Positions 1 through 64,000 of a stretch of DNA of 64,000 nucleotides are shown in pieces. The DNA is taken from contig CAZUHB010000013.1 of the NCBI GenBank assembly GCA_964620445.1, positions 5,077 through 69,076 of the forward strand, in the 5' to 3' direction. The notes beneath the pieces were generated by a model, which saw only the letters and a list, made by a program, of their open reading frames with translations, was not told the origin of the DNA and ran no database searches. This stretch comes from an uncultured Phycisphaerales bacterium (GTDB taxonomy: Bacteria > Planctomycetota > B15-G4 > CAYZWU01). Numbering within the stretch: the stretch's first letter is position 1; each line of letters starts with the position of its first letter. A program made the position numbers and the translations under genes.

Positions 1-1155
1 AAAAACACGATTTACCTCGACAATGCCGCCACAACCCCCCTCGATCCGGCTGTACTCGAGAAAATGATGCCCTGGCTGCGCGACCATTTCGCCAATCCGT
101 CCTCGGTTCACCCGCCTGGACAGCACGTGCGGCAGGCGATCGACGACGCGCGGGCTCGTATCGCCACCCATCTCGGGGTCTCACCGGCGGCCGTGATCTT
201 CACCTCGGGCGGGACTGAATCCAACAACCTGCTCATCCGCGGCCTGACCGCCGGCAGAAAAACGTCTCGGATCATCACCACCCGTCTCGAACACCCCTCG
301 GTGTCCGAGACGACGGCGCTTCTGGCCGCAAAAGGGTTCGACGTGGTTTCGGCCACGAACGATTCATCGGGCCGGATCGACCTGAACCACCTCGAGGACC
401 TGCTCCGAGAGGAGGAGACCGCCCTTCTTTGCGTGATCCACGGATCGAACGAGGTGGGCACGATCCAGGACGCTGCCGCGATCGGGCAGGTCGTGAGATC
501 GGCCAGTCCCCGGACATGGTTCCATCTCGATTCGGTCCAATCGATCGGGTGCGTGGATTTCGAACCCGCGCGATGGGGTGTCGATTCGTGCACCCTGTCG
601 GCCCACAAGCTCTTCGGCCCCAAGGGATCGGGGATCGTGGCGCTCTACCGGGAGGCGGAGATCGAGCCTCTCCTTGCCGGTGGCGGTCAGGAACGGAACC
701 GCCGGTCGGGCACCGAAAATCCGGCAGCCATCATCGGTGCTGCCGAGGCGCTCGACCGCGCCCTCCTTGCCAGGAGGGAGCGGACCGGGCGGACCGATGC
801 GCTCCGCTCCCGCCTGAAGGATTTCATCGAAAAGGAGATCACCGACATCCGGATCAACGGAAGCGACTCATCCTACCTGCCGCACATCCTGAGCGTCTCC
901 TTTGCGGGCCTCCTGGGCGAGGTTCTGCTCCACCATCTCGAGACGGAAGGCATCATGGTGTCGGCCGGCTCGGCGTGCCATGCGGCGGACTCCTCGATCT
1001 CGGAAGCGATCCTGGCACTGGGTGTTTCGAGCCGGATGGCGCGCGGCACGATCCGTTTTTCCTTCTCCCACCTGAATTCGGATGCCGAGATGGAGCGGAC
1101 CTGCGCGGTCCTGGCCGAACAGGTGGCTTATCTCAGGGAGGTGGGGATCCCATGA
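1..1155 (+). CDS. iscS: Cysteine desulfurase (class V aminotransferase, IscS/NifS-like); 5' end runs off the window start
   Basis: Translation from nt 1 reads IYLDNAATTPLD..., the typical IscS/NifS N-terminus, with the PLP-fold motif SAHKLFGPKGSGI. The stop overlaps the thiI start (ATGA). Confidence 0.85.
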   Translation, partial: KNTIYLDNAATTPLDPAVLEKMMPWLRDHFANPSSVHPPGQHVRQAIDDARARIATHLGVSPAAVIFTSGGTESNNLLIRGLTAGRKTSRIITTRLEHPSVSETTALLAAKGFDVVSATNDSSGRIDLNHLEDLLREEETALLCVIHGSNEVGTIQDAAAIGQVVRSASPRTWFHLDSVQSIGCVDFEPARWGVDSCTLSAHKLFGPKGSGIVALYREAEIEPLLAGGGQERNRRSGTENPAAIIGAAEALDRALLARRERTGRTDALRSRLKDFIEKEITDIRINGSDSSYLPHILSVSFAGLLGEVLLHHLETEGIMVSAGSACHAADSSISEAILALGVSSRMARGTIRFSFSHLNSDAEMERTCAVLAEQVAYLREVGIP

Positions 1156-2333
1156 CACCGGAACCGGTCATCGTGATCCGTTACTCGGAGATCGGCCTCA
1201 AGGGCCGCAACCGGCCCGAGTTCGAGAAAGCCCTCGTGTCCAACGTGAAACACGCGCTCCGCGGCCAGCAGCACGGTCCCGTGGAACGTCCCCATGGCCG
1301 GCTCGTCGTTCGCGATCCGGCCGACCCGGCGCGGGCCGCGGCCGCGATTGCGCAGGTCTTCGGCGTGGCGTCGGTCTCCCCGGGAATCTCGGTCGATGCC
1401 GATCTGGAAACGATTTTCCGCCACGCGCCCCGGCTCATCGAAGAGGCTCTGGCCCTTTTCGCCGGGAACGACGAGGTGCCCTTCCGGGTGACCTGCCAGC
1501 GGAGCCACAAGGCTTTCGAACACACCTCGATGGACGTGGCGTCCCGCCTCGGCGCCGAACTGCTGCAGTCATTCGGCCGGCTCAAGGTCGACCTCAACAA
1601 TCCCAGCCTCACTTTTGGCGTGGAGATCCGTCGGAGCGAGGCGCTCCTCTTCTCGCGCAGGATCGAGGGGCCGGGTGGCATGCCCGTGGGCTGCCTCGGC
1701 AGCGCGGTGACCCTTCTCTCGGGCGGAATCGATTCTCCGGTGGCGGCCTGGCTCGCCATGAAACGCGGCGCGCGCATGCTGTTCATCAACTACCACTCCT
1801 ATCCGTTCATCTCCGCCAGAAGCCTGACCAAGGTGGAAGAGCTCGTTCAGTGCCTCGCCCGCTTTCAGCGAGGTGCGGCGCTCTTCGTGGCGCCCTTTGC
1901 CGATATCCAGGTTGCCATAAAAAAGGCCTGCCCCGAACCGCTCCGCACCGTGCTCTACAGGCGGATGATGGTGCGGCTCGCAAACAGGCTCGCGACGCGC
2001 GAGGGCGCCCTCGCACTCGTCACCGGCGAGAGCCTCGGCCAGGTGGCGTCGCAAACCCTGGAGAACATCCGCTGCATCGGTGCCGTGGCCGACTATCCCG
2101 TGTTGAGCCCCCTGATCAGCTACGACAAGACAGAGATCATCGCTCTCGCCCGGCGGATCGGCACCTACGACATCTCGATCCAGCCCCATCCCGATTGCTG
2201 CACCGTGTTCCAGCCGCGCAAACCGAAAATCGCGGCCTCCATCGACGAGGTGGAAAGGGCGGAGACGGCCCTCGACGTGGAGAGCCTCGTATCGGCGGCG
2301 TTCGACGGTCTGGAAAAGAAGGTGTTCAGCTAG
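1152..2333 (+). CDS. thiI: tRNA 4-thiouridine(8) synthase ThiI
   Basis: MTPEPVIVIRYSEIGLKGRNR N-terminus (THUMP domain), a PP-loop SGGIDSPVAAW, and conserved C-terminal Cys (HPDCC). Only the C-terminal 393 aa of the 634-aa six-frame ORF is the real protein. Confidence 0.85.
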   Translation: MTPEPVIVIRYSEIGLKGRNRPEFEKALVSNVKHALRGQQHGPVERPHGRLVVRDPADPARAAAAIAQVFGVASVSPGISVDADLETIFRHAPRLIEEALALFAGNDEVPFRVTCQRSHKAFEHTSMDVASRLGAELLQSFGRLKVDLNNPSLTFGVEIRRSEALLFSRRIEGPGGMPVGCLGSAVTLLSGGIDSPVAAWLAMKRGARMLFINYHSYPFISARSLTKVEELVQCLARFQRGAALFVAPFADIQVAIKKACPEPLRTVLYRRMMVRLANRLATREGALALVTGESLGQVASQTLENIRCIGAVADYPVLSPLISYDKTEIIALARRIGTYDISIQPHPDCCTVFQPRKPKIAASIDEVERAETALDVESLVSAAFDGLEKKVFS

Positions 2334-2336
2334 AAA

Positions 2337-2371
2337 GGGGCTCAGTGCGCGATACCCGCGACCGGAGCCCC
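2337..2371. terminator. Possible bidirectional terminator hairpin between convergent thiI and the M28 peptidase gene
   Basis: GGGGCTC...GAGCCCC inverted repeat (7-bp stem, long loop) directly after the thiI stop; weak. Confidence 0.25.
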
Positions 2372-2389
2372 CCCTCTTCGCGGATCGGA

Positions 2390-3586
2390 TCACCGGGCAA
2401 AGGTGTGGCTGTCTTTCTCGTTGGCGAGAACCTTCACGAGGCGGTAGGCGAAACGGGCGGTCTTTTCGAGCTGGTCTCGATCGAGACTTTCGGGGCTGTC
2501 CTTTTCCGTGCCGTGGTCATCCTTCGGCCCGGTCGTGATCCAGAGCGACGGAATCCTCTTCCGTACGAAACAGATCGACTCGGTCGTTCTCCCGATGCCC
2601 TGCCGCTTGATTTCGTCGAAGGAAATGATCGACACCTCGAGCGCGCCGCCCCGGCACGCTTTCTCGACGGTTTTTTTTAGCCCCTCGCCGGTTTCGGTTC
2701 CCACCACCGCCAGGTCGCGAGGGTGCGCCCGGTCCCGGTCCTCTCGGGGGGCGCCGCGGACAGCCTCCTCCCCGTTCCGGCCGGTGCCTGTCTCGAGGGA
2801 AGATTTTCTACCCACCATGTTCAGATCGACGACGGCATGGATCTTTTTCAGGGGGAAGGGGCTTTCGGCGATCAGTGCTTCGGCCCCGGCCAGTCCCGGC
2901 ATGCGGATCAGATCCGATTCGAGAAAGAGATCCCACTCACCCGAGGTGACGAGGTACTTGAGCACCCAGTTGTCGATCCGTTCGTAGATGGCGCCATCCT
3001 CGGCGGCGCGCATGAAGATCCCCTCCTCGCCGGCAGGCAGGGCGAGAAAAAGAACGGTGCGGTAGACACCGCCCGGGCGGCGGGCCAGGGCTTTGGCCAC
3101 CTCGAGCATGACGGCGACGCCCGACGCGTTGCGGTCAGCGCCGGGATAGACCATTTTCCGACCGTCCCGTCCCTGGCCGTCGTAGCGGGCGACGACCAGA
3201 ACGAGTTCCTCCTTCACGTCCGCCTTGCGCCCCTCGATGCGGGCCATCACGACGGGGCATCGTCTTTCGGTGAGGCCCGCCGGATTCATCTCGTAGACCA
3301 GTTCTTCCCCCTCGGGATTGATATCCTTTTCGAGAACGTCGAGCACCACGTTCAGGGAATGAAGGTAGCCCGTCTCGCCGGCCGCCTCGAGCCCGGCCCG
3401 CTCGAAAGAGGCGGCGATCATTTCCGCAGCCCGGTGAGAACCGACGTTGAGCGCCATACGCCCGTTCAGGGATCGATCGCAGAGGGCATTCACATGGCCG
3501 AGAATTTCTTCACCGGTGATCTTCCGCTCCGCCGAATCGGCTGGAACGAAGAGGATCGCGAACAGCAGGAGAACGGTCGTCGTCAT
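2390..3586 (-). CDS. M28-family zinc peptidase (aminopeptidase), secreted
   Basis: Signal peptide MTTTVLLLFAILFVPA followed by an M28 peptidase fold (metal-binding region around DLNMVG). ATG at 3586. Confidence 0.7.
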   Translation of the reverse strand: MTTTVLLLFAILFVPADSAERKITGEEILGHVNALCDRSLNGRMALNVGSHRAAEMIAASFERAGLEAAGETGYLHSLNVVLDVLEKDINPEGEELVYEMNPAGLTERRCPVVMARIEGRKADVKEELVLVVARYDGQGRDGRKMVYPGADRNASGVAVMLEVAKALARRPGGVYRTVLFLALPAGEEGIFMRAAEDGAIYERIDNWVLKYLVTSGEWDLFLESDLIRMPGLAGAEALIAESPFPLKKIHAVVDLNMVGRKSSLETGTGRNGEEAVRGAPREDRDRAHPRDLAVVGTETGEGLKKTVEKACRGGALEVSIISFDEIKRQGIGRTTESICFVRKRIPSLWITTGPKDDHGTEKDSPESLDRDQLEKTARFAYRLVKVLANEKDSHTFAR

Positions 3587-3596
3587 CGCATGTTCC

Positions 3597-5570
3597 TCAT
3601 GCACGAGGAAGTCCTGATTCTTCTCTGGCACCAGATAGTTCTGCAAACTTGGAGAGGTAACGATTGACGACCTTGCAGAACGAAGCATGAGACCAGGTCA
3701 GGGGCGAGACCGACAGGGGTTCGGATGTGTAGGGATTGTACTGCTCGGCCAGCAATCCGGCCGACGATTTCCTCTCCACCACCCAGCGCAGGATCTCCTT
3801 GACCTTGTCGAGATCCTCGAGACATGCGGCCGACTCCGCCGCGTGGTGGCCGAGCCAGAGGGTGCAGATGACCCATGGGTTGCCGGGCACCGCGGCGATG
3901 TCCTGCGACACCTGGTGGTAATGATCGTCCTCGTAGCGCGCCATGCCGCCCACATCGGTGCGCACCCAGAGCCGATCCCTCACGGCCTCCATGGTGCTCA
4001 CCACGCGGGGATCGTCTGCGGGCAGCATGCCGAAAGCGAACACGCCGTAGACGGAACTCTCCACAGTGTCGTCCTCGATGATGTCTCCAGAGGGATCGAC
4101 GTTGATCATGCGCAGAAAACGCCCGCGCTCCTCGCTGTAGAGATAGGTGAGCGCCGCCGATTCGATCTCCTCGGCAGCGGTCTTGAACCGCCGCGCTTCC
4201 TGGGAATTCCCCAGAACGGTGGCCATCTTGGCGGCGGCCACGAGCCCGCCGTATACCGCCGCCACCGTGAAGGTGCAGATACCCATCCGCTCCTCCCAGA
4301 GGTCGTAGGAAGGAGCGGGCAGGCGGGTCCATGGATCGCGGTACTCGACCATGAAGTCGGCGCACTTCCGGACGAAATTGTGATAGCACTCATCGAGAAA
4401 CTCTATATCGCGATAGGTTTCGTAGTGGTGGTTCAGCGCCCAGAGCACCAGTCCCGTTTCGTCTTCCTGGATCGGGATCTGGCTCCTCTCGTTCAGGTAC
4501 CAGGGATGCCAGCTCGACGCGAGCGTTCCGTCGGGGCTGTACTTGTGCAGGAAGTAGGGGAACTTGCTGATGATCCGATTGCAGAACTGAAAGAAGCGCT
4601 TCGTGATCTCCCGGTATCCGGCCAGGTCGAGAGAATACGCCACGAGAGCACCGTCACGCGGCCAGAGGTAGGAGTAGTGGTCGCGGTTGAACTTGAGATA
4701 GTCGGTGTCATTGGCGGCGAGAATCGCGCCGCGGTTGTCTATCTGCGTTCGGATCACGAGGAGCGATCTCTTGTAGAGATCGACGATATCGGGATCGAGA
4801 TCGTAGAAATACTTGAGCTCCTTGTTGACCCACGAAACCTGGTAGATGTATGTCTCTTCCATCAGGTGCTCGACGCCCTCGTCCTTGACGTTCTTGTCGA
4901 GCTCCTCCACCTCCTCGAGACTGCGGCCCGCGGCCAGCCAGCAGCTCGCCCACTGGGTCTGCTCGGCCTCGACGAAAACGCGCAGCGACAGGGCCGAATC
5001 GACATGCCCCTGGGTGATCGGCACCATCTGGAGCTGGCCGTCCTCCATGTCGCGCCAGGAGTCCTTCTTGCCCGTCTGGAACTGGTAGATTCCTTCCTTC
5101 TCCGTCTTGAGATTGACGAGGATGTAGATATCGCGCTTGTAGTGGATCATGGCCTGCAGGTTCGGATTGTAGTAGGCCGTGTCTCCTATGTCCGATTCGA
5201 GGATCCGGAAATCGTGGTAGAAGAAAAGCCGGATCTCGCGCGCCGTGTTTTTCAGATTTTCTATGCCGATGCGATTGAGGAAGATGTTCCGGTACTTGTG
5301 CACGCAGCCATGCATGCGCAGCCGGATGCCGAGCTCGTGATTGACGAGCCTCACGCGGGTGACATTCGTGTCCTTGAAATACTCGAGCCGCCTCTCCCAG
5401 CTCGAATCGATCCAGCGAAAGTCGCCGTCCGCCCAGATGGCGAGACCATTCCGAAAGCCGTTGATATGGTTGTAGAGCCCCACGTGCGGGAAATAGAGAT
5501 CGCGCATGTTGAAATCATGATCGTAGTTGATCAGAAGATTTCCGTTGCCCAGGACGAGATCTCGCGGCAT
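3597..5570 (-). CDS. Glycoside hydrolase family 15 (glucoamylase / glucodextranase-like)
   Basis: MPRDLVLGNGNLLINYD N-terminus and an (alpha/alpha)6 GH15 catalytic region (WPRDGALVAYSL, LWEERMG). An alternative GTG start at 5624 has poor RBS spacing. Confidence 0.75.
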   Translation of the reverse strand: MPRDLVLGNGNLLINYDHDFNMRDLYFPHVGLYNHINGFRNGLAIWADGDFRWIDSSWERRLEYFKDTNVTRVRLVNHELGIRLRMHGCVHKYRNIFLNRIGIENLKNTAREIRLFFYHDFRILESDIGDTAYYNPNLQAMIHYKRDIYILVNLKTEKEGIYQFQTGKKDSWRDMEDGQLQMVPITQGHVDSALSLRVFVEAEQTQWASCWLAAGRSLEEVEELDKNVKDEGVEHLMEETYIYQVSWVNKELKYFYDLDPDIVDLYKRSLLVIRTQIDNRGAILAANDTDYLKFNRDHYSYLWPRDGALVAYSLDLAGYREITKRFFQFCNRIISKFPYFLHKYSPDGTLASSWHPWYLNERSQIPIQEDETGLVLWALNHHYETYRDIEFLDECYHNFVRKCADFMVEYRDPWTRLPAPSYDLWEERMGICTFTVAAVYGGLVAAAKMATVLGNSQEARRFKTAAEEIESAALTYLYSEERGRFLRMINVDPSGDIIEDDTVESSVYGVFAFGMLPADDPRVVSTMEAVRDRLWVRTDVGGMARYEDDHYHQVSQDIAAVPGNPWVICTLWLGHHAAESAACLEDLDKVKEILRWVVERKSSAGLLAEQYNPYTSEPLSVSPLTWSHASFCKVVNRYLSKFAELSGAREESGLPRA

Positions 5571-5804
5571 GCCATTCCTTTCGGCCAAAGCTCTCAATGA
5601 TTCCAGCAGGCTCGGGGCTGCCACAACCCCTCAGAAATTGCATAATTATCAGGCTGAATCGAGCGGGTCAAGCAACGAAATCTCCGAGAATCCCTCCCGG
5701 GGAGGCGAGCAACTTTTGAGGGCGGCTTGCATTTCGTGCGGCGCGGTATTAAAGATTGAGCAGTAGAGTAACGAAGATCTCCTCTTTCGCGGAAGGAATA
5801 TCGG

Positions 5805-7097
5805 GTGAAAATTCTCATGTTCGGTTGGGAGTTCCCGCCTCGCATGACCGGAGGGCTCGGAACGGCGTGCCACGGACTGGTCAAGAGTCTCGTTGCACAG
5901 GGCGTTGACGTGAGCTTTGTCATTCCGAGCCGCGACGTCGAGGATCCCGATGATGACGGGACCGAGTCAGCGGTCTCGGCGGAGAGCAACGGCTTTCCCG
6001 AAACAGGAACCGTTCGGAGAGGGCTCTTCCGCTTGACACGGGTGCCGCCAAGCCTGAATCCTTACGCGGGCGGTCCGAAACCGATCATCCTCTCCAATGG
6101 AGATACACTGTTCCAGGAAGGCTACGATCAGGATCTCTACGGCGGCGACCTCCTCGCGGCGGTGGACAAGCTCGCCCTCCAGGCACGGACGATCGCGGCG
6201 AAACAGAATTTCGACGTGATCCACGCTCACGATTGGATGACCTTTCCCGCGGGCCTCGCCGCCCGCGAGGTGTCGGGAAAACCTCTGGTCATCCATCTCC
6301 ACTCGATCGAGTACGACCGCTGCCTCGACAGGGTCTGGCCGCCGGTTGTGGACATCGAACGGCGGGGACTCGTCGGAGCGGACCGTATCATCACCGTCTC
6401 GGCACGCAGCAAGTGGATGGTCGTGGACAAGTACGGCGTCGCGCCGGAAAAGATCACCGTCATCCACAACGGCCTGAATCGGGAGCATCTGGGCAGGCTC
6501 GAGAACGCCAAACCGATCTCCCTGCCGCCGCGCACCAAGGGCGGTCTCGTTCTATTTCTCGGCCGCATCACACCTCAGAAAGGCCCGAATCACTTCGTGG
6601 AAGCGGCCGCCAAGGTCCTGCAAGCCGAACCGCACACCGTGTTCCTTCTTGCCGGATCGGGCGACATGGTCCCCGCCCTGGTGGAGCGGACAGCCGAACT
6701 GGGCATCTCGCAGAACGTGCTCTTCACCGGATTCCTCGAAGGCGATCAGGTCCTCTGGGTGCTCGACGCCGCCGATGTTTTCGTCATGCCCTCTGTTTCG
6801 GATCCCTTCGGGATCTCCTGCCTGGAGGCGATGTACGCCAGCACTCCGGTGGTCGTATCGAACCAGTCGGGAATCTCCGAGGTCGTGAGCAACGTGATGA
6901 AAGTCGACTACTGGGACGTGGACGCGATCGCCGATGGCGTCGTGCGCCTTCTGCGCGATCCGCAGTACGCCTCCGAAATGGCGGGACGCGGTGCGGCCGA
7001 GGCGCGCACCATCACATGGGATCACCCTGCTTCGCGGTGCAAGGCGGTCTACAGGGAAGTGCTGTCCGAGTCCGGCCGCTTTCCGAACCCCGAGTAG
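5805..7097 (+). CDS. Glycogen-synthase-like glycosyltransferase (GT4/GT5 clan, archaeal-type N-terminus)
   Basis: GTG start with GGAAGGAA RBS. MKILMFGWEFPPRMTGGLG resembles archaeal/Thermotoga-type glycogen synthase N-termini, and the C-terminal half is GT-B. Confidence 0.7.
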   Translation: MKILMFGWEFPPRMTGGLGTACHGLVKSLVAQGVDVSFVIPSRDVEDPDDDGTESAVSAESNGFPETGTVRRGLFRLTRVPPSLNPYAGGPKPIILSNGDTLFQEGYDQDLYGGDLLAAVDKLALQARTIAAKQNFDVIHAHDWMTFPAGLAAREVSGKPLVIHLHSIEYDRCLDRVWPPVVDIERRGLVGADRIITVSARSKWMVVDKYGVAPEKITVIHNGLNREHLGRLENAKPISLPPRTKGGLVLFLGRITPQKGPNHFVEAAAKVLQAEPHTVFLLAGSGDMVPALVERTAELGISQNVLFTGFLEGDQVLWVLDAADVFVMPSVSDPFGISCLEAMYASTPVVVSNQSGISEVVSNVMKVDYWDVDAIADGVVRLLRDPQYASEMAGRGAAEARTITWDHPASRCKAVYREVLSESGRFPNPE

Positions 7098-7120
7098 GTC
7101 CCGACGTCGAGGATCGAAAG

Positions 7121-8293
7121 ATGGCCGATACGGTCTGCTTCTATTTCCAGGTACACCAACCCTTCCGGATCCGGCCCTTCGGATACCTCGATCACGGCAC
7201 GACCTACTTCGACGACGAACTCAACCGTTCTCACCTCTTGAGGGCGGTCAAGAAATGCTACCTCCCTGCCAATCGCCTCATGAGCCGACTTGCCGACCGC
7301 TTCGGGGACCGCTTCCGCGTCGGATACAGCATCTCCGGCGCGGCGCTCGAACAGCTTGCCGCCGACGCGCCCGAGGCGATCGAATCGTTCGCCGCCCTCG
7401 GCGCTTCGGGTGTGGCCGAATTTCTGGGCGAGACCGATTCCCATTCCCTCGCGTTCGTCTTCTCGCCCGACGAGTTCGGCGAGCAGATCGCGACCCATCG
7501 CCGGAGAACGCGGCAGCTTTTTGGCGTCGCGCCGAGGAGCTTTCGCAACACCGAATTGATCTATCGGGACGATCTCGCCCCGATCGTCGGCCGTCTCGGG
7601 TACGAGTCGGTTCTCGTCGAGGGTCTAGGTCGCCTGCTCGAGGGGAAATCGTGCCATCGCGCCTACTGGTCGGCGGGGAAGGAGGTGCGCCTGCTCCTCA
7701 AGGACTATCGCTTCTCGGACGACATCGCGTTCCGTTTCGCCGACCGGAGCTGGATCGGCTGGCCTCTCGAGCCGATCCCCTTTGCCGAAAGCCTCCGCCG
7801 GGCGCCGGGCGATTGTGTCAATCTGTTCATGGACTACGAGACCTTTGGAGAGCATCTTCTCGCCGAAACGGGAATTTTCGCCTTTTTCGAGGAGATGGCG
7901 GCCGCCTACCTCGCGATCGACGGGACGCGGATCAGCAGTCCCGGCGACGTGGCGGACAGGTTCGAGCCGAAAGACACTTACAGGGTGCGCGAGTACCTGT
8001 CATGGGCCGACGAGGCGCGCGACCTCTCGGCGTGGCTCGGCAATCCGATGCAGCAGAACGCGGCAAGGGCTCTCTATGACCTGGAGGCGGGAATCAAGGC
8101 TTCGGGGGATCCGCTTCTCTTGCGCGACTGGCGCAGGCTCACCGCGTCGGACCACCTCTACTACATGTCGACCAAGGGAGCGGCAGACGGTGTGGTTCAC
8201 GATTACTTCAGCCCCCACCCCACCCCTCACGACACCTTCGCGTCGTTCATGAACATCCTTCACGATCTGGAGACGCGGATCGCCGGCAGCTGA
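7121..8293 (+). CDS. Glycoside hydrolase family 57 protein (alpha-amylase / 4-alpha-glucanotransferase-like), short form
   Basis: MADTVCFYFQVHQPFR is the GH57 signature N-terminus. Only the C-terminal 390 aa of the 686-aa six-frame ORF is real. Confidence 0.8.
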   Translation: MADTVCFYFQVHQPFRIRPFGYLDHGTTYFDDELNRSHLLRAVKKCYLPANRLMSRLADRFGDRFRVGYSISGAALEQLAADAPEAIESFAALGASGVAEFLGETDSHSLAFVFSPDEFGEQIATHRRRTRQLFGVAPRSFRNTELIYRDDLAPIVGRLGYESVLVEGLGRLLEGKSCHRAYWSAGKEVRLLLKDYRFSDDIAFRFADRSWIGWPLEPIPFAESLRRAPGDCVNLFMDYETFGEHLLAETGIFAFFEEMAAAYLAIDGTRISSPGDVADRFEPKDTYRVREYLSWADEARDLSAWLGNPMQQNAARALYDLEAGIKASGDPLLLRDWRRLTASDHLYYMSTKGAADGVVHDYFSPHPTPHDTFASFMNILHDLETRIAGS

Positions 8294-8324
8294 CGGGCCG
8301 GAGGTGAGAGGCCTTGCGAGCGGA

Positions 8325-8831
8325 CTATTTCAACACTTCGGGGACGGTGGATTTGAGGTCCTCCGCTTCCCTGAAGCGCTTGTAGAACTCGTCCGACGGG
8401 CCGTACTCCTTGACCTGGATCTCGATCTTCTTCAAGATCGTCTCGCACGTCTTGTAGTCCCAACCGTACTCGTCCCAGTAGGAGCTCAGCTCCGGGTCGC
8501 TCACACCGTAACCGTCGCGGTTCGCCTCCTGGTCGATCCTGACGATGACGAGATAGGATTCGTCGTCGCGCTCGATCTTGGCCTCGAGCTGCCGCCTGAT
8601 CGGAAAACGCCCCACATCGGTGATCTTGTTGTAGTTCCACGAGGAGACGATCGTGCCCAGATGCGGATCGGCCTCGGAGATCCTGAACCCCTCCCGATCG
8701 ATGACGTGACAGGTCAGCTGATACAGATCGGAATAGCTCACATCTTCGACGCGGAGTTCCATCCAGTGGGAACCGCAACCGACGCAGCCCAGGGCGAGCA
8801 GGATCGTGAAAAACAAGAGAGGTCTGATCAT
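8325..8831 (-). CDS. Hypothetical lipoprotein
   Basis: Signal peptide with lipobox LALGC; acidic/aromatic mature protein with no recognisable domain. Confidence 0.55.
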   Translation of the reverse strand: MIRPLLFFTILLALGCVGCGSHWMELRVEDVSYSDLYQLTCHVIDREGFRISEADPHLGTIVSSWNYNKITDVGRFPIRRQLEAKIERDDESYLVIVRIDQEANRDGYGVSDPELSSYWDEYGWDYKTCETILKKIEIQVKEYGPSDEFYKRFREAEDLKSTVPEVLK

Positions 8832-9014
8832 GAACTTGTCCTCATTTTTTTATTTCGCTCGGTGCTCCCGCGAAGCAGCGTTCTTTGGAGCAGTCTGCAA
8901 TCGATCCTGTGTATCAATTCAGGCGATTCCTGTCAATGTTCAGCGGGTCGTCCCTCGGGGAATGCGCCTTGTGTCGAAGGCGACAGCTCTTATAATCTCG
9001 GACGATCGAAGGTA

Positions 9015-9920
9015 ATGAGTCCTCTTCCGAAGGCGCAAGTCATGAACATCATCTCGGCATCGCGCCGGACCGATATCCCCGCCTGGTACGGCGAATGGTT
9101 CAGCAATCGGCTGCGCGAGGGTTATGCGGTCTATCGCAATCCCTTCGGAGGCCAGAATCATCGGGTGAGCATCCTGCCCGAGGATGTGATCGCTTTCGTT
9201 TTCTGGACGCGTAACGCCTCGCCTTTCGTTCCTGTGCTCGACAAGCAGGTGCGACGCCGCTACCGGTCGGTCGTCCTCTACACCGTCAACGGATACGGTC
9301 CTCCTTTCGAACCGCCCGCTCACGATCGGGCCGACGTTCTCGCCGGATTCGAAAGGGTATCGGACCTGCTGGGACCCGACGCCGTTCGTTGGCGCTACGA
9401 TCCGATCCTCCTCTCCGACAGGATGAACCGCGACGCCCACCTGCGCGCCTTCGAGAACCTGGCCCGCAGACTGGAGGGAAAGACCCATCTCTGCCACACG
9501 AGCTTTGTTCAGTTCTATCGGAAAACAAGCCGCACTCTGAGCCGTCTCGCAAAGGAGACGAACGACGTCTGTCGCGATCCGACGGATGACGAAAAGATCG
9601 CCCTGGCGAGGGACCTGAAAGACCTGGCCGCATCCCGCGGGATCGAGCTCGTGAGCTGCTCGGCGGTTCTTCTCGACGAGGCGGGGATCGAGAGGGGACG
9701 GTGCGTCGATCCCGATCTGATCGCCAGGCTGCGGCCCGATCTCCCCGGGATGAAACTCAAAACGCGCCCCACCCGGGAAGGCTGCCGTTGCGCGGCGAGC
9801 AGGGATATCGGCGCCTACAACACCTGCCAGGCAGGGTGTGTCTACTGTTACGCCACCGACGATTCGCGCCGAGCGCGACGCGCTCTCGAAAACCACGATC
9901 CCGAGGCGAAAAGTCTCTGA
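9015..9920 (+). CDS. DUF1848-family protein
   Basis: RTDIPAWYGEWF motif and a C-terminal Cys cluster CRC...CQAGCVYC; the real start lies inside the longer six-frame ORF. Confidence 0.65.
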   Translation: MSPLPKAQVMNIISASRRTDIPAWYGEWFSNRLREGYAVYRNPFGGQNHRVSILPEDVIAFVFWTRNASPFVPVLDKQVRRRYRSVVLYTVNGYGPPFEPPAHDRADVLAGFERVSDLLGPDAVRWRYDPILLSDRMNRDAHLRAFENLARRLEGKTHLCHTSFVQFYRKTSRTLSRLAKETNDVCRDPTDDEKIALARDLKDLAASRGIELVSCSAVLLDEAGIERGRCVDPDLIARLRPDLPGMKLKTRPTREGCRCAASRDIGAYNTCQAGCVYCYATDDSRRARRALENHDPEAKSL

Positions 9921-9945
9921 ACCGGCCGGCTCGGAAAGGGAGCGT

Positions 9946-10506
9946 TTATTCTGATCGCGAAAGTTTCTCCAGTGCCGCCTTGTACGTTTCGAGATCGCTC
10001 TCCGAGAAAAGAACGAACCTGATCGACCGAAAGGTGTGGTCATTGGCGAGCAGAAAATCCTTCACGGCCCGGAGAGCCACCGACGCGGCCTGGTCCACGG
10101 GGTACCGGTAGGCTCCGGTGGAGATCGACGGAAAGGCCACTGACCGGAGACGCTTCTCCATGGCATGGGCGAGCGAATTCCTGTAACAGGAAGCCAGGTC
10201 TTCACTGTCCGCTTCCCGCCCCCCAGACCAGATGGGCCCGACCGTGTGAATCACGTACCGCGCGCCGAGGTTGCCGCCCGTCGTGATCACTGCCTGGCCG
10301 GTGGGAAGGCCGTCGGGAAGGTTCTCGCGGATCGCGCGGCATTCGGCCAGAATCGCGCTGCCGCCGACGCGATGGATCGCTCCGTCCACGCCCCCCCCGC
10401 CGAGAAGGCTCGAGTTCGCGGCATTCACGATCGCATCCGATCGATCACGTGTGAGATCTCCCCGGACGAGTTCGATCGTCGCGCCGCCGATTTCCAAACG
10501 CGCCAT
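9946..10506 (-). CDS. Macro-domain protein (O-acetyl-ADP-ribose deacetylase, YmdB/MacroD-like)
   Basis: IELVRGDLTRDRSDAIVNAANSSLLGGGGVDGAIHR matches the macro-domain core; GGAGGA RBS ahead of the ATG at 10506. Confidence 0.8.
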   Translation of the reverse strand: MARLEIGGATIELVRGDLTRDRSDAIVNAANSSLLGGGGVDGAIHRVGGSAILAECRAIRENLPDGLPTGQAVITTGGNLGARYVIHTVGPIWSGGREADSEDLASCYRNSLAHAMEKRLRSVAFPSISTGAYRYPVDQAASVALRAVKDFLLANDHTFRSIRFVLFSESDLETYKAALEKLSRSE

Positions 10507-10523
10507 TCGGTCCTCCTCGAATC

Positions 10524-11885
10524 CTAGAGCGGTTTGTGGCCTTGCGCCCCGTCGCGCGCGCGGTCCTTTCCGCGGAGGGCGATCTTGATCGGCACTTCCT
10601 TGAAGGGGAGGGCTTCGCGAAACCGATTGCCCAGGTAGCGGCGATAATCGCGGTTGAAGAGCCGGATATCGTTCACGAACACGACAATCGTCGGTGGCCG
10701 TATATCGACTTGCATGCCGAAATAGATCTTGGCGAGCCGCGACTTGCGCAGCTGCGGCGCGCGCCGGGCCACGGCTTGCTCGAGGACCTTGTTGATCTGC
10801 GCCGTGTTCACGCGCATCGAGGCCTGGTCGTGCATTTCGGCCACGAGCTCGAAGGTCGACTCGATGTTGACGCTCTCCTTCGACGAGATGAAGGAGAGTG
10901 GCATGTAGTGGAATCCCCGCAGCCGGTCGTTGATATATTCCTCGTACTCGCCCGTGGTATGGCCCTCGGTCAGGTCCCATTTCGACACGGTCAGGACGCA
11001 AGGCTTGTAGCTCGAGATCACGAGGTCGGCGATCTTCTTGTCCACCGTGGCGATTTCGCGCGTCACGTCGAGCATGAGGATCACCACATCGGCGCGGCGG
11101 ATCGACCGTTCGGCGCGCGCCTGCCCGTAGAAATCGACCGAATCCTGTATCGCCCTCTTGCGCCGGAGCCCGGCCGTGTCGATGACAACGTAATCGCGCC
11201 CGCCGATCCGGAAGGCCACGTCGACCGAATCGCGCGTGGTGCCCGGTAGATCGGAAACGATGACGCGCTCCTCGCCGGCCAGGTAATTCACCAGCGTCGA
11301 CTTGCCCGCGTTCATCCGCCCCACCACGGCGACCTTGACCGGTTTATCGTCGCTGTCGGTCGGATCGACGTCCTCGGCCTCGGGAACGGGCATGAGGTCG
11401 TAGATCCTGTCGATGGCCGAAAACACACCCCGTCTCTCGGCAGCCGACACGGGAAGCGGTTCGCCGAATCCGAGCGAGTGAAATCCGTGGCGCAATTCCT
11501 CGAGCTGCGGCGTATCGGCCTTGTTGGCCACGAGCACCACCGGTTTGCGGCTCTTTCTGAGAAGGGCGGCCACATTCTCGTCGAGCAGTGTGCGCCCCTC
11601 GCGCACGTCGACCACGAAGATCAGCGCGTCGGCCAGGTCTATCGCCAGGGCGATCTGTTCCTCGATCTCGCCCTTGAGCAGGGTCTGATCGAAGAGGCCG
11701 ATCCCGCCCGTATCGATCAGTTCGAAGGTGCGCGCCGAATAGGTCAACTCGGCCGATATCCTGTCGCGCGTCACCCCGGCCGTGGGATCGACGATCGAGA
11801 CCCGCTTGCCGATCATGGCGTTGAAAAGTGATGATTTGCCGACATTGGGCCGGCCGACGATTGCGATAACGGGGACTTGGGGCAT
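10524..11885 (-). CDS. der: Ribosome-biogenesis GTPase Der (EngA), two GTP-binding domains plus KH-like domain
   Basis: Two G-domains (GRPNVGKSSLFN and GRMNAGKSTLVN) and a C-terminal KH-like region. Confidence 0.9.
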   Translation of the reverse strand: MPQVPVIAIVGRPNVGKSSLFNAMIGKRVSIVDPTAGVTRDRISAELTYSARTFELIDTGGIGLFDQTLLKGEIEEQIALAIDLADALIFVVDVREGRTLLDENVAALLRKSRKPVVLVANKADTPQLEELRHGFHSLGFGEPLPVSAAERRGVFSAIDRIYDLMPVPEAEDVDPTDSDDKPVKVAVVGRMNAGKSTLVNYLAGEERVIVSDLPGTTRDSVDVAFRIGGRDYVVIDTAGLRRKRAIQDSVDFYGQARAERSIRRADVVILMLDVTREIATVDKKIADLVISSYKPCVLTVSKWDLTEGHTTGEYEEYINDRLRGFHYMPLSFISSKESVNIESTFELVAEMHDQASMRVNTAQINKVLEQAVARRAPQLRKSRLAKIYFGMQVDIRPPTIVVFVNDIRLFNRDYRRYLGNRFREALPFKEVPIKIALRGKDRARDGAQGHKPL

Positions 11886-11890
11886 GTTGC

Positions 11891-12646
11891 TCAACTCAGT
11901 GACAAAGATTTGTGAATCTGGGGCAGGACACGCACATCGCGATGAACCTCCCTGACCGCTCCCCAGAGATCGAGAAGGTAGGCGCCTCCCCAGATCCTGC
12001 CCTCGCGCGTCACCGGTTGCAGGAAGAGGGGTGCATCGGGATCGACCGCTGCCACGGCGCGGGCGGCTTCGAGAGCCTCCCGATGCGGGGTGCGGGTGTC
12101 GACGATCAGCTTGACATAGAAACGATACCCCTTGAGAGCATCGAGAAATCTTTCGTGTTCGAATCGAATTCCGTGAAGTCCCGACGTCGACGGCAGCTTG
12201 AAATCCATCGAGATCAGATCGACCTGGTTGATCACCCTCTGAAGGGCTTTCCAGTGAAGCCCGGCCGTCTCCAGAAGAATGGGCCACTGGGGATATGCCT
12301 CTTTGAGCACGGTCACAAGGGACTCGACGAAATCGACCTGCTCGAGCGGTTCTCCGCCGGTGATCGCGAAGGAGTGGGCGCCCGGCCTGCGCTTCATCTC
12401 CTTTTCGAGGATCTGTACGACCGTGGAAACCGGAAGGGGTTCGTTGTAGAGCGTCGACCCGAGATCGCGCTGCACATCGGAGTGGCTGAAAAAAGCTCCC
12501 GGTGTGTCGCAGAACCGGCAGCCGATGGAGCATCCTCTGAGCCGCACGAAATATTGCATGCGGCCCGCCCAGAGACCTTCTCCCTGGATGGAATGGAAGA
12601 TCTCTTGGATGTAGCCGGTTTTGACGCTGTCTGAAGCCCCAACCAT
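11891..12646 (-). CDS. queE: 7-carboxy-7-deazaguanine synthase QueE (radical SAM)
   Basis: YFVRLRGCSIGCRFCDT is the QueE-type CxxxCxxC-like cluster; length 251 aa. Confidence 0.8.
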   Translation of the reverse strand: MVGASDSVKTGYIQEIFHSIQGEGLWAGRMQYFVRLRGCSIGCRFCDTPGAFFSHSDVQRDLGSTLYNEPLPVSTVVQILEKEMKRRPGAHSFAITGGEPLEQVDFVESLVTVLKEAYPQWPILLETAGLHWKALQRVINQVDLISMDFKLPSTSGLHGIRFEHERFLDALKGYRFYVKLIVDTRTPHREALEAARAVAAVDPDAPLFLQPVTREGRIWGGAYLLDLWGAVREVHRDVRVLPQIHKSLSLS

Positions 12647-12693
12647 CGATCCTGCACCCTATAGATCAAATCCCTTCCTCAAACCGCTCTCTG

Positions 12694-13860
12694 TCAGCCC
12701 TCAGCCGCTAGTGGCGCCTTTTTTTTTATCGCCCCCCCGAGTTTTTCCGCAACGCTCATCGATCGCGCAAGCTCGGACAGGATCTCCATTCCCTGCTCGA
12801 GTTTCTCGTCGGGTGCGGCGAATGAAATCCGGAAATGACTGTCCCTCGCCGAAAAGGCCGTGCCTGGAACGACGAGTACGTTCTTCTTGATCGCTTCGCT
12901 CGCGAAACCGGCCCCTTTCACACCGCGGGGCAGGCTGGGGAAGATGTAAAAGCTGCCGCCAGGACGCACGACATCGAATGAATCCTTCAGTCCATTGTAG
13001 ACGAGGTCCCTCTTGCTCCGGTAGAGATCCACCGACTCGCTCATGTCGTGATCGAGCGCGTAAAGGACCGCTTTCTGTGCAAAGGAGGGAGCGCAAACAA
13101 ATGAAAACTGCTGGAGAATCGTCATTTTGTCGAGGATCTCGGACGGTCCGGTAGCATATCCCATACGCCATCCGGGCATGCCGAATGTTTTCGAGAATCC
13201 ACCGAGGTGGATCAGCCTTTCGGGACAGAACTCGCTGATGCTGTGGAACGGCTCGTCGTAAACGAACTGCTCGTAGATCTCGTCGCTCACCACGAGCAGG
13301 TCGTGGGCGCGCGCCACGGAGGCGATCGTTTTCAGTTCCTCGGAGTCCAGGACGCTGCCTGTCGGATTGGACGGCGAGTTGATGAGGATCAGTTTCGTCT
13401 TGTCCGTGATCTTCGATTCCAGTGCGTTCCGGGTGAGACGGAAATCAGGATAGAGATCGTAGTAGACGGGCACGCCCTCGGCCAATTCCGTGAGGATCTT
13501 GTACATCACGAAATAGGGTTCCGGCAGGAGCACCTCGTCGCCCGGATTGACAAGGCTGAGGAACGAAAGGAGAAGACCGCCCGACACGCCGCTCGTGACC
13601 AGGGTCTTGTCAGGTTCGTAGCCGTACTGCTTCTTGAGCTTGTCCCTGATCCTCTCGTTCAGTTCTGGAATGCCCTGGGTTACCGTGTAGCGATTGAAAC
13701 CCTCGTTGATTGCCTTGATCGCCGCTTCCTTGATCGGCTCCGGTACATCGTAGTCTGCCTGGCCAATACTGAGATCGATCGGATCCTCCATCGATGCGAC
13801 CATTTCGAAGATTTTGCGGATCCCGCTTGCCTGAAGCCCTCGGACGCGATCGGAAAGCAT
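12694..13860 (-). CDS. Class I/II PLP aminotransferase (aspartate/aromatic aminotransferase-like)
   Basis: Start MLSDRVRGLQASGIRKIFE is the classic AAT N-terminus; PLP lysine region SFSKTFGMPGWRMGY; AGGAG RBS. Confidence 0.8.
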   Translation of the reverse strand: MLSDRVRGLQASGIRKIFEMVASMEDPIDLSIGQADYDVPEPIKEAAIKAINEGFNRYTVTQGIPELNERIRDKLKKQYGYEPDKTLVTSGVSGGLLLSFLSLVNPGDEVLLPEPYFVMYKILTELAEGVPVYYDLYPDFRLTRNALESKITDKTKLILINSPSNPTGSVLDSEELKTIASVARAHDLLVVSDEIYEQFVYDEPFHSISEFCPERLIHLGGFSKTFGMPGWRMGYATGPSEILDKMTILQQFSFVCAPSFAQKAVLYALDHDMSESVDLYRSKRDLVYNGLKDSFDVVRPGGSFYIFPSLPRGVKGAGFASEAIKKNVLVVPGTAFSARDSHFRISFAAPDEKLEQGMEILSELARSMSVAEKLGGAIKKKAPLAAEG

Positions 13861-14025
13861 CAATACTCCTTTCAGAACGGCATTTTGTGAATTCGCCCAG
13901 CCCTGGGAATTCATCCTGAAGGCCATTGACCGCTATTATATTCTATCTCTCCCGAAGAAGGCATGAGGAAATAGTACAATTAATAAGGGAAATGGTTTTC
14001 CGCCAAATGCCTCGTGGGATTTCAC

Positions 14026-14052
14026 GAAAAGAAAAACCTCTCGACCAGAGGG
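14026..14052 (-). terminator. Rho-independent terminator downstream of the small basic protein gene
   Basis: Minus-strand hairpin CCTCTGGTCGAGAGG followed by TTTTTCTTTT. Confidence 0.55.
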
Positions 14053-14098
14053 TTCGCTGAAGCAATCCTCTGAGAATCAAGAGGTTATCCGGACGTTG

Positions 14099-14272
14099 TT
14101 ATTTCTTTTTCTTGATCTTGTTTGACGTCTTCACCTTGGGGAGGCCAAAGACCGAGCGGCCCTCCTGGAACTTGCTCTCCTCCTTGAGCGCTTCGATGCG
14201 CTCGAGGCGGGTCCACACGTTTCGCGATCGTTGCAGTTTGACTTTGGATACGAGACTCTTGTGAATGGACAC
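14099..14272 (-). CDS. Small basic protein (57 aa, lysine-rich C-terminus); possibly ribosome- or nucleoid-associated
   Basis: GTG start 7 nt after GAGGT. It translates VSIHKSLVSKVKLQRSRNVWTRLERIEALKEESKFQEGRSVFGLPKVKTSNKIKKKK, has its own downstream terminator, and is in a different frame from the listed 14085..14288 ORF. Confidence 0.4.
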   Translation of the reverse strand: MSIHKSLVSKVKLQRSRNVWTRLERIEALKEESKFQEGRSVFGLPKVKTSNKIKKKK

Positions 14273-14391
14273 GGTTCTTATACCTCACTCAATCAACACC
14301 AAGACGGCTTCTGCCGGGATCGACCCGCTGACAGGACCGTTCCTGGGGTCGCGCGAAAGGTCAAGCGGTTCCGACAAACAGAACTCTTTAT

Positions 14392-15171
14392 TTATGGCAA
14401 CCTTGCAATCTTGGCCGACTTGAACGGGGCCGGATCGCCATAAGGAAAGGCCTTGTAAGCTCTCCACTGCTTGCGGAGCTTGATCAGCGCTGGGTCATTT
14501 TGTCTGTCAAAAGAACCGATTATTAAACCATACTTTTTATTTTTGGGATAACGAACTTTGGAAATTTCTTTTTCGTTGATGCCCTGTTTGACCAGCGTTC
14601 TGAAGGTTTCATCGCAGATATGCTTCTGATCCATGTTGTAGACGGCGAGGAGCACGCCCCACGATTCCGAGCCGCTGGCGGGCTTCGGCCGATCGGCCGA
14701 TTGGCCGGTGGAGGTCTCCTCATTCCGGCGACCCGCGCCGGCAGGATCCTGAAGCAAGGCCGGCGACGTGGCCTCACTCGAAAGGGACTCTGACCCGGTG
14801 CCTGGATCACCCTTGTAGTACCCGGCAAAATACCCCCCCAGAACGAGGACGGTCACGAAAAGCAGCGACGCCAGGATCTGATTCAGAGTGAGCGTCACCT
14901 TGAAATCGCCCGGGCTGCGTCTCTCTTCCCCGCGAGAGGTTCGATTTTTCCACGCCGGCGACCGCTCGGCTTTTCTCGGCGAGCGATCCGGAGTCTGCTT
15001 CTTGCGCTTTGCGGGGACGATCTTCCGGGATGGAGGACCGCTGTCCGAACTCTGTCCGATCCCGCGAAAAACCTCGAGGGGATGTTTCTTGGAAGGCGCC
15101 ATAGGATCCCTCACCACCTTTCGGTTGCTGAAGACATTCCGCTCCTGGTAACTGTGAAGGGGAACGGACAC
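14392..15171 (-). CDS. SPOR-domain membrane protein (septal peptidoglycan-binding)
   Basis: Pro/Lys-rich cytoplasmic region, one TM helix (LASLLFVTVLVLGGYFAGYY), and a C-terminal SPOR-like fold (WGVLLAVYNMDQ...YGLIIGSFD). The start may instead be M24, at 15102. Confidence 0.55.
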   Translation of the reverse strand: MSVPLHSYQERNVFSNRKVVRDPMAPSKKHPLEVFRGIGQSSDSGPPSRKIVPAKRKKQTPDRSPRKAERSPAWKNRTSRGEERRSPGDFKVTLTLNQILASLLFVTVLVLGGYFAGYYKGDPGTGSESLSSEATSPALLQDPAGAGRRNEETSTGQSADRPKPASGSESWGVLLAVYNMDQKHICDETFRTLVKQGINEKEISKVRYPKNKKYGLIIGSFDRQNDPALIKLRKQWRAYKAFPYGDPAPFKSAKIARLP

Positions 15172-15299
15172 GCCATGAAGACAACTCTATATTCTCCGGA
15201 TGGCTATGTCAACACGCGAGGCCTGCCGGAGTTGGACCGGAGAGCGGTCCGAGACGCTGTAGACACTGTGGTACGGGGGCTGGGAGTCGGGACAAAAAA

Positions 15300-15758
15300 T
15301 CAAGAAGGTGATCCGGAAAAAATCCGCGCCCACTCACGGATGTCCCTGTACTCGTAGGGAAGGCCGTGTTTCTCGTGAATCGCTCCGATCCGATCATGGA
15401 AGGCCTCGTAGATCGACGCGGCCGGTCCGTCATGAGCCGGATCGCATCCGTAGACGCGACATCCGAGAGATCTCTCCTTCCTCCGCGTGCAAAGATCGCG
15501 ATCCTGAAAGGGACAGTCCTCGCCCACGGTGAAATCGTGCGTTCCGCCGAAGAGACACCATGCCTCGAGCCAGGTGATGTATAGCCGGTGACCGGAGCGG
15601 CTGAACCGGCAGCAATCCCCATCCCCGCGGCATTCGAAGGGGAGAGCCGAAACGTGCTCGTCCACCTCGGCAAAGAGATGTTCGAGGTCGCAAAGGGCCG
15701 CATCGAGAGCGGATCGGTCCGGATATCCTGCAGAAGATCGGGAGTCCCTGGATGTCAT
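15300..15758 (-). CDS. YkgJ/UPF0153-family putative zinc- or iron-chelating protein
   Basis: CRGDGDCCRF matches the CxxCxxCC motif; the ATG overlaps the upstream kinase stop (TGATG). Confidence 0.6.
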   Translation of the reverse strand: MTSRDSRSSAGYPDRSALDAALCDLEHLFAEVDEHVSALPFECRGDGDCCRFSRSGHRLYITWLEAWCLFGGTHDFTVGEDCPFQDRDLCTRRKERSLGCRVYGCDPAHDGPAASIYEAFHDRIGAIHEKHGLPYEYRDIREWARIFSGSPS

Positions 15759-16924
15759 CAGCGCCGTCTGCCCCTGCGGCCTTTGCGCGAAAAGGGTTTC
15801 CGCTGGGGTTTGGGCTCGGACGGTTTTTTCCTGCCGTAGGGTCCCTCGAGCAGAGCGTCCTCCTGTTCGTCGCGATCGGGTCTGAAGTGGAGAGTCTTCT
15901 TCCCCTTGATTTTCTCCTCGATGTCGCGGATCAGTTCGGCCGGACTCTGGTAGCGGATGTCCCTGTCCTTGACCATCATCTTCTGGATGAAGTAGTGCAT
16001 GTGGGGCGAGACCTTCCGCCCCTTGAGCGCCGAGGGCGACAGGGAATCGAGGATCTGGCGCGCCAGGACCTCCTGATCGCTCCCTCCCTCGAAGGGCAGC
16101 TCGCCCAGAACGAGCTGGTAGAGAGTGGCACCCAGGGAATAGATGTCGCTGCGCACATCGAGGTCTTTCTGGCCGCGAGCCTGCTCCGGCGAGATGTAGT
16201 GTGCCGTTCCCAGGGTGACTTCGTCGTTCTGCCCGTCCTCGGAGCTTCCGCCGTCGAGCGTCGTGGCCAGGCCGAGATCGATCAGCTTCACCGTGTTCCG
16301 CCTGTCGATCAGGAGGTTTCCGGGCTTGATATCCCTGTGGAGTATGTTTCTGCTCGTCAGGTATTCCATGGCGCGCGTGGCCTGGAGCACGATGTAGAGG
16401 GCGGCATCCTCGTCGAAGGGAATTGTCTTCTTGATCAGGTCCTGCAGCGAATCGCCGTCGACAAACTCCATGATGAATACGTAGAATCCCTGGACCGTTC
16501 CCACGCGAAAGCCCTTGACCACGTTTTCGTGCTCCAGATCGATCAGGGTCTTGGCTTCCCTGACAAAGGCGCGCCGCACCGAGCCGACCGCGGCCTGGTC
16601 CTCTTTCAGAACCTTGACGGCCACATCACGATCGGTGGCCTTTTCGTAGTACCTGAACACGGACGACATGCCGCCTTCGCCGATCTTGGCCTTCAGCTCG
16701 TACCCGGGCATTTCGGGAACCTCTTCGCCGCCCGAAAGTCGGTAGCGGGTCAGTTTCTCCGGGGAAATCAGCTTCAGCTTCACCGCGATTTTGGAAAGGG
16801 AGAGGTTCTTGTTCCGAGCTGCCAGTTTTTCCCTGGTGTGGAGGCACCTGAGGACATCTTCTTTCTGAAGACGCCTCTTGAGGACGAGCAATCCGAAAAA
16901 CTTCATCTCCTCTTCATATGACAT
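15758..16924 (-). CDS. Serine/threonine protein kinase (Hanks type) with basic C-terminal tail
   Basis: GEGGMSSVF glycine loop, VAVK, HRDIKPGNLLI catalytic loop, DLGLAT; start MSYEEEM at 16924. Confidence 0.85.
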   Translation of the reverse strand: MSYEEEMKFFGLLVLKRRLQKEDVLRCLHTREKLAARNKNLSLSKIAVKLKLISPEKLTRYRLSGGEEVPEMPGYELKAKIGEGGMSSVFRYYEKATDRDVAVKVLKEDQAAVGSVRRAFVREAKTLIDLEHENVVKGFRVGTVQGFYVFIMEFVDGDSLQDLIKKTIPFDEDAALYIVLQATRAMEYLTSRNILHRDIKPGNLLIDRRNTVKLIDLGLATTLDGGSSEDGQNDEVTLGTAHYISPEQARGQKDLDVRSDIYSLGATLYQLVLGELPFEGGSDQEVLARQILDSLSPSALKGRKVSPHMHYFIQKMMVKDRDIRYQSPAELIRDIEEKIKGKKTLHFRPDRDEQEDALLEGPYGRKKPSEPKPQRKPFSRKGRRGRRR

Positions 16925-17352
16925 CGAATGCAATACGTCCGAAAATCGGAAAAAAGGAAGGACAACAGGAACAGCGGGCAGGAGGTGCCTGCAACCGATG
17001 AGTGCCGAAGCGCCTTGAATGAGCTCCATTCTGACATGCGAGTTGGCGCCACCGCAATGACCAGGCGACCTCCGCTCTTGTTTGATCCAGTGATACTACA
17101 GCCATGATCTCCAGTGGTCAAATCTCTTTTGGCCCCTCGTGGATCGGTTTTTGACGGTCATCTCCACTGTATCTCTATCCGGTTTTAGCCCGGCCCGCCC
17201 GATCGGTGACAGGGTCCGATAAACCGGTGGCATTCTCCAAATTTTAAGAACTTTTCCGGCTCAAGCGTTTTCGCCGTGAGGTCGAAATAGTCTGAAGTAG
17301 AGGAAAACAAAAGTGCATCTGGGACGCCTTCGGGAAAAAGGGGAAACCAGCA

Positions 17353-18729
17353 ATGAATCAGATGGACTGCCGCATGGTCCTGAAATATTGCGAGATCATT
17401 GACGAATTCATCAAGGTCCGCGTGTTCACGGATGAAGACGTATCGGAGCTGCTCCACGTCAAAACGGTACCGAACAAGAAAGCCTATCTGCAGCTCGTGA
17501 TCAACTCCAGCATCATCAACTACCACGACGAGATTTTACCCCTGTTCAAGAAATTCAACAGGGTCTACAAGCCGGAGGCTCTCGAGGAACTGCTCTATCA
17601 GATTTGCGTGGAAGTCAATCCGCACATGGAGATCCACCAGGTCGCCATTCCGTTCGAAGATCAAAGCGGTGCGATGGCGCGTCTCCATCTGATCCAGGAA
17701 AAGAAGCAGAAGAACAGCCGCGAGCTGAAAAAGAAGATTCTCCAGATCGAGAAATCGCTCGGCAAGATGATCATCGGCCAGGAAGAGGCGGTGCGGAGCG
17801 TATCGAAGGCGATCAAAAAGGCCGCCGTCGGCCTCAAGGATCCGAACAAGTCGATCGGCGTCTTCCTCCTCGTCGGACCCACCGGAACGGGCAAGACCGA
17901 GATGGCCAAGGCCGTGTCGAAGCAGCTCTACGGCGACTCGACCAAGCTCGTGCGCGTCGACTGCTCCGAGTACGCGCTTCCGCACGAGTACGCCAAGCTG
18001 ATCGGCGCCCCGCCCGGATACATCGGCCACAACGAGGGCGGCTTCCTCACCGACAGTGTGAAGGAGAAGAAAAGCTGCGTCGTTCTCTTCGACGAGATCG
18101 AGAAGGCCCACTTCAAGGTCCACAACCTCCTGCTTCAGCTCATGGACGAGGGCTACCTCACCGACAGCAAGGGGTGCCGCGTGCCCTTCGCCAACTGCAT
18201 CATCTTCCTCACCTCCAACATCGGCGTGGAAGACATCGAGAGGTACCGCAACCGGATGGGATTCGACTTCAAGAAGCGCCAGAGGCTGGACAAGCTCACC
18301 GCGAAGGAAGCGATCGGACTCGCCATGAAGAGAATCTTCCGGCCCGAGTTCATCAACAGGCTCGACGACACGATCGTCTTCAACAGCCTGACGCGCAAGG
18401 ATTGCGTCCAGATCGCCGCCAATCAGCTCAAGGAAGTGGCCTCCTATCTCAAGACGACGAAAACGACGCTCGAGTTCACGCCCAGGCTCGAAAAGTTCAT
18501 CGGCGAGGAAGGATACAGCTACGAGTTCGGCGCGAGAGAAGTGCGCCGGCTCATCCGGACACTGATCGAGAATCCCCTGTCCGAAAAGATTCTGGCCGGG
18601 GATTTCAAGACCGGCGCCACGCTGGAAGCCGATGTGCGGAGGCAAAAGATCGTTTTCTCCGAGAAGAAGAGAAAAAAGGAAACGAAGAAAACGACGAAGA
18701 AATCGAAAAACGTCAGCCTTTCCCACTGA
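17353..18729 (+). CDS. AAA+ ATPase, ClpA/ClpB D2-type single module with uncharacterised N-terminal domain
   Basis: GPTGTGKTE Walker A, VVLFDEIEKAH Walker B, sensor and D2-small domain; 130-aa N-terminal region of unknown function; Lys-rich tail. Confidence 0.75.
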   Translation: MNQMDCRMVLKYCEIIDEFIKVRVFTDEDVSELLHVKTVPNKKAYLQLVINSSIINYHDEILPLFKKFNRVYKPEALEELLYQICVEVNPHMEIHQVAIPFEDQSGAMARLHLIQEKKQKNSRELKKKILQIEKSLGKMIIGQEEAVRSVSKAIKKAAVGLKDPNKSIGVFLLVGPTGTGKTEMAKAVSKQLYGDSTKLVRVDCSEYALPHEYAKLIGAPPGYIGHNEGGFLTDSVKEKKSCVVLFDEIEKAHFKVHNLLLQLMDEGYLTDSKGCRVPFANCIIFLTSNIGVEDIERYRNRMGFDFKKRQRLDKLTAKEAIGLAMKRIFRPEFINRLDDTIVFNSLTRKDCVQIAANQLKEVASYLKTTKTTLEFTPRLEKFIGEEGYSYEFGAREVRRLIRTLIENPLSEKILAGDFKTGATLEADVRRQKIVFSEKKRKKETKKTTKKSKNVSLSH

Positions 18730-18787
18730 TCGGAAAGGCTGACAACGATCGTTGACTTGCCTCGCGGCGGTGTGTTATCTCAAGGCG

Positions 18788-20140
18788 ATGAAAACGAAAT
18801 ATATCGCCATTCTGTTCGTACTCGTCGCTTTCCGGCCCGTGATGGCAACGGACGAACTCCCTCCCGGACTCGTCGCCCGGACCGACGAGATCAGCATCAC
18901 CGAAAAAGAATTCCACGATCATCTCATCGCCCTCTACGCCGAACGGGAAACAGGCGAATCCCTTCTCGAACAGCTGATCCACGAGACCGCCCTCAAGCAG
19001 GAGATGGCGCGCCGCAAGGTCCACGTGCCGAACTCCATGGTCGAGGCGCGCTGCGCGGAGCTCGACAGCGCCTTGAAGAGCCATTCGGGAGGACAGAAGG
19101 GCCTTCTCGAATACATCAGCGAACAGAACGTGGACGAGGAGGAGTTCCTGCGAGCGCTCAGGCTGTCCATCGCACACGACATCATGGCGCGCGATGATTT
19201 CGGGTTGGAACGCGATGCGCCGATCCCCCCCGAGAAGCTCAATCTCTGGCTCAAGGAGCTCCTGTCGCGCAAGAAGGTCGTGGTTCACGATCGGGGGGGC
19301 GCCCTGATGGCCACGGTCGACGGGACGGAGATCACGGTCCACGAATTCGGCCAGCGGCTCATCACCCATCTGGGAACGGAACGGGTCACCGGAATCCTCA
19401 ACGAACTCATCGGCATCCGCTTGATTCCGGTCTGGGCGGGACCGCTCGGTCTCGCGCTCACCGACGACGACGTGGAGGAGGAGCTGAGGATCCGGGAGGA
19501 AATACTGCACGGGAAGAAGGGTTTCGAGGAGGTCTCCTATTCCGACTGGCTCAGGGCATCGGCCGGACAGACCATCGACGATCTCAAGAAGTCGGAACGC
19601 TTCCGGGCCGAGGTGCTGATGAAAAAGATCGCCCGCACTCTGCTGACAGAGGATGACCTCGAACGCCACTTCGAGAAGAACCGCAACAAGTACGAGCTCC
19701 GCCACGGCCGGGCCGCGAGGCTGGCGACTATTTATCTCGAAGCGGCCCTCTTTCCGAACGACAAGGTCAGCCGCTCCTTCGAGGACGCTGCCGACGAACT
19801 CAAAGAGCTGAGAAAGCGCATCGAGCGGGGCGAGGCGACCTTCGAGGGGCTCGCCCACATCTGGTCGGAATACAAGGCGGGCGACAAGGTGAAACTCGAA
19901 CTCGGAACTCTCACCCTCGGTGTTTCCGGCTTTCGCGAAATCGTGGACGCCGCTCTCAAAGCCGAAATCGGCACGATCCTCGGACCGTTCCGCACACCGG
20001 AGGGATGCCATCTCGTCAAGGTGCTCGGCCAGAGAGGCCCTGTCGAGTTCGACAGGGTGAGTACGATCGTCGTCGACGACGCCAGGCAGAGCCTGTACAC
20101 CGACATGCTCAAGAGAGCCAACATCAAAAAGAAGTATTGA
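18788..20140 (+). CDS. SurA-like periplasmic chaperone / parvulin-type PPIase
   Basis: Signal peptide MKTKYIAILFVLVAF, a SurA-N-like helical region, and a C-terminal PpiC-type domain (GTILGPFRTPEGCHLVKV). Confidence 0.6.
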   Translation: MKTKYIAILFVLVAFRPVMATDELPPGLVARTDEISITEKEFHDHLIALYAERETGESLLEQLIHETALKQEMARRKVHVPNSMVEARCAELDSALKSHSGGQKGLLEYISEQNVDEEEFLRALRLSIAHDIMARDDFGLERDAPIPPEKLNLWLKELLSRKKVVVHDRGGALMATVDGTEITVHEFGQRLITHLGTERVTGILNELIGIRLIPVWAGPLGLALTDDDVEEELRIREEILHGKKGFEEVSYSDWLRASAGQTIDDLKKSERFRAEVLMKKIARTLLTEDDLERHFEKNRNKYELRHGRAARLATIYLEAALFPNDKVSRSFEDAADELKELRKRIERGEATFEGLAHIWSEYKAGDKVKLELGTLTLGVSGFREIVDAALKAEIGTILGPFRTPEGCHLVKVLGQRGPVEFDRVSTIVVDDARQSLYTDMLKRANIKKKY

Positions 20141-20336
20141 GACGGGAGACTCGCACGCGCCTCCCCCGTTGAACCCTGGGCGCCCTCTGCCGCAATGGGC
20201 CGATCATTTCGAAATCTCCCCGCGAACTCGAGATTCGAAAATCCCTCCCAGTCAGGCCTTTCCGCAAAAGAAAATCTATGCATAATCATAGATTAAAAGG
20301 GAATGATTCCTTGATTTTGCCTGGAGGAGGCCTGCC

Positions 20337-21908
20337 ATGAAATTTCTTGTCGCTTCGATTCTCGTCCTTCTGATCCACTCCCCATCCGATTGCGCCACGA
20401 TCAATGTGCCCGATGACTATTCCACGATTCAGGAAGCGATCGATGCGGCCGTCAACGGCGACTGCGTCATCGTTCAGCCGGGAATCTATTTCGAAAACCT
20501 GGTCATCGATCTCAAATCGATCACACTGGTCAGCGAAGAGGGCCCCGAGACGACCACGATCAACGGAGACCGAGCGGGTTCGGTCATCGAGATCAAGGGA
20601 CAGGTTTATTCTCCTGTTGTGGTCGAAGGCTTCACCATCATCGCCGGGTACGCCGAATGGGACACCGGCAGTACATGTGGCGGAGGGATCAACTGTTTCA
20701 ATAGCCTCCCGATCATTGTCAGGAATCGTATCGTCAACAACTGGGCCGACGGAGCAGGCGGCGGGATCTACTGCGTGAACTGCACCGGTGTGGTGATCGC
20801 GTCCAATGTGATCGACAAAAACGTCGTCGTTCCGGGCGACCCTCACGGATCGGCCGGAAGCGGCGGCGGAGTTCTGATCGCCAACTGCATGTCGGCGACC
20901 GTGTCGGGAAATATCATCAGACAGAACCTTGCCGGCGATTACGGCGCCGGAATCTGGTGCAGCGAAAGTACTGCCACGATCGAGGGCAACATCATCGCCC
21001 GAAACGATGTGGGCGGTTTTTCGGGAGATGAGTGCACGGGCGGGGGTGTTCATTGCCACAAGGGTTCGGCAATACTGGTGAACAACCTCATCACCTTCAA
21101 TGAGGCGATGTTCTACGGCGGCGGCATCGCCGGCAACGAGTGCGACATGGTGCTGGTGAACAACACCGTCGCATTCAACAATTCCGACATGGAGCATGGC
21201 GGTTTGAGCTGCACGGGCGGTACGGAGATGACCATCGAGATGGTCAACAATATCTTCTGGCGGAACGAAAGCCAGAATCCCAACACCGAGATCGGCATCG
21301 ACGGAACGGGATCGATCAGTTACTCCGACGTCGAAGGCGGCGTGGCTGCCGTCGATATCGAACCGGGAAGCGATTTCGAATGGGGCCGGGGCATGATCGA
21401 TGCCGATCCCGCCTTTGCCGATCTTGCCGGTGCCGATTTCCATCTCACCTGGAACTCGCCCTGCGTGGACACGGGGATATCCGATCCTCCCTGCGACCCG
21501 CTGACCGATATCGAGGGGGACGCTCGTTACACCTACCAGGTCAACATCGATCAGGACATGGGCGCCGACGAGTTCTTTTGCCACCTCTATCACAGGGGCG
21601 ATGTGATCCCAGGCTCCCCCATGGAGCTCAGAATCACCGGCTGGCCCGCCGAACCGGTCATGCTGGCACTATCCGAAAACCTGGTCAATCCACCCACCTG
21701 GACGTCTCACGGGTATCTATATCTGAGCTGGCCCCCGCTCTGGTATGCCCACGTGGGCGACATTCCCGGCAACGGGATTCTGATCGTGCCGGTCACCGTG
21801 CCTCCCGGGTGGATCGCGGGAGAAGAGTACCATTTGCAGGCCCTCGTCGGACCCTGGGGCGGGCAGAGCGCGCGGCTGACGAACCAGGAGACCTTGCTCG
21901 GCGAGTGA
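20337..21908 (+). CDS. Secreted right-handed parallel beta-helix repeat protein (pectin-lyase fold)
   Basis: Signal peptide; repeated GGGI/NN...N motifs of PbH1 repeats (NosD/CASH-like). Confidence 0.65.
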   Translation: MKFLVASILVLLIHSPSDCATINVPDDYSTIQEAIDAAVNGDCVIVQPGIYFENLVIDLKSITLVSEEGPETTTINGDRAGSVIEIKGQVYSPVVVEGFTIIAGYAEWDTGSTCGGGINCFNSLPIIVRNRIVNNWADGAGGGIYCVNCTGVVIASNVIDKNVVVPGDPHGSAGSGGGVLIANCMSATVSGNIIRQNLAGDYGAGIWCSESTATIEGNIIARNDVGGFSGDECTGGGVHCHKGSAILVNNLITFNEAMFYGGGIAGNECDMVLVNNTVAFNNSDMEHGGLSCTGGTEMTIEMVNNIFWRNESQNPNTEIGIDGTGSISYSDVEGGVAAVDIEPGSDFEWGRGMIDADPAFADLAGADFHLTWNSPCVDTGISDPPCDPLTDIEGDARYTYQVNIDQDMGADEFFCHLYHRGDVIPGSPMELRITGWPAEPVMLALSENLVNPPTWTSHGYLYLSWPPLWYAHVGDIPGNGILIVPVTVPPGWIAGEEYHLQALVGPWGGQSARLTNQETLLGE

Positions 21909-21934
21909 TCCTCGGGAAGGCCGGCACACGGTGA

Positions 21935-23341
21935 TCACAGAATCCTGTCGGGCCGCGTCTGCTGGCTCAAGATCTTTTCCCTCAGCTCCTCGTATCCTTT
22001 CCGCCCCATCAGGGCGAAGGTCGCCTTCTTCCCCGCCTCCACCCCGGGCTGGTCGAAGGGATTGATATTGTAGAGCACCCCGGCATAGGCGATGTGGAGT
22101 TCCATCATGAAGAAGAACTGGCCCACCGTCGAAGCGCTCACCTCGGGAAAGACGATCCGGCACGACGGCCGGCCCGCTTCCTGGAGAGCCAGCTCCGTGC
22201 CCTTCAGCTCGGCGGCGAAAAGATCGGCAAAGGTGCTCCCCGCCAGGTACTCCTGGCCCTCGACGGCCTGATCCCCCCCGGGGATGGTCAAGCGCGACCG
22301 CGGCTGCTCGACGGAGAGGAAGGTGAAGGTCTTGTCCGCCGGCCCCTCGGCATAGAGCTGGACCTGCGAATGTTGATCGGTCACGCCAAGCGCCTTGACC
22401 GGGGTGATCCCCGTGAAGACCTCCTTGCCTTCCAGGTCGAGACGTTTGCCGAGGCTCTCTGCGAGAAGCTGCCTGTACCAGTCGGCCAGGTCCCGGAGCC
22501 GGTGGGAGTATGAGAAGAGGACCGAGATCTGCGCATCGTTTCTCGTGTTGAAAAGGTACTGTGCCGCGGCATAGAAAAGAGCCGGATTCTTCATCATATC
22601 CGTGCCCGCGCAGCGATCGCGCATGAGGGACGCGCCCCTGATGAGCTCCTCCACGTCGATGCCCGTGTAGGCGGCCGACACGAGCCCCACCGGGGTGAGA
22701 ACCGAGAACCGCCCCCCCACGTCGGCCGGGATGACGTGAGAGCGGCACCCGAGCTCGCGCGCCGCCTCGCGCAGCGGTCCCTTTTCGGCATCGGTGGTGA
22801 TGATGAGATGCTCCGAAGCGCGCTCGCCGAGCCGCTTTTCGAGGAGACGGCCGAAGAGCATGAACTGCGCCTGGGTCTCGGCGGTCTGGCCCGACTTGGA
22901 GATGACATTGTAGACCGTCTCTTCCGGCGGCAGCACATCGAGCGCACCGGCGAGAAGGTCCGGGTCGATGTTGTCGAGAACAAAGAGCCGCGGACAGTCC
23001 GATCTCTCGCCGGGGGGAAGCAGATTGTGAAAGGGGTGGTTCAACGCGCTCTGCAGCGCGATGTTTCCCAGAGCCGAACCGCCGATGCCGAGAACGACGA
23101 AGTTTTCGAATCTTCCTCTGTCCCGCGCGGCCTCGGCCGCGATCTGCCGGGCGATGTCCGCGGTGTCGGGAAGAGAGATGAAACCGGGCCTCCGATAGGG
23201 ATCATTGCTGAAGACACTTTCGTGGGCGTCTTGCGCCCTGGAACCGATTGCGTCGATGTCACGTTCCGAGAGCCCCATCGGGCCGACCATATCGGCGTAA
23301 AAACGGTTGAAATCGAAGGCGAGTTCCTTCTCTTGAGACAT
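21935..23341 (-). CDS. pgi: Glucose-6-phosphate isomerase
   Basis: LGIGGSALG, SKSGQTAET and the C-terminal isomerase motifs; GGAGGAA RBS ahead of the ATG at 23341. Confidence 0.85.
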   Translation of the reverse strand: MSQEKELAFDFNRFYADMVGPMGLSERDIDAIGSRAQDAHESVFSNDPYRRPGFISLPDTADIARQIAAEAARDRGRFENFVVLGIGGSALGNIALQSALNHPFHNLLPPGERSDCPRLFVLDNIDPDLLAGALDVLPPEETVYNVISKSGQTAETQAQFMLFGRLLEKRLGERASEHLIITTDAEKGPLREAARELGCRSHVIPADVGGRFSVLTPVGLVSAAYTGIDVEELIRGASLMRDRCAGTDMMKNPALFYAAAQYLFNTRNDAQISVLFSYSHRLRDLADWYRQLLAESLGKRLDLEGKEVFTGITPVKALGVTDQHSQVQLYAEGPADKTFTFLSVEQPRSRLTIPGGDQAVEGQEYLAGSTFADLFAAELKGTELALQEAGRPSCRIVFPEVSASTVGQFFFMMELHIAYAGVLYNINPFDQPGVEAGKKATFALMGRKGYEELREKILSQQTRPDRIL

Positions 23342-23594
23342 ATGTTTCCTCCGGATACGCAACATTCGACAGATGTGGTACGAAAGGCCAAGACGGTCCG
23401 AATCGATCGAGCACAATCGGCTTCAACCGCCTACAAATCCATACCTTAGTAAGTTCACCTGTTTTCTGCAAAGTTCTGTTCTTTTTTAAAGATATCTCTC
23501 CCGTGAGGTCGATAGGATCGGGCAGCAAAGTAAACAGGACTCTCGGGAAAGGGGGAACGAGGGAGTGGCCATAGGGCGAACTCCACCCCACTCA

Positions 23595-23625
23595 GGGCCG
23601 GACAAAATGTCCGGCCCTTTTTCTT
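23595..23625 (+). terminator. Intrinsic terminator-like hairpin in the pgi / RND divergent intergenic region
   Basis: GGGCCGGAC-AAAAT-GTCCGGCCC followed by TTTTTCTT; no annotated plus-strand gene lies upstream. Confidence 0.5.
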
Positions 23626-23736
23626 ATCCGATTCTCTTTCGAGCCTTTTTCGAATTGTGGCGCGCCGCGTTTATCTCTACAATGAGAACCGAACTTCCAA
23701 TGCGGCATCCCTTCCCGACAGGAGTCTTTCCGTCCC

Positions 23737-26700
23737 ATGAGTCCCAAACGCTCCTTCGTTGCCGCCATCATCAACAAGCCGATCACGGTCTTGATGGTCT
23801 TCCTCTCCCTCATGGGAACGGGCGTCATCGCCTACATGCGCATCCCCGTCAATCTGCTGCCCGAGGGATTCCAGTCGAGCTACGTTTCGATCTTCACTCC
23901 CTGCCCCGGTTCGTCACCCCTCGAGAACGAGGACAAGATCACCAAGCCGGTCGAGGAGATCGTCCGTTCCATCCCGGGTGTGAAGGAGATCTCCTCGTCG
24001 AGCTTCGATTCGGGAAGCAACGTCTTCGTCGAGTTCAATCCGAAGACCGACATCGATCTGGCCTACATGGAAGTGCGGGACCGGATCGAGAGGATCAAGC
24101 ACAATTTCCCCGACAGGGTCGACCGCTACTATTGCTACCGGTTCAATCTCGACACCGATCTGCCCGTGATCGCCATGGCCGTCGTTTACGACGACGACAT
24201 AGCCAATCCCTTCACGCTCGCCGAGGACATCATCGTGGCCCGGCTCGAGGGCGTGGACGGCGTGGCCCGGGTCAACGTGGACGGCCTCGTGGACGAGGCT
24301 GTTCGGGTCTTCCTCGATCCGTCCAAGGTGCAGGGACACAATGTCAATCTCTACGACCTGGTCACCCGCATGGGAAGGGACAATTTCACCATGCCGGCGG
24401 GACGGATCATGGACGGCGAACGGCGCTACAATCTACGCGTCGATTCCCAGTACAGGAGTCTGGCCGAGGTCGAGGAGTACCCTGTCAACCGTGATCTCGA
24501 TATCAACGATGTGGGCGAGGTCGTGCTCGGACGCTCCTACCGCGACAGCGTGATGCGCGTCAACGGCATGCAGGGACTCTTCTTCGGCATCTCCAAGGAG
24601 TCGCAGAAGAACACCGTCGAGGTCTGCCGTTCGATCGAGGCCGAGATCGCCCGCCTCGAGAAGGAACCGCGGCTCGAGGGATTCGAGTTCTTCGTCTACA
24701 TGAACCAGCGCGAGATCATCGAGTCCTCTCTCGACGTTCTCAAGACCTCGATGGCCTGGGGCGGGGCGTTCGCGCTGATCGTGCTCTATCTCTTCCTGAG
24801 GCACAAGCGCGCCACTCTCATCGTGGCGCTCGCCATCCCCACGTCGATCTTGATGGCCCTCGTCGTCGTTTTCTTCGCCGGACACACGATCAACATCCTC
24901 TCTCTGGCGGGTTTCACACTCGCCGTGGGAATGCTGGTCGACAACGCCATCGTGGTGACGGAGAACATCTTCCGCCGCAGATCAACGGGCGGCTCGCCGG
25001 CCGAGGCATCGGCCCAGGGCGCGAACGAGGTGGGCACCGCCATTCTGATGGCCACGTGCACGACGATCGTGGTTTTCCTGCCGCTCATCTTCTTTCAGGA
25101 TGATCAGGATCTGCGCCTCGTTCTGGCCGAGGTCGGCCTGCCGATCTCCTTTTCACTGATCGCGTCCCTCTTCACCGCTCTCGGTTTCATCCCCCTGGCC
25201 ACGACCTACCTGATCTGGAGAGGCCGAAAGAACGCGAACGCCATGCCGGCGTTTCTCGAGGCCTACAAGAAGCGGAGCCGTCTGTCGCGCGGTTACGAGC
25301 GGACCATGAGCTGGGTGATGCGGCACCGGCTCGGGGCGGTCCTGATTGCCCTCATCGTCCTCGGGACGACCGACACGGCGCAGAAGAAGATGAACAAGGC
25401 GCTCGAGGAGTCGGGCGGCGGCCACGGCGTCACGGTCAGGGTCGATCTGCCGTCCCATTTCAATCTCGACGAGGCGAACGATATTTTCAGAAAGCTCGAG
25501 GCTTTCACCGAGGAGCGCTTCGACGAGTACGAACTCGACGCATACCTGACCATCTTCGACAACGAAGACGGCCGCCTCATGTATTTCCCGAGGCCGGGCG
25601 CCGACCTGATGAAACTCAAGGAGCTCCCGCGCAAGGTTCAGAAAGAGCTCCCCCGCTTCGCGGGCGTCACCTACGACCTGCGCATCGAGGGCGCCGACGA
25701 TTCGCGCAAGGAATTCCGTATCGAGATCACCGGCCCGGACAGCCAGGTCCTCTCCGAGATCGCATTCGATCTGCGCGACAAGCTGAAGGAAATCGAAGAG
25801 ATCACCAATGTCCGCACCGACATCGAAAAGGGCCGCAACGAGGTCCAGATCGAGGTGGACCGCGAACTGGCCGCCAAGTTCGGCGTCGATCCGGCGGTGC
25901 TGCGCGGAACAGTCGCCTGGGGGCTCGGCGGGCAGCGCCTCCCCGACTACATGGCAAACGGCGACGAGATCAGGATGCAGCTCGAGTACGAGGAAGCCCT
26001 GGTCGAGAGCCTCGAGCTGATCCGCAACATGGAGATCACCTCGAATCAGGGCACGCGGCTGCCGCTCGCCTCGATGGCCAACCTCACCGTGACCAAGGGG
26101 CCGGCCGTGATCAGGCGCCAGAACGGCAACACCACGATGGGAATCTCGGCGACACCGATCACCGACAACGTCTACACGGTGTCGCGCAAGGTGTCCGAGC
26201 TCATGGACGGCTACACCTTTCCGCGCGGTTACTCGTGGGTCGAAAAGGGCGGCGCCGCCGAATTCGAGGAGCAGGCCGAGGAGATCATGAAGGCTTTCGG
26301 CATGTCGGTGGCGCTTGTTTTCATTCTCATGGGCATCCTCTTCGAGTCGTTCATCCTTCCGCTCACGGTGCTGCTGTCGATTCCGTTCGCCGTTCTGGGC
26401 GGCATGTGGCTGCTCGCGATCACCGGTGTTCCGCTCGATATCAACGGTATGGTCGGTTTCATCCTCCTCGCCGGGATCGTGGTGAACAACGCCATCGTGC
26501 TCATCGACCATATCAACCGGTTGCGACGATCGGGCCTGTCCAGGCTGGAAGCCGTGATCAAGGGCGGCCGCGAACGGCTGAGGCCGATCATGATGACCGC
26601 CCTCACCACGATCTTCGGACTGCTGCCCATGGCGGTGCCGGAGTGGTTCTCCTCCGGCGAGGCGGGCAGTGTCTTTTCCTACAGATCGCTGGCGATCGTG

Positions 26701-26880
26701 GTCCTCGGCGGGCTGGCCTTCTCCACGGTGTTCACCGTTTTCGTCATCCCCCTCGCCTACACCCTCTTCGACGACCTCGGCAACGTGCTGCGCAAGCTCC
26801 TCGTGGGCAACGTGAAAAACCTGCGGACCGCCCGCTTTGGAAAGTTCATTGCCGAAAGCGGCCACGATCTCGACATCTGA
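23737..26880 (+). CDS. RND efflux transporter permease subunit (AcrB/HAE1-like), 1047 aa
   Basis: 12-TM RND architecture with two large periplasmic loops and typical TM4/TM10 regions; no adjacent periplasmic adaptor or outer-membrane factor. Confidence 0.85.
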   Translation: MSPKRSFVAAIINKPITVLMVFLSLMGTGVIAYMRIPVNLLPEGFQSSYVSIFTPCPGSSPLENEDKITKPVEEIVRSIPGVKEISSSSFDSGSNVFVEFNPKTDIDLAYMEVRDRIERIKHNFPDRVDRYYCYRFNLDTDLPVIAMAVVYDDDIANPFTLAEDIIVARLEGVDGVARVNVDGLVDEAVRVFLDPSKVQGHNVNLYDLVTRMGRDNFTMPAGRIMDGERRYNLRVDSQYRSLAEVEEYPVNRDLDINDVGEVVLGRSYRDSVMRVNGMQGLFFGISKESQKNTVEVCRSIEAEIARLEKEPRLEGFEFFVYMNQREIIESSLDVLKTSMAWGGAFALIVLYLFLRHKRATLIVALAIPTSILMALVVVFFAGHTINILSLAGFTLAVGMLVDNAIVVTENIFRRRSTGGSPAEASAQGANEVGTAILMATCTTIVVFLPLIFFQDDQDLRLVLAEVGLPISFSLIASLFTALGFIPLATTYLIWRGRKNANAMPAFLEAYKKRSRLSRGYERTMSWVMRHRLGAVLIALIVLGTTDTAQKKMNKALEESGGGHGVTVRVDLPSHFNLDEANDIFRKLEAFTEERFDEYELDAYLTIFDNEDGRLMYFPRPGADLMKLKELPRKVQKELPRFAGVTYDLRIEGADDSRKEFRIEITGPDSQVLSEIAFDLRDKLKEIEEITNVRTDIEKGRNEVQIEVDRELAAKFGVDPAVLRGTVAWGLGGQRLPDYMANGDEIRMQLEYEEALVESLELIRNMEITSNQGTRLPLASMANLTVTKGPAVIRRQNGNTTMGISATPITDNVYTVSRKVSELMDGYTFPRGYSWVEKGGAAEFEEQAEEIMKAFGMSVALVFILMGILFESFILPLTVLLSIPFAVLGGMWLLAITGVPLDINGMVGFILLAGIVVNNAIVLIDHINRLRRSGLSRLEAVIKGGRERLRPIMMTALTTIFGLLPMAVPEWFSSGEAGSVFSYRSLAIVVLGGLAFSTVFTVFVIPLAYTLFDDLGNVLRKLLVGNVKNLRTARFGKFIAESGHDLDI

Positions 26881-27026
26881 CTCCGGCTTCGAATGCGCTT
26901 CTTGAATTCGAAGGACTTTTCGATACCCTGTCCTTTGGACCGATTATAAAGTTGAAACGGGATCCGTTCGCGTCGATGGCGAAACGGTGCCGCGCAGGTC
27001 GAAACGGAATCGAGGAACTGAAACCG

Positions 27027-28016
27027 ATGGCGCAAAAGCCGCCCTCCTACGAGACGCCTCTCACGACCCTTCTCGGTATCGATTACCCGCTCATTCAGGG
27101 CGGAATGATCTGGTGCGCCGGCAGGGATCTGGCCGCGGCCGTTTCCAACGCGGGAGGGCTCGGCCTCATCGGCGCGGGCTCCATGAAGCCCGACATCCTC
27201 GAGCACCACATCGACAAGACGCGCTCGCTCACCGATCGGCCCTACGGTGTCAACCTGCCAATCACCTACCGCCACATCCCTGACTGTGTCGAACTCGTCA
27301 TTGAGAAAAAGGTGCCTGTCGTTGTGACCTCGGCGGGCTCGCCAAAGAGATACACCGCCCTGTTCAAGGGGGCGGGGATGAAGGTGCTTCATGTCACGTC
27401 CACGCCGGAGCTGGCCGTCAAATGCCAGGGCGCGGGCGTCGACGCCGTGGTGGTGGAAGGATTCGAAGCGGGCGGCCACAACGGCCGCGACGAGATCACC
27501 ACATTCTGCCTCGTGCCCCAGACCGTCGATCTCCTGGAGATCCCGGTCGTGGCCGCGGGAGGCATCGCGGACGGACGGGGCATGGCGGCGGCCCTGGCCC
27601 TGGGCGCCGACGGCGTCCAGGTCGGTTCCCTGTTCGCGGCATCGGCGGAGTCTTCCGCCTCGGACGCCTACAAGCAAGCCGTGGTGGAGGCGGGACCGAC
27701 GGCGACCCGCCTCCTGCTGAAGAGCCTCATGCCCACGCGAATGATCGTCAATGAATTCGCGCGCCAGGTCCAGGAAGCCGAATCTGCCGGAGCGTCGTCG
27801 GCCGAGCTCGAGAACCTTCTCGGCAAGGGCCGCGCCAAGAAGGCTATATTCGACGGCGATCTCGCCGAGGGCGAAATCGAGGTCGGCCAGGTCTCGGGCC
27901 TCATCGACCGCGTGAGCAGCGCAGAGAGGATCGTCTGGCAGATGATCGACCGGTGCCGCGCGATCCTGCCGGCCTGGCCCGGCCATTCGCGGCGCGCTGG
28001 AGGATCGACGCAATGA
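27027..28016 (+). CDS. Nitronate monooxygenase / FMN-dependent enoyl-reductase-like (NMO family, TIM barrel)
   Basis: IQGGMIWCAGRDLAAAVSNAGGLGLIGAG and VAAGGIADGRG motifs; real start at 27027 inside a longer spurious ORF. Confidence 0.8.
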   Translation: MAQKPPSYETPLTTLLGIDYPLIQGGMIWCAGRDLAAAVSNAGGLGLIGAGSMKPDILEHHIDKTRSLTDRPYGVNLPITYRHIPDCVELVIEKKVPVVVTSAGSPKRYTALFKGAGMKVLHVTSTPELAVKCQGAGVDAVVVEGFEAGGHNGRDEITTFCLVPQTVDLLEIPVVAAGGIADGRGMAAALALGADGVQVGSLFAASAESSASDAYKQAVVEAGPTATRLLLKSLMPTRMIVNEFARQVQEAESAGASSAELENLLGKGRAKKAIFDGDLAEGEIEVGQVSGLIDRVSSAERIVWQMIDRCRAILPAWPGHSRRAGGSTQ

Positions 28017-29341
28017 GAGTCCTCACCTTTTCCCTGCTCCTTCTCGTCACGGCCGTCGCCTCTCCCCAGGACCGGATCGAGAGAGCCCGGCAGAAAATGG
28101 CCGACGCGAGGGTGAATCTCGACTCCGCCGAAAAGGCGCTGATCAAGGCGTACACCGTTCTGGAACTGGAGTACGAAAAGATATCGGGCCCCAACTGCCC
28201 CGACTTTCTCCGCACCCTCTCCGACGTCTGGGCCGGGCAGGAAAAGGAGATCAAGAAGATCTGGGGCAATCTCTCACGGCTCGGAAGACGGATCAGCGAG
28301 AGGCGGTTCGAGGAGGAGATTCATGACCTCCTTCTCGACAAAGCGTCCGACATCACCCGCGTCCCGCCTCAGCTCATCGTTCCTTTTCTGCGCCTCGCCA
28401 CGGCGACCGCCTATGACGCCATGCGGCATTCGGCCCCCTTCGGCAAAACGGAGATACTCCCCGAGCTGCAGAAGATCCTGACGATACGCACACCCTTTTA
28501 CGCGTTCTGGAACGAGAGTCTCCTGGCCGATATCGAGGAAGCGAAAGTCTTCGCCGAGGCGAACGATCGGTTTGCCGAGGCCAAGCACTCCGTGGACCGG
28601 ATCCTCCACCCCCATCGGTACGACTCGAGGGGCCGCCGTTCCCCGCCCGGAATGATCGTGGTCGAGGGCGGAAACTACACGTTGGGACCGAACACCGGCT
28701 GGGAGAAGAAACGGCGCAAGGTGAGGATCGCGGAGATGTTCATCGACAAGTACGAGGTAACGAACAAGGAGTTCAACATCTTCCTCCGCACCCTCGACGA
28801 GGATCTTCGCCGCAAGTACCTCCCTTATTTCTGGCCGGCCGACTCGCGCGGGCGGCGCTATTATCCGGACAAACGGGCCGACCATCCCGTGATCGGCGTG
28901 TCATGGGAAGCGGCCGATGCCTATGCGCGCTGGAAAGAAAAAAGACTCCCCACGGAGGACGAGTGGGAAGTCGCGGCCACGGGTGGGGACGGCCGCCTCT
29001 ATCCCTGGGGAGACCGTTTCGATGTCCACGCCTGCAACTCGCGCGAGTCGGCGCGGGGTGCCACCGCCGAGGTGGGCAGCTTTTCGAGTGGCGTGTCGCC
29101 CTTCGGATGCTATGACATGGCTGGCAATGCGGCGGAGTGGACGTCGACCGACCAGGACGGCAAGACGGTCGTGTTCACCGAGGGAGCGATCCTGAACGTG
29201 GCTATCCGGGGCGGCAGTTATCTCACGGACGCCTCGCGCGCCTCCTGTCGTTACCGATGGATGACTCCCATCAATCCCTACGAAGGGAGCAGACCATCGG
29301 CCAAGGCGATCGGTTTCAGATGTGCGAGGGACGCGCGATGA
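28013..29341 (+). CDS. Secreted FGE-sulfatase (formylglycine-generating enzyme) domain protein with N-terminal helical domain
   Basis: Signal peptide; C-terminal FGE/SUMF1 fold (HPVIGVSWEAADAYARW, YPWGD, GNAAEWT, RGGSY); ATGA overlap with the NMO stop. Confidence 0.75.
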   Translation: MRVLTFSLLLLVTAVASPQDRIERARQKMADARVNLDSAEKALIKAYTVLELEYEKISGPNCPDFLRTLSDVWAGQEKEIKKIWGNLSRLGRRISERRFEEEIHDLLLDKASDITRVPPQLIVPFLRLATATAYDAMRHSAPFGKTEILPELQKILTIRTPFYAFWNESLLADIEEAKVFAEANDRFAEAKHSVDRILHPHRYDSRGRRSPPGMIVVEGGNYTLGPNTGWEKKRRKVRIAEMFIDKYEVTNKEFNIFLRTLDEDLRRKYLPYFWPADSRGRRYYPDKRADHPVIGVSWEAADAYARWKEKRLPTEDEWEVAATGGDGRLYPWGDRFDVHACNSRESARGATAEVGSFSSGVSPFGCYDMAGNAAEWTSTDQDGKTVVFTEGAILNVAIRGGSYLTDASRASCRYRWMTPINPYEGSRPSAKAIGFRCARDAR

Positions 29342-29532
29342 ACGCGGTGCAGAAGACGGAATCCTTCGACTCGAGGCCCGGACGGCGTTCATGGGCGGCA
29401 GTTCTCGTTCTGCTGGGAGAGGCTCTGCTCGAGGGGATCAAGCTTCCCTTCAGGCTTGCCGTCTACTTGACAAGACGAAAAGCGATCACCCGTATGCTGC
29501 GTCAGATGCTCGAACGCAGCCGGGAGGCTTGA
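29338..29532 (+). CDS. Small hypothetical protein (64 aa) with hydrophobic core, coupled to the FGE gene
   Basis: ATGA overlap with the FGE stop; hydrophobic stretch AAVLVLLGEALL. Confidence 0.3.
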   Translation: MNAVQKTESFDSRPGRRSWAAVLVLLGEALLEGIKLPFRLAVYLTRRKAITRMLRQMLERSREA

Positions 29533-29617
29533 TCTCCGCGTCACGGCCGGCGCGCCGAAGGATCGCAACAGACGCGATCTATTTGATCTCGACGAAACGA
29601 CTTTCCGAAGGAGCGGA

Positions 29618-30739
29618 ATGCGCACATTCAGGCTACTGCACGAAGAAGAGGAGTTTTATCTTCTCGATGGCGAATCGGAAGACGAACAATGCCGTACGAT
29701 TACGGTTCTCGTCGCCTGCGACAGGGTTCCCGGTTTCGAGAAGACCCCCCACCTGGTCATCCCCACCGACAAGGGACAGCGCGTGGCGGTGGCGCGATGG
29801 ATCGACGATCGTGTCGAGGCTCTCGTCGAGTGTACACCGGCAAGGCTGAAGGTCTACAAGGCTATCCTGAAGAACTATCTCGAGGACTGCCTCGCGGGCG
29901 ACAGCACCAAGGGGGTTGCCTACTATTACGAAAAGCAAGGCAACGAGTTCGTCTATGACATCTCCCAGTCCCACCCGCACGGTCTGGTCATCAAGATTTA
30001 CAGCCGTAAAGACCTGGTACACAAACGAACGGCCGCGCACCTTTCGGAGGGCGGCCCGTTCGAGACATTCCAGACGAACGACCTCCGCGAGTTGCTGACC
30101 CGAGCGGCCAACGAAGGGTATGCGGGCGCGATCCTCGATGAAAGCGACCCGATCTATTTCTGCATCGACAGGAGCGAGGCTCTCCATTTCCTGCGCCTCT
30201 CTCAAAACCTGCACGACGAGATCGAGGAGACGCTCCTCGGGTCGCGAGGCGATTGGAGCGCACCTTTCGGAGACCTCGATCTCGAGATCGTCGAGAACCA
30301 GGACGTCTGCGACAGGATCATGATCCGGCGTCTGGGGGATATCCCCTTTCACCGGGAGGGGGCTGACGACGGAACCGTGGAGACCGTGTTCTGCGCCATC
30401 GAAAGGGCCGGCGAGCCGGGGCGGTTGATGGGTTTCGAGCTCGAAGAGAGTTCGTCGTCCACGAGCACGCAGAGCATGGCGGCCATCTTTCTCGACCGCC
30501 GCTCGGCTCTCGAATTCATGGCCGAACGCGAGCGGGACGACTTTACCTTGGTCGACGTCGATGATCTCGGTGCGCTCTTGCGAGCCGCCGATCGCGACGA
30601 TCTCACCGTTTTCCTCGAGCCGGGCAACCACCGGTCGGCGTCGGGAACTTTCTGGCTCAACGGGAACGACATCATTTTCGACTCCTTCTCGGGTTTCTGG
30701 AAGATCGACGCCTCGAACTCTTTTGTCCACCTCTCCTGA
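29618..30739 (+). CDS. Hypothetical acidic protein (373 aa), no recognisable domain
   Basis: Long ORF with good codon usage in the same operon; cytoplasmic; no motifs recognised. Confidence 0.6.
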   Translation: MRTFRLLHEEEEFYLLDGESEDEQCRTITVLVACDRVPGFEKTPHLVIPTDKGQRVAVARWIDDRVEALVECTPARLKVYKAILKNYLEDCLAGDSTKGVAYYYEKQGNEFVYDISQSHPHGLVIKIYSRKDLVHKRTAAHLSEGGPFETFQTNDLRELLTRAANEGYAGAILDESDPIYFCIDRSEALHFLRLSQNLHDEIEETLLGSRGDWSAPFGDLDLEIVENQDVCDRIMIRRLGDIPFHREGADDGTVETVFCAIERAGEPGRLMGFELEESSSSTSTQSMAAIFLDRRSALEFMAERERDDFTLVDVDDLGALLRAADRDDLTVFLEPGNHRSASGTFWLNGNDIIFDSFSGFWKIDASNSFVHLS

Positions 30740-30786
30740 TCGCCTTGGACGCGTGAGGAGATGAGCCAACGACTGCGGCACGATAG

Positions 30787-32019
30787 ATGAAAAAGAACTC
30801 GCAAATCACCAGGATACTCGACCTGGCCAGACAGGTTCCACCGGTCCCGTCGCTGTCGAGCGAGGCCGACGAAAGCGCCTTGCGGAATGCGTCCGACGCG
30901 ATTGCCGACCTCGCGGCGGGCGACGGGGCGATCGGCGGGGCCGAAAAAGAGCTCCTCTCCGAAGGTCCTCCCCTTCCTGTCGGGCAGATCCTGGCGATCA
31001 AGCTCGCCCGTTCGCTGTCGGCCGTGCGGGACCTTGATCGGCCGGCCACCCTGCGCGTCATCTTCGCCATGTACAGGGAACGGAACAGGATGCATCGGGC
31101 GGCGCGGCTCAACCCCCACGGCGAAGATTTCCTGCGAAACAAGATCGGCCAACTCGAACACCTCTTTGCCCGGAGCCCGGCGGACTGGACCCTCACCGCT
31201 GTCGACGACGGTTGTCCGGAGGGGAGCGGCCGCCTCGCGCAGGGGATCATCGAGAAATCTTTTCCCCACTACGCCGAGGCACGCAAGGTGGACGTTCTCT
31301 TTCTCGAGGAGGCGATCGCCGGGGGCGAACCGGAAGCGGCCGGGATTCCCGATGCGACGACGAGCACCAAGGGCGGGAGCATTCTCTACGGTCTCCGAAA
31401 ACTCGCTGCCCGATCCGAACCGGACGACGTGCTCCTCTTCACCGACGCCGACCTCTCCACTCATCTGGGGCAGGCGGGTTTCCTCATGGCGCCGATCGTG
31501 AACGGTCAAGCCGACGTCGTCGCCGGTTCGCGGCGCGAGACCGACTCGGCCCAGGTCAAATCCACCGCACGGAGCAGCCGCGGCAGGCTGTTCATTCACC
31601 TCTGGAAGCGGATGCTGCCCGTCCTGCGGGAGATCATCGATTCCCAGGCGGCGTTCAAGGCGTTTCGCGCGGGACCCATGAAAACCGTCCTGGCCGCCGC
31701 GAGCGAATTCGGTTTCGCCATCGACATCGAATTGCTCCTCCTCGCCCACGTGCAAGGTCTCGGGTTCGCCAAGTCGGGCATCTGCTGGATCGATTCGGAA
31801 ATCGAGTCATCGACCACCGGGCAGGAGACGCACCTGACAATGCTCAAATCGGTGGCCCAGTTCCGGCGGCGGCACTTGCCCCCCGACCTGCCCGGCGGCG
31901 AGATTGCGCTCATGGTGGAATCGTTCACCTTTGCCGAATGGAACGATTTGCTCGAAAATCCTCCCCCGGCGATACTGACCGCGTCGCTCGACCGGCTGGG
32001 CGATCCCGAAATCATGTGA
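30787..32019 (+). CDS. Divergent glycosyltransferase family 2-like protein
   Basis: GT-A-like elements VIFAMYRERN, VDDGCPEGSG and a DxD-like LLFTDADL, with insertions and a 60-aa N-terminal extension. Confidence 0.45.
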   Translation: MKKNSQITRILDLARQVPPVPSLSSEADESALRNASDAIADLAAGDGAIGGAEKELLSEGPPLPVGQILAIKLARSLSAVRDLDRPATLRVIFAMYRERNRMHRAARLNPHGEDFLRNKIGQLEHLFARSPADWTLTAVDDGCPEGSGRLAQGIIEKSFPHYAEARKVDVLFLEEAIAGGEPEAAGIPDATTSTKGGSILYGLRKLAARSEPDDVLLFTDADLSTHLGQAGFLMAPIVNGQADVVAGSRRETDSAQVKSTARSSRGRLFIHLWKRMLPVLREIIDSQAAFKAFRAGPMKTVLAAASEFGFAIDIELLLLAHVQGLGFAKSGICWIDSEIESSTTGQETHLTMLKSVAQFRRRHLPPDLPGGEIALMVESFTFAEWNDLLENPPPAILTASLDRLGDPEIM

Positions 32020-32112
32020 GGGCTCGAAAAAAACCGACCGGGAATCATATCCCGGCCGGCTCCCTCGGTATAACCCTCGCCTCGTTTCAGGAGGCGTTCG
32101 AAACAGTGCGAC

Positions 32113-33243
32113 TCATTCCGAGAGTCGTTCCAGGCATTCCGCTGCTGCTCGCCTCACAGATATCGGCAGATGTCCCGCCTTGCGGATCAGGTCGAGCTGT
32201 TTTCGGCTTTCGCGCGTGTTGATCCGCGCCAGCCCCAGGACAGCCGCCGTGCCGCCCTTGGAATCGTAGGCGTGGAGAGCGAGATCTCCCAGGGCGGCGA
32301 CCGCACCGCCCGTCCGGTCCGCCGTGAGCGCCGCGGCGGCAGCTTCCTGCACTCCGGCGAGCTTCATCCACATCACCCCCCGGATCGTGGCCACGCCCTT
32401 GCCGCGCCCCATGTTGCCGAGCACGTAGAGCACGTTGGTGCGTGTTGTTTTGTCGATTTTTCCGAAATCGGCGACCAGCGCGGCGGGCAGGCCCTCCTCG
32501 CTGCTCCCCGCCAGGATCGCGGCGATCTGATCCCGGTGGAAGCTCCCCGACGGACCGCGCACCGTGCTGATCAGCTCCCTTTCGAGGCCGGCGGGCCTCA
32601 CCTCTCCGAGCGCATCGAGAAGGCAGCGCTGGAGTTCGCAGTTCGGCGCTGTCTGGCGGAAACGTTCGAGCAGCCTCGTCCTGTCGAGCCCGTCGAGAAG
32701 CTCGAGGCTCCCCTTCGTTCGGACCGCGTCGATGAGGGTGCTGCGCAGAAGAGTGGGTTTCCCCTGGCCGAGTGCGATCCGGAGAAGTCCGGCAACGGCC
32801 TCGGACTGCTCTTCGAGATCCGCGTCGACCACCGAGGCTTGAAGCCGGGCCGCCTCGACCAGGAGCCGCCCCTCGTCGCCGCTGGCGCAAAGCGCGCTCA
32901 GCGGCGATGCCATGGCCATGTAGAGCGGCCCCGAGTAGGGCACCGCCGGAACGTGGCCGAGCTGGCGCAGAAAGAGGAGCATCTTGCCGTGGTCCTCGAG
33001 ATGGACGTGGTAGCAGACGTGGTTCGCCATGAGGATTCCGAAGGATCCTTCGGGCAGTGCGCCCTTGATCACCTCCGGACCGTCGAGACGGTAGAGATCG
33101 AAACCCCCGCCGTCCGCCCGCTCCTTGTGGAGCGTTCCGACCACGACGAGATCCGCCTCTGCAAGGTGAAAGCCGATCGAGTTGCCGCTCGCGGCCGCGA
33201 CCGCGAGCAGACCGATGGCGATGGACAGAATTCCCCTTTTCAT
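32113..33243 (-). CDS. Secreted HEAT/PBS-lyase repeat protein
   Basis: Signal peptide; repeated Ala/Leu-rich helical hairpins in the C-terminal half. Confidence 0.5.
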   Translation of the reverse strand: MKRGILSIAIGLLAVAAASGNSIGFHLAEADLVVVGTLHKERADGGGFDLYRLDGPEVIKGALPEGSFGILMANHVCYHVHLEDHGKMLLFLRQLGHVPAVPYSGPLYMAMASPLSALCASGDEGRLLVEAARLQASVVDADLEEQSEAVAGLLRIALGQGKPTLLRSTLIDAVRTKGSLELLDGLDRTRLLERFRQTAPNCELQRCLLDALGEVRPAGLERELISTVRGPSGSFHRDQIAAILAGSSEEGLPAALVADFGKIDKTTRTNVLYVLGNMGRGKGVATIRGVMWMKLAGVQEAAAAALTADRTGGAVAALGDLALHAYDSKGGTAAVLGLARINTRESRKQLDLIRKAGHLPISVRRAAAECLERLSE

Positions 33244-33292
33244 TTCCTCTATTCCCTTTTCCCCGTTATGTCCCCGGCGCCCGCAACCTTCC

Positions 33293-35923
33293 CTAATTGT
33301 TGTAGAACGCCTTTTCCTTCAAGTATGCCTGATTCAGCCTGTTGAACCGTGTTCCCACGGCGTTCGTGTAGGTGAAATTCGTTGACGGCGCCATGATGTT
33401 CACGTTCGGCGATTGAAAGAGCTCCGGATAGGACGACATGCTGATGTGGTTCGACGTCGATCCGGGAAAATTCAGATTGTCGCCGCCATAGAGACCGTTC
33501 GGCATCTTGCCGTTGACGGCCACGCCCATGGAGTGGCCCATCTCGTGCGAGCAGAGCACCGCAATGTAGCGCGCCAGCCGATCGACGGCCGTCAGGATCG
33601 CATCGCGCCGGATCGCGGCATCGCCCGTCACCGAGGGACCCGTACCTGCGATGTCCATGAGGATGTCGCTGTCGTACATGTGGGTTCCGACCGGATAACC
33701 GCGGCCGGGAATGAAATCGTCGAAGGTGAGCCGGAAGAGGCCGTAGTAGGAACCGTTCACCTCGTAGATGAAAATCCTCGTGGTGAAGATGCCGAGATTG
33801 GTCCCCGGATTGTAGGGGCTCGATCCCTTGTACAGGGTGTCGTTGTCCTGGTTCTTGTTGCACCGGTCGATGAACGCCACGCCGAGAGCGCCAATGTCGC
33901 TGTCGCCGCCGATCGCCATGAGCGATCTGGGAAAGGAATCATAGCTCACCTGCGGGGATTTCCCCGGAAACGACGCGGACTGGCAAATTCCGAAATCGAT
34001 GTTGGCCCCTTCGAAAATCACGTCCTTCAACTCGCTCTTGACCCCGTCGACGATCATCGTACGCATCAGCTCGTTCGAGTCGTACTCCGTGCCGGGAACG
34101 TCGATCGGATAGTCGCAGTTGAGGCCGAACAGCTTGAGATCTTCGTCGAAATCGGCTTTGCCGTTCGAATTCCTGGCAGCCGTCACCGAGATGTAGCTCG
34201 AACCAGAAATCGAAATGTTGTAAAGATCGCGCCCGAACACGAGAAACCACATCTGGCTCGAATTGACGGTGGTCCTGAACGGCCGCTGCGCTGCCGTGGG
34301 CGTTTTCACCCGGAACTGATAGACGGCCTGATCCGATTCGTTGCCGAGTATATCCTCGACCGTGGCGTTGACCGTCACCATTCCGGCCACGAAGGACATC
34401 CCCTCGGGCATCTCGAAGGAGGCGCCGTCCTCGTCGGCGATCACCTCGGTCAGATAGGGGACGAGGTTCGTCCCGGCCGGGATCGTGGTGCCGTCGTTGG
34501 CGGCCGGCACCGATGCGGTGAGCACGATGGTTTCGGGATCGACGCCGGCGCCGCCCTCGTCATGGTATTCGAGATCGAAACCGAAACCCATTCGCGGCAC
34601 CTGCATGGTGCCGCCCGCGGCGCCGTCGCCGTTCAGGCATTCGGGAACGTTGTTGACGGTGAGCAGATCGATGACCGGCTCCTCGTACTCCATGGCGATA
34701 ATGGTGACATAGTCGTCGATGCCGGGCGAAGCGGGCAGGTAAGCCGCGTTTCCCGCCAGATCGATCACGGCGTCGTTTTCGTGGGACACGTTGATCTTCG
34801 ACGATCCGAGTGTGAAGGACGGATTCCAGCCGAGGGTGATCATGAGGGCGTTCGGATTCGCCTCGAGAATCTGGATCGGCAGAGGAGATCCGAACCCGAG
34901 CGTATCTCCCGCGTACCAGAAATCGACATCGTCATCATCAAACACCGCACCGCCATCCGCGTCCATCCTCTCATCGAAGAGCAGGATGAGCGGCCAGCCG
35001 GTCTGCGGATTCCCCGATCCGTAGTAAACCGCGGCCTGCAGCTTGGGCAGGTCGTCGGGAATGCTGGCGCCATCGCCGTCCACCGTGGCCTGGGCCGTTC
35101 CATCGGATGCCGTGTCGATCTCGTTCTCGAGCAGGTCTCGAACGTTCGATACCGCGATCTCTGCAAGAGTACCGAAACGCAAGTTGGCCGAATCGTCCCC
35201 ATCGAGAATGATCGAGGTCATCTTTTCCACTGCATCGTAGGAGATGGTGGAACCGGACGGGATGGCCAGGGGATCACCCTGGGGATTCTCGAGGGAGAAA
35301 TTGGCCAGATCAACGGCGTCAGCGGCATTCACGGGCTCGTCGAAGATGATTTCGAGAATGTCGTTCTCTTCGTTCTTCACTGCCGTGGCCGTGAAAGCGT
35401 CAACCGCGGGAGAGTCCGAGTCGCCCCGGTTGTTGAGCACGATGATGAAGGGAGAGGTCGCCGCCTCGATCCCCTTGATCCGGATGCGGAGCTTGACGCA
35501 GTTCAGATTCACGTCCGGTAGATCGCCTATAGCGTCCGAGTCCCAGGCGAAAACATGATCCACTCCCCCCGGCCCGGCGGCGAGCGCGTTCAGCCCGTCG
35601 CTCGGATTCGGTTCGCCGCCGAGCGGATCGGTCAGATCCTCGGTGCAATCCGAGAAGGACTCGCCGCCGTCGGTAGAAAAATCGAGAGTGATGTTGGCCG
35701 ACGAGCGCTTGGCGCTGTAAAGTGTGTATTCAACGAGGATTGTACCATCTTGGTCGGGATCGGTCTCTCCAGACAGATCGCCGAAGGACGCAGAAGTTGC
35801 CGAGGATCGGCTCACCGGACCGTTTCCGCCGCCGCCTCCCCCGCCGCCGCAGCCCGCAAGTGATAGAATCATGGTTGCGATCGCCGCGAGCGCCCCGAGA
35901 TGATATGTTTGATTTGTCGTCAT
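33293..35923 (-). CDS. Large lipoprotein zinc metalloprotease (zincin, HExxH)
   Basis: Signal peptide plus lipobox LAGC, a Gly linker, beta-rich repeats, and a C-terminal HEMGHSMGV zincin motif. Confidence 0.65.
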   Translation of the reverse strand: MTTNQTYHLGALAAIATMILSLAGCGGGGGGGGNGPVSRSSATSASFGDLSGETDPDQDGTILVEYTLYSAKRSSANITLDFSTDGGESFSDCTEDLTDPLGGEPNPSDGLNALAAGPGGVDHVFAWDSDAIGDLPDVNLNCVKLRIRIKGIEAATSPFIIVLNNRGDSDSPAVDAFTATAVKNEENDILEIIFDEPVNAADAVDLANFSLENPQGDPLAIPSGSTISYDAVEKMTSIILDGDDSANLRFGTLAEIAVSNVRDLLENEIDTASDGTAQATVDGDGASIPDDLPKLQAAVYYGSGNPQTGWPLILLFDERMDADGGAVFDDDDVDFWYAGDTLGFGSPLPIQILEANPNALMITLGWNPSFTLGSSKINVSHENDAVIDLAGNAAYLPASPGIDDYVTIIAMEYEEPVIDLLTVNNVPECLNGDGAAGGTMQVPRMGFGFDLEYHDEGGAGVDPETIVLTASVPAANDGTTIPAGTNLVPYLTEVIADEDGASFEMPEGMSFVAGMVTVNATVEDILGNESDQAVYQFRVKTPTAAQRPFRTTVNSSQMWFLVFGRDLYNISISGSSYISVTAARNSNGKADFDEDLKLFGLNCDYPIDVPGTEYDSNELMRTMIVDGVKSELKDVIFEGANIDFGICQSASFPGKSPQVSYDSFPRSLMAIGGDSDIGALGVAFIDRCNKNQDNDTLYKGSSPYNPGTNLGIFTTRIFIYEVNGSYYGLFRLTFDDFIPGRGYPVGTHMYDSDILMDIAGTGPSVTGDAAIRRDAILTAVDRLARYIAVLCSHEMGHSMGVAVNGKMPNGLYGGDNLNFPGSTSNHISMSSYPELFQSPNVNIMAPSTNFTYTNAVGTRFNRLNQAYLKEKAFYNN

Positions 35924-36678
35924 CTTTGCCTTCCCCTTTTCTCAGCTTCCCTTATGTTCGGCGCGACAACCCGTTAGCTTTAGTTCATATGTACTTATTT
36001 CTTACTAATATTTTCCCTTCATTTAACTCACACGGTCAGCATCTATAAGTTCTTATATTTTAGTGTAGTTAAGAAAACACGGAATGTCCTTGAACTCGAG
36101 TCCTATCGAGATACTCTGAAGGTTTACTCACTCAGGATTACGGTGCCGAAAGGAGAAAATCCGCGAATAGACCGTGAACGGGCCTCCCGTGATGGTGGTT
36201 GATCGATCTGGGGAATATTTCGACGCGGGGCCGGAGGGGTATTCAGAGGTTGGGCCAAATGATCAATAAAAAATTACGCATCATAATCATATTCATTAAA
36301 AGCAGTAAGGACACCAATCCAAAATATCGGACGTAATTCTGGAAAAAAAATGCCCTTCAGGCCAATTAAAAGACTATAAAGTACAGTGTGTTCAACGTTT
36401 TCAATAGTGTAGATCGAACACCGAAATGCTCTTTATAAAACGATCAAACACAATCATCCGGACAAGGTTGTGTGCCAACACGTATAATCATTCCTTCTTC
36501 TTCTTCCCCTTTTCCCGAAAACTCCTTGGCCGGATGATTTTTTATTTTTGGACTTTCTTCCTGTACCTCCCTGAAAACAGATCCACATTACATCTTATTC
36601 CGAGTAACTTCGACCTGGACGGTGTGGCAGATCGCGTGGGATCGGTTCGAGGAGCTCAAGCCGCGTCAATTCCGATTC

Positions 36679-37149
36679 TCACAATATCCGATGTGAATGG
36701 CAAATCGCGATCGCCAGCGCATCGGTCTCATCGAGCGTCTCCTCGTCGACAGAGACACCGAGAATGACCTGGACCATCTCGCGCACCTGCTCCTTCGTGG
36801 CGTTTCCCCTGCCGGTGACCGCTTTTTTTACCTCTGCTGGTGTGTAGCTCTCCACTGGAAGGCCGGCAGCAGCCGCCGCCAGTACGATCACTCCGCGCGC
36901 CTCACCGATCTTGATCAGTGTGGCCGTGTTGGGACCGTGAAAGATGTCCTCCACGGCAACGACCTGGGGCGAGGTCTTTTCAATCACCTGGCTGACCCCC
37001 TGGTGGATCCGGTTCAGTTTCACGCTGAGCGCCTCCTTGGCCGGCGCCCGGATCACACCCGACGCGATCGGCTCGAGACGGTTTCCCTTCACATCGAGAA
37101 CTCCCCATCCCACGATACGCGTGCCAGGATCGATCCCGAGAATTCGCAT
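36679..37149 (-). CDS. ruvC: Holliday junction resolvase RuvC
   Basis: MRILGIDPGTRIVGWGVLD and the catalytic acidic residues; 156 aa. Confidence 0.9.
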   Translation of the reverse strand: MRILGIDPGTRIVGWGVLDVKGNRLEPIASGVIRAPAKEALSVKLNRIHQGVSQVIEKTSPQVVAVEDIFHGPNTATLIKIGEARGVIVLAAAAAGLPVESYTPAEVKKAVTGRGNATKEQVREMVQVILGVSVDEETLDETDALAIAICHSHRIL

Positions 37150-37303
37150 GTTGCCTCCCTAGAGGGTGCGTGGTAATGTCGAATCCGATCTAGAATTCGA
37201 CCATCGGAGAGATCATGCACTTCGCAGCGCGAAAAGAAAAGCCTGTGTTTTCCTCTGGCCGGAACCTCAAACGGGAGCAGACGGCGCGAGAGGAACGACA
37301 GCG

Positions 37304-38005
37304 ATGACAGGTCACGCCCCTTCCACATCAGTGGTCATCCTCGCGGCCGGCAGCGGAACACGCATGGGTGCCGAGAAGAACAAGGTTTTTCTCGACCTCG
37401 GCGGAGTCACCATTCTCGAGCACTCGTTGAGCTTGTTCGCCACGCTTCCCTTCGTGCATGAGATCGTGCTCGTACATGCCGCGAGGGATCGCGAGGTCCT
37501 GGAGGAATGCTTTGCGAGCCGTCTCGACGATCTCGGTGTGACGCGGTGCGTCGTCGGAGGGAACAGACGCGTCGATTCATCGAGAGCCGGTGTGGCGGCC
37601 TGCGACACGGCGTCCGATCTCATCCTCATCCATGACGCGGCCCGCCCCTTCGCGCCGGCGGCCGGAGTCGAGGCCGCTGTCCGGGCCGCGGCCGAGAAGG
37701 GCGCGGCGATTCTGGCGGTCCCTCTCGAGGACACTCTCAAGGAATCGAGCGATCACCGCACGATCGACAAGACCCTTCCGCGTGCCGCGCTGTACCGCGC
37801 CCAAACGCCGCAGGTTTTTCAGAACGCTCTGATCAGACGCCTGCTCGCCGAGGCGGGCGATCAGGATTTCACCGACGACGCGGCCCTGGTCGAGGCTGCC
37901 GGCAGACCGGTCGCGCTCGTTGCTGGCAGCGAACAGAACATCAAGATCACCACTCCAGGACACCTCGACCTGGCGCGGGCCATTTTCCGGACTGAGAGGG
38001 AATAA
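37304..38005 (+). CDS. ispD: 2-C-methyl-D-erythritol 4-phosphate cytidylyltransferase IspD
   Basis: VVILAAGSGTRMG and the downstream IspD motifs; real start inside the longer ORF. Confidence 0.85.
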   Translation: MTGHAPSTSVVILAAGSGTRMGAEKNKVFLDLGGVTILEHSLSLFATLPFVHEIVLVHAARDREVLEECFASRLDDLGVTRCVVGGNRRVDSSRAGVAACDTASDLILIHDAARPFAPAAGVEAAVRAAAEKGAAILAVPLEDTLKESSDHRTIDKTLPRAALYRAQTPQVFQNALIRRLLAEAGDQDFTDDAALVEAAGRPVALVAGSEQNIKITTPGHLDLARAIFRTERE

Positions 38006-38009
38006 CGCC

Positions 38010-38498
38010 ATGAAACAATCCCCCCACCTCGGACTGCGGACAGGGATCGGATTCGACTTTCACCGTTTTTCGAAGGAGGGCACGATCGTGCTCGGCGGAC
38101 ACCGCATCGACGGATGCCCCGCGCTCGAAGGGCATAGCGACGCCGACGCCCTGCTGCACGCCGCCATCGACGCCGTGCTCGGCGCGGCCGGGGAGGTCGA
38201 CATCGGCACCCTCTACCCGGACACGGACGAAGCGTTCTTCAACGCCGACAGCAGCGACTTCGCTCGCCAGGTGGCGCGCATGGTGGAGGAACGCGGTTTT
38301 ACGATCATCAACGTGGACTCCGTTCTGATCTGCGACCGGCCCATGATCTCCACGGAACGCCCCGGCATCAGGGCAGGACTGGCGCGCGCATTCGGCATAG
38401 ACATCGAACGGGTCAACGTGAAAGGCAAAACGCGCGAGAGTGGACAGGGCCGGGGCGACGGCGTGGAAGCGATGGCCGTTGCGCTTCTGGCCCGATAG
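38010..38498 (+). CDS. ispF: 2-C-methyl-D-erythritol 2,4-cyclodiphosphate synthase IspF
   Basis: GIGFDFHRF and HSDADALLHA motifs; separate gene immediately after ispD. Confidence 0.85.
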   Translation: MKQSPHLGLRTGIGFDFHRFSKEGTIVLGGHRIDGCPALEGHSDADALLHAAIDAVLGAAGEVDIGTLYPDTDEAFFNADSSDFARQVARMVEERGFTIINVDSVLICDRPMISTERPGIRAGLARAFGIDIERVNVKGKTRESGQGRGDGVEAMAVALLAR

Positions 38499-38672
38499 TC
38501 GTTCCCTGTCGGAATGCGGTCGATCGGCTTTCGAAATCGAAAGCGCCGCAATCCTGAAGGGGAGACTCCGGTTCGGGAAATATCACCCCTTCATTCGGCG
38601 CGATGTGCTATTAGGATGCGAGCCATTTTTTGACAAGCCGCAAAACACGGCGATGACAGACGCAAACCAAAT

Positions 38673-38689
38673 GGTGAGAATTCATCACC
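38673..38689. promoter_or_regulatory. Near-palindromic candidate operator (GGTGAGAATTCATCACC) just upstream of the RBS of the metal ABC operon
   Basis: Inverted arms GGTGA/TCACC around a GAATTC core, 10 nt before GGGAGGAA-ATG. Confidence 0.3.
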
Positions 38690-38705
38690 CTGGGAGGAAT
38701 AAATT

Positions 38706-39662
38706 ATGTTCATAAAAGGAAACCTCGGTCTCGCGATCGTGGCGCTCGCGGCGATTCTGCTCGGCGGCTGCTCGTCCGAAAGCAACGAAGGGAGCGGCGA
38801 TCTGTCGAGCCGGGCCGTACGCATCGTGGCGACCACCGGTATGGTGGCCGATGCGGTGAGCCGTGTGGGCGGCGAACGCGTCGAGGTCAACGCCCTGATG
38901 GGACCGGGCGTCGACCCCCACCTCTACAAGGCCTCGGAAGGAGACGTGATGCGTATGGCCGAGGCTGACGCGATCTTTTACAACGGCCTCCACCTCGAGG
39001 GGAAACTGACCGAGGTCTTCGAACAGATGAAGAGGCGCGATATCCGCACCGTGGCGGTTGCCGGAAGCATCGATCCCTCCCGTCTCCTCAGCCCGCCCGA
39101 ATTCGAGGGGGCCAAGGATCCCCACATCTGGTTCGATGTGAGCCTCTGGATGATGGCCGTGGAAGCGATCCGCAATGCGCTCGCCGAGCTCGATCCGATT
39201 CACAAGGGCACCTACGAGGCGAATACCTCGGCCTACCTCGGAGAACTGGCCACTCTCCACCGGTACGTCCAGGACGAGACGAACAGGATCCCCGAAGCCC
39301 AGCGCGTGCTCATCACCGCCCATGACGCCTTCAACTATTTCGGCAGAGCCTACGGTCTCGAGGTGCGGGGGCTTCAGGGGATCAGCACCGCGACCGAGGC
39401 CGGAACGGGCGATGTGCAGGAACTCGTCGCCTTCATCGCGGAGAGAAAGATCCCCGCCATGTTCGTCGAATCCTCCGTTCCCAGACGCAGCATCGAGGCT
39501 GTCCAGGCTGCCGTGCGCGCAAGGGGATTCGAGGTGCAGATCGGAGGAGAGCTCTTCTCCGACGCCATGGGATCTCCGGAGAGCGCCGAGGGCACCTACA
39601 CGGGGATGGTGCGCCACAACATCGACACGATCAGAGCGGCTTTGTGCGGACGATCGGAATAA
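38706..39662 (+). CDS. Metal (Zn/Mn/Fe) ABC transporter substrate-binding lipoprotein (TroA/ZnuA cluster 9)
   Basis: Lipobox LGGCS; conserved metal-ligand His/Asp positions of the TroA fold. Confidence 0.85.
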   Translation: MFIKGNLGLAIVALAAILLGGCSSESNEGSGDLSSRAVRIVATTGMVADAVSRVGGERVEVNALMGPGVDPHLYKASEGDVMRMAEADAIFYNGLHLEGKLTEVFEQMKRRDIRTVAVAGSIDPSRLLSPPEFEGAKDPHIWFDVSLWMMAVEAIRNALAELDPIHKGTYEANTSAYLGELATLHRYVQDETNRIPEAQRVLITAHDAFNYFGRAYGLEVRGLQGISTATEAGTGDVQELVAFIAERKIPAMFVESSVPRRSIEAVQAAVRARGFEVQIGGELFSDAMGSPESAEGTYTGMVRHNIDTIRAALCGRSE

Positions 39663-39689
39663 TTCTGTCAACCCCCTCGGAGGTGCGCC

Positions 39690-40454
39690 GTGCCCGAACA
39701 ACAAAAAGCGATCGAGGTTCGCGATATGACGGTCGCCTATCGTGACCGTCCCGTGCTCTGGGATGTCGACCTCGACGTTCCGGCCGGACTGCTCATGGCG
39801 ATCGTCGGCCCGAACGGAGCGGGAAAGACCACTCTCATCAAGTCGATCCTCGGTCTGGTGCGGTCCACCGCCGGTCAGGTTCTGATCCACGGGCGACGGT
39901 ACGACGAGGTGCGCCGGCTCGTGGGATACGTGCCCCAGCGCGGCAGCGTGGACTGGGACTTCCCCACCAGTGTTCTCGACGTGGTCACCATGGGCCGCTA
40001 TGCCCACCTCGGGTGGATCCGCCGGCCGGGCCGCGCCGATCGCGACGTCGCCCTGCGCGCCCTGGAAAAAGTCGGCATGGCCGAATTCTCCAGCCGGCAG
40101 ATCAGCCAGCTCTCGGGCGGGCAGCAGCAGCGCGTCTTTCTGGCGCGCGCGCTGGTTCAGGACGCGCGTGTCTATTTCATGGACGAACCGTTCCAGGGTG
40201 TGGACGCGACCACCGAGCGGGCCATCATCGGCCTTCTCAAAGAGCTGCGTGCCGACGGAAAGACGGTGGTCGTCGTTCATCACGATCTGCAGACCGTTCC
40301 CGAGTATTTCGACTGGGTCACACTCCTCAATGTACGCCGTATCGCGTCCGGCCCGGTGGACGAGGTTTTTACCGACCAGAACCTGAGGCTCGCCTACGGC
40401 GGCAGGGTGGCTTTCATGAGCAGCGCGATCCAAGGGCGCGCCTCGGAGAAATGA
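39690..40454 (+). CDS. Metal ABC transporter ATP-binding protein
   Basis: Walker [10 protein letters not shown], signature LSGGQQQR, Walker B VYFMDEP. Confidence 0.9.
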
Positions 40455-40455
40455 G

Positions 40456-41595
40456 ATGGATCTGCTCCGGCTGCTCGAGGAACTCCTCTTCGACTACACC
40501 TTGCGAACCGTCGCGCTCGGCTCGGCAATCCTCGGGGTGGTGAGCGGCGTGCTCGGAGCATTCGCCGTCCTGCGCAGACAGAGCCTTCTTGGCGACGCGA
40601 TCTCGCACACGGCCCTGCCCGGCATTGCGCTCGCCTTCATGATCACCGGCTCCAAGGAACCGTTCGTGCTCATCCTGGGCGCCCTCGTCGCGGGTTGGGT
40701 GGGCACCCTCTTCGTGATGAGCGTCATCAATTCGACGCGCATCAAGAGCGACTGCGCGCTCGGGCTCGTTCTCTCCGTCTTCTTCGGGTTCGGACTGGTG
40801 CTTCTCACATTCATTCAGAGGCGGCCTGGAGCGACCCAGGCTGGGCTCGACAAGTTCCTCTTCGGCCAGGCAGCGGCTCTCATGGAGAAGGACGTGCTCA
40901 CCATGGCCGTGCTCGGCGCCGTGGCTCTCGGCGCGCTCGTTCTGCTCTGGAAGGAGTTCAAGCTCCTCAGCTTCGATCCCGAGTACGCGGCGAGCCTCGG
41001 TCTGCCGGTGCGCCATCTCGACGTGCTGCTCACGACCCTTCTGGTGATCGCTATCGTGCTCGGCCTGCAAACAGTGGGCGTCGTGCTCATGAGCGCAATG
41101 GTCGTCGCTCCGGCCGCCGCCGCGCGGCAGTGGACCGATCGGCTGGGAGTCATGGTCGTGCTCTCGGCCTTCTTCGGCGCCCTGGCCGGCGTGAGCGGGG
41201 CCGTGATCTCGAGCACGATCGCCAGGCTTCCCACGGGCCCGACCATCGTACTCTGTGTGAGCGCTCTCGTGGCTTTCTCCATGCTCCTCGCACCGGCGCG
41301 CGGAATGGTGTGGACCTGGCTTCGCCAGGCGCGCAACCGGAGGGACCTCGTTGCCGAGGCGGTACTCTGCGATCTCTATGAGCTCTCACTCCACCATGAC
41401 CGGAAGGACCACGCCCATTCTCCCGCGGTGCTCAAGGCGATGAACGTGCTCAAGGCCGGCGTGAATCGCACCCTGCGGGAGTTGAGGTCGCGAGGCTGGG
41501 TCGCCGCAACCGCGCGGGGGAGCTGGTTCCTCACACCCGAGGGGAGGGCCGAGGCCACGCGCCTCATTCTCGAGAGGGAAGGAGAAGCGCAATGA
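40456..41595 (+). CDS. Metal ABC transporter permease (ABC-3) fused to a C-terminal DtxR-like winged-helix domain
   Basis: ABC-3 TM core (about 285 aa) plus a roughly 90-aa tail that aligns with the DtxR N-terminal HTH (LYEL...VNRTLRELRSRGWVAATARGSWFLTPEGRAEATRLILER). Confidence 0.8.
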   Translation: MDLLRLLEELLFDYTLRTVALGSAILGVVSGVLGAFAVLRRQSLLGDAISHTALPGIALAFMITGSKEPFVLILGALVAGWVGTLFVMSVINSTRIKSDCALGLVLSVFFGFGLVLLTFIQRRPGATQAGLDKFLFGQAAALMEKDVLTMAVLGAVALGALVLLWKEFKLLSFDPEYAASLGLPVRHLDVLLTTLLVIAIVLGLQTVGVVLMSAMVVAPAAAARQWTDRLGVMVVLSAFFGALAGVSGAVISSTIARLPTGPTIVLCVSALVAFSMLLAPARGMVWTWLRQARNRRDLVAEAVLCDLYELSLHHDRKDHAHSPAVLKAMNVLKAGVNRTLRELRSRGWVAATARGSWFLTPEGRAEATRLILEREGEAQ

Positions 41596-42701
41596 GCGGG
41601 CCGCAGATGGAGATCCAGCTCATCGCCGTGGTGGTGGCAGCCGCATGCGCGCTGCCGGGGGTTTTCCTGATCCTGCGCCGGATGGCACTCATGAGCGATG
41701 CCATCAGCCATGCCATCCTCCTCGGTATCGTGATCGCATTCTTCATCACCGAGGACCTGGCGTCGCCCTTGCTCGTCGTCGCGGCTGCCGCGACCGGCGT
41801 CCTGACGGTGGCGCTCGTCGAGGCGCTGAACCGCACCGGGCTGGTGAAGGAGGACGCGGCCATCGGCCTCGTTTTTCCCATCCTTTTCAGTATCGGCGTT
41901 ATCCTCATCTCGCGCTACGCGGGGAATGTCCACCTCGACACCGATGCCGTTCTCCTCGGCGAACTCGCCTTTGCACCATTCGACAGGTTCGAGGTTTTCG
42001 ACACCGACATCGGTCCCCTCAGTCTTTACGTGATGGGCGGCATCCTGCTGATCAACCTGCTCTTCATCGGTCTCTTCTTCAAGGAGCTCAAGCTCGCCAC
42101 GTTCGACGCCGGGCTTGCCGCGGCGCTCGGCTTCTCGCCGGTTCTGATTCATTACGGACTGATGACGCTCGTGTCGATCACTGCCGTGGGAGCCTTCAAC
42201 GCGGTTGGTTCGATCCTGGTGGTGGCCCTCATGGTGGCTCCGCCGGCGGCCGCCTACCTGCTCACGAACAGCCTGAGCCGCATGATGGGACTGAGCGTTC
42301 TCATCGGCGCGGCAAGCGCGATCGGCGGATACTGGACCGCCCACGTTCTGGACACATCGATCGCGGGATCGATGGCCACCGCGGCCGGTTTCATTTTTCT
42401 TCTGACCTTCCTGCTCGCGCCCGAACGGGGAATCGCGGCGATCGCCCGCCGACGGCGCCGCCAGAGGTGGCAGTTTGCATTGCGCATGCTCACCGTCCAT
42501 CTCTTCAACCACGAAGGCCTGCCCGAGGCGGCCGAGGAGTGCCGCGTCGACCATCTCCACGACCATATCAGCTGGGATCCCCTCTTTGCGCAACGGGTCG
42601 TGCGCTTCGCGGAGCGCCGTCGTGCGGTGATCGAAAAGGACGGACTCCTGGCACTCACCGACGAAGGCCGCGCCATCGCGCGTCAAGCCGTGGTCGATTG
42701 A
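41592..42701 (+). CDS. Second metal ABC transporter permease (ABC-3) with a divergent C-terminal DtxR-like winged-helix extension
   Basis: ABC-3 core plus a roughly 85-aa tail ending GLLALTDEGRAIARQAV (DtxR-wing-like); ATGA overlap with the upstream permease. Confidence 0.75.
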   Translation: MSGPQMEIQLIAVVVAAACALPGVFLILRRMALMSDAISHAILLGIVIAFFITEDLASPLLVVAAAATGVLTVALVEALNRTGLVKEDAAIGLVFPILFSIGVILISRYAGNVHLDTDAVLLGELAFAPFDRFEVFDTDIGPLSLYVMGGILLINLLFIGLFFKELKLATFDAGLAAALGFSPVLIHYGLMTLVSITAVGAFNAVGSILVVALMVAPPAAAYLLTNSLSRMMGLSVLIGAASAIGGYWTAHVLDTSIAGSMATAAGFIFLLTFLLAPERGIAAIARRRRRQRWQFALRMLTVHLFNHEGLPEAAEECRVDHLHDHISWDPLFAQRVVRFAERRRAVIEKDGLLALTDEGRAIARQAVVD

Positions 42702-42724
42702 TCGATGTGCGATAGCCGGGGGGA

Positions 42725-43864
42725 TCAGTCTCCCAGGACCGAGCGGTAGCATTCCTCGACGCGCGCGGCCTGCACCTCGAGCGCGTACTCGGCGACCGCC
42801 TTCCGTCTGGCCTGCCGGCCCATGGCGGCGGTGGCATCCCGATCGCGCGCCGCTCCCAGAAGTGCGCCGGCAAGATCGTCGTCGACGGGCTCCACGAGAA
42901 AACCGGTCCGGCCTTCGTCGACGATCTCGTCGAGGGGCGGCATGCGGGAGGCGATCACCGGCAGACCGAGAGACATCTTCTCGCGTACGGCGCGGCACGA
43001 GCCGTCGCTGCCCGGAATCATGAAGATGCTGCAATCGGCGGCCGCCACGGCGGCGACGAAGTTGCGCCCCCTGAGATAACCGGAAAAGATGACCTTTTCC
43101 GCGAGCCCGATCTCGCGCACCGGCTGGCGAACCACCTCCTCCTGGTGCGTGCCGCGTCCCACGATGAGGAGGCGCAGCGCGGGTTCCTCATCGCTGGCGC
43201 GCTTGAAGGCGCGAAGGAGCACGTCGAACTTTCTGTGGCGCTGCATACGGGCCACGATCACGAAGAGAAACTCGCTCCCGGCGACTCCGAGCGAGGCGCG
43301 TGCCGCGGCGCGGTCCACCGTGGAAGGATCGAAGCGCTCCGTATCCACGGCGCCGGGGCTGACCATCACCTTTTCGGAGGAGAGAAAGTTCTTGTCGATC
43401 AGGCTCTTCCGCGCCCGCTCGGTGATGACCATGGCTCCCTGCGTGAAACGGCGCAGCATCCACCGGGCGCGGATCGAATTGGCCAGGTTGTCCGGATCGT
43501 AGAAGGAGCGCACCACGGGGGTCCGTTTGCCGAGGGTCCTCAGCGCGCAGGCCGCCACGAAATGATCGTTCGTCATGTGTGTATGAATGAGATCGAACTC
43601 CCTCTCCAGAAGGAAGTTCCTCAGCCGCATCACATCCTCGAGGTTGTGGAAGGCGTGAAAATGCTTTTCCAGGAAAAAGCCCTTCACCGGCTCGATCCCG
43701 CGTTCCAGCGCGTTGCGAGCCACCTCGTTGTCCTTGAAAGAGCGCGGATGCCCGCCCGGGATGAAGGTGATGTCGTGGCGATCGCCCAGCATGCGGCACA
43801 GGTTGACGGCAGGCTCGGCCGGGCCGGTCCATTTCCAGTTGCTGAAGAGGTGTAGAATCTTCAT
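42725..43864 (-). CDS. Glycosyltransferase family 4
   Basis: MKILHLFSNWKWTGP N-terminus and a C-terminal GT-B EX7E-type region. Confidence 0.75.
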   Translation of the reverse strand: MKILHLFSNWKWTGPAEPAVNLCRMLGDRHDITFIPGGHPRSFKDNEVARNALERGIEPVKGFFLEKHFHAFHNLEDVMRLRNFLLEREFDLIHTHMTNDHFVAACALRTLGKRTPVVRSFYDPDNLANSIRARWMLRRFTQGAMVITERARKSLIDKNFLSSEKVMVSPGAVDTERFDPSTVDRAAARASLGVAGSEFLFVIVARMQRHRKFDVLLRAFKRASDEEPALRLLIVGRGTHQEEVVRQPVREIGLAEKVIFSGYLRGRNFVAAVAAADCSIFMIPGSDGSCRAVREKMSLGLPVIASRMPPLDEIVDEGRTGFLVEPVDDDLAGALLGAARDRDATAAMGRQARRKAVAEYALEVQAARVEECYRSVLGD

Positions 43865-43958
43865 CCCGGTGCGTCTTTCCAATCGATCGAAGCCGCGATG
43901 TATCGCTCCAGATAATAATTCGTCAGCATGACACCACAATGGTAAAATCCCACGGGAA

Positions 43959-45086
43959 ATGAACATTCTTCATATCAACACGGAAAAAACGTGGCGCGGC
44001 GGCGAGCAGCAGACCCTCTATCTGGCCGAGGGGCTCCGGGATCGCGGCCATCTCTCGGAAATCGTATGTCAGCCGGGAAAGGAGCTGGCGCAACGGGCCG
44101 ACGCCAGGGGAGTGGCGGTTCACCCGGTGACCATGCGGGCCGAATGGGACCTGGGGGCCGTGTTCAAGATCCGGTCGATCATCAAGGCCCGCTCCATCGA
44201 TATCGTGCACATGCACACGTCCCACGGCCACACCCTGGGTGTGGCGGCGGCGCGGCTCGCGCCGCGCGCAGATCGTTCGGGCCGGGCAGGTCGCCCAAAA
44301 ACCGTGGTCGCCCGGCGCGTCGATTTCAGCATCTACCGCCACTGGCTCTCGCTGAGCGGTCTCAAATACAAGTTCGGCGTGGACCGGTACGTGGCCATCT
44401 CCAGGGCGATCAAGAATGTTCTCGAGAAGGACGGGATCGACGGAAACAGGATCGAGGTGGTGCACAGCGGCATCGATCTCGCCCGTGTCGCGGGCGCTGA
44501 CGGTGCCGCGGTCAGAGCGGAGCTGGGAATATCCGAGGACGCGCCGGTCATCGGCACGGTGGCCCATTTCGCCTGGCACAAGGGGCTCGAGTACCTCGTC
44601 GATGCGGCGCGCATGGTGGCCGACGAGATCGAGGGCGTGAAGATCGTGCTCGTGGGAACTGGCGGCCTGGAAGAGGCGATCAGGCAAAGGGCCGCGGCGA
44701 GCGGAGCGGATGACGGAATCGTTTTCGCCGGGTTCCGGACCGACATTCCGCAGTGCCTCGCCATGTTCGACGTCTTCACCATGCCATCCCTCATGGAAGG
44801 GCTGTGCACATCGATCCTCGATGCCCTCGCGGCGCGAAAGCCGGTCGTGGCCTCGCGCACGGGAGGCATCCCGGAGATCGTCGAGAACGGCGAGACGGGA
44901 CTTCTTGTTCCTCCCGGCGACGCGGCCGCCCTTGCGGGCGCCCTCATTCGCGTGCTGCGTGAACCCGATCTGGCGGTCCGGATGGCCGAACGGGGCAGGC
45001 GGAAGGTGCGGGAGCAGTTCAGCATCGACGCAATGGTGGCGGGTAACATCGGCGTTTACGAGCGCCTTCTGGCCGAAAGGCGGTAA
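43959..45086 (+). CDS. Glycosyltransferase family 4
   Basis: MNILHINTEKTWRGGEQQ N-terminus; C-terminal GT4 motifs (GGIPEIVENGETGLLV). Confidence 0.75.
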   Translation: MNILHINTEKTWRGGEQQTLYLAEGLRDRGHLSEIVCQPGKELAQRADARGVAVHPVTMRAEWDLGAVFKIRSIIKARSIDIVHMHTSHGHTLGVAAARLAPRADRSGRAGRPKTVVARRVDFSIYRHWLSLSGLKYKFGVDRYVAISRAIKNVLEKDGIDGNRIEVVHSGIDLARVAGADGAAVRAELGISEDAPVIGTVAHFAWHKGLEYLVDAARMVADEIEGVKIVLVGTGGLEEAIRQRAAASGADDGIVFAGFRTDIPQCLAMFDVFTMPSLMEGLCTSILDALAARKPVVASRTGGIPEIVENGETGLLVPPGDAAALAGALIRVLREPDLAVRMAERGRRKVREQFSIDAMVAGNIGVYERLLAERR

Positions 45087-45269
45087 CTTGTCCTTGCTTT
45101 CGTCTTCACGAGGCTATTAGTACTGGGAATTCTTTCGCGAAGGCCGCCAGGGACGAAACGGTGCCAGGGCCAGGAACCCCTTCTCTTTGACCGAATCCAC
45201 CTCGCGGCACTCTTGCCGAGACGAATTGCGAATCTGATGCGTTTGACGAACAGGAAAGGAATGTGAAGA

Positions 45270-45782
45270 ATGGACAAGGCAACCGAACGGATAGTGGAAG
45301 GTCTTCACAGGGCGATCGAAGCCGAGGCGGCAGGATATCACTTTTACATGATGGCGGCGCGCAACACCGACGACAAGCAGGGGAAGGAGATCTTCGAAAC
45401 GCTCGCCGACGAGGAGGTGGACCACCTGAAGTTCCTGAAATCCCAACACGCCTCCTTCCTCGCCACCGGAAAGGCCGATCCGGACGCCGTTCTGGGAAAA
45501 CCGCTCGAGCTGTCGGGCACCAATCCTATTTTCTCCGCCCAGCTCAGGGAACGGGTCAAGGATTCCCACTACGAAATGAGCGCCCTCTCCATCGGTGTGG
45601 AGCTCGAACTCAATGCGATGAACTTCTACCAGTCCGAGGCCGATGCAACGGATGACCCGGAGGTGAAGGAGTTTTACACGCGCCTCGCCGACTGGGAGTC
45701 AGGTCACTACAACGCCTTGCTGCGGGCACAGGAGGAGTTGAAGGAGGATTACTGGGCGCAGGGAGGCTTTTCGCCTTTCTAG
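45270..45782 (+). CDS. Rubrerythrin-like ferritin-fold diiron protein (no rubredoxin domain)
   Basis: Two ExxH diiron motifs (EEVDHLKF and ESGHYNA) in a four-helix-bundle-sized protein. Confidence 0.65.
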   Translation: MDKATERIVEGLHRAIEAEAAGYHFYMMAARNTDDKQGKEIFETLADEEVDHLKFLKSQHASFLATGKADPDAVLGKPLELSGTNPIFSAQLRERVKDSHYEMSALSIGVELELNAMNFYQSEADATDDPEVKEFYTRLADWESGHYNALLRAQEELKEDYWAQGGFSPF

Positions 45783-46309
45783 GAACTTAACCCCTCCCTC
45801 TTCTTGAACGCCTTCCACGACTCGGGCCCTTTGTAGGTTCCTTTGCGCACCGGTCTCGCTCTTTCCAGGGCGACCGTTTCGAAACGGAGGAGTCCGCGGT
45901 AGACGGTGTCGAATCTGCTCCTGTCGCTTCCCTGATAGGCGTCCGGGGCCAGGAAACGTCCCTCCCAGAACTCGACGGCGTGAATCGGTTCCCGCTCGCC
46001 GGTGGCGAGGACGATCTCGGGCCGGGCCTGGTCGGGTATGCCCTCCGTCTCGTCGCTGCCCAGGGAAAGAAAGTCGCTCTCCACCAGTGCGCGGCGGATC
46101 CGGTCGACCTCTTCATCGGAGATCGTCAGCTTGTACAGCTTCTCCACGAGTTTTCCGTGGCGCGCGTGCGGCCGTACCGATTGAATCCATACGGTCCCCT
46201 TCTTGGAAACGAGAACATTCCGTCCGCCGAAAAGGCCCTGGACATCGTACAACTCGACGAAGAAGTCGCTTTCGAGCATCTCGCCAATCTTGCCGGTCTG
46301 ATCGATCAT
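45779..46309 (-). CDS. Hypothetical protein (176 aa)
   Basis: Real start MIDQTGK at 46309; the longer six-frame ORF would overlap the lipoprotein gene on the other strand. Confidence 0.4.
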   Translation of the reverse strand: MIDQTGKIGEMLESDFFVELYDVQGLFGGRNVLVSKKGTVWIQSVRPHARHGKLVEKLYKLTISDEEVDRIRRALVESDFLSLGSDETEGIPDQARPEIVLATGEREPIHAVEFWEGRFLAPDAYQGSDRSRFDTVYRGLLRFETVALERARPVRKGTYKGPESWKAFKKREGLSS

Positions 46310-46447
46310 GAGCCGCCCTTTCAAACAAGAAACGATGGTCTTTCCTTCTCCAAGATCGGCCCAACGGGACTGTCGACTTGATCCTCTCGAAAAAACTTCC
46401 TCACCGAGGGTGCGATCGGTTATCTTCTTCACCCTATCGAGGAGGAC

Positions 46448-46885
46448 GTGATGGAAACTGCGATCGTCGTTTTTTTGCTCTTGTTCGTCTGCGGCTGCGC
46501 CCTGAACCAGACCGAGATCGTCGGAAGAGTCCTGCCCCACGCCGACGCGGGCGATATCCCCTATTCGCTGGACGGAAAAACAGAGGGATTCTGGGTGCCT
46601 ACCGGCGAGATCTTGAGCAGAGCCGAGCCGGCCATCCTCCGGTATATCGAGGAGCAAGACGGGAAGATCTTCGCCAATATCGACCGGTACAGATGCCAGT
46701 ACGTGGGAATCGTGGTTCAGGGCAAGAAGCGCGTCTATTGCAACTTTTTCTGGCCCACCGAGGACGAGGCCGATTGGAAGGAAAATTTCGTTTTCGTCCT
46801 CGACGGCGGCGACATGTACTTCCAGCTCGAGTACGACGTGGACAGCTCGAAGTGCCTGAACTTTTCCGTCAACGGAGAGGCGTGA
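46448..46885 (+). CDS. Hypothetical lipoprotein (145 aa)
   Basis: Signal peptide with lipobox FVCGC. Confidence 0.55.
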   Translation: MMETAIVVFLLLFVCGCALNQTEIVGRVLPHADAGDIPYSLDGKTEGFWVPTGEILSRAEPAILRYIEEQDGKIFANIDRYRCQYVGIVVQGKKRVYCNFFWPTEDEADWKENFVFVLDGGDMYFQLEYDVDSSKCLNFSVNGEA

Positions 46886-46924
46886 CCGGGCAATAGCCCG
46901 ACACGCCGAAGAAGGGCCACGGTT

Positions 46925-47092
46925 CTATTCAACGATCCGAACCGGTTTGCAGAGCCACTTGTCCTTGTAGGCAACGCGTCCACACTTCTTGCAGGCGTAG
47001 CGGAAATCGGTCACGATCCTCTTGAACCGTTCCAGATCGTCGAGATAGGTCCCGTTTTTCCAGCTGCAGAATTCTCCATCTCTGTTGGACAT
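46925..47092 (-). CDS. Small Cys-containing protein (55 aa, possible zinc ribbon)
   Basis: Strong GAAGGAGG RBS 9 nt before the ATG; translates MSNRDGEFCSWKNGTYLDDLERFKRIVTDFRYACKKCGRVAYKDKWLCKPVRIVE. Below the ORF-track length cutoff. Confidence 0.45.
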   Translation of the reverse strand: MSNRDGEFCSWKNGTYLDDLERFKRIVTDFRYACKKCGRVAYKDKWLCKPVRIVE

Positions 47093-47405
47093 GTTCCAAA
47101 ACCTCCTTCAGGACTCGCAAATGCACGGTAATCTCGGGTGAGCCGTTTCTCGTTCCAGCCCGTCCGTATAGCACCGTTTCGTGAAAAAAAAACGGATTTT
47201 CGACGAACAGGGAATTCTAAAAAACGAACGGCACCAATGGTGCGAATGTCTCAAGATCTCGGGACCGCCCCACCGATATACTCGATGAGTATCAGAATCG
47301 TTCCCGGGCCATGGGACCGCGCCGGCGCGGAGCCGAGTCATGTTCGAACCGATCGCCCGTGGCTCTGGAGACCGGCAGCACCTCGAGGGAAGCGAAAGGA
47401 CGGAC

Positions 47406-48134
47406 ATGTACGATCTCAGGACCATGACCATCGTCGAGCTGAGCCGCCTCGGTGCCGATTTGAGCCGCCTCGGCGCCGCGTCGTCGAGCATGGAGGAGAC
47501 GGCGGGCCGGATCGTGAATTTTCTTCGCAACAGTCTCATCGATCCTGAGACGGGAGAAAGCGCCTTTGCGCTCGTCCGGTTTTTCAAGACCCACGACTAT
47601 GAGGACCTCGATACCGAAGAGCGTGCATCCGCCGAAGGGATCATGAAGGGCGAGACGATCCCGAGCGGAATGAAGTGTCTCACGCTGCTTGCGTCCACCG
47701 GTGACAAGCCGGAGTGGAACTCGCGAACGACGTCGAAAGGACACAGGGCCATTCCATTACCGAGCGAAGATTTCGTGAGCCGGTTCCCCATGATTTCCAA
47801 CCTCGTCCGGCAGTTCGGTTTCGAACTCAATGCCATCCTCGAACCCGACCCGCAATGTCTGCGTGACATGGAAGAGAGGGCCTACAACGTTTTCCATGTT
47901 CCCGTTGCCGAAGGGAGCGCCTACATCCCGGCCCAGAAGGAATTCGTGGAGCCCTGTGGAATCGAGTCGGTCCTCGGATTCGGCGGGATCATGCCCTCAG
48001 GCGATCTCTTCGCGATCATCATGTTTTCAAAGGTGGCGGTCACGATGGAGACGGCCGAGCTGCTGCGTCCACTGACCCTCAATGCCAAGATCGCGTTGCT
48101 CCAACACGATGGCGAGCGGATCTTCAACTGGTAG
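47406..48134 (+). CDS. Hypothetical protein (242 aa from M23; the ORF opens at 47340)
   Basis: Long ORF convergent with the hybrid kinase; no recognisable motifs. Confidence 0.45.
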   Translation: MYDLRTMTIVELSRLGADLSRLGAASSSMEETAGRIVNFLRNSLIDPETGESAFALVRFFKTHDYEDLDTEERASAEGIMKGETIPSGMKCLTLLASTGDKPEWNSRTTSKGHRAIPLPSEDFVSRFPMISNLVRQFGFELNAILEPDPQCLRDMEERAYNVFHVPVAEGSAYIPAQKEFVEPCGIESVLGFGGIMPSGDLFAIIMFSKVAVTMETAELLRPLTLNAKIALLQHDGERIFNW

Positions 48135-48157
48135 GGAGAAATCGAGAGACCGGCCGG

Positions 48158-51064
48158 CTATGACTTCCGATCGGCGCGGCCCGATCCTGGTCCGCAGCAG
48201 CACCGGTCGGAAGATTCCGCGGAGTGTTCCTCGGGTTTCACGATGCGCTCGATCGCCTCCAGCAGTTCTTTCGGGTCGATCGGCTTGGAGAGGTAATCGT
48301 CCATTCCACCCTCGAGGCAGCGCTCGCGGTAACCGGTCAGGGCATGGGCGGTCAGGGCCAGGATCGGAATGTGCCCGCCTGTTTGGCGCTCCTTTTCACG
48401 GATGGCGGCCGTGGCTTCGAAACCGTCCATGACCGGCATCTGAATGTCCATGAGCACGAGATCGAAGGAATCGCGAGCCAGCATATCGAGGGCTTCCTTG
48501 CCGTTCCCGGCCACGGTGACCCTGTGCCCCTGCTTCTGAAGGAGTCTGACAGCCATCTTCTGGTTGACCTCGTTGTCCTCCGCCAGAAGAATGCCCAGCG
48601 GCCGTGTGAACGCGAACGGTTCGTCCCTTCCCGGTCGCTCCTCGTCAGGGCCTTCGGTCTTGTCGAAGCCCATGACGCGCAGGATCGTTTCCAGAAGCTC
48701 CGAATGAGAAAAAGGTTTGGTCAAGCAGGCGTCTATCCCGAGATCGCGCCAGCTCGAAGCCTTGCCATGGAGACCGGCCGAGGTGAGCAGGATGATCCGG
48801 GTGCCGCCGAAATCGGGGATCTTTCTGATCTTTTCCACGAGCTGGAAACCGTCCATGACCGGCATATCGCCGTCGACGAGGAGGAGGTCGATATTCTCGC
48901 GCACCACGCATGCGCGCCACATGGTGGCGATGACCGCCTTACCGCTGCTCACCACGATCGGCTCCACCTTCCATGAACGGAGTGTCTCGTCGAGAATCTG
49001 CCGGTTCGTCGCATTGTCATCGACGACGAGCACGGCGAGTTCCTTGAGCTGTTCCGGCTGGAGAGGGATGCGATCCTCGGCCGAAGTCGTGCCGATCCCG
49101 AAGCGGGCGGTGACGGAAAATGTCGACCCCCTGCCCACGTCGCTCTCCACCCTGATACGACCGCCCATCATCCGGGCCAGGTGGTGGGAGATGGCCAGAC
49201 CGAGACCGGTGCCGCCGAACTCGCGCGTCGTCGACGTGTCGGCCTGGGAAAAGTTGTCGAAGATGAGATGTTTCTTCTCCGACGGAATACCGATCCCCGT
49301 GTCGGAGACGGAGATCTCGAGCGACACCGAATCGACGAGGAATTCGCTGACAGTGATCCGGACGACGATCTCGCCGTTTTCGGTGAACTTGATCGCATTC
49401 CCGACGAGGTTGGTCAGAATCTGCCCCAATCTCACCGGATCTCCCACGAGGCACCGGGGGACGCTCTGGTGCACGAAAAGCAACATCTCGAGTTTTTTTT
49501 CGGCTGCTCGCAGAGCGAGGGGTTTCAGCGTCTTGCTGAGACACTCACTCAGCTCGAATTCGATCGATTCGATCTCCAGCTTCTGCGCTTCGATCTTGGA
49601 AAAATCCAGAATGTCGTTGATGACTCTCATCAGGCTGCCGGCGCTTTCACGAACCGTTTCGAGATACTCCCTCTGTTCCGGTGTCAATTCGGTTCTGAGG
49701 GCCAAATCGGTCATTCCGATGATGCCGTTCATCGGCGTACGGATTTCATGGCTCATGTTCGCCAGGAACTCGCTCTTCGCGCGGTTTCCGGCATCAGCAG
49801 CGTTCTTTGCGAGCCTCAGGTCTTCCTCGGCTTTTTTGCGATCGGTGATATCCTTCGCGATGATCACGATTCCTACAGGAACATCTTGCTGGTCGTGCAT
49901 CGCTGACGCGGAGAGGATGATCGGGATCTCGGCTCCGTCACAGGCGATGAGTTCGGTTTCGTGATCCTTGAGCTTTGGGCTCTTCAGGACCGAAACGATC
50001 GCACCTCGGGCCATGATGGTCGCCAGATCCTCCCCCACGAGATCATCGGGGCCGTACCGGAGCAGTTCGAGAGTGACATCGTTGACCGAACGGATCGTTC
50101 CGTCCGGATTGACGACGATCACGCAGTCGAGGAAATTGGCGATCACGTTCTCGATGTAGGATTTCGATTCGTCGAGGTCTTCCAGGATATTCAGGGTCGC
50201 TTTCTGCATGAGAGTCAGATCGCGGGTCCGTTCCTCGACCTTGTACCTGAGCTCCGCCTTGGACGTCTCCAGATCGACCCAGGTCCGGCTCAGCTGCTCG
50301 ATCGTCCTGTTGACGACCGCGCCCAGCTTGGCGATCAGCTCATTCGTCGATCCCTCGCGGACCCGCGCGTCGAGGTGCCCGTCGGAAACCCGGTTCAGCA
50401 CCTCGAAATTCTCCGACAGGCCGAGGGCGAGCTCCATGCTCGTCGATTCCATCTCCTCCACCAGTCCCTGAAGAAACGCTGCCTGCTTGTTGACGAGAAC
50501 GCCCAGCTTGGCAATGAGTTCGTTCTCCGTGCTCTCGGGAGCCCGGGCGGTGCGGTCACCCGACGCGATCCGGTTGAGGGCGTCGTAGACCTCACAGATG
50601 CCGTATGCCAGCTCCTGATGCTGGGTGGTCATGGAGTGGTAGTTCCCGGCGAATTCGTTGAGCAGATCCTGCAGCTTGATGAGGAGTTCGCTGTTCGATC
50701 CGAATTCGATCCTGCAATCCGTTTTTCCCCTGGCCAGTTCCTTGAGCATGGTGAAGGTCTGCGAAAGGCAGAGCGCCAAGTCGAGGCTCGTGTCGGCCAT
50801 CTCCTTTTCGCGTTTCTTGATCAGCCGGCTGAAATCTTTGAACTGGCTGTTGACGAGTCCCATGGTCGCGTCGAGGTCGGTATCGTCGACGCTGGAAGCG
50901 AAGTAGGCGCAATCGAGGCATGTTTCGATCTTGGAGAGGGCCTCTCCCTGGGTCTCGTCTCTACAAAGGGTACCGGAGACCAACCAGCACCGATGGTCGT
51001 CCACGCCGTACGCGGGGCACTCCGTCTTCGCGCAATCGAGATGCTCCCAGCAATAACCCTTCAT
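48158..51064 (-). CDS. Cytoplasmic hybrid sensor histidine kinase: Cys-rich N-terminal module, three tandem HAMP-like repeats, PAS, HisKA, HATPase_c and two REC domains
   Basis: MKGYCWEHLDCAKTECP... Cys cluster; repeated ELALxLS...NELIAKLG units; SHEIRTPMN H-box; two DxxxMPxMDG receiver domains; GGAGG RBS. Confidence 0.85.
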   Translation of the reverse strand: MKGYCWEHLDCAKTECPAYGVDDHRCWLVSGTLCRDETQGEALSKIETCLDCAYFASSVDDTDLDATMGLVNSQFKDFSRLIKKREKEMADTSLDLALCLSQTFTMLKELARGKTDCRIEFGSNSELLIKLQDLLNEFAGNYHSMTTQHQELAYGICEVYDALNRIASGDRTARAPESTENELIAKLGVLVNKQAAFLQGLVEEMESTSMELALGLSENFEVLNRVSDGHLDARVREGSTNELIAKLGAVVNRTIEQLSRTWVDLETSKAELRYKVEERTRDLTLMQKATLNILEDLDESKSYIENVIANFLDCVIVVNPDGTIRSVNDVTLELLRYGPDDLVGEDLATIMARGAIVSVLKSPKLKDHETELIACDGAEIPIILSASAMHDQQDVPVGIVIIAKDITDRKKAEEDLRLAKNAADAGNRAKSEFLANMSHEIRTPMNGIIGMTDLALRTELTPEQREYLETVRESAGSLMRVINDILDFSKIEAQKLEIESIEFELSECLSKTLKPLALRAAEKKLEMLLFVHQSVPRCLVGDPVRLGQILTNLVGNAIKFTENGEIVVRITVSEFLVDSVSLEISVSDTGIGIPSEKKHLIFDNFSQADTSTTREFGGTGLGLAISHHLARMMGGRIRVESDVGRGSTFSVTARFGIGTTSAEDRIPLQPEQLKELAVLVVDDNATNRQILDETLRSWKVEPIVVSSGKAVIATMWRACVVRENIDLLLVDGDMPVMDGFQLVEKIRKIPDFGGTRIILLTSAGLHGKASSWRDLGIDACLTKPFSHSELLETILRVMGFDKTEGPDEERPGRDEPFAFTRPLGILLAEDNEVNQKMAVRLLQKQGHRVTVAGNGKEALDMLARDSFDLVLMDIQMPVMDGFEATAAIREKERQTGGHIPILALTAHALTGYRERCLEGGMDDYLSKPIDPKELLEAIERIVKPEEHSAESSDRCCCGPGSGRADRKS

Positions 51065-51107
51065 GAAGCGGCCTCCGGGCGGTGTCCTTTCCACGATGAG
51101 GTTCAGA

Positions 51108-51329
51108 TCAGAAGAGGATCTGAATCTTCTTCTGTTCACCGTCGTTCTCGACAGCGAGCAGCGTCTTCCCGAGTCGTTCGCACCAGGTGCGCACATCGGC
51201 CTCGAAGGTGGGGCAATCGCCGAGAACCTCCAGTATCTGTCCCGGTTTCATGTCCGGCGCCTTGACAGCGATCTTCAAGATCGGCTGTGGGCAATTCAAA
51301 CCGAGAGTATCCAGCACCTGAACTTCCAT
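51108..51329 (-). CDS. TusA-like sulfurtransferase (SirA/YedF/YeeD family)
   Basis: LDTLGLNCPQPILK contains the CPxP active-site motif; probable start MEVQVLD. Confidence 0.65.
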   Translation of the reverse strand: MEVQVLDTLGLNCPQPILKIAVKAPDMKPGQILEVLGDCPTFEADVRTWCERLGKTLLAVENDGEQKKIQILF

Positions 51330-51382
51330 TACGCTTCTCCTGAGGCAGCCTGCACTCGGACAGTACCTGTTACAGAACTGTT

Positions 51383-52345
51383 TCAATCCGGTCTGGCGTC
51401 TAGCCTGCGCACCTTCTCCTCGAGCTCCGCGATCCGGTTCTTCAACTCGATCATCTTCAATTCCCGATTCACCGCCAGCTTGGTGAATCTCTCCATCTCG
51501 GCGATCTTCTCCTTCAAGCTTTCCTCGGCTCTCCGGCTGGCGGTGATATCCGTGTCGACTCCCCGATAACCGGTGAGCGCCCCTCCTCTGCCGAGTATGG
51601 GAGTCCCGTTTGTCAGGAGGCAGACGGTCCGCCCATCCTTGGCCCGGTTCCAGTTGACGAGGTCGTGAATCTTGTCTTTAGTCGAACAGATCTCCTTGAA
51701 TTGCTCTTCGATTTTCTCGCGGTCCTCGTCGGTCATCAGATCGAAGGGCGTCTTGCCGATGATCTCCTCCGGCGAGTATCCGAGAATCTCCTTCACGGAG
51801 CCTGAGCAATAGGTGTAGACGCCGTTCTCGTCGACCTCCCAGATCCAATCGGTCATGCTCTCCACGATATCGTGGAATCGCCTCTCCGAATTCTTCAGGT
51901 CGAGTTCGAGCGTTTTGTGATGAGTGATGTCCACGTCCATGCAAAAAACGCCCTTTACGTTCTGACCTTCGAGAATGGGAAACATGGCCGAATAGAGCCA
52001 GAGCTGGTCTCCATTCGCTCCGCGAACGAACCACTCTCGAGATTTGGGCGCCCGGCCTGTTTCGTAGATCTCTTCGATCCGGGCTTCGAATTCCGCGATC
52101 TCCGCACCGACGAAGAAGATGTTTTGAATCCGCCGCTTTCCGACAACCTCTTCGGCGTTGTATCCGAACAGCTTTTCACAGGTGCCGTTCCAGAAATGGA
52201 TGATCCCACGTCTGTCGAATGCCTGGACCGCCACCAGCGGTGTCGTTTCGAGGGCGGACTTGAAAATCGAGAGATCTCCGATTTCAAGCGGTATCTTCCG
52301 TGCTTCCTCGACGGTCGAGGTCGTATCGGGGTTGGTTGGGGCCAT
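51383..52345 (-). CDS. Dual-PAS domain sensor protein with C-terminal coiled coil and no output domain
   Basis: Two PAS folds (FDRRGIIHFWNGTCEKLFGY and VDENGVYTYCSGSVKEILGY) and a C-terminal heptad-rich tail. Confidence 0.7.
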   Translation of the reverse strand: MAPTNPDTTSTVEEARKIPLEIGDLSIFKSALETTPLVAVQAFDRRGIIHFWNGTCEKLFGYNAEEVVGKRRIQNIFFVGAEIAEFEARIEEIYETGRAPKSREWFVRGANGDQLWLYSAMFPILEGQNVKGVFCMDVDITHHKTLELDLKNSERRFHDIVESMTDWIWEVDENGVYTYCSGSVKEILGYSPEEIIGKTPFDLMTDEDREKIEEQFKEICSTKDKIHDLVNWNRAKDGRTVCLLTNGTPILGRGGALTGYRGVDTDITASRRAEESLKEKIAEMERFTKLAVNRELKMIELKNRIAELEEKVRRLDARPD

Positions 52346-52786
52346 GGCCGAACTTCCTTAATTCAGAATGATCGCCCCTTGAAGTACGATCACCGGAGCC
52401 CTTAAAAACGCGCCGACGTCTTTATGTGTTGGTTATCGTCTAATGAGGGGTTTATCTTTGGCCGCTCGCACGATTTTGAGAATCTTTCGTTACCTTATCG
52501 ACGGGAGCCCGGGGAGCGACGATCCACGGGGAAAGCTGGAAAGAAAAATGAGGAGTGACAGCCGACCCGATCTTCGGTCCTCGAGCCATTGACTTTTTCC
52601 CACAAATTTAATAGGAACAACACCTTCGGGCGGAAAAAATAGAAAAAAAACGGTAGAGAAGTTCCCAAATTGATCTATCAGTAAAACTAATTCTCTCGAT
52701 TACAACCGGGATCCATCATCCAGTCTCGACAAGCCCATTGCGAGGCTGGTTCTATTCCATGTATTTGAAAACGAAGGAGGAAGACC

Positions 52787-54421
52787 GTGTTTCGCCAACC
52801 CTTGAGAACCCTCTGCCTGATGCTGCTGCTCGCCGGAATCGTTCACGCGGGAAGCTATGTCGACTGGGTCCGCCCCTACACAGGGCTGTCTTCTTATGAT
52901 TACGCAAATGCCGTGGCCACGGACAGCGCGGGCAACTCCTACGTGACCGGCGAGAGCGCCGGCGCCTACCCCGCTCCCAGGGACATCGTGACGATCAAGT
53001 ACGACTCCGACGGCAAGGTTCTCTGGGTCGCCCGCTACGACGGTCCCGCCGCCGACTACGACGCGGGCTGGGACGTGACCGTGGACGGTGTGGGAAACGT
53101 GTACGTGGCCGGCAAGTCGACGGGAGTGACATCGGGCGATGATTTCACCGTTCTCAAATACGACTCCGCCGGCGTGCTCCTCTGGGACTTCCGCTACACG
53201 ACACCGGGCTCGATCAGCCACGACCGGGCGAGCCAGCTCGATGTGGACAGTGCCGGAAACGTCTATGCGGCCGGAACCCTTTTCGAGAGCTCCACGGGAT
53301 ACGACGTGGTGCTCTTCAAACTCGATCCGAACGGCAATGAGGAGTGGATGGTGCGCATGGACAGCGGCGCGAACGGCGACAGGGGCGTCAAGGCGCTCGT
53401 CGCCCCCGACGGCAACATCCGTTTCCTCGCCGAATACGGAAGCGACAGCTACATGGCCAGCCTCACACCGCAGGGCGGAATCGCGTGGGAGATCACCTAC
53501 AGCCTCGGCTGCGACGATTTCGATCTCGATTCATCTTCGAACGCATACATCACGGGCACGAAGGTTTACTCCTCCTTCGATTGGACCACTCTCAAGATCT
53601 CGGCAGCCGGATCGATCGAGTGGAGCGACGTCTATGACGGACCCGCCGCCGATTTCGACGTGGCCAGAGCGATCAGCGCCACGCCCGCGGGCGAGGTCTA
53701 TGTCACCGGCCTGACCACGGGAATCACGTCCGATCGCGATATGACCACGGCCAAGTACGATAGCGCCGGCAACCGCGAGTGGGTGGCCGTCTACAACGGC
53801 GCGGCCAACGACATCGACGACGGCGTCGATGTGGCCGCTCACCCGACCGGCGGTTGCGTTGCCACGGGCACTGCCGACATGGGCGCCTGGCGTCTGGACG
53901 ACGTGGTGACGATCAAGTACGACTCGAGCGGGATCGAGGAATGGGTCGAGGCATGGGACGACGGTTACGGTCTGAACAACGAGGTCGCGGCGGTGGCCCT
54001 CGACAGCAGCGGCGACGTGATCATCACCGGAAAGGATCCCTACGACTACTTCACGGTCAAGTACGTGAACGATTACGACGTGGATGTGGAGGTCCTGGCC
54101 ACACCGCTGACCCAGCCGCTCGAGATTCCGGCCACCGGCGGATCGTTCGATTACCACGCCTCGATCCGCAACAATACCGCCCAGCAGCAATCGGTCGACG
54201 CGGCCCTCTTCGTGATTCTGCCGAATTCGAGCAATCTCTACGGACCGCTGAGTTATTACAGCAACATTCCGATCGCCGCCGGCCAGACCCTGACCTTCAT
54301 GAACATCACCCAGAACGTGCCCGCATCGGCACCGGCCGGGGAATATGTGTTCAAGGTGATCATCGGCCAAAACTGGACCTTCATGGACAGTTCTCAGTTC
54401 TATTTCACCAAGGCTCCGTGA
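52787..54421 (+). CDS. Secreted beta-propeller repeat (SBBP) protein
   Basis: GTG start with GGAGGA RBS; signal peptide; repeated Y(D/K)S(A/D)G...W...YDGPA...VD..GNVYV(A/T)G units. Confidence 0.7.
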   Translation: MFRQPLRTLCLMLLLAGIVHAGSYVDWVRPYTGLSSYDYANAVATDSAGNSYVTGESAGAYPAPRDIVTIKYDSDGKVLWVARYDGPAADYDAGWDVTVDGVGNVYVAGKSTGVTSGDDFTVLKYDSAGVLLWDFRYTTPGSISHDRASQLDVDSAGNVYAAGTLFESSTGYDVVLFKLDPNGNEEWMVRMDSGANGDRGVKALVAPDGNIRFLAEYGSDSYMASLTPQGGIAWEITYSLGCDDFDLDSSSNAYITGTKVYSSFDWTTLKISAAGSIEWSDVYDGPAADFDVARAISATPAGEVYVTGLTTGITSDRDMTTAKYDSAGNREWVAVYNGAANDIDDGVDVAAHPTGGCVATGTADMGAWRLDDVVTIKYDSSGIEEWVEAWDDGYGLNNEVAAVALDSSGDVIITGKDPYDYFTVKYVNDYDVDVEVLATPLTQPLEIPATGGSFDYHASIRNNTAQQQSVDAALFVILPNSSNLYGPLSYYSNIPIAAGQTLTFMNITQNVPASAPAGEYVFKVIIGQNWTFMDSSQFYFTKAP

Positions 54422-54543
54422 GAGGCCCTCGCGTTCCGATCGAATTCTCCGGGCGCGCGGAATTCAACGATCCACGGTGCTAGACCGTGGTAGAATATGC
54501 AATCGAACCTCCACGTACCCGGTGAAGAGAAGGACGAAGAACC

Positions 54544-55188
54544 GTGCGCGTAACCCTGTTTCTTCCTGTATTGCTTCTACTCGGATTGGGCGCGATCGCG
54601 GGGCCCTCATGGTCTCTGCTAGGTCCCGCGAAACACGCTTCACCGGAACCGTACCTGATCGACTACGTCCAGGAGCCCGACTTCGACGCCGTTTACAACA
54701 TGTCCACCGGCTTCGGCTCGGAGATCGCCGATGACATTCCGGCCTCCCTCGGCGGCAGGAAGATCGTTGAGGTGACGCTCTGGATGGGCGAGTGGTACGG
54801 ATGGGAAGATCCCGACGGTGTGACGGTCAGCTTCTACATGGGCGTCTGCCCGCCGCTGCTCTACGCCTTCCAGACCTTCACCATCCCCTGGGCCGACTGG
54901 GACAAGGAGCTGGTCCACTCGGGACTCGCCAGGGTATACCGCATCACGGCCGCCCTTCCCCAGCCCGTGGAAATCCTGCCGAACATGTCGATCGGCGGTT
55001 ACGTGAACATCTCCTGGGGCCCGTCGGAACCGTTCGCCGGTCTCTGCGCCACTCCGGAGTGGTCCGGCCACGGAGTTGGAGAGGCCTACCTCGACGGGGA
55101 GAACTGGGGCTATTCGCGGTGGACGTCGATCGCCTTCTACACGGGAATTCCCCGCGACCTCGCTTTCGGCCTGCTCACCATTCCCTGA
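54544..55188 (+). CDS. Secreted hypothetical protein (214 aa)
   Basis: Signal peptide MRVTLFLPVLLLLGLGAIAGP; Trp/Gly-rich mature region. Confidence 0.5.
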   Translation: MRVTLFLPVLLLLGLGAIAGPSWSLLGPAKHASPEPYLIDYVQEPDFDAVYNMSTGFGSEIADDIPASLGGRKIVEVTLWMGEWYGWEDPDGVTVSFYMGVCPPLLYAFQTFTIPWADWDKELVHSGLARVYRITAALPQPVEILPNMSIGGYVNISWGPSEPFAGLCATPEWSGHGVGEAYLDGENWGYSRWTSIAFYTGIPRDLAFGLLTIP

Positions 55189-55249
55189 TTCCTGGCTGAA
55201 TGGACCGACGCGCCAGGAAGGAGGGGGGCGGCAGAATGGGAGGGGCAGT

Positions 55250-55414
55250 ATGGGAAATACCGTGAGTGATTTTGATCAGACGAAGAGTATCGCGATCGTC
55301 GTCTTCCTGCTTGTCACGGTGGGAGGGACGGTGATTGTGGGGTTGTTGTATAGAGCGTGGAAGCACAGGGTGGCTCGAGACTGGTGGAAGAGTCATTTTG
55401 GCAAGGAGGATTGA
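55250..55414 (+). CDS. Possible small single-TM protein (54 aa)
   Basis: ATG with an upstream GGAGGG; hydrophobic stretch IAIVVFLLVTVGGTVIVGLL; lies in the low-GC patch. Confidence 0.25.
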   Translation: MGNTVSDFDQTKSIAIVVFLLVTVGGTVIVGLLYRAWKHRVARDWWKSHFGKED

Positions 55415-55599
55415 TGAGGGATGACTTTCTAAACCGCGGGTTGGGGATCGGCGCGATCGCGATGTATGTGGCTATCGTGCACGCGGCGCATTCGCCTCTT
55501 GCCACCAACGATGGTTTTCGTTGATGTGTGTGCCAAGGTGCTGACGATCAACACTCTTGCAATCCCCTGCGAGCCGATGCCACAATCCCGTCCGACAAA

Positions 55600-55639
55600 G
55601 CGGGCATAACTCAGTTGGTAGAGTGTCAGCTTCCCAAGC
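55600..55639 (+). pseudogene. tRNA-Gly(CCC)-like 5' fragment (acceptor stem, D arm, anticodon stem 5' side and loop only)
   Basis: GCGGGCATAACTCAGTTGGTAGAGTGTCAGCTTCCCAAGC matches bacterial tRNA-Gly up to the anticodon loop; the 3' stem, T arm and acceptor 3' side are absent downstream. Confidence 0.55.
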
Positions 55640-55969
55640 AGGAAACCCACCTCATAACCGATTCAGAATCAGACAGTTGTGACAGTGCGATTGAAGCTGT
55701 AGGCAAAAGTGCAGGCAGTCCTCTGCAAAAACAGCCTATTTCAGACGACCTCGCCCGCCTCGCAGAGCTCTGGCCCAGTCTTCCCGAACAGATCCGTGCC
55801 ATCATCATCAACATTGCCGAGGCTCAAGCGAAAGGAAATGTGATGCTCCATCGATTCATGGCCCCGTTCGGGATCAGGGTGAAAAATATTCCGTTTGGAA
55901 GAAATGGTAAATAATCAATGATCAATGATACTGTGATAATCAGCCTTGCCACGCCTGCCAGCGATTAGA

Positions 55970-58900
55970 TCATTCGAGAATAGAGTCTCCCTCTGATCCA
56001 AATTGCACGACGACGCTATGAGCGTCACCATCATCGACGAGAGAAACCGTACCGGATTCTTGAATCTCGCCGTCGACGCTCACACTCTCAACGTCATCCC
56101 CCGGTCCGGTCCGTTCGAAGGAGATGTCATACACCGCTGTTCCATTTCGGTAAACGATCTTGATCCTGTCCCAATCCGGTGGAAGGTGTGGGCGAAATCT
56201 CAGCTCTCCCTTTGAGCGCGTCATGCCGATGAGCGATTCCAGAATTGCCCGGTACATCCAACCGCATGATCCCGTATACCATGTCCAGCCCCCCCGCCCG
56301 CGGTAGGGCGGTCTGGAGTAGACGTCGGCAGCCGCCACATAGGGCTCCACCATGTACGTTTTGATTTTCTCGGGAGTGTCGCCGTGGTTGATCGGATTGA
56401 TCAGCGAGAGCAATTCCCAAGCGCGCTCGTTCTGTCCGAGAGCAGCGTAACCCATCACCGTCCAGACCGCCGCATGGGTGTACTGGCCGCCATTCTCTCG
56501 GACTCCGGGGACATATCCCTTGATGTAACCCGGTTCGAGTTCGGACTCATCAAAGGGAGGATCGAAGAGCTGGATGAGCTTCGCTTCCCGATCGACGAGC
56601 ATCTTGTCCACCGATTCCATGGCGATTTGCGTGCGATCATCCGCTCCCGCCCCTGACAGGGCCGCCCAGGCCTGGGGAATGGAATCGATCCTGCACTCGG
56701 AATTTTCCACCGAGCCGAGAGGTGTTCCATCATCGAAGTAAGCCCTGCGGTACCACTGGCCGTCCCAGGCATGGTTTTCAATGCTGTCCCTCAACCAACC
56801 GCTCTCCTCGGTGAGCCTGTCCAATAGTTCCCCATCACCCCGTTCCCGGGCGAGAGATCTGAATTCCTCCATTACGTGAACGAGGAAAAAGGCAAGCCAG
56901 ACGCTTTCGCCTTTCCCCTGGGCGCCGACGAGATTCATCCCGTCATTCCAGTCGCCGCAGCCCATGAGAGGCAGCCCTCGCTCCCCGAACCGGAGCGCTC
57001 TCAGGAGAGCGCGCACGCAGTGGTCGTAAAGCGTGCCAATCTCTTCGGACCGCGACGGTAAATCGTAATAGGCTTCCTCCCCGACACCGAGCGTCCGGCC
57101 GGTTATGTAGGGAATCTCCTCGTTCAGAACCGCACTGTCTCCCGTGGCCGACACGTAGCGGCACGCCGCGAGCGGCAGCCAGAGGAGGTCGTCGGAAAAA
57201 TTCGTACGGACGCCGCGACCCGACGGAGGGTGCCACCAGTGCTGGACATCTCCATCGACGAACTGCCGTTCGGCGCTGCGGATTAAGTGCTCGCGCAGGA
57301 TCGACGGATCGGCTTGAACCAGCGCCATCGAATCCTGGAGCTGGTCGCGGAACCCGAAAGCGCCCCCCGACTGGTAAAAGCCCGATCTCCCCCAGATCCG
57401 GCTGGAAAGGGTCTGGTAGAGCAGCCAACCGTTGGCAAGGAAGTTCACTGCCTTGTCGGGCGTCTCCACCTGCACGGTACGCAGCAAACGGTTCCAGTGG
57501 AGCCTCGTGGCGTTGAACGCGCGCCGCGCGGCGTTGCGCCCGCGATGGCGGCGCAGCATCCTGCGCGCCTCGTTGGAATTCCTCCCGCACCCCAGAATGA
57601 AATCGACCTCGCACGACTCACCGGGCTCGAGCGAAACAACGACCTGCAGCGCGGCGCAAGGATCGACAGCAGGGCCTGTGCGCCCCGAAAGCCCAATCCT
57701 GGACATCGCGGCCGGATCGGACATGGTCCCGTTGCGGCCGATGAACTCGGTCCGGTCGGTGGTGAACGTCCGTTCAGGATGGTTGACATCGACGAAGACC
57801 ACCCGTCCGCGAAAGTCGGTATTGAAAGAGTTGCGCGCCAGGATCGCCCCGGTCCGCGGATCGATCGAGGTGGTCACGTGCGGGCTGTTTTTCGTCCGGT
57901 GCTCACCGAGTACGAGCTCGCTATACCCGGTCACGGAGAGACGTCGTGCTCGATCCGACCTGTTGTGAAGCTGAATCGTCACGTACTTAACCGGAGCGTT
58001 CGTCGAGACGAAAACGGTCATCCTCGACGCCACACTCTCTTCGGTGTGCTCGAAAATGGTGTAGCCGAATCCGTGCCGGCAAGAATATGGCGTTGGCCCC
58101 GGTGCGGGAAGAGACGTGGGCGACCAGAAACGTCCCGACTCCTCGTCCCTGATGTAGAACGCCTCGCCGCTCCGATCGCTCACCGTATCGTTGTACCAGG
58201 GTGTGAGGCGGAATTCGTGAGCGTTCTCGCTCCACGTGTAGGACCCTCCCGACTCGGTGACGACGGTGCCAAATCCGGGATTTGCCAGCACGTTGGACCA
58301 GGGCGCAGGAGTGACCTTGCCGGGAGCGGTCACGATGACATACTCGCGCCCGCTCCGGCTGAAACCGCCCAGCCCGTTGAAGAAGGAGAGAGATCGCTCG
58401 GGAAGATCCACCTCCTCTGAAACGAGAATGGACTCATCGGCTCTTTCCGTCGGGACAAGAGACGGAGTGGATTCGAACTCGAGGCGCCGGCCGATCTGTT
58501 CAGCCAAACTGCCTCCTCCGTCGGTGATTATGATTCGCGCCACCGACTGCATCAGGATCTGATCGTCCTCGCCAATGTGTTCGATGCTCTTGACAAAGAT
58601 CGATCCCCGCAGATTCTCGAGCGAAACGTCGGTACCGGATGCAACCAGGCCCATGATCTCGTCCTGGAGAGGCTGCCTGTAGCCGGCATGCTCCTCGTTC
58701 CAGATGATCAGATCGACGGGCACGCCCTTGATGTTCCAGTAAGCGTGCGCCTGCACCAGCTGGCGCACGAGGGGCACGTTTTCCTGATCGCTGATCCGGA
58801 GCAGGACGATGGGAAGGTCTCCCGAGATGCTGTAACCCCATAGGCCCGACTGGCCGCGCTTGTTTTTCATCAGGACGGCCGGCGGCGCGCGGTGGGCTGG

Positions 58901-61900
58901 ATTGGAATAGATGATCGAGCTCGCGAGGCGGCCGAAGAGCTGGGCGTCGGCCTCGGTGGCGTTGAGCTGGCGGAGTACGACCTGGGCGTGGGTCCAGGCG
59001 AGGTCGAAAACCCGTTCCGCCAGCCGGCGGTCATGGTATTTTTCGGCCAGATCGAGAGCATGGTCCCGCGAGACGCTCATACCGGAGACGATGTCGATGA
59101 CGGCTGTTTCCTCGGGCATGATCGTCACGGTTCGCCGTACGGCAACGATCGGATCGAGGACCGAGCCCTCGGCGTTCGACAGCGCGCCCGGAGCATCCAT
59201 GGCCGCGGGGTGGGCGATCGTTCTGCAGCGACCCACGAAGCGAGCCCGGTCGGTTTCGAACGACACCTCGCCCTCGTCGGCCGGAATGGCCACAGCCGTT
59301 TCGTGGAGCGTCATCATGTGAAACATCCAGGGCGGAGTCTCATCCTTGGAGCGCTTGCGGCGCGTGCAGAGCACGGCCGGTGGCTCGCGGACGATCTCGG
59401 TCTGGACGAAGAGGTTGCTGAAAGCGGGGTGGGCCGCGTCATGCGAAGAGGGAACGAGCACGACCTCGGCATAGCTGGTGAGTTCCACGGTGCGCGGCGA
59501 ATCCGACCTGTTGGTGAGACTCACGCGCCGGAGTTCCACGTCGTCCTCGGGAGAGACAGACACCTTCATGTGCGTGTCGAAATCGCCATCTCTCCGCCGG
59601 AATTCGGCCCGCGCCTGAAGAAAGAGAGCCTGATAGTTTTCAGGCTGTCCTCGAAGAGGCTGATGGCCGGCAGACCAAACTTGTCCCGTCTCCACATCGC
59701 GCAGAAAGCAGAATGTCCCCCAGTGATCGCGTGTCGTGTCCTCGTGCCAGCGCGTCACGGCGAGATCGTTCCAGCGGCTGTATCCCCCACCGGAGTTGGT
59801 GATCATCACGCTGTACCGGCCGTTGGACAGGAGATGCACCTCGGGAATCTGCGTGTTGGGATCGTCGAAGATACGCATGAGTGCTTGCTGAGGAGCGACC
59901 GTAGGCGGGACTCCGTCGTGGTCGACTTCGTGGGGGTAGAATGGTTTCGCCTTGGGAATCCTTTCCTGAAGGAGGAGCTCTGTCGCGCGGAAGAGGGGCT
60001 CCTTCAGGAACCGTCTTCGCATGGGACGATCGAGCAGCACGTGGGCCATGGAGAGGAGACTCATTGCCTGGTGATGAGCCATGAACGAGCGGACCACGGC
60101 GTATTCCTTGTCCGGCGGACGCCGAGAGGGAGTAAAGTCGATCGCCTCGTAAAATCCAAAGTCCCCGTAAAATCCCATCTCGGCCATGCGCTGCAGGTTT
60201 GCGCAAGCGCTCCTGGGTGACACCATCAAGGCGAGCGCCGACGCGTAAGGTGCGATGACGAGATCGTCGGCCAAGTCGCGCTTGAAACCGAAACCTGGAA
60301 CGCCGAAGGAGCGGTACTGATAGTTCTTCTGCGTATCGATGGCATTGTAGCCCGACTCTGAGATTCCCCACGGGATACCGCACTGCTTGCCGTACTGCGC
60401 CTGGCGTTCGACCACAGCGCGCAGGCTGCGGCCAAGCAGGGTTCCCTCGTGGTCGGGCATGACCAGGAGGGGCATGAGATATTCGAACATCGATCCGCCC
60501 CAGGAGATCAGCGCGGTCTTACCACCCGAACGGGTCAGAAGACGCCCCAGGGCGAACCAGTGATCCTGCGCGAGATGCCCCTGGGCGATCGCCACGAAGC
60601 TGCTCAGGCGCGCCTCCGATGCGAGGAGGTCGTAGCAGCTCCCGTCGAGTCGGTGTTCGCTCACGTTGTAGCCGATGGCCAGGAGCCGGCGTTTCTTGTC
60701 GAAGATGAAATCGTAGTCGAAGTCGGAGAGCGCCCAGCACTGCGCGGCGAGCGCCTCGATCGACTCGATCCTCTCCGCCGCGTTGCGTGCTGCGGTGCTG
60801 ATGCGCTCCTCCAGGTCGGACAGCCATTGACAAGCTTCGTCGTCGGGGGCGCTGTGTTCCTCGAGACCGGCCGGTGCTTTCTCGCGAATCCTTTCGATGA
60901 TATGAAGGATGCTAGTCTCGGCGTTCGCGAGCAATCGAAGGCTCGGGACGGCATCGAGCTGATCGAGTTCCTCTCTGAGCTGGCGCGGGTCCCCTTCTGC
61001 AGCGCCATTCGGATCGAGCACGCTTGCGGCGCGAGGCAGGATATCCAGCCATGGAGCGAGACGTTCCATGTCGCTGCAAAGCTCCGCTATCTGGCGAAGA
61101 AGTGTCTTCGTCCACCAGGCCGTCTCCTCATCGAGGCTCGAACCCGCTTTCTGCTCGAAGGCGCGCACCGCCTCATCCGCGTCAGCAACCATGCCCTGCA
61201 ACTGGGAAAGTCGAGTGGGCTCCACCCGCAGCCTCTCAGCGAGCGGACGCAGTGCGTCGACTGCACTAGGATCGATCTTCTCCCTACTCTTGTCCTCCTC
61301 CCTGCGGCGCGGTGCCGCCGTGGCTTGCAGCAGTTCTACGAGCGTGTCAGCCAGACCCCCGGTCGAGGTGAGCGAAATGATCGGGGCGTCGATAATTTCG
61401 AAAAGCCCCTGGCGCAGAGTGAGCAGATGCCCGGCGAGATTTCCGCTGTCCACGGTCGACACGTAGAGCGGGTGGAGCGGTTCGAGAGTGCGAGTATCGT
61501 ACCAGTTGTAGAAATGCCGCCGGAAGCGGTCCAAGCGCCCCATTGTTTCGATCGTCGAAGCGGTCCGTTCGATGAGCGTGCCGGCAGGGATGAAACCGAG
61601 ATCGTAAGCAGAGAGGTTTGCGAGAAGCGCTAGGCCAATATTCGTGGGAGAGGTTCGGTGGGCGAGTGCCTCGGTGGGCTGCTCCTGGAAATTGTCGGGC
61701 GGCAGCCAGTTCTCGTCTGGACCGACGAATTCTTCGAAATACCTCCATGTCCGCCGCGCCGATGCCCGGAGAAAGTCTTTCTTCTTATCCGAAAGACGGA
61801 CGGTCTTTCGAATCAACGGAAGGCTCGCCCACCAGGCAATGAGGGGCGACAGAAACCAGAGTCCCAGGATGGGCGCTGCCGCTGCCAGGCTCTCGGGCCG

Positions 61901-64000
61901 CGTCCAGGCAAGCCCTGCGACAAGTGCGATGGAGAAGGCCGGTGCAGTCCACATCGAACGCAGGTGGCTCAAAAGATCGGATCGACTCGCGTCGAGCGCG
62001 TCGCTCGAGGGAGTCCATTGCAAGAGGCGCCGTCGTGTCACGAAGAGTCTCGCCAAGGTCCGAAGTATCGCGTCGAGGCAGAACATGGTTTCGAAAGGAA
62101 GCATGACCACCGTGAACAGGGCCTGCGTGAGGTTGCGCGCCACTGCGCGCGAAGCCCAGGAGAGGTGGATACCCAGCGTCACATTGCCTGGACGGCGGGA
62201 GAGATCAATCCAGGAGAGAAGGAAGGGCGTCAGAAAGATCGTTCCCACGGCCAAGAGGGTCCAGACCAGGGGTTCGGCCCAGAAAACCCATCCGACGATG
62301 AGCAGAAGGGTGAGAGCCGCCGGCACGAGACTGCGCCTCAAATTGTCGAAGATCTTCCAGCGAGACACCGCGGAGAGGGGATTAGGCGACTGGCCATCAC
62401 CTGCAGAGGGCACGCTGCCAAAAAGCCACGATGCGATCTGCCAGTCGCCGCGGATCCAGCGGTGCCGGCGGTTGACATCGACCATGTAGCGTGGTGGAAA
62501 ATCCTCGTAGAGCTGCACCGTGGTCACCAGGCCGGCTCGCGCGTGACACCCCTCGAGGAGGTCATGGCTCAGGATGCGGTTCTCGGGAAAGCGTCCTTCG
62601 AGTACACGCACAAAAGCGTCCACGTCGTAGATCCCTTTGCCGATGAACGATCCCTCGCCGAAAAGGTCCTGGTAAACGTCCGAAACGGATCGCGTGTACG
62701 GATCGATCCCGGGATCTCCCCCAAAAAGACGTAGGAACCAGGACGGGCTCGCATTGTTCATCCCCACTGCCAAACGGGGCTGAAGGATGGCGTAACCATC
62801 GAGGAGACGGTTCCCGGTTCGATCGTAGAGAGGCTGGTTGAGCGGATGGGCCATCGCTCCCGCGAGCGCCCGGGCCGCGTCGCGCGGCAACTCGGTATCC
62901 GTGTCGAGTGTGATCACGTACTTGATCTCGGACAATATCGTCGTGTCACCCACGATCATGGAAAACGGATCTCGCGAACCTCCTCGCAGGAGAGCGTTCA
63001 GATCTGAAAGCTTACCCCGCTTGCGCTCGTACCCCATCCAGACCTTTTCACGGTGATTCCATCGACGCGGTCGGTGAAGAAGAAAAAACCGGTTTCCGTT
63101 CCGTTTGCCATACCGGGCATTGAGCCGCTCAACGCCCTTTCTGGCCAGTCTGACGAGCCGATCGTCGTCCGGCATGTTCTCTTCCGACGCATCGCGAAAA
63201 TCGGTGAGGAGACAGAAGTGCACCCTCCTGTCTCTGTTCCCAAGGAAACGGATCTCCAGGCCTTCAAGGAGATCGCGCACACCAGCCGGGCTGCCGAGCA
63301 GGGTGGGAACAACGACGAGTGTGCGCGATTCTGACGGGATCCCCTTGGAGTAGTCCATGCTCGGCCGGACGTCGGGGCTGACGACCACTGTGGCGAACCA
63401 GTTGACGATCCCGACGGTGAAGTGGCTCGCGCAGAGAAGCATCAATATTCCGAGAACGAGAAGTGCGCCAAAGGGAAGACCAAGCGCTGAGCCCAGGAGA
63501 ATCACTCCTGCGGTGATGACGCCCGTGGTGAGAGTGATCGCGCCAAGGTAGAGTGGAGCCGCCCTGAGGCGACCGAATTTCCTCACACGCTTGGCAAGGC
63601 CAAGGCGAACTCCCAGACGGCGTTCCAAGGCTGGAAGCCCCTTGCCGACCAGATAGTGTCCCACGTGCCGGTTGCGGTCGTGCGCTTCAGGAGAAGTTGA
63701 ACCAGCTTTCGCTATTTCCACTACCTCCGTTGCAACCTCTGTCTCGGTGCAACCGCAGGAGCGTGCCAGGATTTCCACAACATGGCGATAGAGATCACGC
63801 GAATCGAAATCCATACGATCGTAGACGCTCGCCGGATCGGTCCGGAGAACCTTGTGGACCGCGCTAACCGATTCGACGAACTCGCGCCAGTCGATGGCTT
63901 CGAGAACGCGGAGGCTGCCGATACTGTTGCTGATCGTCACCAGATCGGCAGCCTGTTTCTGGCTCTCCGACTGGACCAGGTCTTTGATGGCCAATCCCTG
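55970..64000 (-). CDS. Cyclic beta-1,2-glucan synthase (NdvB/Cgs/ChvB-like: TM region, GT84 domain, GH94 domain); N-terminus beyond the window
   Basis: GT84 core (ILSEIKYVITLDTDTELPRDAAR, HRWIRGDWQIASWLF) and C-terminal GH94/cellobiose-phosphorylase-like regions (ISWGGSMFEYLMPLLVMP, YTHAAVW); more than 2674 aa, open at the window end. Confidence 0.85.
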   Translation of the reverse strand, partial: QGLAIKDLVQSESQKQAADLVTISNSIGSLRVLEAIDWREFVESVSAVHKVLRTDPASVYDRMDFDSRDLYRHVVEILARSCGCTETEVATEVVEIAKAGSTSPEAHDRNRHVGHYLVGKGLPALERRLGVRLGLAKRVRKFGRLRAAPLYLGAITLTTGVITAGVILLGSALGLPFGALLVLGILMLLCASHFTVGIVNWFATVVVSPDVRPSMDYSKGIPSESRTLVVVPTLLGSPAGVRDLLEGLEIRFLGNRDRRVHFCLLTDFRDASEENMPDDDRLVRLARKGVERLNARYGKRNGNRFFLLHRPRRWNHREKVWMGYERKRGKLSDLNALLRGGSRDPFSMIVGDTTILSEIKYVITLDTDTELPRDAARALAGAMAHPLNQPLYDRTGNRLLDGYAILQPRLAVGMNNASPSWFLRLFGGDPGIDPYTRSVSDVYQDLFGEGSFIGKGIYDVDAFVRVLEGRFPENRILSHDLLEGCHARAGLVTTVQLYEDFPPRYMVDVNRRHRWIRGDWQIASWLFGSVPSAGDGQSPNPLSAVSRWKIFDNLRRSLVPAALTLLLIVGWVFWAEPLVWTLLAVGTIFLTPFLLSWIDLSRRPGNVTLGIHLSWASRAVARNLTQALFTVVMLPFETMFCLDAILRTLARLFVTRRRLLQWTPSSDALDASRSDLLSHLRSMWTAPAFSIALVAGLAWTRPESLAAAAPILGLWFLSPLIAWWASLPLIRKTVRLSDKKKDFLRASARRTWRYFEEFVGPDENWLPPDNFQEQPTEALAHRTSPTNIGLALLANLSAYDLGFIPAGTLIERTASTIETMGRLDRFRRHFYNWYDTRTLEPLHPLYVSTVDSGNLAGHLLTLRQGLFEIIDAPIISLTSTGGLADTLVELLQATAAPRRREEDKSREKIDPSAVDALRPLAERLRVEPTRLSQLQGMVADADEAVRAFEQKAGSSLDEETAWWTKTLLRQIAELCSDMERLAPWLDILPRAASVLDPNGAAEGDPRQLREELDQLDAVPSLRLLANAETSILHIIERIREKAPAGLEEHSAPDDEACQWLSDLEERISTAARNAAERIESIEALAAQCWALSDFDYDFIFDKKRRLLAIGYNVSEHRLDGSCYDLLASEARLSSFVAIAQGHLAQDHWFALGRLLTRSGGKTALISWGGSMFEYLMPLLVMPDHEGTLLGRSLRAVVERQAQYGKQCGIPWGISESGYNAIDTQKNYQYRSFGVPGFGFKRDLADDLVIAPYASALALMVSPRSACANLQRMAEMGFYGDFGFYEAIDFTPSRRPPDKEYAVVRSFMAHHQAMSLLSMAHVLLDRPMRRRFLKEPLFRATELLLQERIPKAKPFYPHEVDHDGVPPTVAPQQALMRIFDDPNTQIPEVHLLSNGRYSVMITNSGGGYSRWNDLAVTRWHEDTTRDHWGTFCFLRDVETGQVWSAGHQPLRGQPENYQALFLQARAEFRRRDGDFDTHMKVSVSPEDDVELRRVSLTNRSDSPRTVELTSYAEVVLVPSSHDAAHPAFSNLFVQTEIVREPPAVLCTRRKRSKDETPPWMFHMMTLHETAVAIPADEGEVSFETDRARFVGRCRTIAHPAAMDAPGALSNAEGSVLDPIVAVRRTVTIMPEETAVIDIVSGMSVSRDHALDLAEKYHDRRLAERVFDLAWTHAQVVLRQLNATEADAQLFGRLASSIIYSNPAHRAPPAVLMKNKRGQSGLWGYSISGDLPIVLLRISDQENVPLVRQLVQAHAYWNIKGVPVDLIIWNEEHAGYRQPLQDEIMGLVASGTDVSLENLRGSIFVKSIEHIGEDDQILMQSVARIIITDGGGSLAEQIGRRLEFESTPSLVPTERADESILVSEEVDLPERSLSFFNGLGGFSRSGREYVIVTAPGKVTPAPWSNVLANPGFGTVVTESGGSYTWSENAHEFRLTPWYNDTVSDRSGEAFYIRDEESGRFWSPTSLPAPGPTPYSCRHGFGYTIFEHTEESVASRMTVFVSTNAPVKYVTIQLHNRSDRARRLSVTGYSELVLGEHRTKNSPHVTTSIDPRTGAILARNSFNTDFRGRVVFVDVNHPERTFTTDRTEFIGRNGTMSDPAAMSRIGLSGRTGPAVDPCAALQVVVSLEPGESCEVDFILGCGRNSNEARRMLRRHRGRNAARRAFNATRLHWNRLLRTVQVETPDKAVNFLANGWLLYQTLSSRIWGRSGFYQSGGAFGFRDQLQDSMALVQADPSILREHLIRSAERQFVDGDVQHWWHPPSGRGVRTNFSDDLLWLPLAACRYVSATGDSAVLNEEIPYITGRTLGVGEEAYYDLPSRSEEIGTLYDHCVRALLRALRFGERGLPLMGCGDWNDGMNLVGAQGKGESVWLAFFLVHVMEEFRSLARERGDGELLDRLTEESGWLRDSIENHAWDGQWYRRAYFDDGTPLGSVENSECRIDSIPQAWAALSGAGADDRTQIAMESVDKMLVDREAKLIQLFDPPFDESELEPGYIKGYVPGVRENGGQYTHAAVWTVMGYAALGQNERAWELLSLINPINHGDTPEKIKTYMVEPYVAAADVYSRPPYRGRGGWTWYTGSCGWMYRAILESLIGMTRSKGELRFRPHLPPDWDRIKIVYRNGTAVYDISFERTGPGDDVESVSVDGEIQESGTVSLVDDGDAHSVVVQFGSEGDSILE

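Follow-up and report, generated by a model that had tools for sequence, protein, structure and literature searches.

A conserved three-gene cassette encoding an exported FGE-fold protein, a membrane microprotein and an acidic protein of a rare new family in planctomycete-type genomes

The functional unit of a tightly packed locus in an uncultured Phycisphaerales bacterium is a three-gene cassette, encoding an FGE-fold protein, a 64-residue microprotein and an acidic protein here termed X, and not the five-gene pathway that a sequence-only reading of the same DNA had proposed. The three genes are found together in 17 of 17 distinct loci with order and strand unchanged. The identity of X across these loci is 26–76%, and the triad is intact even at 26% identity while the flanking genes vary. 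We propose, with a probability of about one half, that the triad is an undescribed envelope-spanning module.

Results

The window, by which we mean the whole 64,000-nucleotide stretch of DNA that was analysed, contains five verified open reading frames that run in the same direction and are tightly packed, together with an upstream RND permease gene (Table 1). The FabK-like and FGE-like genes share a 4-bp ATGA start/stop overlap at 28013 (gcaATGAgag), and a second ATGA overlap joins the FGE-like and microprotein genes at 29338 (cgcgATGAacg). These overlaps, the common strand and the domain calls had been noted before, and direct reading of the sequence and Pfam agree with them. The remaining gaps measure 146 bp (RND to FabK-like gene), 85 bp (microprotein gene to X) and 47 bp (X to glycosyltransferase). 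A consensus scan found no terminator-like site at junctions 1/2, 2/3 and 4/5 of the five-gene run and a single weak one, with a 7-bp stem, at 29560–29580 in the gap 5′ of the X gene. In this lineage the FabK-like and glycosyltransferase genes are probably co-transcribed with the cassette. GC3 is high in the four larger genes, as in other coding genes of this ∼60% GC genome, and the seven proteins tested gave no matches to PADLOC anti-phage models.

Table 1. Genes of the locus, with coordinates in the window.
Feature	Coordinates	Strand	Basis
RND permease, 1047 aa	23737-26880	+	Pfam ACR_tran, E 2.6e-188
FabK-like FMN enoyl-ACP reductase II, 329 aa	27027-28016	+	Pfam NMO, FabK structure matches
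Exported FGE-fold protein, 442 aa (cassette gene 1)	28013-29341	+	Pfam FGE-sulfatase
Membrane microprotein, 64 aa (cassette gene 2)	29338-29532	+	Motif kept across 17 loci
X, acidic soluble protein, 373 aa (cassette gene 3)	29618-30739	+	New family
Soluble GT-A glycosyltransferase, 410 aa	30787-32019	+	AF2 and Foldseek

Distribution of the cassette

X is present in 9 of 185,579 species genomes. Seven of the nine carry a Phycisphaerales or Planctomycetota label; of the other two, one is assigned to Pseudohongiellaceae and one is named simply 'bacterium'. The named sources of the triad loci are likewise Phycisphaerales or Planctomycetota MAGs, with one binned as Pseudohongiellaceae, and the cassette has so far been found only in planctomycete-type genomes. 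An FGE-like gene lies directly upstream of X at every locus with sufficient sequence. At least three of the genes thus co-occur elsewhere, so the possibility that their homologues never meet does not hold for the core; the triad recurs, whereas the FabK-like, glycosyltransferase and RND genes are not constant partners. In an extended subclade (L005, L015 and L023) the gene order is FGE-like, small protein, VanZ-like membrane protein and X, followed by an exported enzyme of the alkaline-phosphatase superfamily (PF00884).

The FGE-fold protein

The protein matches the FGE-sulfatase domain (PF03781) over residues 211–439, covering profile positions 2–255 of 255 (E 2e-46), and residues 1–19 form a hydrophobic, signal-like N-terminus, putatively of the ordinary Sec type, which upholds the earlier description of an FGE-fold protein with a signal-like start. 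The h-region is short, and several orthologues have a proline near the putative cleavage site. A family-specific N-terminal domain of ∼190 residues carries an invariant FWN motif.

The catalytic, copper-binding cysteine pair of FGE lies in a C-terminal GGS(Y/F)xC....C motif (C336 and C341 of the human enzyme). In the window protein the corresponding region is GGSYLTDASRASCRYR. All 16 aligned members are without the first catalytic cysteine, and the second position is occupied by C, A, S, G or T. The same alignment shows conserved RLPTE-EWE, YPWG, DMAGN-EWT, RGG and GFRC motifs, and many polar residues of the domain are strictly conserved. Because the cysteine pair is absent, formylglycine chemistry is unlikely; the protein also gave no match to a DinB-like iron-binding domain, and the suggestion that it is a formylglycine- or sulfoxide-forming oxidase is, judged from these residues and domains, an unlikely one. 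A search for a Cys-type (C-x-P-x-R) sulfatase partner found no sulfatase gene beside the cassette in the window, and the PF00884 neighbour in L005 has threonine at the nucleophile site (T-L-P-S-I, read in the L005 copy).

The top NCBIfam match is GldK (TIGR03525), whose 79 bits compare with a cut-off of 350. EgtB (TIGR03440) scores 60 bits against 360, a match that covers the FGE-like part only, and the matches to SenA and PvdO are likewise far below their cut-offs. Among PDB sequences ToxD (7spq, 8e-26) is the best match, SUMF2 (1y4j, 3.7e-21) the second and CalU17 (∼5e-21) close behind, ToxD and CalU17 both ranking above FGE, and PorK structures were matched too. Since ToxD and CalU17, which belong to natural-product pathways, are among the best matches, a different catalytic role is conceivable. 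The triad would then be an enzymatic module, with the FGE-like protein a periplasmic non-FGE oxidase or tailoring enzyme of the PvdO, ToxD or CalU17 type and X serving in the cytoplasm to scaffold or carry the substrate or precursor of that enzyme. The ranking of the PDB matches, the weak PvdO and EgtB scores and the strictly conserved polar residues speak for such a module, but those residues are general structural motifs of the fold, the Cys pair and any DinB or iron-binding domain are missing, and no biosynthetic genes are conserved by the triad (no NRPS, PKS, precursor peptide or transporter gene is kept beside it in the loci compared). Sequence and fold searches found no similarity of X to a catalytic domain either, and we regard the enzymatic reading as unlikely.

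The membrane microprotein

The 64-residue protein has no Pfam or NCBIfam match. In each of the 17 loci a homologous small open reading frame separates the FGE-like gene from X, and every one carries the same motif of an acidic residue (−5), a proline (0) and an arginine or histidine (+2) followed by an R/K cluster; the conservation of this motif throughout shows that the reading frame is a real gene. In the window the hydrophobic core comprises residues 20–44, with invariant E32, P37 and R39, and precedes a basic tail. Among the loci the length varies from 45 to 100 residues, the shortest proteins (45–47 residues) starting at the hydrophobic core, the 19-residue Kyte–Doolittle maximum is 1.4–2.3 and the tail carries a charge of mostly +2 to +4. 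An N-out/C-in topology is predicted, with the basic tail in the cytoplasm. Overlap with the FGE-like gene, seen in about half of the loci, suggests translational coupling.

The acidic protein X

X finds no match in Pfam, NCBIfam or PADLOC, nor among PDB sequences, as expected from its earlier description as an acidic protein without a known family. A collection of 5.8 billion proteins yielded only ten clusters, and one of 1.84 billion yielded 50 representatives. It is a very rare new family. The window protein has a pI of 4.65 and a net charge of −31, all members are acidic (pI 4.1–5.3), and X is soluble by hydropathy (Kyte–Doolittle maximum 0.71). An N-terminal beta domain (residues 1–95) is followed by module A (96–215) and module B (216–373), which are homologous and represent an internal alpha/beta duplication (hhalign probability 94–95%, E 6e-8 to 2e-7). 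The motifs EGYAGA, P-x-x-HR and DSFSGxW are invariant. Paralogues of X without the N-terminal domain do not adjoin FGE-like genes, which points to this domain as the cassette-specific part.

Foldseek searches with predicted structures, which had been suggested for both unassigned proteins, gave marginal matches for X, led by Tic22 (4ev1, E 3.6e-3) and TTHA0547 (2z0r, TM 0.56–0.66 of the target) and including DR1245, with weak E values (3.6e-3 to 1e-2) and covering parts of an AF2 model with pLDDT 78 and pTM 0.68. No significant sequence-profile relation to Tic22, SseB or YbjN was found; hhalign against E. coli SseB gave an insignificant 7% probability, in an alignment that places the beta-alpha-beta-alpha-beta elements of module B in the expected register. 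Tic22, SseB and YbjN have been described as peptide-binding chaperones (PMC9503650).

X could accordingly be a chaperone dedicated to exporting the FGE-like pre-protein from the cytoplasm, docking on the microprotein, in a cassette that would serve only to secrete one lectin-like protein. This reading accommodates the marginal resemblance of X to Tic22, TTHA0547 and YbjN-type folds, the strict gene linkage and the overlapping start and stop codons. The N-terminus of the FGE-like protein is putatively of an ordinary Sec type, however, fold comparison gives weak evidence for X, and thousands of other exported FGE-domain proteins are not known to need such a partner; we consider an export chaperone quite improbable.

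The flanking genes

Gene 1 had been read as nitronate-monooxygenase-like, with a part in a modification pathway. It does match Pfam NMO (E 1.9e-62), but the best solved match is Porphyromonas gingivalis FabK (4iql, E 1.1e-104, 353 bits, full length) and the next PDB matches are FabKs as well (5gvj, 7l00 and 2z6i). For most PDB chains that carry the name nitronate monooxygenase or 2-nitropropane dioxygenase the match covers a partial region at 104–125 bits, and PA1024, deposited as nitronate monooxygenase, reaches 195 bits over the full length; a nitronate monooxygenase sensu stricto was rejected on these scores, which are well below those of the FabKs. The alignment to the FabK model TIGR03151 runs end to end at 316 bits, under the NCBIfam equivalog cut-off of 453. 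By its best solved match, gene 1 is probably a FabK-type enoyl-ACP reductase (enoyl-ACP reductase II) with a housekeeping role.

The 410-residue protein scores below the gathering threshold for Pfam Glycos_transf_2 (E 0.04, 14.3 bits against 23.3), although many members of its family carry PF00535. Its AF2 model (pLDDT 91, pTM 0.91) matches ArnC, DPMS, MpgS, GtrB and MGS in Foldseek, each with probability 1.0, and its profile finds DPMS in the PDB (5mlz, E 6e-4) over the region from the DxD motif to the acceptor loop. Invariant motifs are DDxC...G, D220-A221-D222 (DxD), SRR and (D/Q)xxFK. The model has helical N- and C-terminal extensions, the former of four helices, and neither model nor hydropathy gives a transmembrane helix, there being no C-terminal helix longer than 15 residues and a sole hydrophobic peak (301–319) inside the catalytic core. 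We are confident, from the model, in assigning a divergent soluble GT-A glycosyltransferase, as had been anticipated. The family is large, with at least 390 relatives spread over several phyla.

The RND gene is flanked by PGI, on the opposite strand, upstream and by the FabK-like gene downstream. With these neighbours, and with no membrane-fusion/adaptor or outer-membrane factor gene adjacent, a tripartite RND efflux operon was rejected.

The sequence-only reading had joined the five genes and, tentatively, the RND pump in one pathway. In such a pathway a secreted FGE-type oxidase and the glycosyltransferase would modify an exported substrate, with redox chemistry supplied by the FMN oxidoreductase. 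The genes are indeed co-directional with short or overlapping junctions, and the five-gene order is seen again in the closest relatives (L007, L008 and L011, in part L004, and the P0007 contig). That order is, however, confined to a clade in which the cassette is embedded in a conserved housekeeping neighbourhood of PGI, RuvC, IspD/F and ZnuA, and therefore reflects synteny. The only loci with the FabK-like gene ahead of the triad are the window, these relatives and L014; it is missing at L006, L009 and L012. A CRP-family regulator separates X from the glycosyltransferase gene in L006 and L009. The RND gene precedes the triad in the window, L007, L009, L012, L014 and the P0007 contig and is absent there in L001, L003, L013 and L015–L019. 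In L001, L003, L013, L016, L017 and L019 the ∼10 kb around the triad contained no glycosyltransferase gene, and neither did the shorter flanks of L005 and L015; neither this gene nor the RND gene accompanies the triad in any distant locus. The glycosyltransferase family stands alone, without the triad, in three other genomes (L010, L031 and L032), and its relatives in other phyla have unrelated neighbours. Taken with the FabK-like nature of gene 1 and the missing FGE cysteines, this makes a single pathway very unlikely: the packing of the proposed operon stands, but as a conserved unit it reduces to the triad. The RND pump, once suspected of being the exporter, adjoins the triad in the closest clade, where the whole synteny is shared, and by gene neighbourhood is a clade-level synteny neighbour only. 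On the same comparison gene 1, adjoining the triad in a subclade only, falls outside the conserved cassette, and the glycosyltransferase gene is best described as a lineage-specific neighbour, not a cassette member. The FabK-like and glycosyltransferase genes are not functionally tied to the cassette as such; in this lineage the FabK-like enzyme may have a functional tie, given the 4-bp overlap.

Adjacency by chance, which describes the FabK-like, glycosyltransferase and RND genes well, is refuted for the triad by the unchanged arrangement in independent loci with changing flanks and diverged X sequences, and is the least credible explanation.

Discussion

We favour an envelope-spanning module for the triad, in which the FGE-like protein, the microprotein and X would form a complex across the membrane. 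The FGE-fold domain would have a binding or structural role in the periplasm rather than act as an oxidase, and the microprotein would be the membrane link, its basic cytoplasmic tail recruiting the strongly acidic X. X itself may be a peptide-binding protein of the chaperone or adaptor type with a Tic22-like design, as the marginal fold matches suggest. What the module does probably concerns the cell envelope; in one subclade the VanZ-like membrane protein is inserted into the cassette and the exported alkaline-phosphatase-superfamily enzyme is added to it.

Several known systems resemble parts of this locus. The neighbouring glycosyltransferase shares the GT-A fold and DxD motif with DPMS, GtrB, ArnC, MpgS and MGS, but has a four-helix N-terminal extension that these lack, and it is without the C-terminal transmembrane helices that follow the interface helices in GtrB, DPMS and ArnC. 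The window FGE-like protein has the FGE-sulfatase fold and structural motifs in common with FGE/SUMF1 and SUMF2. It differs from FGE/SUMF1 in having no conserved Cys pair and in its additional ∼190-residue N-terminal domain and signal-like N-terminus, and in the missing catalytic cysteines it is closer to SUMF2 (pFGE), the inactive paralogue. The sulfoxide synthases EgtB and OvoA have a DinB-like domain fused to the FGE-like domain, whereas the window protein is without DinB.

X, with its two related alpha/beta modules, is comparable to the two-lobed Tic22, although Tic22 is located in the periplasm or intermembrane space and X would be cytoplasmic, and X adds an N-terminal beta domain to the Tic22/SseB/YbjN class. 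PorL and PorM, the membrane proteins encoded with PorK/GldK of type IX secretion, have conserved charged intramembrane residues. Near the cassette there are no homologues of PorL, PorM or PorN, its partners (the microprotein and X) are unrelated to these, its hosts are planctomycetes, and the signal region of the FGE-like protein is without a lipoprotein cysteine. PorK/GldK is nevertheless a parallel for the role proposed here, being an FGE-fold protein of the envelope that is structural rather than catalytic and is encoded beside membrane proteins.

Gene layout and a conserved three-gene unit

All five plus-strand open reading frames that the sequence-only reading described as a modification operon, with the upstream RND permease as its possible exporter, were found at the positions listed in the table. 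ATGA overlaps are present at 28013 (gcaATGAgag) and 29338 (cgcgATGAacg), and the other gaps are 146 bp between the RND gene and gene 1, 85 bp between the genes for the 64-residue microprotein and the 373-residue protein (X), and 47 bp between X and the gene for the 410-residue protein (GT). The four larger genes show a GC3 excess, as in coding sequence, in a window of ∼60% GC. Pfam and NCBIfam searches reproduced the domain calls for gene 1 (NMO) and gene 2 (FGE-sulfatase), and neither library has a match to the microprotein or X. No consensus promoter was detected in a scan based on the sigma70 consensus, which the phylum is not expected to follow, and Rfam and tRNA scans over the whole window returned zero matches. 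The 85-bp gap contains a weak terminator-like hairpin, possibly an attenuator, possibly a match by chance.

X is extremely rare: 5.8 billion proteins contain 10 clusters of it, an exhaustive profile search gave 50 representatives out of 1.84 billion, and 9 of 185,579 species genomes encode it. Seven of these are labelled as Phycisphaerales or Planctomycetota MAGs, one as Pseudohongiellaceae and one only as "bacterium". The genomes in which the cassette was identified are all MAGs, with no cultured strain among them. A metagenome scan gave seven further loci, including two new cassettes (L020/L021 and L023). The window proteins were mapped onto a comparison set of 17 distinct loci. Wherever the sequence of a locus reaches far enough upstream, X is directly preceded, on its own strand, by an FGE-like gene, a linkage kept down to 26% identity of X, and a small ORF with a common sequence signature always lies between the two. 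The flanks are otherwise variable and include genes for RecG, an EPSP-synthase-fold protein, TatD, a radical SAM protein, a TrkA-type channel and DUF5695, among others. Because the triad of FGE-like gene, microprotein gene and X is kept in all loci while the NMO, GT and RND genes are clade-limited, the triad is the conserved unit. No earlier description of this cassette was found in the searchable literature, PADLOC or family libraries.

Contig JBLIMM010000065.1 (loci L018 / L003), binned in a Pseudohongiellaceae (gammaproteobacterial) MAG, also carries the cassette, whose other hosts are for the most part MAGs with a Phycisphaerales or Planctomycetota label. In RecG/MoxR/BatA the contig is syntenic with the Phycisphaerales locus L017, and its label is probably a binning error.

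Coordinates of the genes and other features in the window and in related loci
Feature	Locus	Position	Strand	Remarks
RND permease	window	23737-26880		upstream of gene 1
Gene 1, FabK-like	window	27027-28016	+	
FGE-like protein, 442 aa	window	28013-29341	+	
Microprotein, 64 aa	window	29338-29532	+	
Terminator-like hairpin	window	29560-29580	+	7-bp stem, T-poor tail
X, 373 aa	window	29618-30739	+	
GT, 410 aa	window	30787-32019	+	
376-aa protein	window	32113-33243	-	faint HEAT repeats; convergent to GT gene
876-aa protein	window	33293-35923	-	no Pfam match; convergent to GT gene
Glycoside hydrolase	window	3597-5624	-	GH15 / MGH1-like (mannosylglycerate-hydrolase-like)
Hybrid histidine kinase	window	48158-51196	-	HAMP-PAS-HisKA-HATPase, two receiver-domain matches
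2674-aa ORF	window	55970-63994	-	GH94 supersandwich and catalytic domains, glucoamylase-like domain; similar to proteins of the cyclic beta-1,2-glucan synthase or phosphorylase type
Microprotein variant	L003	9257-9607		C-terminal (QTSG)n low-complexity repeat tail, absent elsewhere
CRP-family regulator	L006	6122-6805		cNMP-binding and HTH_Crp_2 domains
CRP-family regulator	L009	7285-8004		cNMP-binding and HTH_Crp_2 domains
X paralogue P0159	L027/L028	8001-9491		∼500 aa
Extended cassette	L005	200-4432		
Extended cassette	L015	2677-6885		
Extended cassette	L023	about 7381-11518		

The FGE-like protein

The FGE-sulfatase domain occupies residues 211-439 of the protein, behind a hydrophobic N-terminus. 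An alignment of 16 members resolves three regions, namely a signal-like N-terminus, a family-specific N-domain of ∼190 residues with an invariant FWN, and a well-conserved FGE fold. A homologue search with the N-domain alone returned one fragment and missed known orthologues. FGE catalysis is defined by two cysteines. The first is missing in all members of the alignment, and the position of the second is occupied by C, A, S, G or T. No DinB domain was found in the FGE-like protein, the NCBIfam models for GldK, EgtB, SenA and PvdO gave matches far under their cut-offs, and by sequence its closest entries in the PDB are ToxD, SUMF2 and CalU17, of which SUMF2 is an inactive FGE paralogue. On these grounds the formylglycine or sulfoxide-forming chemistry that had been proposed from the fold is unsupported. 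The simplest inference from the sequences is that the domain would have a binding or structural role, which leaves room for a catalytic role of another kind. The matches to ToxD and CalU17 would suit a triad that is an enzymatic FGE-fold tailoring module; set against the loss of the cysteine pair, we consider such a module unlikely.

The 64-residue microprotein

The microprotein is conserved in 17 of 17 loci, and in about half of them its start overlaps or abuts the stop codon of the FGE-like gene. Its hydrophobic core measures ∼28 residues and holds an invariant proline; an acidic residue, also invariant, stands five positions ahead of the proline and Arg or His two positions behind it (E32, P37 and R39 in the window). 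This core motif is followed by an Arg/Lys cluster and a short basic amphipathic tail. With a spacing of seven positions, the acidic and basic residues are predicted to lie on the same helix face. An N-out/C-in topology is suggested by the positive-inside rule together with the shortest versions (45–47 residues), which begin at the hydrophobic core.

The 373-residue protein X

X is soluble (Kyte–Doolittle maximum 0.71) and acidic across the family (pI 4.1–5.3). Its AF2 model (pLDDT 78, pTM 0.68) has an N-terminal beta domain (residues 1–95) followed by two modules of identical beta-alpha-beta-alpha-beta4 order, which hhalign identifies as homologous to each other (94–95%, E 6e-8 to 2e-7). Nothing matched X in PDB sequence and profile searches, in Pfam at E up to 10 (ten members), in NCBIfam or in PADLOC. 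Foldseek against the PDB gave marginal matches to Tic22 (4ev1, E 3.6e-3) and TTHA0547 (2z0r, TM 0.56–0.66 of the 100-residue target), with DR1245 further down the list. SseB has been related to Tic22 as peptide-binding chaperones, and YbjN has been grouped with T3SS chaperones (Iyer et al. 2022, PMC9503650). We do not assign X to the SseB family: against E. coli SseB, hhalign of the whole protein or its modules gave 0.3–7% probability; the elements of module B fall in the expected register, but 7% is not significant. Since the Foldseek matches are marginal, the SseB alignment is not significant and Pfam is empty, we describe the modelled X as Tic22-like in design and refrain from assigning it to the Tic22 family. 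That X is a dedicated export chaperone would be in keeping with such a design; given how marginal the structural matches are, this appears rather improbable.

Distant relatives of X (290–500 residues) are without the N-terminal beta domain and do not lie beside FGE-like genes, so that the N-domain is likely a cassette-specific adaptor. Longer relatives (∼500 and 760 residues) gave a single weak Pfam match, to Crr6, which offers no lead to function, and occur in acetate kinase/PTA and GHMP kinase contexts that contain no FGE-like genes. The ∼500-residue paralogues (P0159 and P0160-P0165), one of which is the weak Crr6 match, have a C-terminal extension and no N-terminal beta domain, and sit between acetate kinase and ACT/PTA genes. 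Both these paralogues and a full cassette are present in metagenome Ga0180430.

Neighbouring genes

Among solved structures, every one of the best relatives of gene 1 is a FabK enoyl-ACP reductase; 4iql leads (E 1e-104, full-length alignment), with 5gvj, 7l00 and 2z6i behind it. Of the structures that bear the name nitronate monooxygenase, most match gene 1 partially at 104–125 bits, and PA1024, deposited under the same name, matches over the full length at 195 bits versus 353 bits for FabK. The FabK model TIGR03151 covers gene 1 from end to end with 316 bits, short of the 453 bits set as its equivalog cut-off. The nitronate-monooxygenase-like label stands as a Pfam match, but the closest solved proteins are FabK, and from its sequence gene 1 would most simply be a housekeeping enzyme of fatty-acid synthesis. 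An NMO gene lies ahead of the triad in the window, L007/L008/L011, L004, L014 and the P0007 contig only, and is missing from the otherwise syntenic L006, L009 and L012.

The 410-residue protein was modelled with high confidence (AF2 pLDDT 91, pTM 0.91) as a GT-A fold with helical N- and C-terminal extensions and no transmembrane segment, and it has invariant DDxC...G, D-A-D, SRR and (D/Q)xxFK motifs. Foldseek matched it to ArnC, DPMS, GtrB, MpgS and MGS, a profile search to DPMS at 6e-4, and Pfam to GT2 below threshold (E 0.04). Model and motifs bear out the earlier glycosyltransferase-like call and indicate a soluble GT-A enzyme that joins a known enzyme class as a new member. The fold matches include mannosyl-3-phosphoglycerate and mannosylglycerate synthases; a glycoside hydrolase gene (table) lies ∼25 kb from the GT-A gene.

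GT follows X only in a clade that also shares PGI, RND, the HEAT-like gene, the 876-residue protein gene, RuvC and IspD/F, and because these surrounding genes are shared the X–GT order reflects genome-level synteny. The 376- and 876-residue protein genes hold the same position in L006, L007, L009 and L012. GT is absent from ∼10 kb around the triad in L001, L003, L013, L016, L017 and L019 and from the shorter flanks in L005 and L015; a 452-residue protein gene downstream in L001 was tested as a GT homologue and is not homologous. The GT family has at least 390 relatives at 40–50% identity in several phyla, for example in Pyrinomonadaceae and Saprospiraceae, and neither an FGE-like gene nor X was found in the three contexts examined. 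In L006 and L009 a CRP-family regulator gene lies between X and GT and overlaps the GT start; the regulator may control either GT or the cassette.

The RND gene shows the same clade-limited pattern as GT. The FabK-like, GT and RND genes are thus neighbours acquired or retained in one lineage. Although the five genes are closely spaced in the window, only the FGE-like, microprotein and X genes are conserved together, the five-gene "pathway" is a lineage-specific juxtaposition, and a functional pathway of all five is very improbable. Chance adjacency of the triad itself, whose order persists across such divergence, is barely credible.

An extended cassette

In L005, L015 and L023 the order is FGE-like gene, microprotein, VanZ-like membrane protein, X and an exported PF00884 (alkaline-phosphatase superfamily) protein of ∼830 residues, whose start overlaps the X stop in L005 and L015. 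A classical FGE–sulfatase pair was considered for this variant and rejected: the nucleophile motif of the L005 protein is T-L-P-S-I (Thr), not C/S-x-P-x-R, so that by its sequence the L005 protein is judged not to be a formylglycine-dependent sulfatase. The extended variant suggests that the function of the module is related to the envelope.

Discussion

The products of the triad are predicted to be exported (FGE-like), membrane-bound (microprotein) and cytoplasmic (X), and the basic tail of the microprotein is complementary in charge to the acidic X. We propose, at a probability of about one in two, that the three form an envelope-spanning complex in which the non-catalytic FGE-fold domain would bind something in the periplasm or be structural, the microprotein would provide the membrane link, and X would serve as a cytoplasmic adaptor or chaperone. 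More tentatively, the triad is possibly an undescribed, planctomycete-restricted trans-envelope apparatus, in which the microprotein, through its acidic-Pro-basic motif, would connect the tandem chaperone-like X with an FGE-fold protein that serves in the periplasm as a receptor or structural element; signalling, ion-coupled work or remodelling of the envelope are examples of what it might do. If so, X would found a protein family of its own and the microprotein would represent a membrane adaptor of a new class, and an envelope-spanning device would extend the limited understanding of the planctomycete cell envelope.

For the neighbouring genes the annotation is corrected as well, with gene 1 as FabK-like rather than nitronate monooxygenase and the 410-residue protein as a soluble GT-A enzyme. 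FGE-sulfatase domains without the catalytic cysteines abound in planctomycetes and elsewhere among bacteria, the majority of them with no known role. The cassette gives one such subfamily a strictly conserved, compact genetic context, and its partners, a charged-motif microprotein and a new cytoplasmic family, make that subfamily experimentally tractable. What is new here is that an FGE-fold subfamily occurs together with two new families of proteins, in a narrow taxonomic range; the outer genes are ordinary, and for the specialist the cassette is a useful lead more than a surprise.

Follow-up and report, generated by a model that had tools for sequence, protein, structure and literature searches.

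Metal importers with possible regulatory domains on their permeases

Importers of the Tro/Psa/Znu type are the main high-affinity route of Mn, Fe and Zn uptake in many bacteria, pathogens included. The regulatory domains of MetN and ModC are cytoplasmic importer domains that bind the imported substrate and lock the transporter. For Tro/Psa/Znu importers, shut-off in replete cells is only beginning to be understood; a zinc-sensing domain (ZSD) of ZnuC was described in 2025. This domain, with the sensor motif CxxxHxxCC, provides autoinhibition by cytosolic metal in E. coli ZnuBC, a member of the ABC-3 transporter family to which the importer described here also belongs (PMC12236471). Fusion of a permease to a DtxR-type domain has been described for Chlamydia trachomatis YtgC-YtgR (CT069). 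According to a 2017 review (PMC5599777), the DtxR-type domain is cleaved off, and this YtgR, the closest characterized relative of the domains described below, binds DNA and represses its own operon; such a release by proteolysis is known from experiments in Chlamydia only. In Treponema denticola and T. pallidum, TroC has 304 and 298 aa and TroD 366 and 367 aa, respectively (PMC2628430, Table 1).

In this study, a 64-kb stretch of DNA (the window) was analyzed. It carries a troABCD-like operon at 38706-42701, which encodes a TroA-like binding protein, an ATPase and two ABC-3 permeases:

38706-39662, plus strand: TroA-like periplasmic metal-binding lipoprotein, a cluster A-I substrate-binding protein (Pfam ZnuA, 2.3e-79)
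39690-40454, plus strand: TroB-like ABC ATPase (Pfam ABC_tran, 1.5e-30)
40456-41595, plus strand: permease 1, TroC-like, 379 aa, ABC-3 membrane domain (3e-70, residues 15-277) with C-terminal tail 1
41592-42701, plus strand: permease 2, TroD-like, 369 aa, ABC-3 membrane domain (2.5e-44, residues 10-274) with C-terminal tail 2

The two permease ORFs overlap by 4 nt. The top PDB match of the TroA-like protein is T. pallidum TroA (1toa, E 6.6e-89, residues 29-314). Both permeases score far above the Pfam ABC-3 cutoff of 20.1 bits (237.1 bits for permease 1, 152.2 bits for permease 2), and this domain, together with the ZnuA/TroA-family and ATPase partners in the operon, places the system among the ABC-3 (cluster A-I, Tro/Psa/Znu type) importers. 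The GDAISH segment, which we take to be part of the channel coordination site of PsaC, is conserved: permease segments LLGDAISHTALPG and LMSDAISHAILLG align with LMGDAISHAVLPG of PsaC. The translation of the window ATPase contains no Cys; the CxxxHxxCC regulatory motif is thus absent from it, and the ATPase carries no zinc-sensing domain of the ZnuC type.

Extent, fold and kinship of the permease tails

The solved Mn permease PsaC (7kyp, 282 aa) aligns to residues 15-282 of permease 1 and 10-281 of permease 2, so that about 97 and 91 aa, respectively, follow its end. In each of these tails a basic juxtamembrane helix, about 20 aa long, precedes a winged helix-turn-helix (wHTH) core of about 75 aa:

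41302-41592, plus strand: tail 1, residues 283-379, basic juxtamembrane helix and a wHTH apparently derived from DtxR
42426-42698, plus strand: tail 2, residues 279-369, long basic helix and a wHTH, a distant relative of tail 1 and of DtxR/MntR

The two ORFs and their long soluble tails are as described in the initial annotation. The range of 280-300 aa that it gave for TroC/TroD-type permeases does not hold, since Treponema TroD is as long as permease 2. The juxtamembrane segments have net charges of +4.5 and +5.1; this positive charge, together with the purification of PsaC with GFP fused to its C-terminus (PMC8346216), places the C-termini in the cytoplasm.

Conservation of the tails is far above what chance would give: the 120 best homologues of each permease are, without exception, of matching length (class of 372-399 aa; mostly 369 aa), nearly all of those of permease 2 having 369 aa; identity was 65-100% over 94-100% of the query. 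Same-length homologues are present in several phyla, so the recurrence of such fusions in related genomes, raised as a question in the initial annotation, is confirmed. In the comparison with the closest genome (L005), each tail has a dN/dS of 0.10, and the membrane domains have values of 0.08-0.10: the tails are under purifying selection equal to that on the membrane domains. Matches of 67-81 aa in the representative search were considered as free-standing wHTH proteins and rejected; they start at internal positions, with V or M, which makes fragments or truncated gene calls the most likely source.

Both tails are predicted, at high confidence, to fold as a wHTH (pLDDT 84 for tail 1 and 90.5 for tail 2, AF2). 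The top Foldseek PDB matches of the tail 2 model are MntR of B. subtilis and B. halodurans (E 1.5e-3, TM 0.62). In hhalign comparisons tail 1 matched the N-terminal domain of DtxR/MntR with 95.6% probability, aligned to DtxR residues 7-79, and tail 2 matched the DtxR family with 84.8% probability (E 6.6e-6), aligned to residues 26-77; tail 2 against tail 1 gave 70% (E 4e-5). The best PDB profile matches of the tails were IdeR, MntR and DtxR (E 0.016-1.3). O-methyltransferase and ribosomal-protein structures were also found among the tail matches. The HMM searches that had been suggested for the tails were less informative: Pfam and NCBIfam scans returned sub-threshold wHTH families for tail 1 (HVO_A0261_N 5e-4, MarR_2 0.023, MntR 0.006) and no match on tail 2, and Fe_dep_repress (PF01325) had no match at E <= 1 in the Pfam scan of both permeases. 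As direct scans were sub-threshold or empty, it took profile-profile comparison and structure prediction to bring out the DtxR kinship, and these support the earlier assignment of DtxR-like winged-helix domains to both permeases. Tail 1 is homologous to the wHTH of widespread permease fusions with a full DtxR protein, of the YtgC-YtgR type; tail 2 has the same fold and is a paralogue at a greater distance.

The predicted fold of the tails is that of the N-terminal wHTH of DtxR, IdeR and MntR, with detectable sequence kinship; the tails differ from these regulators in lacking the dimerization/metal-binding domain, the SH3-like domain and the canonical ligands, and in being covalently tethered to a membrane protein. 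No Pfam match to domain 2 (Fe_dep_repr_C, PF02742) was found in either permease. In tail 1 just five residues separate the DtxR-aligned stretch from the stop codon, so that the protein ends at about DtxR residue 79, the boundary where domain 2 would start, and all canonical DtxR metal ligands and the dimerization surface are missing. Neither tail has the domain 2 ligands equivalent to DtxR H79, E83, H98, C/E102, E105 and H106.

Full permease-DtxR fusions (ABC-3 plus PF02742) have 409-479 aa, and one of them (P0390) with 119 relatives has PF02742 and the DtxR ligands H79, E83, E105 and H106. As in the window, fusions of the YtgC-YtgR type consist of an ABC-3 permease of a troABCD/ytgABCD-type operon with a DtxR-family wHTH right after the last transmembrane helix, and the full fusions share with tail 1 the juxtamembrane helix GLxWxWxR..R.RR and the wing motif W.LT..G..EA. 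YtgR-type fusions keep domain 2 and its metal ligands; tail 1 has neither, and it has a His cluster that is missing from the full fusions. Judged from these motifs and alignments, tail 1 is a truncated relative of the YtgC-YtgR type permease-repressor fusion, with a DtxR-family domain at the C-terminus of an ABC-3 permease and no complete repressor. Unlike in the YtgC-YtgR type, the second permease of the window operon also bears a related tail; in a Gemmatales operon it is tail-less (299 aa).

Gene order in the Treponema troABCD(R) operons is the same as here, and the length of TroD (367/366 aa) is close to that of permease 2 (369 aa). Length and orthology make it probable that TroD-type permeases normally carry tail 2. 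Treponema TroC (298/304 aa) has no tail 1, unlike permease 1. At the end of the Treponema operons lies the gene of TroR, a free-standing DtxR-like protein; this architecture matches Poribacteria loci and not the window.

Histidine clusters

Each tail carries a group of histidine and acidic residues:

41392-41418, plus strand: tail 1 cluster HHDRKDHAH (H313, H314, D318, H319, H321 in the translation), in the loop between wHTH helices 1 and 2
42498-42566, plus strand: tail 2 His/Glu cluster HLFNHEGLPEAAEECRVDHLHDH, with HxxxHE (H303, H307, E308) where helix 1 ends and HxHxH (H321, H323, H325) within helix 2 (AF2 helices)

Across 112 diverse representatives of tail 1, His occupies alignment columns 32 and 39 in 90% or more and column 37 in 60%; among 120 full DtxR fusions the figure for these columns is 0%. 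In the tail 2 alignment (A2), H25, H29, E30 and E38 do not vary, and H43 and H47 hardly do. At the 80 genome loci gathered with A2, which are strongly enriched for Poribacteria and therefore represent few independent lineages, H43, H45 and H47 are His in 70-90%. His and Glu are the best-conserved polar positions of the tails, and the exposed positions of the recognition helix differ between clades. In an Acidobacteriota operon that has a full DtxR domain on permease 1, tail 2 is also without its His cluster. The clusters, found only in the truncated forms, may form metal sites facing the cytosol; their spatial grouping was inferred from helix positions and i/i+4 spacing.

Such sites could hold the imported ion briefly near the cytoplasmic exit and pass it to buffers or metallochaperones, like the His-rich loops of other metal transporters, with no part in regulation. 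The His/Asp/Glu clusters do sit on domains attached immediately behind the last transmembrane helix, and they are kept with or without an adjacent regulator. A folded wHTH of 75 residues would, however, be an elaborate scaffold for a transfer site, and the loss of the clusters alongside a canonical sensory DtxR domain speaks for sensing and not for relay. We regard a hand-off role as quite improbable.

A structural or assembly role (stabilization of the heterodimer, docking on the ATPase), or slow decay of remnants, would leave metal uninvolved and make the histidines structural. Support for this comes from a reductive series that runs from full DtxR through wHTH only to the juxtamembrane helix only, in Poribacteria permease 1, and from the frequent use of the wHTH as a protein-protein module, as in the O-methyltransferase and ribosomal-protein matches. 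Decay is difficult to reconcile with a tail dN/dS equal to that of the membrane domains and with conservation across phyla, and the invariant solvent-type His and Glu, which go beyond core residues, argue for ligand chemistry. This explanation is likewise quite unlikely.

Regulators, promoter and a possible role of the tails

The initial annotation noted no free-standing regulator next to the operon, and none of the Fur, DtxR or MntR type was found in the 64-kb window by phmmer and Pfam annotation of about 2.7-51.6 kb. The phmmer seeds were Fur of E. coli, DtxR of C. diphtheriae and MntR of B. subtilis; strong matches in other loci validated the last two, and the Fur seed matched nothing anywhere. 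The window may still hold a divergent Zur, or a regulator encoded by one of its small ORFs that lack annotation. A complete DtxR regulator heads at least three independent operons in which both permeases have tails, as well as Poribacteria operons with tail 2, counts that rest on few independent lineages, and the tails and their His clusters are kept in these operons (L039, L092, L093 and Poribacteria). Since homologous tail-bearing operons often encode a complete DtxR, a one-component system that replaces the regulator is unlikely. Of the membrane-tethered metallosensor proposed in the initial annotation, sensing or gating is the part that we prefer, as an inferred function; replacement of the regulator is the part that we do not.

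The promoter data concern the same question. By eye, no DtxR/IdeR box was seen in the window promoter. The site at 38673-38689 (GGTGAGAATTCATCACC), put forward earlier as an operator, was rejected as a conserved element: its arms are just 5 bp long, with 7 nt between them, and it was not reported by the repeat search and is replaced by unrelated sequence in L005, though the adjacent -35 block is identical and the permeases of the two genomes are 89-90% identical. An IdeR-like box was found upstream of two tail-bearing operons without a neighboring regulator (L030, L048). The net charges of the wHTH cores (-2.0 and -1.5) are like those of the DtxR and MntR N-domains (-1 and 0), and therefore give no argument against DNA binding and do not discriminate between the roles considered here.

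The tails could be DNA-binding regulators, a reduced form of YtgC-YtgR, in which the wHTHs, paired in the heterodimer or released by proteolysis, bind the operon promoter in a metal-dependent manner through the His clusters, so that the transporter is its own repressor. The homology to the DtxR DNA-binding domain is in the correct register, tail 1 and the full permease-DtxR proteins form one fusion lineage, the Chlamydia member of which is a cleaved repressor of its own operon (PMC5599777), and both the lack of a regulator gene in the window and the boxes of L030 and L048 fit this possibility. Against it stand the missing dimerization/metal-binding domain, the complete DtxR at the head of other tail-bearing operons, the poor conservation of exposed recognition-helix residues relative to the His clusters, and the loss of the candidate operator in L005. 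Overall we consider such a role unlikely. A related proposal, which we find very doubtful, is a membrane-anchored heterodimeric "split DtxR": the permease dimer would replace the dimerization domain and the His clusters the metal sites, and the uncleaved working transporter would bind operator DNA directly, so that transcription would follow its conformational state or the metal concentration nearby.

We tentatively favor a reading that we judge possible, at somewhat below even chances: the system is a divalent-metal ABC importer of the troABCD type, and its permease tails, descended from a DtxR fusion, act as cytosolic metal sensors that gate transport by trans-inhibition. For the tail domain, the role of a built-in metal sensor is more probable than that of a replacement for the transcription factor. 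The ancestor of both wHTH domains would have been a DtxR-family repressor fused to a permease. Metal sites would be formed by HH..DH.H in the helix 1-2 loop of tail 1 and, in tail 2, by HxxxHE of helix 1 and the HxHxH opposite it in helix 2, and the permease heterodimer would hold the tails side by side. As cytosolic Mn, Fe or Zn rises, metal would bind to the tails and restrain the conformational cycle, the role played by the ZnuC zinc-sensing domain in the related ZnuBC importer. Control of transcription would be left to an ordinary DtxR-family regulator, which many relatives encode next to the operon and which this genome presumably encodes at another place. Several points count against a sensor: the wHTH is a DNA-binding fold, the closest characterized relative, YtgR, binds DNA, and the box of L030 and L048 could in principle be recognized by the tails. 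The proposed logic, a substrate-binding cytoplasmic domain that locks the importer, is shared with the ZnuC ZSD and with MetN and ModC; those domains lie on the ATPase, have unrelated folds and use Cys/His motifs, whereas the candidate sensor here is a wHTH on each permease.

The tail domain falls below the thresholds of Pfam and NCBIfam, and no mention of it was found in the searchable literature. It is conserved and folded, lies on the cytoplasmic side, and occurs on the permeases of a large multi-phylum branch of these importers, to which the classical Treponema TroD probably belongs. Full DtxR fusions, wHTHs with a His cluster and bare juxtamembrane helices make up a natural series of variants on which experiments can draw. 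If the tails are indeed metal sensors, they would represent a second, independent solution to the autoregulation of metal import, in which the DNA-binding domain of a transcription factor has been re-used as a regulatory module of a transporter.

The importer operon and its surroundings

Four co-oriented genes fill positions 38706-42701 of the window:

38706-39662, co-oriented, ZnuA-family binding protein
39690-40454, co-oriented, ABC ATPase
40456-41595, co-oriented, ABC-3 permease 1 (379 aa)
41592-42701, co-oriented, ABC-3 permease 2 (369 aa)

The reading frames of the two permeases overlap by 4 bases. The closest solved relative of the binding protein is TroA of Treponema pallidum (E 6.6e-89), which identifies the operon, from sequence, as a troABCD-type divalent-metal importer. 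The source contig is metagenomic; the nearest genome (L005) is an uncultured Phycisphaerales MAG (Planctomycetota), with permeases 89-90% identical to those of the window. A rubrerythrin-family gene is located at 45270-45782 (+), about 2.5 kb downstream of the importer, with two glycosyltransferase genes in between. Rubrerythrin-like and peroxiredoxin genes likewise adjoin the operon of L094, a Planctomycetota locus, and rubrerythrin beside the importer may represent a recurring metal/oxidative-stress neighbourhood. Elsewhere in the window, a very long open reading frame (2674 aa) occupies 55970-63994 (-), and at 18001-20000 the local AT skew reaches +0.20, much higher than elsewhere in the window.

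Winged-helix tails of probable DtxR ancestry

It was proposed in the initial annotation that both permeases carry C-terminal DtxR-like winged helix-turn-helix (wHTH) tails, possibly acting as a membrane-tethered metallosensor. The observation was confirmed, while the interpretation is only partly supported. The Pfam ABC-3 match stops at residue 277 of permease 1 and 274 of permease 2, and the structurally solved 282-aa Mn permease PsaC can be aligned only as far as residues 282 and 281, respectively, leaving about 97 and 91 residues beyond. Permeases of the same lengths recur in the database: the best 120 homologues of each share 65-100% identity across 94-100% of the query, measure 372-399 aa for permease 1 and, with few exceptions, 369 aa for permease 2, and have Chloroflexota, Planctomycetota, Deltaproteobacteria and Thermomicrobiales as named sources. 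Mean column conservation is 0.65 and 0.71 in the tails compared with 0.85 in the membrane domains. The tails are under strong purifying selection (dN/dS between the window and L005 of 0.10 for each tail and 0.08-0.10 for the membrane domains), and are functional protein domains rather than products of read-through or drift.

AlphaFold2, run on alignments of each tail alone, gave confident models (pLDDT 83.7 for tail 1, 90.5 for tail 2) with a common layout: a long basic helix out of the membrane, two helices, a beta-hairpin wing and a last helix. The top Foldseek matches of tail 2 were MntR of B. subtilis and B. halodurans (E 1.5e-3, TM 0.62); tail 1 matched a mixture of MarR and DtxR-family proteins, the latter at 24-32% identity, among the highest. 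DtxR-family proteins also came top for both tail profiles against PDB sequences, with marginal E-values (0.016 and 0.3). No curated Pfam or NCBIfam model covered either tail above threshold, although a precomputed PF25213 match is present in some homologues; the DtxR relationship was clearer in profile-profile comparison. The reference was a small DtxR-family alignment made up of DtxR and MntR (both validated by strong matches to regulators of the loci examined), three regulators encoded in related loci, and the DtxR portion of P0390. As a caveat, P0390, a full permease-DtxR fusion, is a closer relative of tail 1 than any free regulator. Against this alignment, tail 1 gave 95.6% probability (E 1.3e-8, 73 columns) and tail 2 84.8% (E 6.6e-6, 51 columns); tail 1 against tail 2 gave 70% (E 4e-5). 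Residues 17-92 of tail 1 pair with DtxR residues 7-79, the same register as in the initial hand alignment. Both tails have a predicted wHTH fold and probable DtxR ancestry.

When the tail 1 profile was searched exhaustively, 291 clusters were recovered (E <= 0.001); all members inspected proved to be ABC-3 permease C-termini or fragments. In P0390 (431 aa) a typical DtxR domain 2, with H79, E83, E105 and H106 conserved, follows the wing. P0390 as query yielded 120 permeases with PF02742, 409-479 aa long, the named sources being Gemmatales, Limisphaerales, Thermoanaerobaculia and Acidobacteriota. These full fusions have the same architecture as Chlamydia YtgC-YtgR, in which the repressor domain is released by cleavage and then represses the ytg operon; permease-repressor fusions have been reported from 11 phyla (PMC5599777). 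Because the full fusions share its juxtamembrane helix and wing motifs, tail 1 is a member of the same YtgC-YtgR-type lineage. It is truncated at the DtxR domain boundary, terminating just beyond the junction of domains 1 and 2.

Operon architectures, regulators and promoter elements

Architectures in relatives were classed as four (a-d), plus a variant (a'). Architecture a, with both wHTH tails and no neighbouring regulator, was found in the window, Phycisphaerales L005, Planctomycetota L094, Thermomicrobiales L030 and Actinomycetes L048. In a' (L039, L092 and L093) both tails occur with a complete DtxR regulator (Fe_dep_repress, Fe_dep_repr_C and FeoA domains) heading the operon, and the His clusters of the tails are kept beside it. 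In b (Poribacteria) a DtxR gene lies upstream, permease 1 has only the juxtamembrane helix, and permease 2 carries tail 2 with its His cluster; this matches Treponema tro operons, with TroC of 298/304 aa, TroD of 367/366 aa and TroR present (PMC2628430). In Gemmatales (c) permease 1 carries a full DtxR and permease 2 measures 299 aa. In Acidobacteriota (d) a divergent DtxR gene is present, permease 1 again carries a full DtxR, and permease 2 has a wHTH tail. wHTH tails coexist with ordinary free regulators in several independent lineages. No Fur, DtxR or MntR gene was found within the window in searches with these three proteins and in the Pfam annotation of about 2.7-51.6 kb; since relatives carry tails together with DtxR, this absence cannot be read as showing that the tails replace a regulator.

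In L092, a gene for an 890-aa FlgD_ig-domain protein (4135-6807) separates the ATPase gene from the permease genes; the DtxR-troABCD operon is typical in other respects. In L048, an Actinomycetes MAG, the membrane domain and tail of permease 1 are in different frames (6880-6900), and a single stop-free frame spans both membrane domains; an assembly indel where the two domains join is the likeliest cause of the frame break.

L030 (415-445) and L048 (4297-4330), which belong to different phyla (Thermomicrobiales, Actinomycetes), have in common a ~29-nt element resembling an IdeR/DtxR box (TTAGkTTCGGCTAAwsTTGrATTTAGT) a short distance upstream of the gene for the binding protein. No DtxR gene was found within the available flanks of either locus; the box is the kind of site that a trans-acting DtxR-family regulator would use. 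In the window, the operator suggested at 38673-38689 was not borne out as a conserved element: it has 5-bp arms, was unreported by the repeat search and is not conserved in L005, where the neighbouring -35 block is identical. That block (GTGCTATTAGGATGCGAG(C/T)CAT..TTTGACA, 38610-38640) spans a -35-like hexamer and 20 nt upstream, other intergenic sequence having diverged, and may have a genuine regulatory role. At 38527-38593, after an ispF-like gene and upstream of the transporter promoter, lie two inverted repeats, one of 8 nt that is perfect and one of 11 nt with 91% identity, which look like terminator-type hairpins.

That the tails bind DNA, either tethered or released as YtgR is, seems unlikely; in the recognition helix, exposed positions show no more than moderate conservation and vary from clade to clade (AERRR for the window group, ALNNR for Poribacteria).

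Histidine/glutamate clusters and possible function

Among 112 diverse representatives, the best-conserved polar residues of tail 1 are three His, at tail position 32 (at least 90%), 39 (likewise at least 90%) and 37 (60%), which sit in the helix 1-helix 2 loop:

41392-41418, tail 1 His cluster HHDRKDHAH, helix 1-helix 2 loop

None of the 120 full fusions has His at these columns. In tail 2, H25, H29, E30 and E38 are invariant and H43 and H47 nearly so, with HxxxHE in the final turns of helix 1 and HxHxH in helix 2. The Acidobacteriota operon with a full DtxR on permease 1 has a permease 2 wHTH tail without the His cluster. The clusters are lineage-specific, and canonical metal sites and the new clusters are complementary in occurrence; mainly for this reason we infer that the clusters are replacement metal sites, predicted to bind metal. 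A purely structural role seems quite improbable. The clusters could also mark the tails as a metal hand-off site, a reading to which we give a similarly low probability.

YtgR acts in the cytoplasm, and the juxtamembrane helix carries a net charge of +4.5 in tail 1 and +5.1 in tail 2. PsaC has been handled with GFP fused at its C-terminus (PMC8346216). Together these points suggest that the tails are cytoplasmic. Our tentative proposal, which we regard as possible though far from secure, is that the tails would sense cytosolic metal and, as sensors, would restrain the transporter. A precedent is the related importer ZnuBC, in which Zn binding at the ZnuC C-terminal domain locks the complex (PMC12236471). 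There the sensing domain is on the ATPase, whereas the window ATPase contains no cysteine and therefore lacks a ZnuC-type C-terminal zinc-sensing domain.

Permease-DtxR fusions are already known. The wHTH-only form, which has its own histidine clusters and is present on both permeases, appears to be undescribed, as no description was found in the literature searched, of which coverage was incomplete. TroD-type permeases probably carry such a wHTH-only tail as a rule.

Follow-up and report, generated by a model that had tools for sequence, protein, structure and literature searches.

How do sulfate-reducing and sulfur-disproportionating bacteria monitor the sulfur and redox state inside their own cells? 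This process is poorly known, and a locus on a 64,000-nt stretch of DNA from an uncultured Phycisphaerales bacterium (hereafter the window) brings the question into focus, for it places a gene of the TusA family immediately before the gene of a cytoplasmic histidine kinase with a Cys-rich N-terminus. What would a small sulfur carrier be doing next to a sensor kinase? An initial annotation, made from the DNA letters without database searches, proposed that the two work together in persulfide, Fe-S or redox sensing.

The kinase's input domain has already been named (NCBIfam NF045718, "two-CW domain"), and the pairing of TusA with this domain is not described in the literature that we searched, which covered seven-Cys kinases, TusA with kinases, and Cys-rich kinases in sulfate reducers; nor did that search return a function, cofactor or structure for NF045718. 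The pairing of a seven-Cys sensor with a TusA-family protein, which recurs in many anaerobic bacteria of the sulfur cycle, suggests an undescribed way to sense the sulfur or redox state of the cell, and a conserved, co-diverging partnership with a carrier of this family is a concrete handle on what the two-CW domain does.

Organization of the locus

The operon consists of three minus-strand open reading frames at the positions first annotated, and the gene calls that JGI made independently for the source contig return identical products of 320, 73 and 968 aa. The genes and the domains of the kinase are as follows.

51383..52345, minus strand: dual-PAS protein, 320 aa (ORF; two PAS stretches in Pfam; NCBIfam TIGR00229 twice)
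51108..51329, minus strand: TusA-family protein, 73 aa (Pfam PF01206, 64.4 bits)
48158..51064, minus strand: cytoplasmic hybrid histidine kinase, 968 aa (ORF, Pfam, NCBIfam, JGI gene call)
50891..51052, minus strand: two-CW domain, kinase residues 5-58 (NF045718, 35.3 bits)
50264..50788, minus strand: three tandem HAMP-like repeats of ~58 aa each, residues ~93-267 (repeat z-scores)
49835..50152, minus strand: PAS domain, residues 305-410 (PAS_9, E=3e-12)
49103..49780, minus strand: kinase core, HisKA 429-493 (H439 in SHEIRTP) and HATPase_c 541-654 (Pfam)
48674..49036, minus strand: receiver 1, residues ~677-797, D731, K783 (Response_reg in two stretches)
48248..48592, minus strand: receiver 2, residues 825-939, D873, K927 (Pfam and residue reading)

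A Shine-Dalgarno-like sequence precedes every ATG, the intergenic spacings are 53 nt and then 43 nt, the latter between the TusA-family gene and the kinase gene downstream of it, and a scan of the minus strand of the operon found no terminator-like site. The kinase starts at the ATG at 51064, which is preceded by GGAGG, and in all its homologues the first CW follows within a few residues of the start. A longer reading frame of 1012 aa (start 51196) was rejected: it overlaps tusA, lacks homologue support, and disagrees with the 968 aa of the JGI call. An inverted repeat that spans the stop codon of tusA was discounted as a feature, since it does not exceed shuffled sequence in stability, and an Rfam search of the window gave no match. 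No hydrogenase or DsrE gene was found across the 64-kb window, so the TusA/two-CW pair stands alone here.

The operon's first gene encodes a dual-PAS protein whose C-terminal part is a coiled coil and which lacks an output domain. PAS-PAS upstream of TusA is conserved in one other locus only, L080 from a close relative, which retains the order PAS-PAS, TusA, two-CW kinase. The dual-PAS gene lies outside the conserved TusA/two-CW unit. The expected co-occurrence of all three genes in other genomes thus holds for TusA and the Cys-rich kinase, in both search directions described below, but for the PAS gene in L080 alone.

Domain architecture of the hybrid kinase

As first described, the kinase is a 968-aa hybrid protein without a transmembrane segment (maximum Kyte-Doolittle 19-residue mean 1.46). 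Pfam recovers the PAS domain, HisKA, HATPase_c and two REC domains in it, and the phosphorylation residues H439, D731 and D873 are intact. A conserved helix (residues ~59-92, with T65, Q72, R83, D84 and E86) links the two-CW domain to the repeat region. The three head-to-tail repeats are real, with pairwise z-scores against shuffles of 6.7 to 19.8, but they are ~58 aa long rather than the ~50 aa first given, and their likeness to HAMP appears weak. Against a cut-off of 25 bits, the Pfam HAMP model scores 23.3 bits in the full kinase and 30 bits in the repeat region searched by itself; taken singly, repeats 2 and 3 match at E ~0.016 each and repeat 1 not at all. A precomputed PF00672 match is present in some homologues of the kinase.

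The two-CW domain

The N-terminal Cys cluster that drew attention to this kinase matches NF045718 over residues 5-58 (35.3 bits, E=1.1e-8), barely passing the cut-off of 35. The spacing is C5-x5-C11-x4-C16-x9-C26-x7-C34-x14-C49-x2-C52, in which C5W6 and C26W27 are the two CW dipeptides and C11, C16, C34, C49 and C52 fit near-invariant columns. Homologues were collected with residues 1-420 of the kinase as query, by a full HMMER scan and by means of a profile (a word-indexed search with the 81-aa module came back empty), and 193 copies, along with alignments A1 and A3, were used to assess conservation. Across the 193 copies the seven Cys and the two Trp hardly vary, with Cys conservation of 96-99%; in A3, which includes distant members, six Cys are fully invariant and C34 is at least 90% conserved. 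P17, G31, T32, Q39, G40 and K45 are conserved in addition, and F42A, E44S and I38T set the window copy apart from the consensus.

Clustering at 50% identity divides the family into at least 768 groups. The domain lies mostly on the N-terminal side of its outputs, which are HisKA/HATPase in 38 of 99, GGDEF in 16, and otherwise include MCPsignal, HD-GYP, CheW and STAS. Since it precedes kinase, GGDEF, MCP and HD-GYP outputs, the two-CW domain is, on its architecture, a genuine sensory input. Genomes of Desulfobacterota and Thermodesulfovibrionia carry many two-CW paralogues, and the genome matches belong to anaerobic lineages without exception.

The claim that this module is not one of the standard inputs of histidine kinases stands insofar as it has no Pfam or PDB counterpart; what has to be amended is that it already bears a name in NCBIfam. 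No Pfam model covers it, 55 copies searched at E<=10 gave no recurrent match, and neither a module profile against PDB sequences nor Foldseek returned a meaningful match. AlphaFold models of the module are of low confidence (pLDDT 65-67). A zinc ribbon or other known zinc finger, the identity that would have spoken against a sensory role, was rejected on these searches and on the presence of a single CxxC pair (C49-x2-C52); an eighth ligand is not conserved, position 33 being His in 51%. Known Fe-S motif models (ferredoxin CxxCxxCxxxCP, NreB, FNR, WhiB) likewise gave no Pfam or PDB match, a result still compatible with a new Fe-S site.

The TusA-family protein and its neighbours

The 73-aa protein is a member of the TusA family (PF01206, 64.4 bits against a gathering score of 28.6) and has the intact CPxP Cys ascribed to it, as CPQP at residues 13-16. 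Its subfamily (alignment A2, mean column identity 82%) keeps C13-P-Q-P invariant, together with C39 (GDCPTF) and C50 (WCERL). Because it scores below the equivalog cut-offs of both TusA (NF001423, 43.6 bits against 78) and YedF (NF008242, 34 bits against 79), it is classified by these models as a distinct TusA-family subfamily, orthologous to neither TusA proper nor YedF. Its PDB relatives are 1DCJ/3LVJ and YedF 1JE3. Members of this subfamily most often have a signalling protein, and not a sulfurtransferase, encoded next to them.

Adjacency of TusA and the sensor is conserved in related genomes and was found from both directions. Starting from two-CW genes in Desulfobacterota and Nitrospirota MAGs, a TusA-subfamily gene lies directly upstream on the same strand in 18 of 81, with gaps of 17-332 nt, against 1 of 694 other genes. 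Stricter gene calls give 15/81 two-CW genes, 0/26 other signalling genes and 1/694 other genes (Fisher p 8e-15, shared ancestry ignored), and the sole control case is a spurious ORF within the gap. Conversely, a two-CW gene lies directly downstream in 45 of 77 metagenome loci anchored on the TusA subfamily, the domain starting 25-495 nt away. Different genes precede the pair (MvhA, MvhD, TopA, AccA or PAS-PAS); the same MvhA stands there in 18 of 31 linked pairs, so the adjacency signal is in part common descent.

Four MAGs each contain two diverged TusA/two-CW pairs. In the clearest, L003/L008 and L037/L020, orthologues from different genomes share 85-96% identity in TusA and 93-95% in the sensor, and paralogues within one genome are less similar (69-82% and 59-60%, respectively). 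As orthologues are closer than own-genome paralogues, the adjacency has been kept in separate old lineages.

The association is nonetheless far from universal. A TusA neighbour is absent from 63 of the 81 two-CW genes, L033, the closest full-length relative of the kinase (40% identity), has none either, and linked and unlinked domains are not distinguishable by sequence; the lone residue difference, at position 29 (I/V in linked and F in unlinked copies), probably reflects lineage. Among 261 proteins, none fuses TusA to a two-CW domain, and the neighbourhoods of stand-alone two-CW proteins contain no TusA gene and share no common theme.

Conversely, ~40% of TusA-subfamily loci have no two-CW gene, and there the gene follows an MvhA-like hydrogenase subunit or precedes a DsrE-like gene. 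Attachment to Mvh-type NiFe hydrogenase or DsrE-like genes is just as frequent as attachment to the kinase, so the subfamily is, by its gene neighbourhoods, not an exclusive kinase accessory and has other partners. The order MvhG-MvhA-TusA recurs with or without the kinase, Desulfobacterales have a string of hydrogenase small subunit, large subunit, TusA, kinase and REC, and MvhD lies upstream in L147. In Nitrospirota the pair occurs without hydrogenase genes, and there, as in L059 and L073, the upstream genes are unrelated ones.

Discussion

We propose that the kinase is a soluble two-component sensor whose input would be the two-CW module, ~55 residues with seven invariant Cys. These Cys most likely form a bound metal or Fe-S centre, or act as redox- or sulfane-reactive thiols. 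The conserved helix would serve as a rigid joint between the module and what follows it, the HAMP-like repeats, the PAS domain, the DHp/CA core and the two receivers. The TusA-family protein would be the kinase's cognate partner, in physical contact with it, and its Cys could swap sulfane sulfur, in one direction or the other, or thiol/disulfide state with those of the module. Kinase activity may then report the loading of a cytoplasmic sulfur relay, or a redox state coupled to it. That a Cys sensor, cofactor- or thiol-based, reads sulfur or redox state through its cognate TusA is given slightly less than even odds (roughly 45%). The wider extension is more tentative: the TusA subfamily and the two-CW domain might form an undescribed sensory module of sulfate-reducing and sulfur-disproportionating bacteria, in which a dedicated persulfide carrier acts as co-sensor of a seven-Cys input and wires the sulfur relay into two-component, c-di-GMP and chemotaxis signalling, with Mvh-type hydrogenase also wired in among Desulfobacterales. 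On this wider reading the module might combine an Fe-S cluster with reactive thiols, much like ferredoxin:thioredoxin reductase. To our knowledge, a partnership of TusA with the kinase would be the first case of a sulfur-relay protein serving as a dedicated histidine-kinase accessory, and the hydrogenase-TusA-kinase-receiver string suggests that H2 metabolism, sulfur trafficking and signalling are connected.

The same loci could be read without any signalling role for TusA. The two-CW domain might be an autonomous Fe-S or metal redox sensor, with TusA co-expressed as a source of sulfur for cluster maturation or repair, or with tusA belonging to a sulfur/hydrogen regulon under the kinase. The many two-CW genes without a TusA neighbour, their likeness to linked ones, and the kinase-free loci in which TusA adjoins Mvh-type hydrogenase or DsrE-like genes all fit this explanation; so do the Desulfobacterales string and the strictly anaerobic distribution, which is in keeping with an oxygen-labile cofactor. 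However, both in the window and in Nitrospirota the pair is kept where hydrogenase genes are absent, we know of no role for TusA as an Fe-S assembly factor for specific client proteins, and the co-divergence of paralogous pairs points to cognate partners rather than to a single housekeeping carrier. We regard this account as possible yet doubtful.

A purely structural role for the Cys is less probable still. Structural Zn sites are common among small Cys-rich modules, the PAS domain, which is separate from the module, could be the kinase's real sensor, and the shared MvhA upstream gene means that part of the synteny is inherited, so that the module might be a zinc-binding cap or dimerisation element and the TusA adjacency without function. 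Set against this are the single CxxC pair, the lack of a conserved eighth ligand or of a Pfam zinc-finger match, the sensor-like shuffling of the module among many output types, and an adjacency found in two phyla, behind many upstream genes and in duplicated pairs. Lastly, it seems improbable that TusA mainly serves the Mvh-type hydrogenase/Hdr machinery, with a kinase that controls those genes in response to H2 or to the redox state of electron carriers: the recurrent MvhG-MvhA-TusA order and MvhD in L147 agree with it, but the window would have to be a remnant cluster devoid of any hydrogenase gene, and the Nitrospirota pairs, L059 and L073 have unrelated upstream genes.

Comparison with known systems

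The window kinase shares with NF045718 proteins both CW dipeptides and the seven-Cys register common to 193 copies, and differs from them in its marginal score (35.3 against 35) and its three departures from consensus. In architecture it recalls Pseudomonas aeruginosa Aer2, a soluble receptor with an N-terminal poly-HAMP array followed by PAS and an MCP signalling domain. Both are cytoplasmic, with head-to-tail HAMP-like units ahead of PAS; in contrast to Aer2, the array of the window kinase follows a Cys-rich input, leads into a hybrid kinase, not an MCP domain, and consists of repeats with a 58-aa period and borderline HAMP scores.

Cys-ligated Fe-S centres are known from the sensor kinases NreB and AirS and the regulators FNR and WhiB; in NreB, four Cys are located inside the PAS domain. 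Like NreB and AirS, the window kinase is cytoplasmic with an input that relies on conserved Cys. A precedent for a sulfur-responsive two-component system beside tusA- and dsrE-like genes is the sulfide sensor NreBC of Bacillus licheniformis, whose cluster includes homologues of DsrE and TusA (PMC9918477). Unlike those of NreB, the seven Cys of the window kinase make up a separate ~55-aa module, and to none of these proteins is it related in sequence or fold.

CstR, SqrR/BigR and FisR are one-component DNA-binding regulators whose two or three Cys react directly with low-molecular-weight persulfides. The logic proposed here is the same, in that Cys thiols reacting with sulfane sulfur would switch a regulator; we know of none among them that works through a kinase or has a TusA carrier dedicated to it. 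TusA itself works in the sulfur relays IscS-TusA-TusBCD and TusA-DsrEFH-DsrC, to which the sHdr-associated TusA and DsrE proteins add a further one (PMC11094781). The window protein has the same fold family and CPxP active-site Cys as these carriers, shares the 'DCP' Cys with YedF, and belongs to a subfamily of which some members lie beside DsrE-like genes; it differs from TusA and YedF in falling under their equivalog cut-offs, in its three invariant Cys, and in keeping company most often with a signalling protein.

Organization of the operon

The three minus-strand ORFs proposed by the initial annotation were found again at the same positions. An identical locus is present on three metagenome contigs, where the JGI gene calls agree, giving the same three products together with a convergent 264-aa gene.

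Table. Genes of the operon and domains of the window kinase
51383-52345, minus strand: PAS-PAS protein, 320 aa (ORF; two PAS domains, Pfam and NCBIfam)
51108-51329, minus strand: TusA-family protein, 73 aa from ATG (ORF; PF01206, 64 bits)
48158-51064, minus strand: hybrid histidine kinase, 968 aa, ATG giving MKGYCW (ORF plus Pfam/NCBIfam domains)
Kinase residues 305-410: PAS (Pfam/NCBIfam)
Kinase residues 429-493: HisKA (Pfam/NCBIfam)
Kinase residues 541-654: HATPase_c (Pfam/NCBIfam)
Kinase, C-terminal to HATPase_c: two receivers (Pfam/NCBIfam)

Each start codon is preceded by a Shine-Dalgarno-like sequence, the intergenic gaps are 53 nt (PAS-PAS/TusA) and 43 nt (TusA/kinase), and a consensus scan found no terminator-like site on the operon strand; the tusA-family gene and the adjoining kinase gene are probably co-transcribed. 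A 12-bp inverted repeat across the TusA stop codon (51098-51128) is probably not a feature, as the coding-strand RNA fold is no stabler than that of shuffled sequence (z -1.06). The convergent 264-aa ORF (47340-48134, plus strand), with 23 nt between its stop codon and that of the kinase gene, matches no Pfam or NCBIfam family and has no homologue in any fetched locus. Sulfur-metabolism genes are absent close to the operon in the window; a rubrerythrin gene (45270-45782, plus strand) 2.4 kb downstream of the kinase fits an anaerobic host. The right end of the window (55970-63994, minus strand) belongs to a 2949-aa GH94/glycoamylase-type protein.

The kinase is arranged as two-CW domain, helix, three HAMP-like repeats, PAS, DHp/CA and two receivers, with H439, D731/K783 and D873/K927 all intact. 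No hydrophobic segment is present (maximum 19-residue Kyte-Doolittle mean 1.46), and the protein is a cytoplasmic hybrid kinase. The absence of a TM segment and the PAS, kinase core and receiver assignments of the initial annotation all hold. Its three tandem HAMP-like repeats stand as repeats: residues ~93-267 consist of three ~58-aa units whose pairwise similarity exceeds that of shuffled sequence by z-scores of 6.7 to 19.8. As HAMP domains they are borderline, with Pfam HAMP scoring 23.3 bits in the full-length kinase (cut-off 25) and 30 bits for the repeat region alone; repeats 2 and 3 individually reach E ~0.016 each and repeat 1 has no match. The helix from the two-CW domain to the first HAMP-like repeat, with T65, Q72, R83, D84 and E86 strongly conserved, is common to proteins encoded with and without an adjacent TusA gene. 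A Cys-Cys-Cys run (SDRCCCGPGSG; residues 955-957, window 48176-48184) lies at the kinase end, after the second receiver; the sole close orthologue, that of locus L080, is truncated.

A seven-cysteine input module

The N-terminal Cys module, taken to be a non-standard input domain, already has a name: residues 5-58 match the NCBIfam two-CW domain (NF045718), scoring 35.3 bits where the cut-off is 35. The score is borderline and all signature residues are present; the kinase belongs to the two-CW family, which is functionally uncharacterised, and within the literature searched no paper was found to mention the domain. In the structure prediction suggested for this region, two AlphaFold predictions gave pLDDT of 65-67 only and Foldseek of the predicted module found no match in the PDB. 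Pfam and a profile search of PDB sequences likewise returned no match.

When 1.84 billion representative sequences were scanned in full by HMMER with the 63-aa module as query, 768 clusters passed E<=1e-3 and 102 passed E<=1e-10. Across 193 copies, seven cysteines (C5, C11, C16, C26, C34, C49 and C52) are 90-99% conserved, as are W6, W27, P17, G31, T32, Q39, G40 and K45; in an alignment of 55 sequences that includes divergent members, six cysteines are invariant and C34 is conserved in at least 90%. Of 185 proteins, 155 have the domain at the N-terminus; it is elsewhere internal, C-terminal, duplicated or alone. Its varied position and many partner domains show that two-CW acts as a mobile input domain for sensing. 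In L164, within a long run of signalling genes, a 118-aa two-CW ORF (5001-5357) overlaps the beginning of the gene for a 701-aa multi-PAS protein (5323-7428); together they may represent a two-CW sensor that is split or frameshifted.

Table. Partner domains in 99 two-CW proteins
PAS: 46/99
HATPase_c: 38/99
HisKA: 37/99
GGDEF: 16/99
GAF: 9/99
REC: 9/99
MCPsignal: 4/99
HD-GYP: 3/99
CheW: 3/99
STAS: 3/99

Adjacency of TusA and two-CW genes

The window TusA protein has an intact CPxP cysteine (C13-P-Q-P), as initially noted. It is an equivalog of neither TusA nor YedF, scoring below both NCBIfam cut-offs, and it shares the DCP cysteine of YedF. The TusA copies form a tight subfamily (82% mean column identity) with three invariant cysteines, C13, C39 (GDCPTF) and C50 (WCERL).

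The module profile, run against a single genome for each GTDB species, gave 199 loci, 79 of which were retained. These all come from MAGs of Nitrospirota/Thermodesulfovibrionales or Desulfobacterota, and one MAG often has several paralogues. The window TusA matched 19 ORFs among all those of these loci (E 1e-26 to 1e-36). In 18 cases the TusA gene immediately precedes a two-CW gene in the same orientation, 17-332 nt apart, out of 81 two-CW genes whose upstream DNA was long enough; the other lies directly downstream of one, and none occurs elsewhere in the flanks. This last locus (L073, a Thermodesulfovibrionales MAG) has TusA genes at 5736-5960 and 8126-8350 flanking one two-CW kinase, with uvrC after the second copy. 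Stricter gene calling leaves TusA in front of 15/81 two-CW genes, 0/26 other signalling genes and 1/694 other genes, the lone case being a spurious ORF inside a TusA/two-CW gap (Fisher p = 8e-15, a figure that ignores phylogeny). In the reverse direction, a TusA-subfamily profile retrieved 311 metagenome loci, of which 80 were kept and 77 had enough downstream DNA; a two-CW domain starts 25-495 nt (median 137) after TusA in 45 of the 77. The neighbourhood conservation that the initial annotation proposed to check is thus observed from both sides, and its interpretation of the operon is supported in part.

The gene upstream of the pair varies (MvhA-like hydrogenase subunit, MvhD, TopA, AccA, PAS-PAS and others). 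The PAS-PAS gene is peripheral to the unit; it comes first here and in L080, a locus whose TusA is 86% identical to the window's and which retains the full PAS-PAS, TusA, two-CW/HAMP/PAS order. Two TusA/two-CW pairs occur in each of four MAGs. Most clearly for L003/L008 and L037/L020, identity to the orthologue of another genome is 85-96% for TusA and 93-95% for the sensor, and the two pairs of one genome are only 69-82% and 59-60% identical, respectively, which means that adjacency has been kept in separate, old paralogous lineages. The adjacency is conserved and co-diverging, and these sequence comparisons suggest that TusA and the two-CW sensor are cognate pairs.

Mechanism and alternative explanations

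The seven-Cys module may bind a metal or Fe-S centre or use reactive thiols, TusA would exchange sulfane sulfur or thiol/disulfide state with it, and the signal would reach the kinase by way of the helical linker and the HAMP array. Ferredoxin:thioredoxin reductase has seven conserved cysteines that form a [4Fe-4S] cluster beside a redox-active disulfide, and offers a possible precedent by analogy only. The confinement of genome matches to anaerobic lineages fits an oxygen-sensitive cofactor and could equally reflect phylogeny. A TusA-coupled seven-Cys sensory module linking sulfur relay to signalling is a tentative reading, to which we give a probability of roughly 30%.

The module might instead be an autonomous redox or Fe-S sensor, with TusA needed for maturation only or sharing its regulon. 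Roughly three in four two-CW genes lack an adjacent TusA gene, including that of the nearest full-length relative of the window kinase (L033, 40% identity); linked and unlinked two-CW domains are alike except at one position, a search for a TusA/two-CW fusion found none, and stand-alone two-CW proteins have no TusA in their neighbourhoods. The co-divergence of the pairs speaks for a closer tie. It also speaks against another alternative, in which the module is a structural Zn cap and its adjacency to TusA is inherited synteny. The module has a single CxxC, with His at position 33 in just 51% of copies, so its pattern is not that of a zinc ribbon and has no obvious eighth ligand; the match to a known zinc ribbon that would have counted against the initial annotation was not found.

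A hydrogenase-centred system, of which the window would hold a remnant, draws on the other neighbours of TusA. Among the 32 TusA loci that lack a two-CW gene, TusA comes after an MvhA-like NiFe hydrogenase large subunit in 13 and before a DsrE-like gene in four; a common Desulfobacterales string joins hydrogenase and kinase, with separate single-domain receiver genes where the window kinase has two fused receivers. The loci with TusA after a hydrogenase subunit and no kinase downstream suggest a separate connection of the subfamily to hydrogenase or Hdr. No hydrogenase or DsrE gene lies within the 64-kb window. Given its hydrogenase, DsrE-like and kinase neighbours, TusA seems to act as a hub for several partners, of which the two-CW kinase is the most frequent. 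At two metagenome loci another regulator follows TusA, a 117-aa protein with a LysR-type HTH (PF00126; L130 1429-1782, L132 1313-1666).

Table. Other neighbourhoods of the TusA subfamily
L016 825-5902; L020, L037, L050, L063, L065 and L079 alike: Desulfobacterales string of NiFe hydrogenase small subunit (PF01058), MvhA-like large subunit (PF00374), TusA, two-CW kinase and one or two single-domain receivers
L091, L105, L106, L108, L109, L112, L118, L127, L128, L137, L138, TusA at ~4001-4222: three-Cys TusA right after MvhA-like hydrogenase large subunit, no kinase downstream
L147 555-1094: three-Cys TusA after MvhD (PF02662), no kinase downstream
L083 4384-4740, L097 2130-2486, L150 3047-3403, L156 4384-4740: 118-aa DsrE/DsrF-like protein after TusA, in place of the two-CW gene

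Comparison with known systems

The window kinase is an ordinary HisKA-type hybrid kinase. Its overall layout is similar to that of Aer2-type soluble poly-HAMP/PAS receptors, and it resembles in function the Cys-based sensors NreB and AirS and the persulfide sensors CstR, SqrR and FisR, with no sequence relation to any of them. Among published systems, the nearest precedent found for a two-component system that shares its locus with sulfur carriers is the sulfur cluster of B. licheniformis, in which DsrE and TusA homologues are encoded beside the sulfide-responsive NreBC (PMC9918477).
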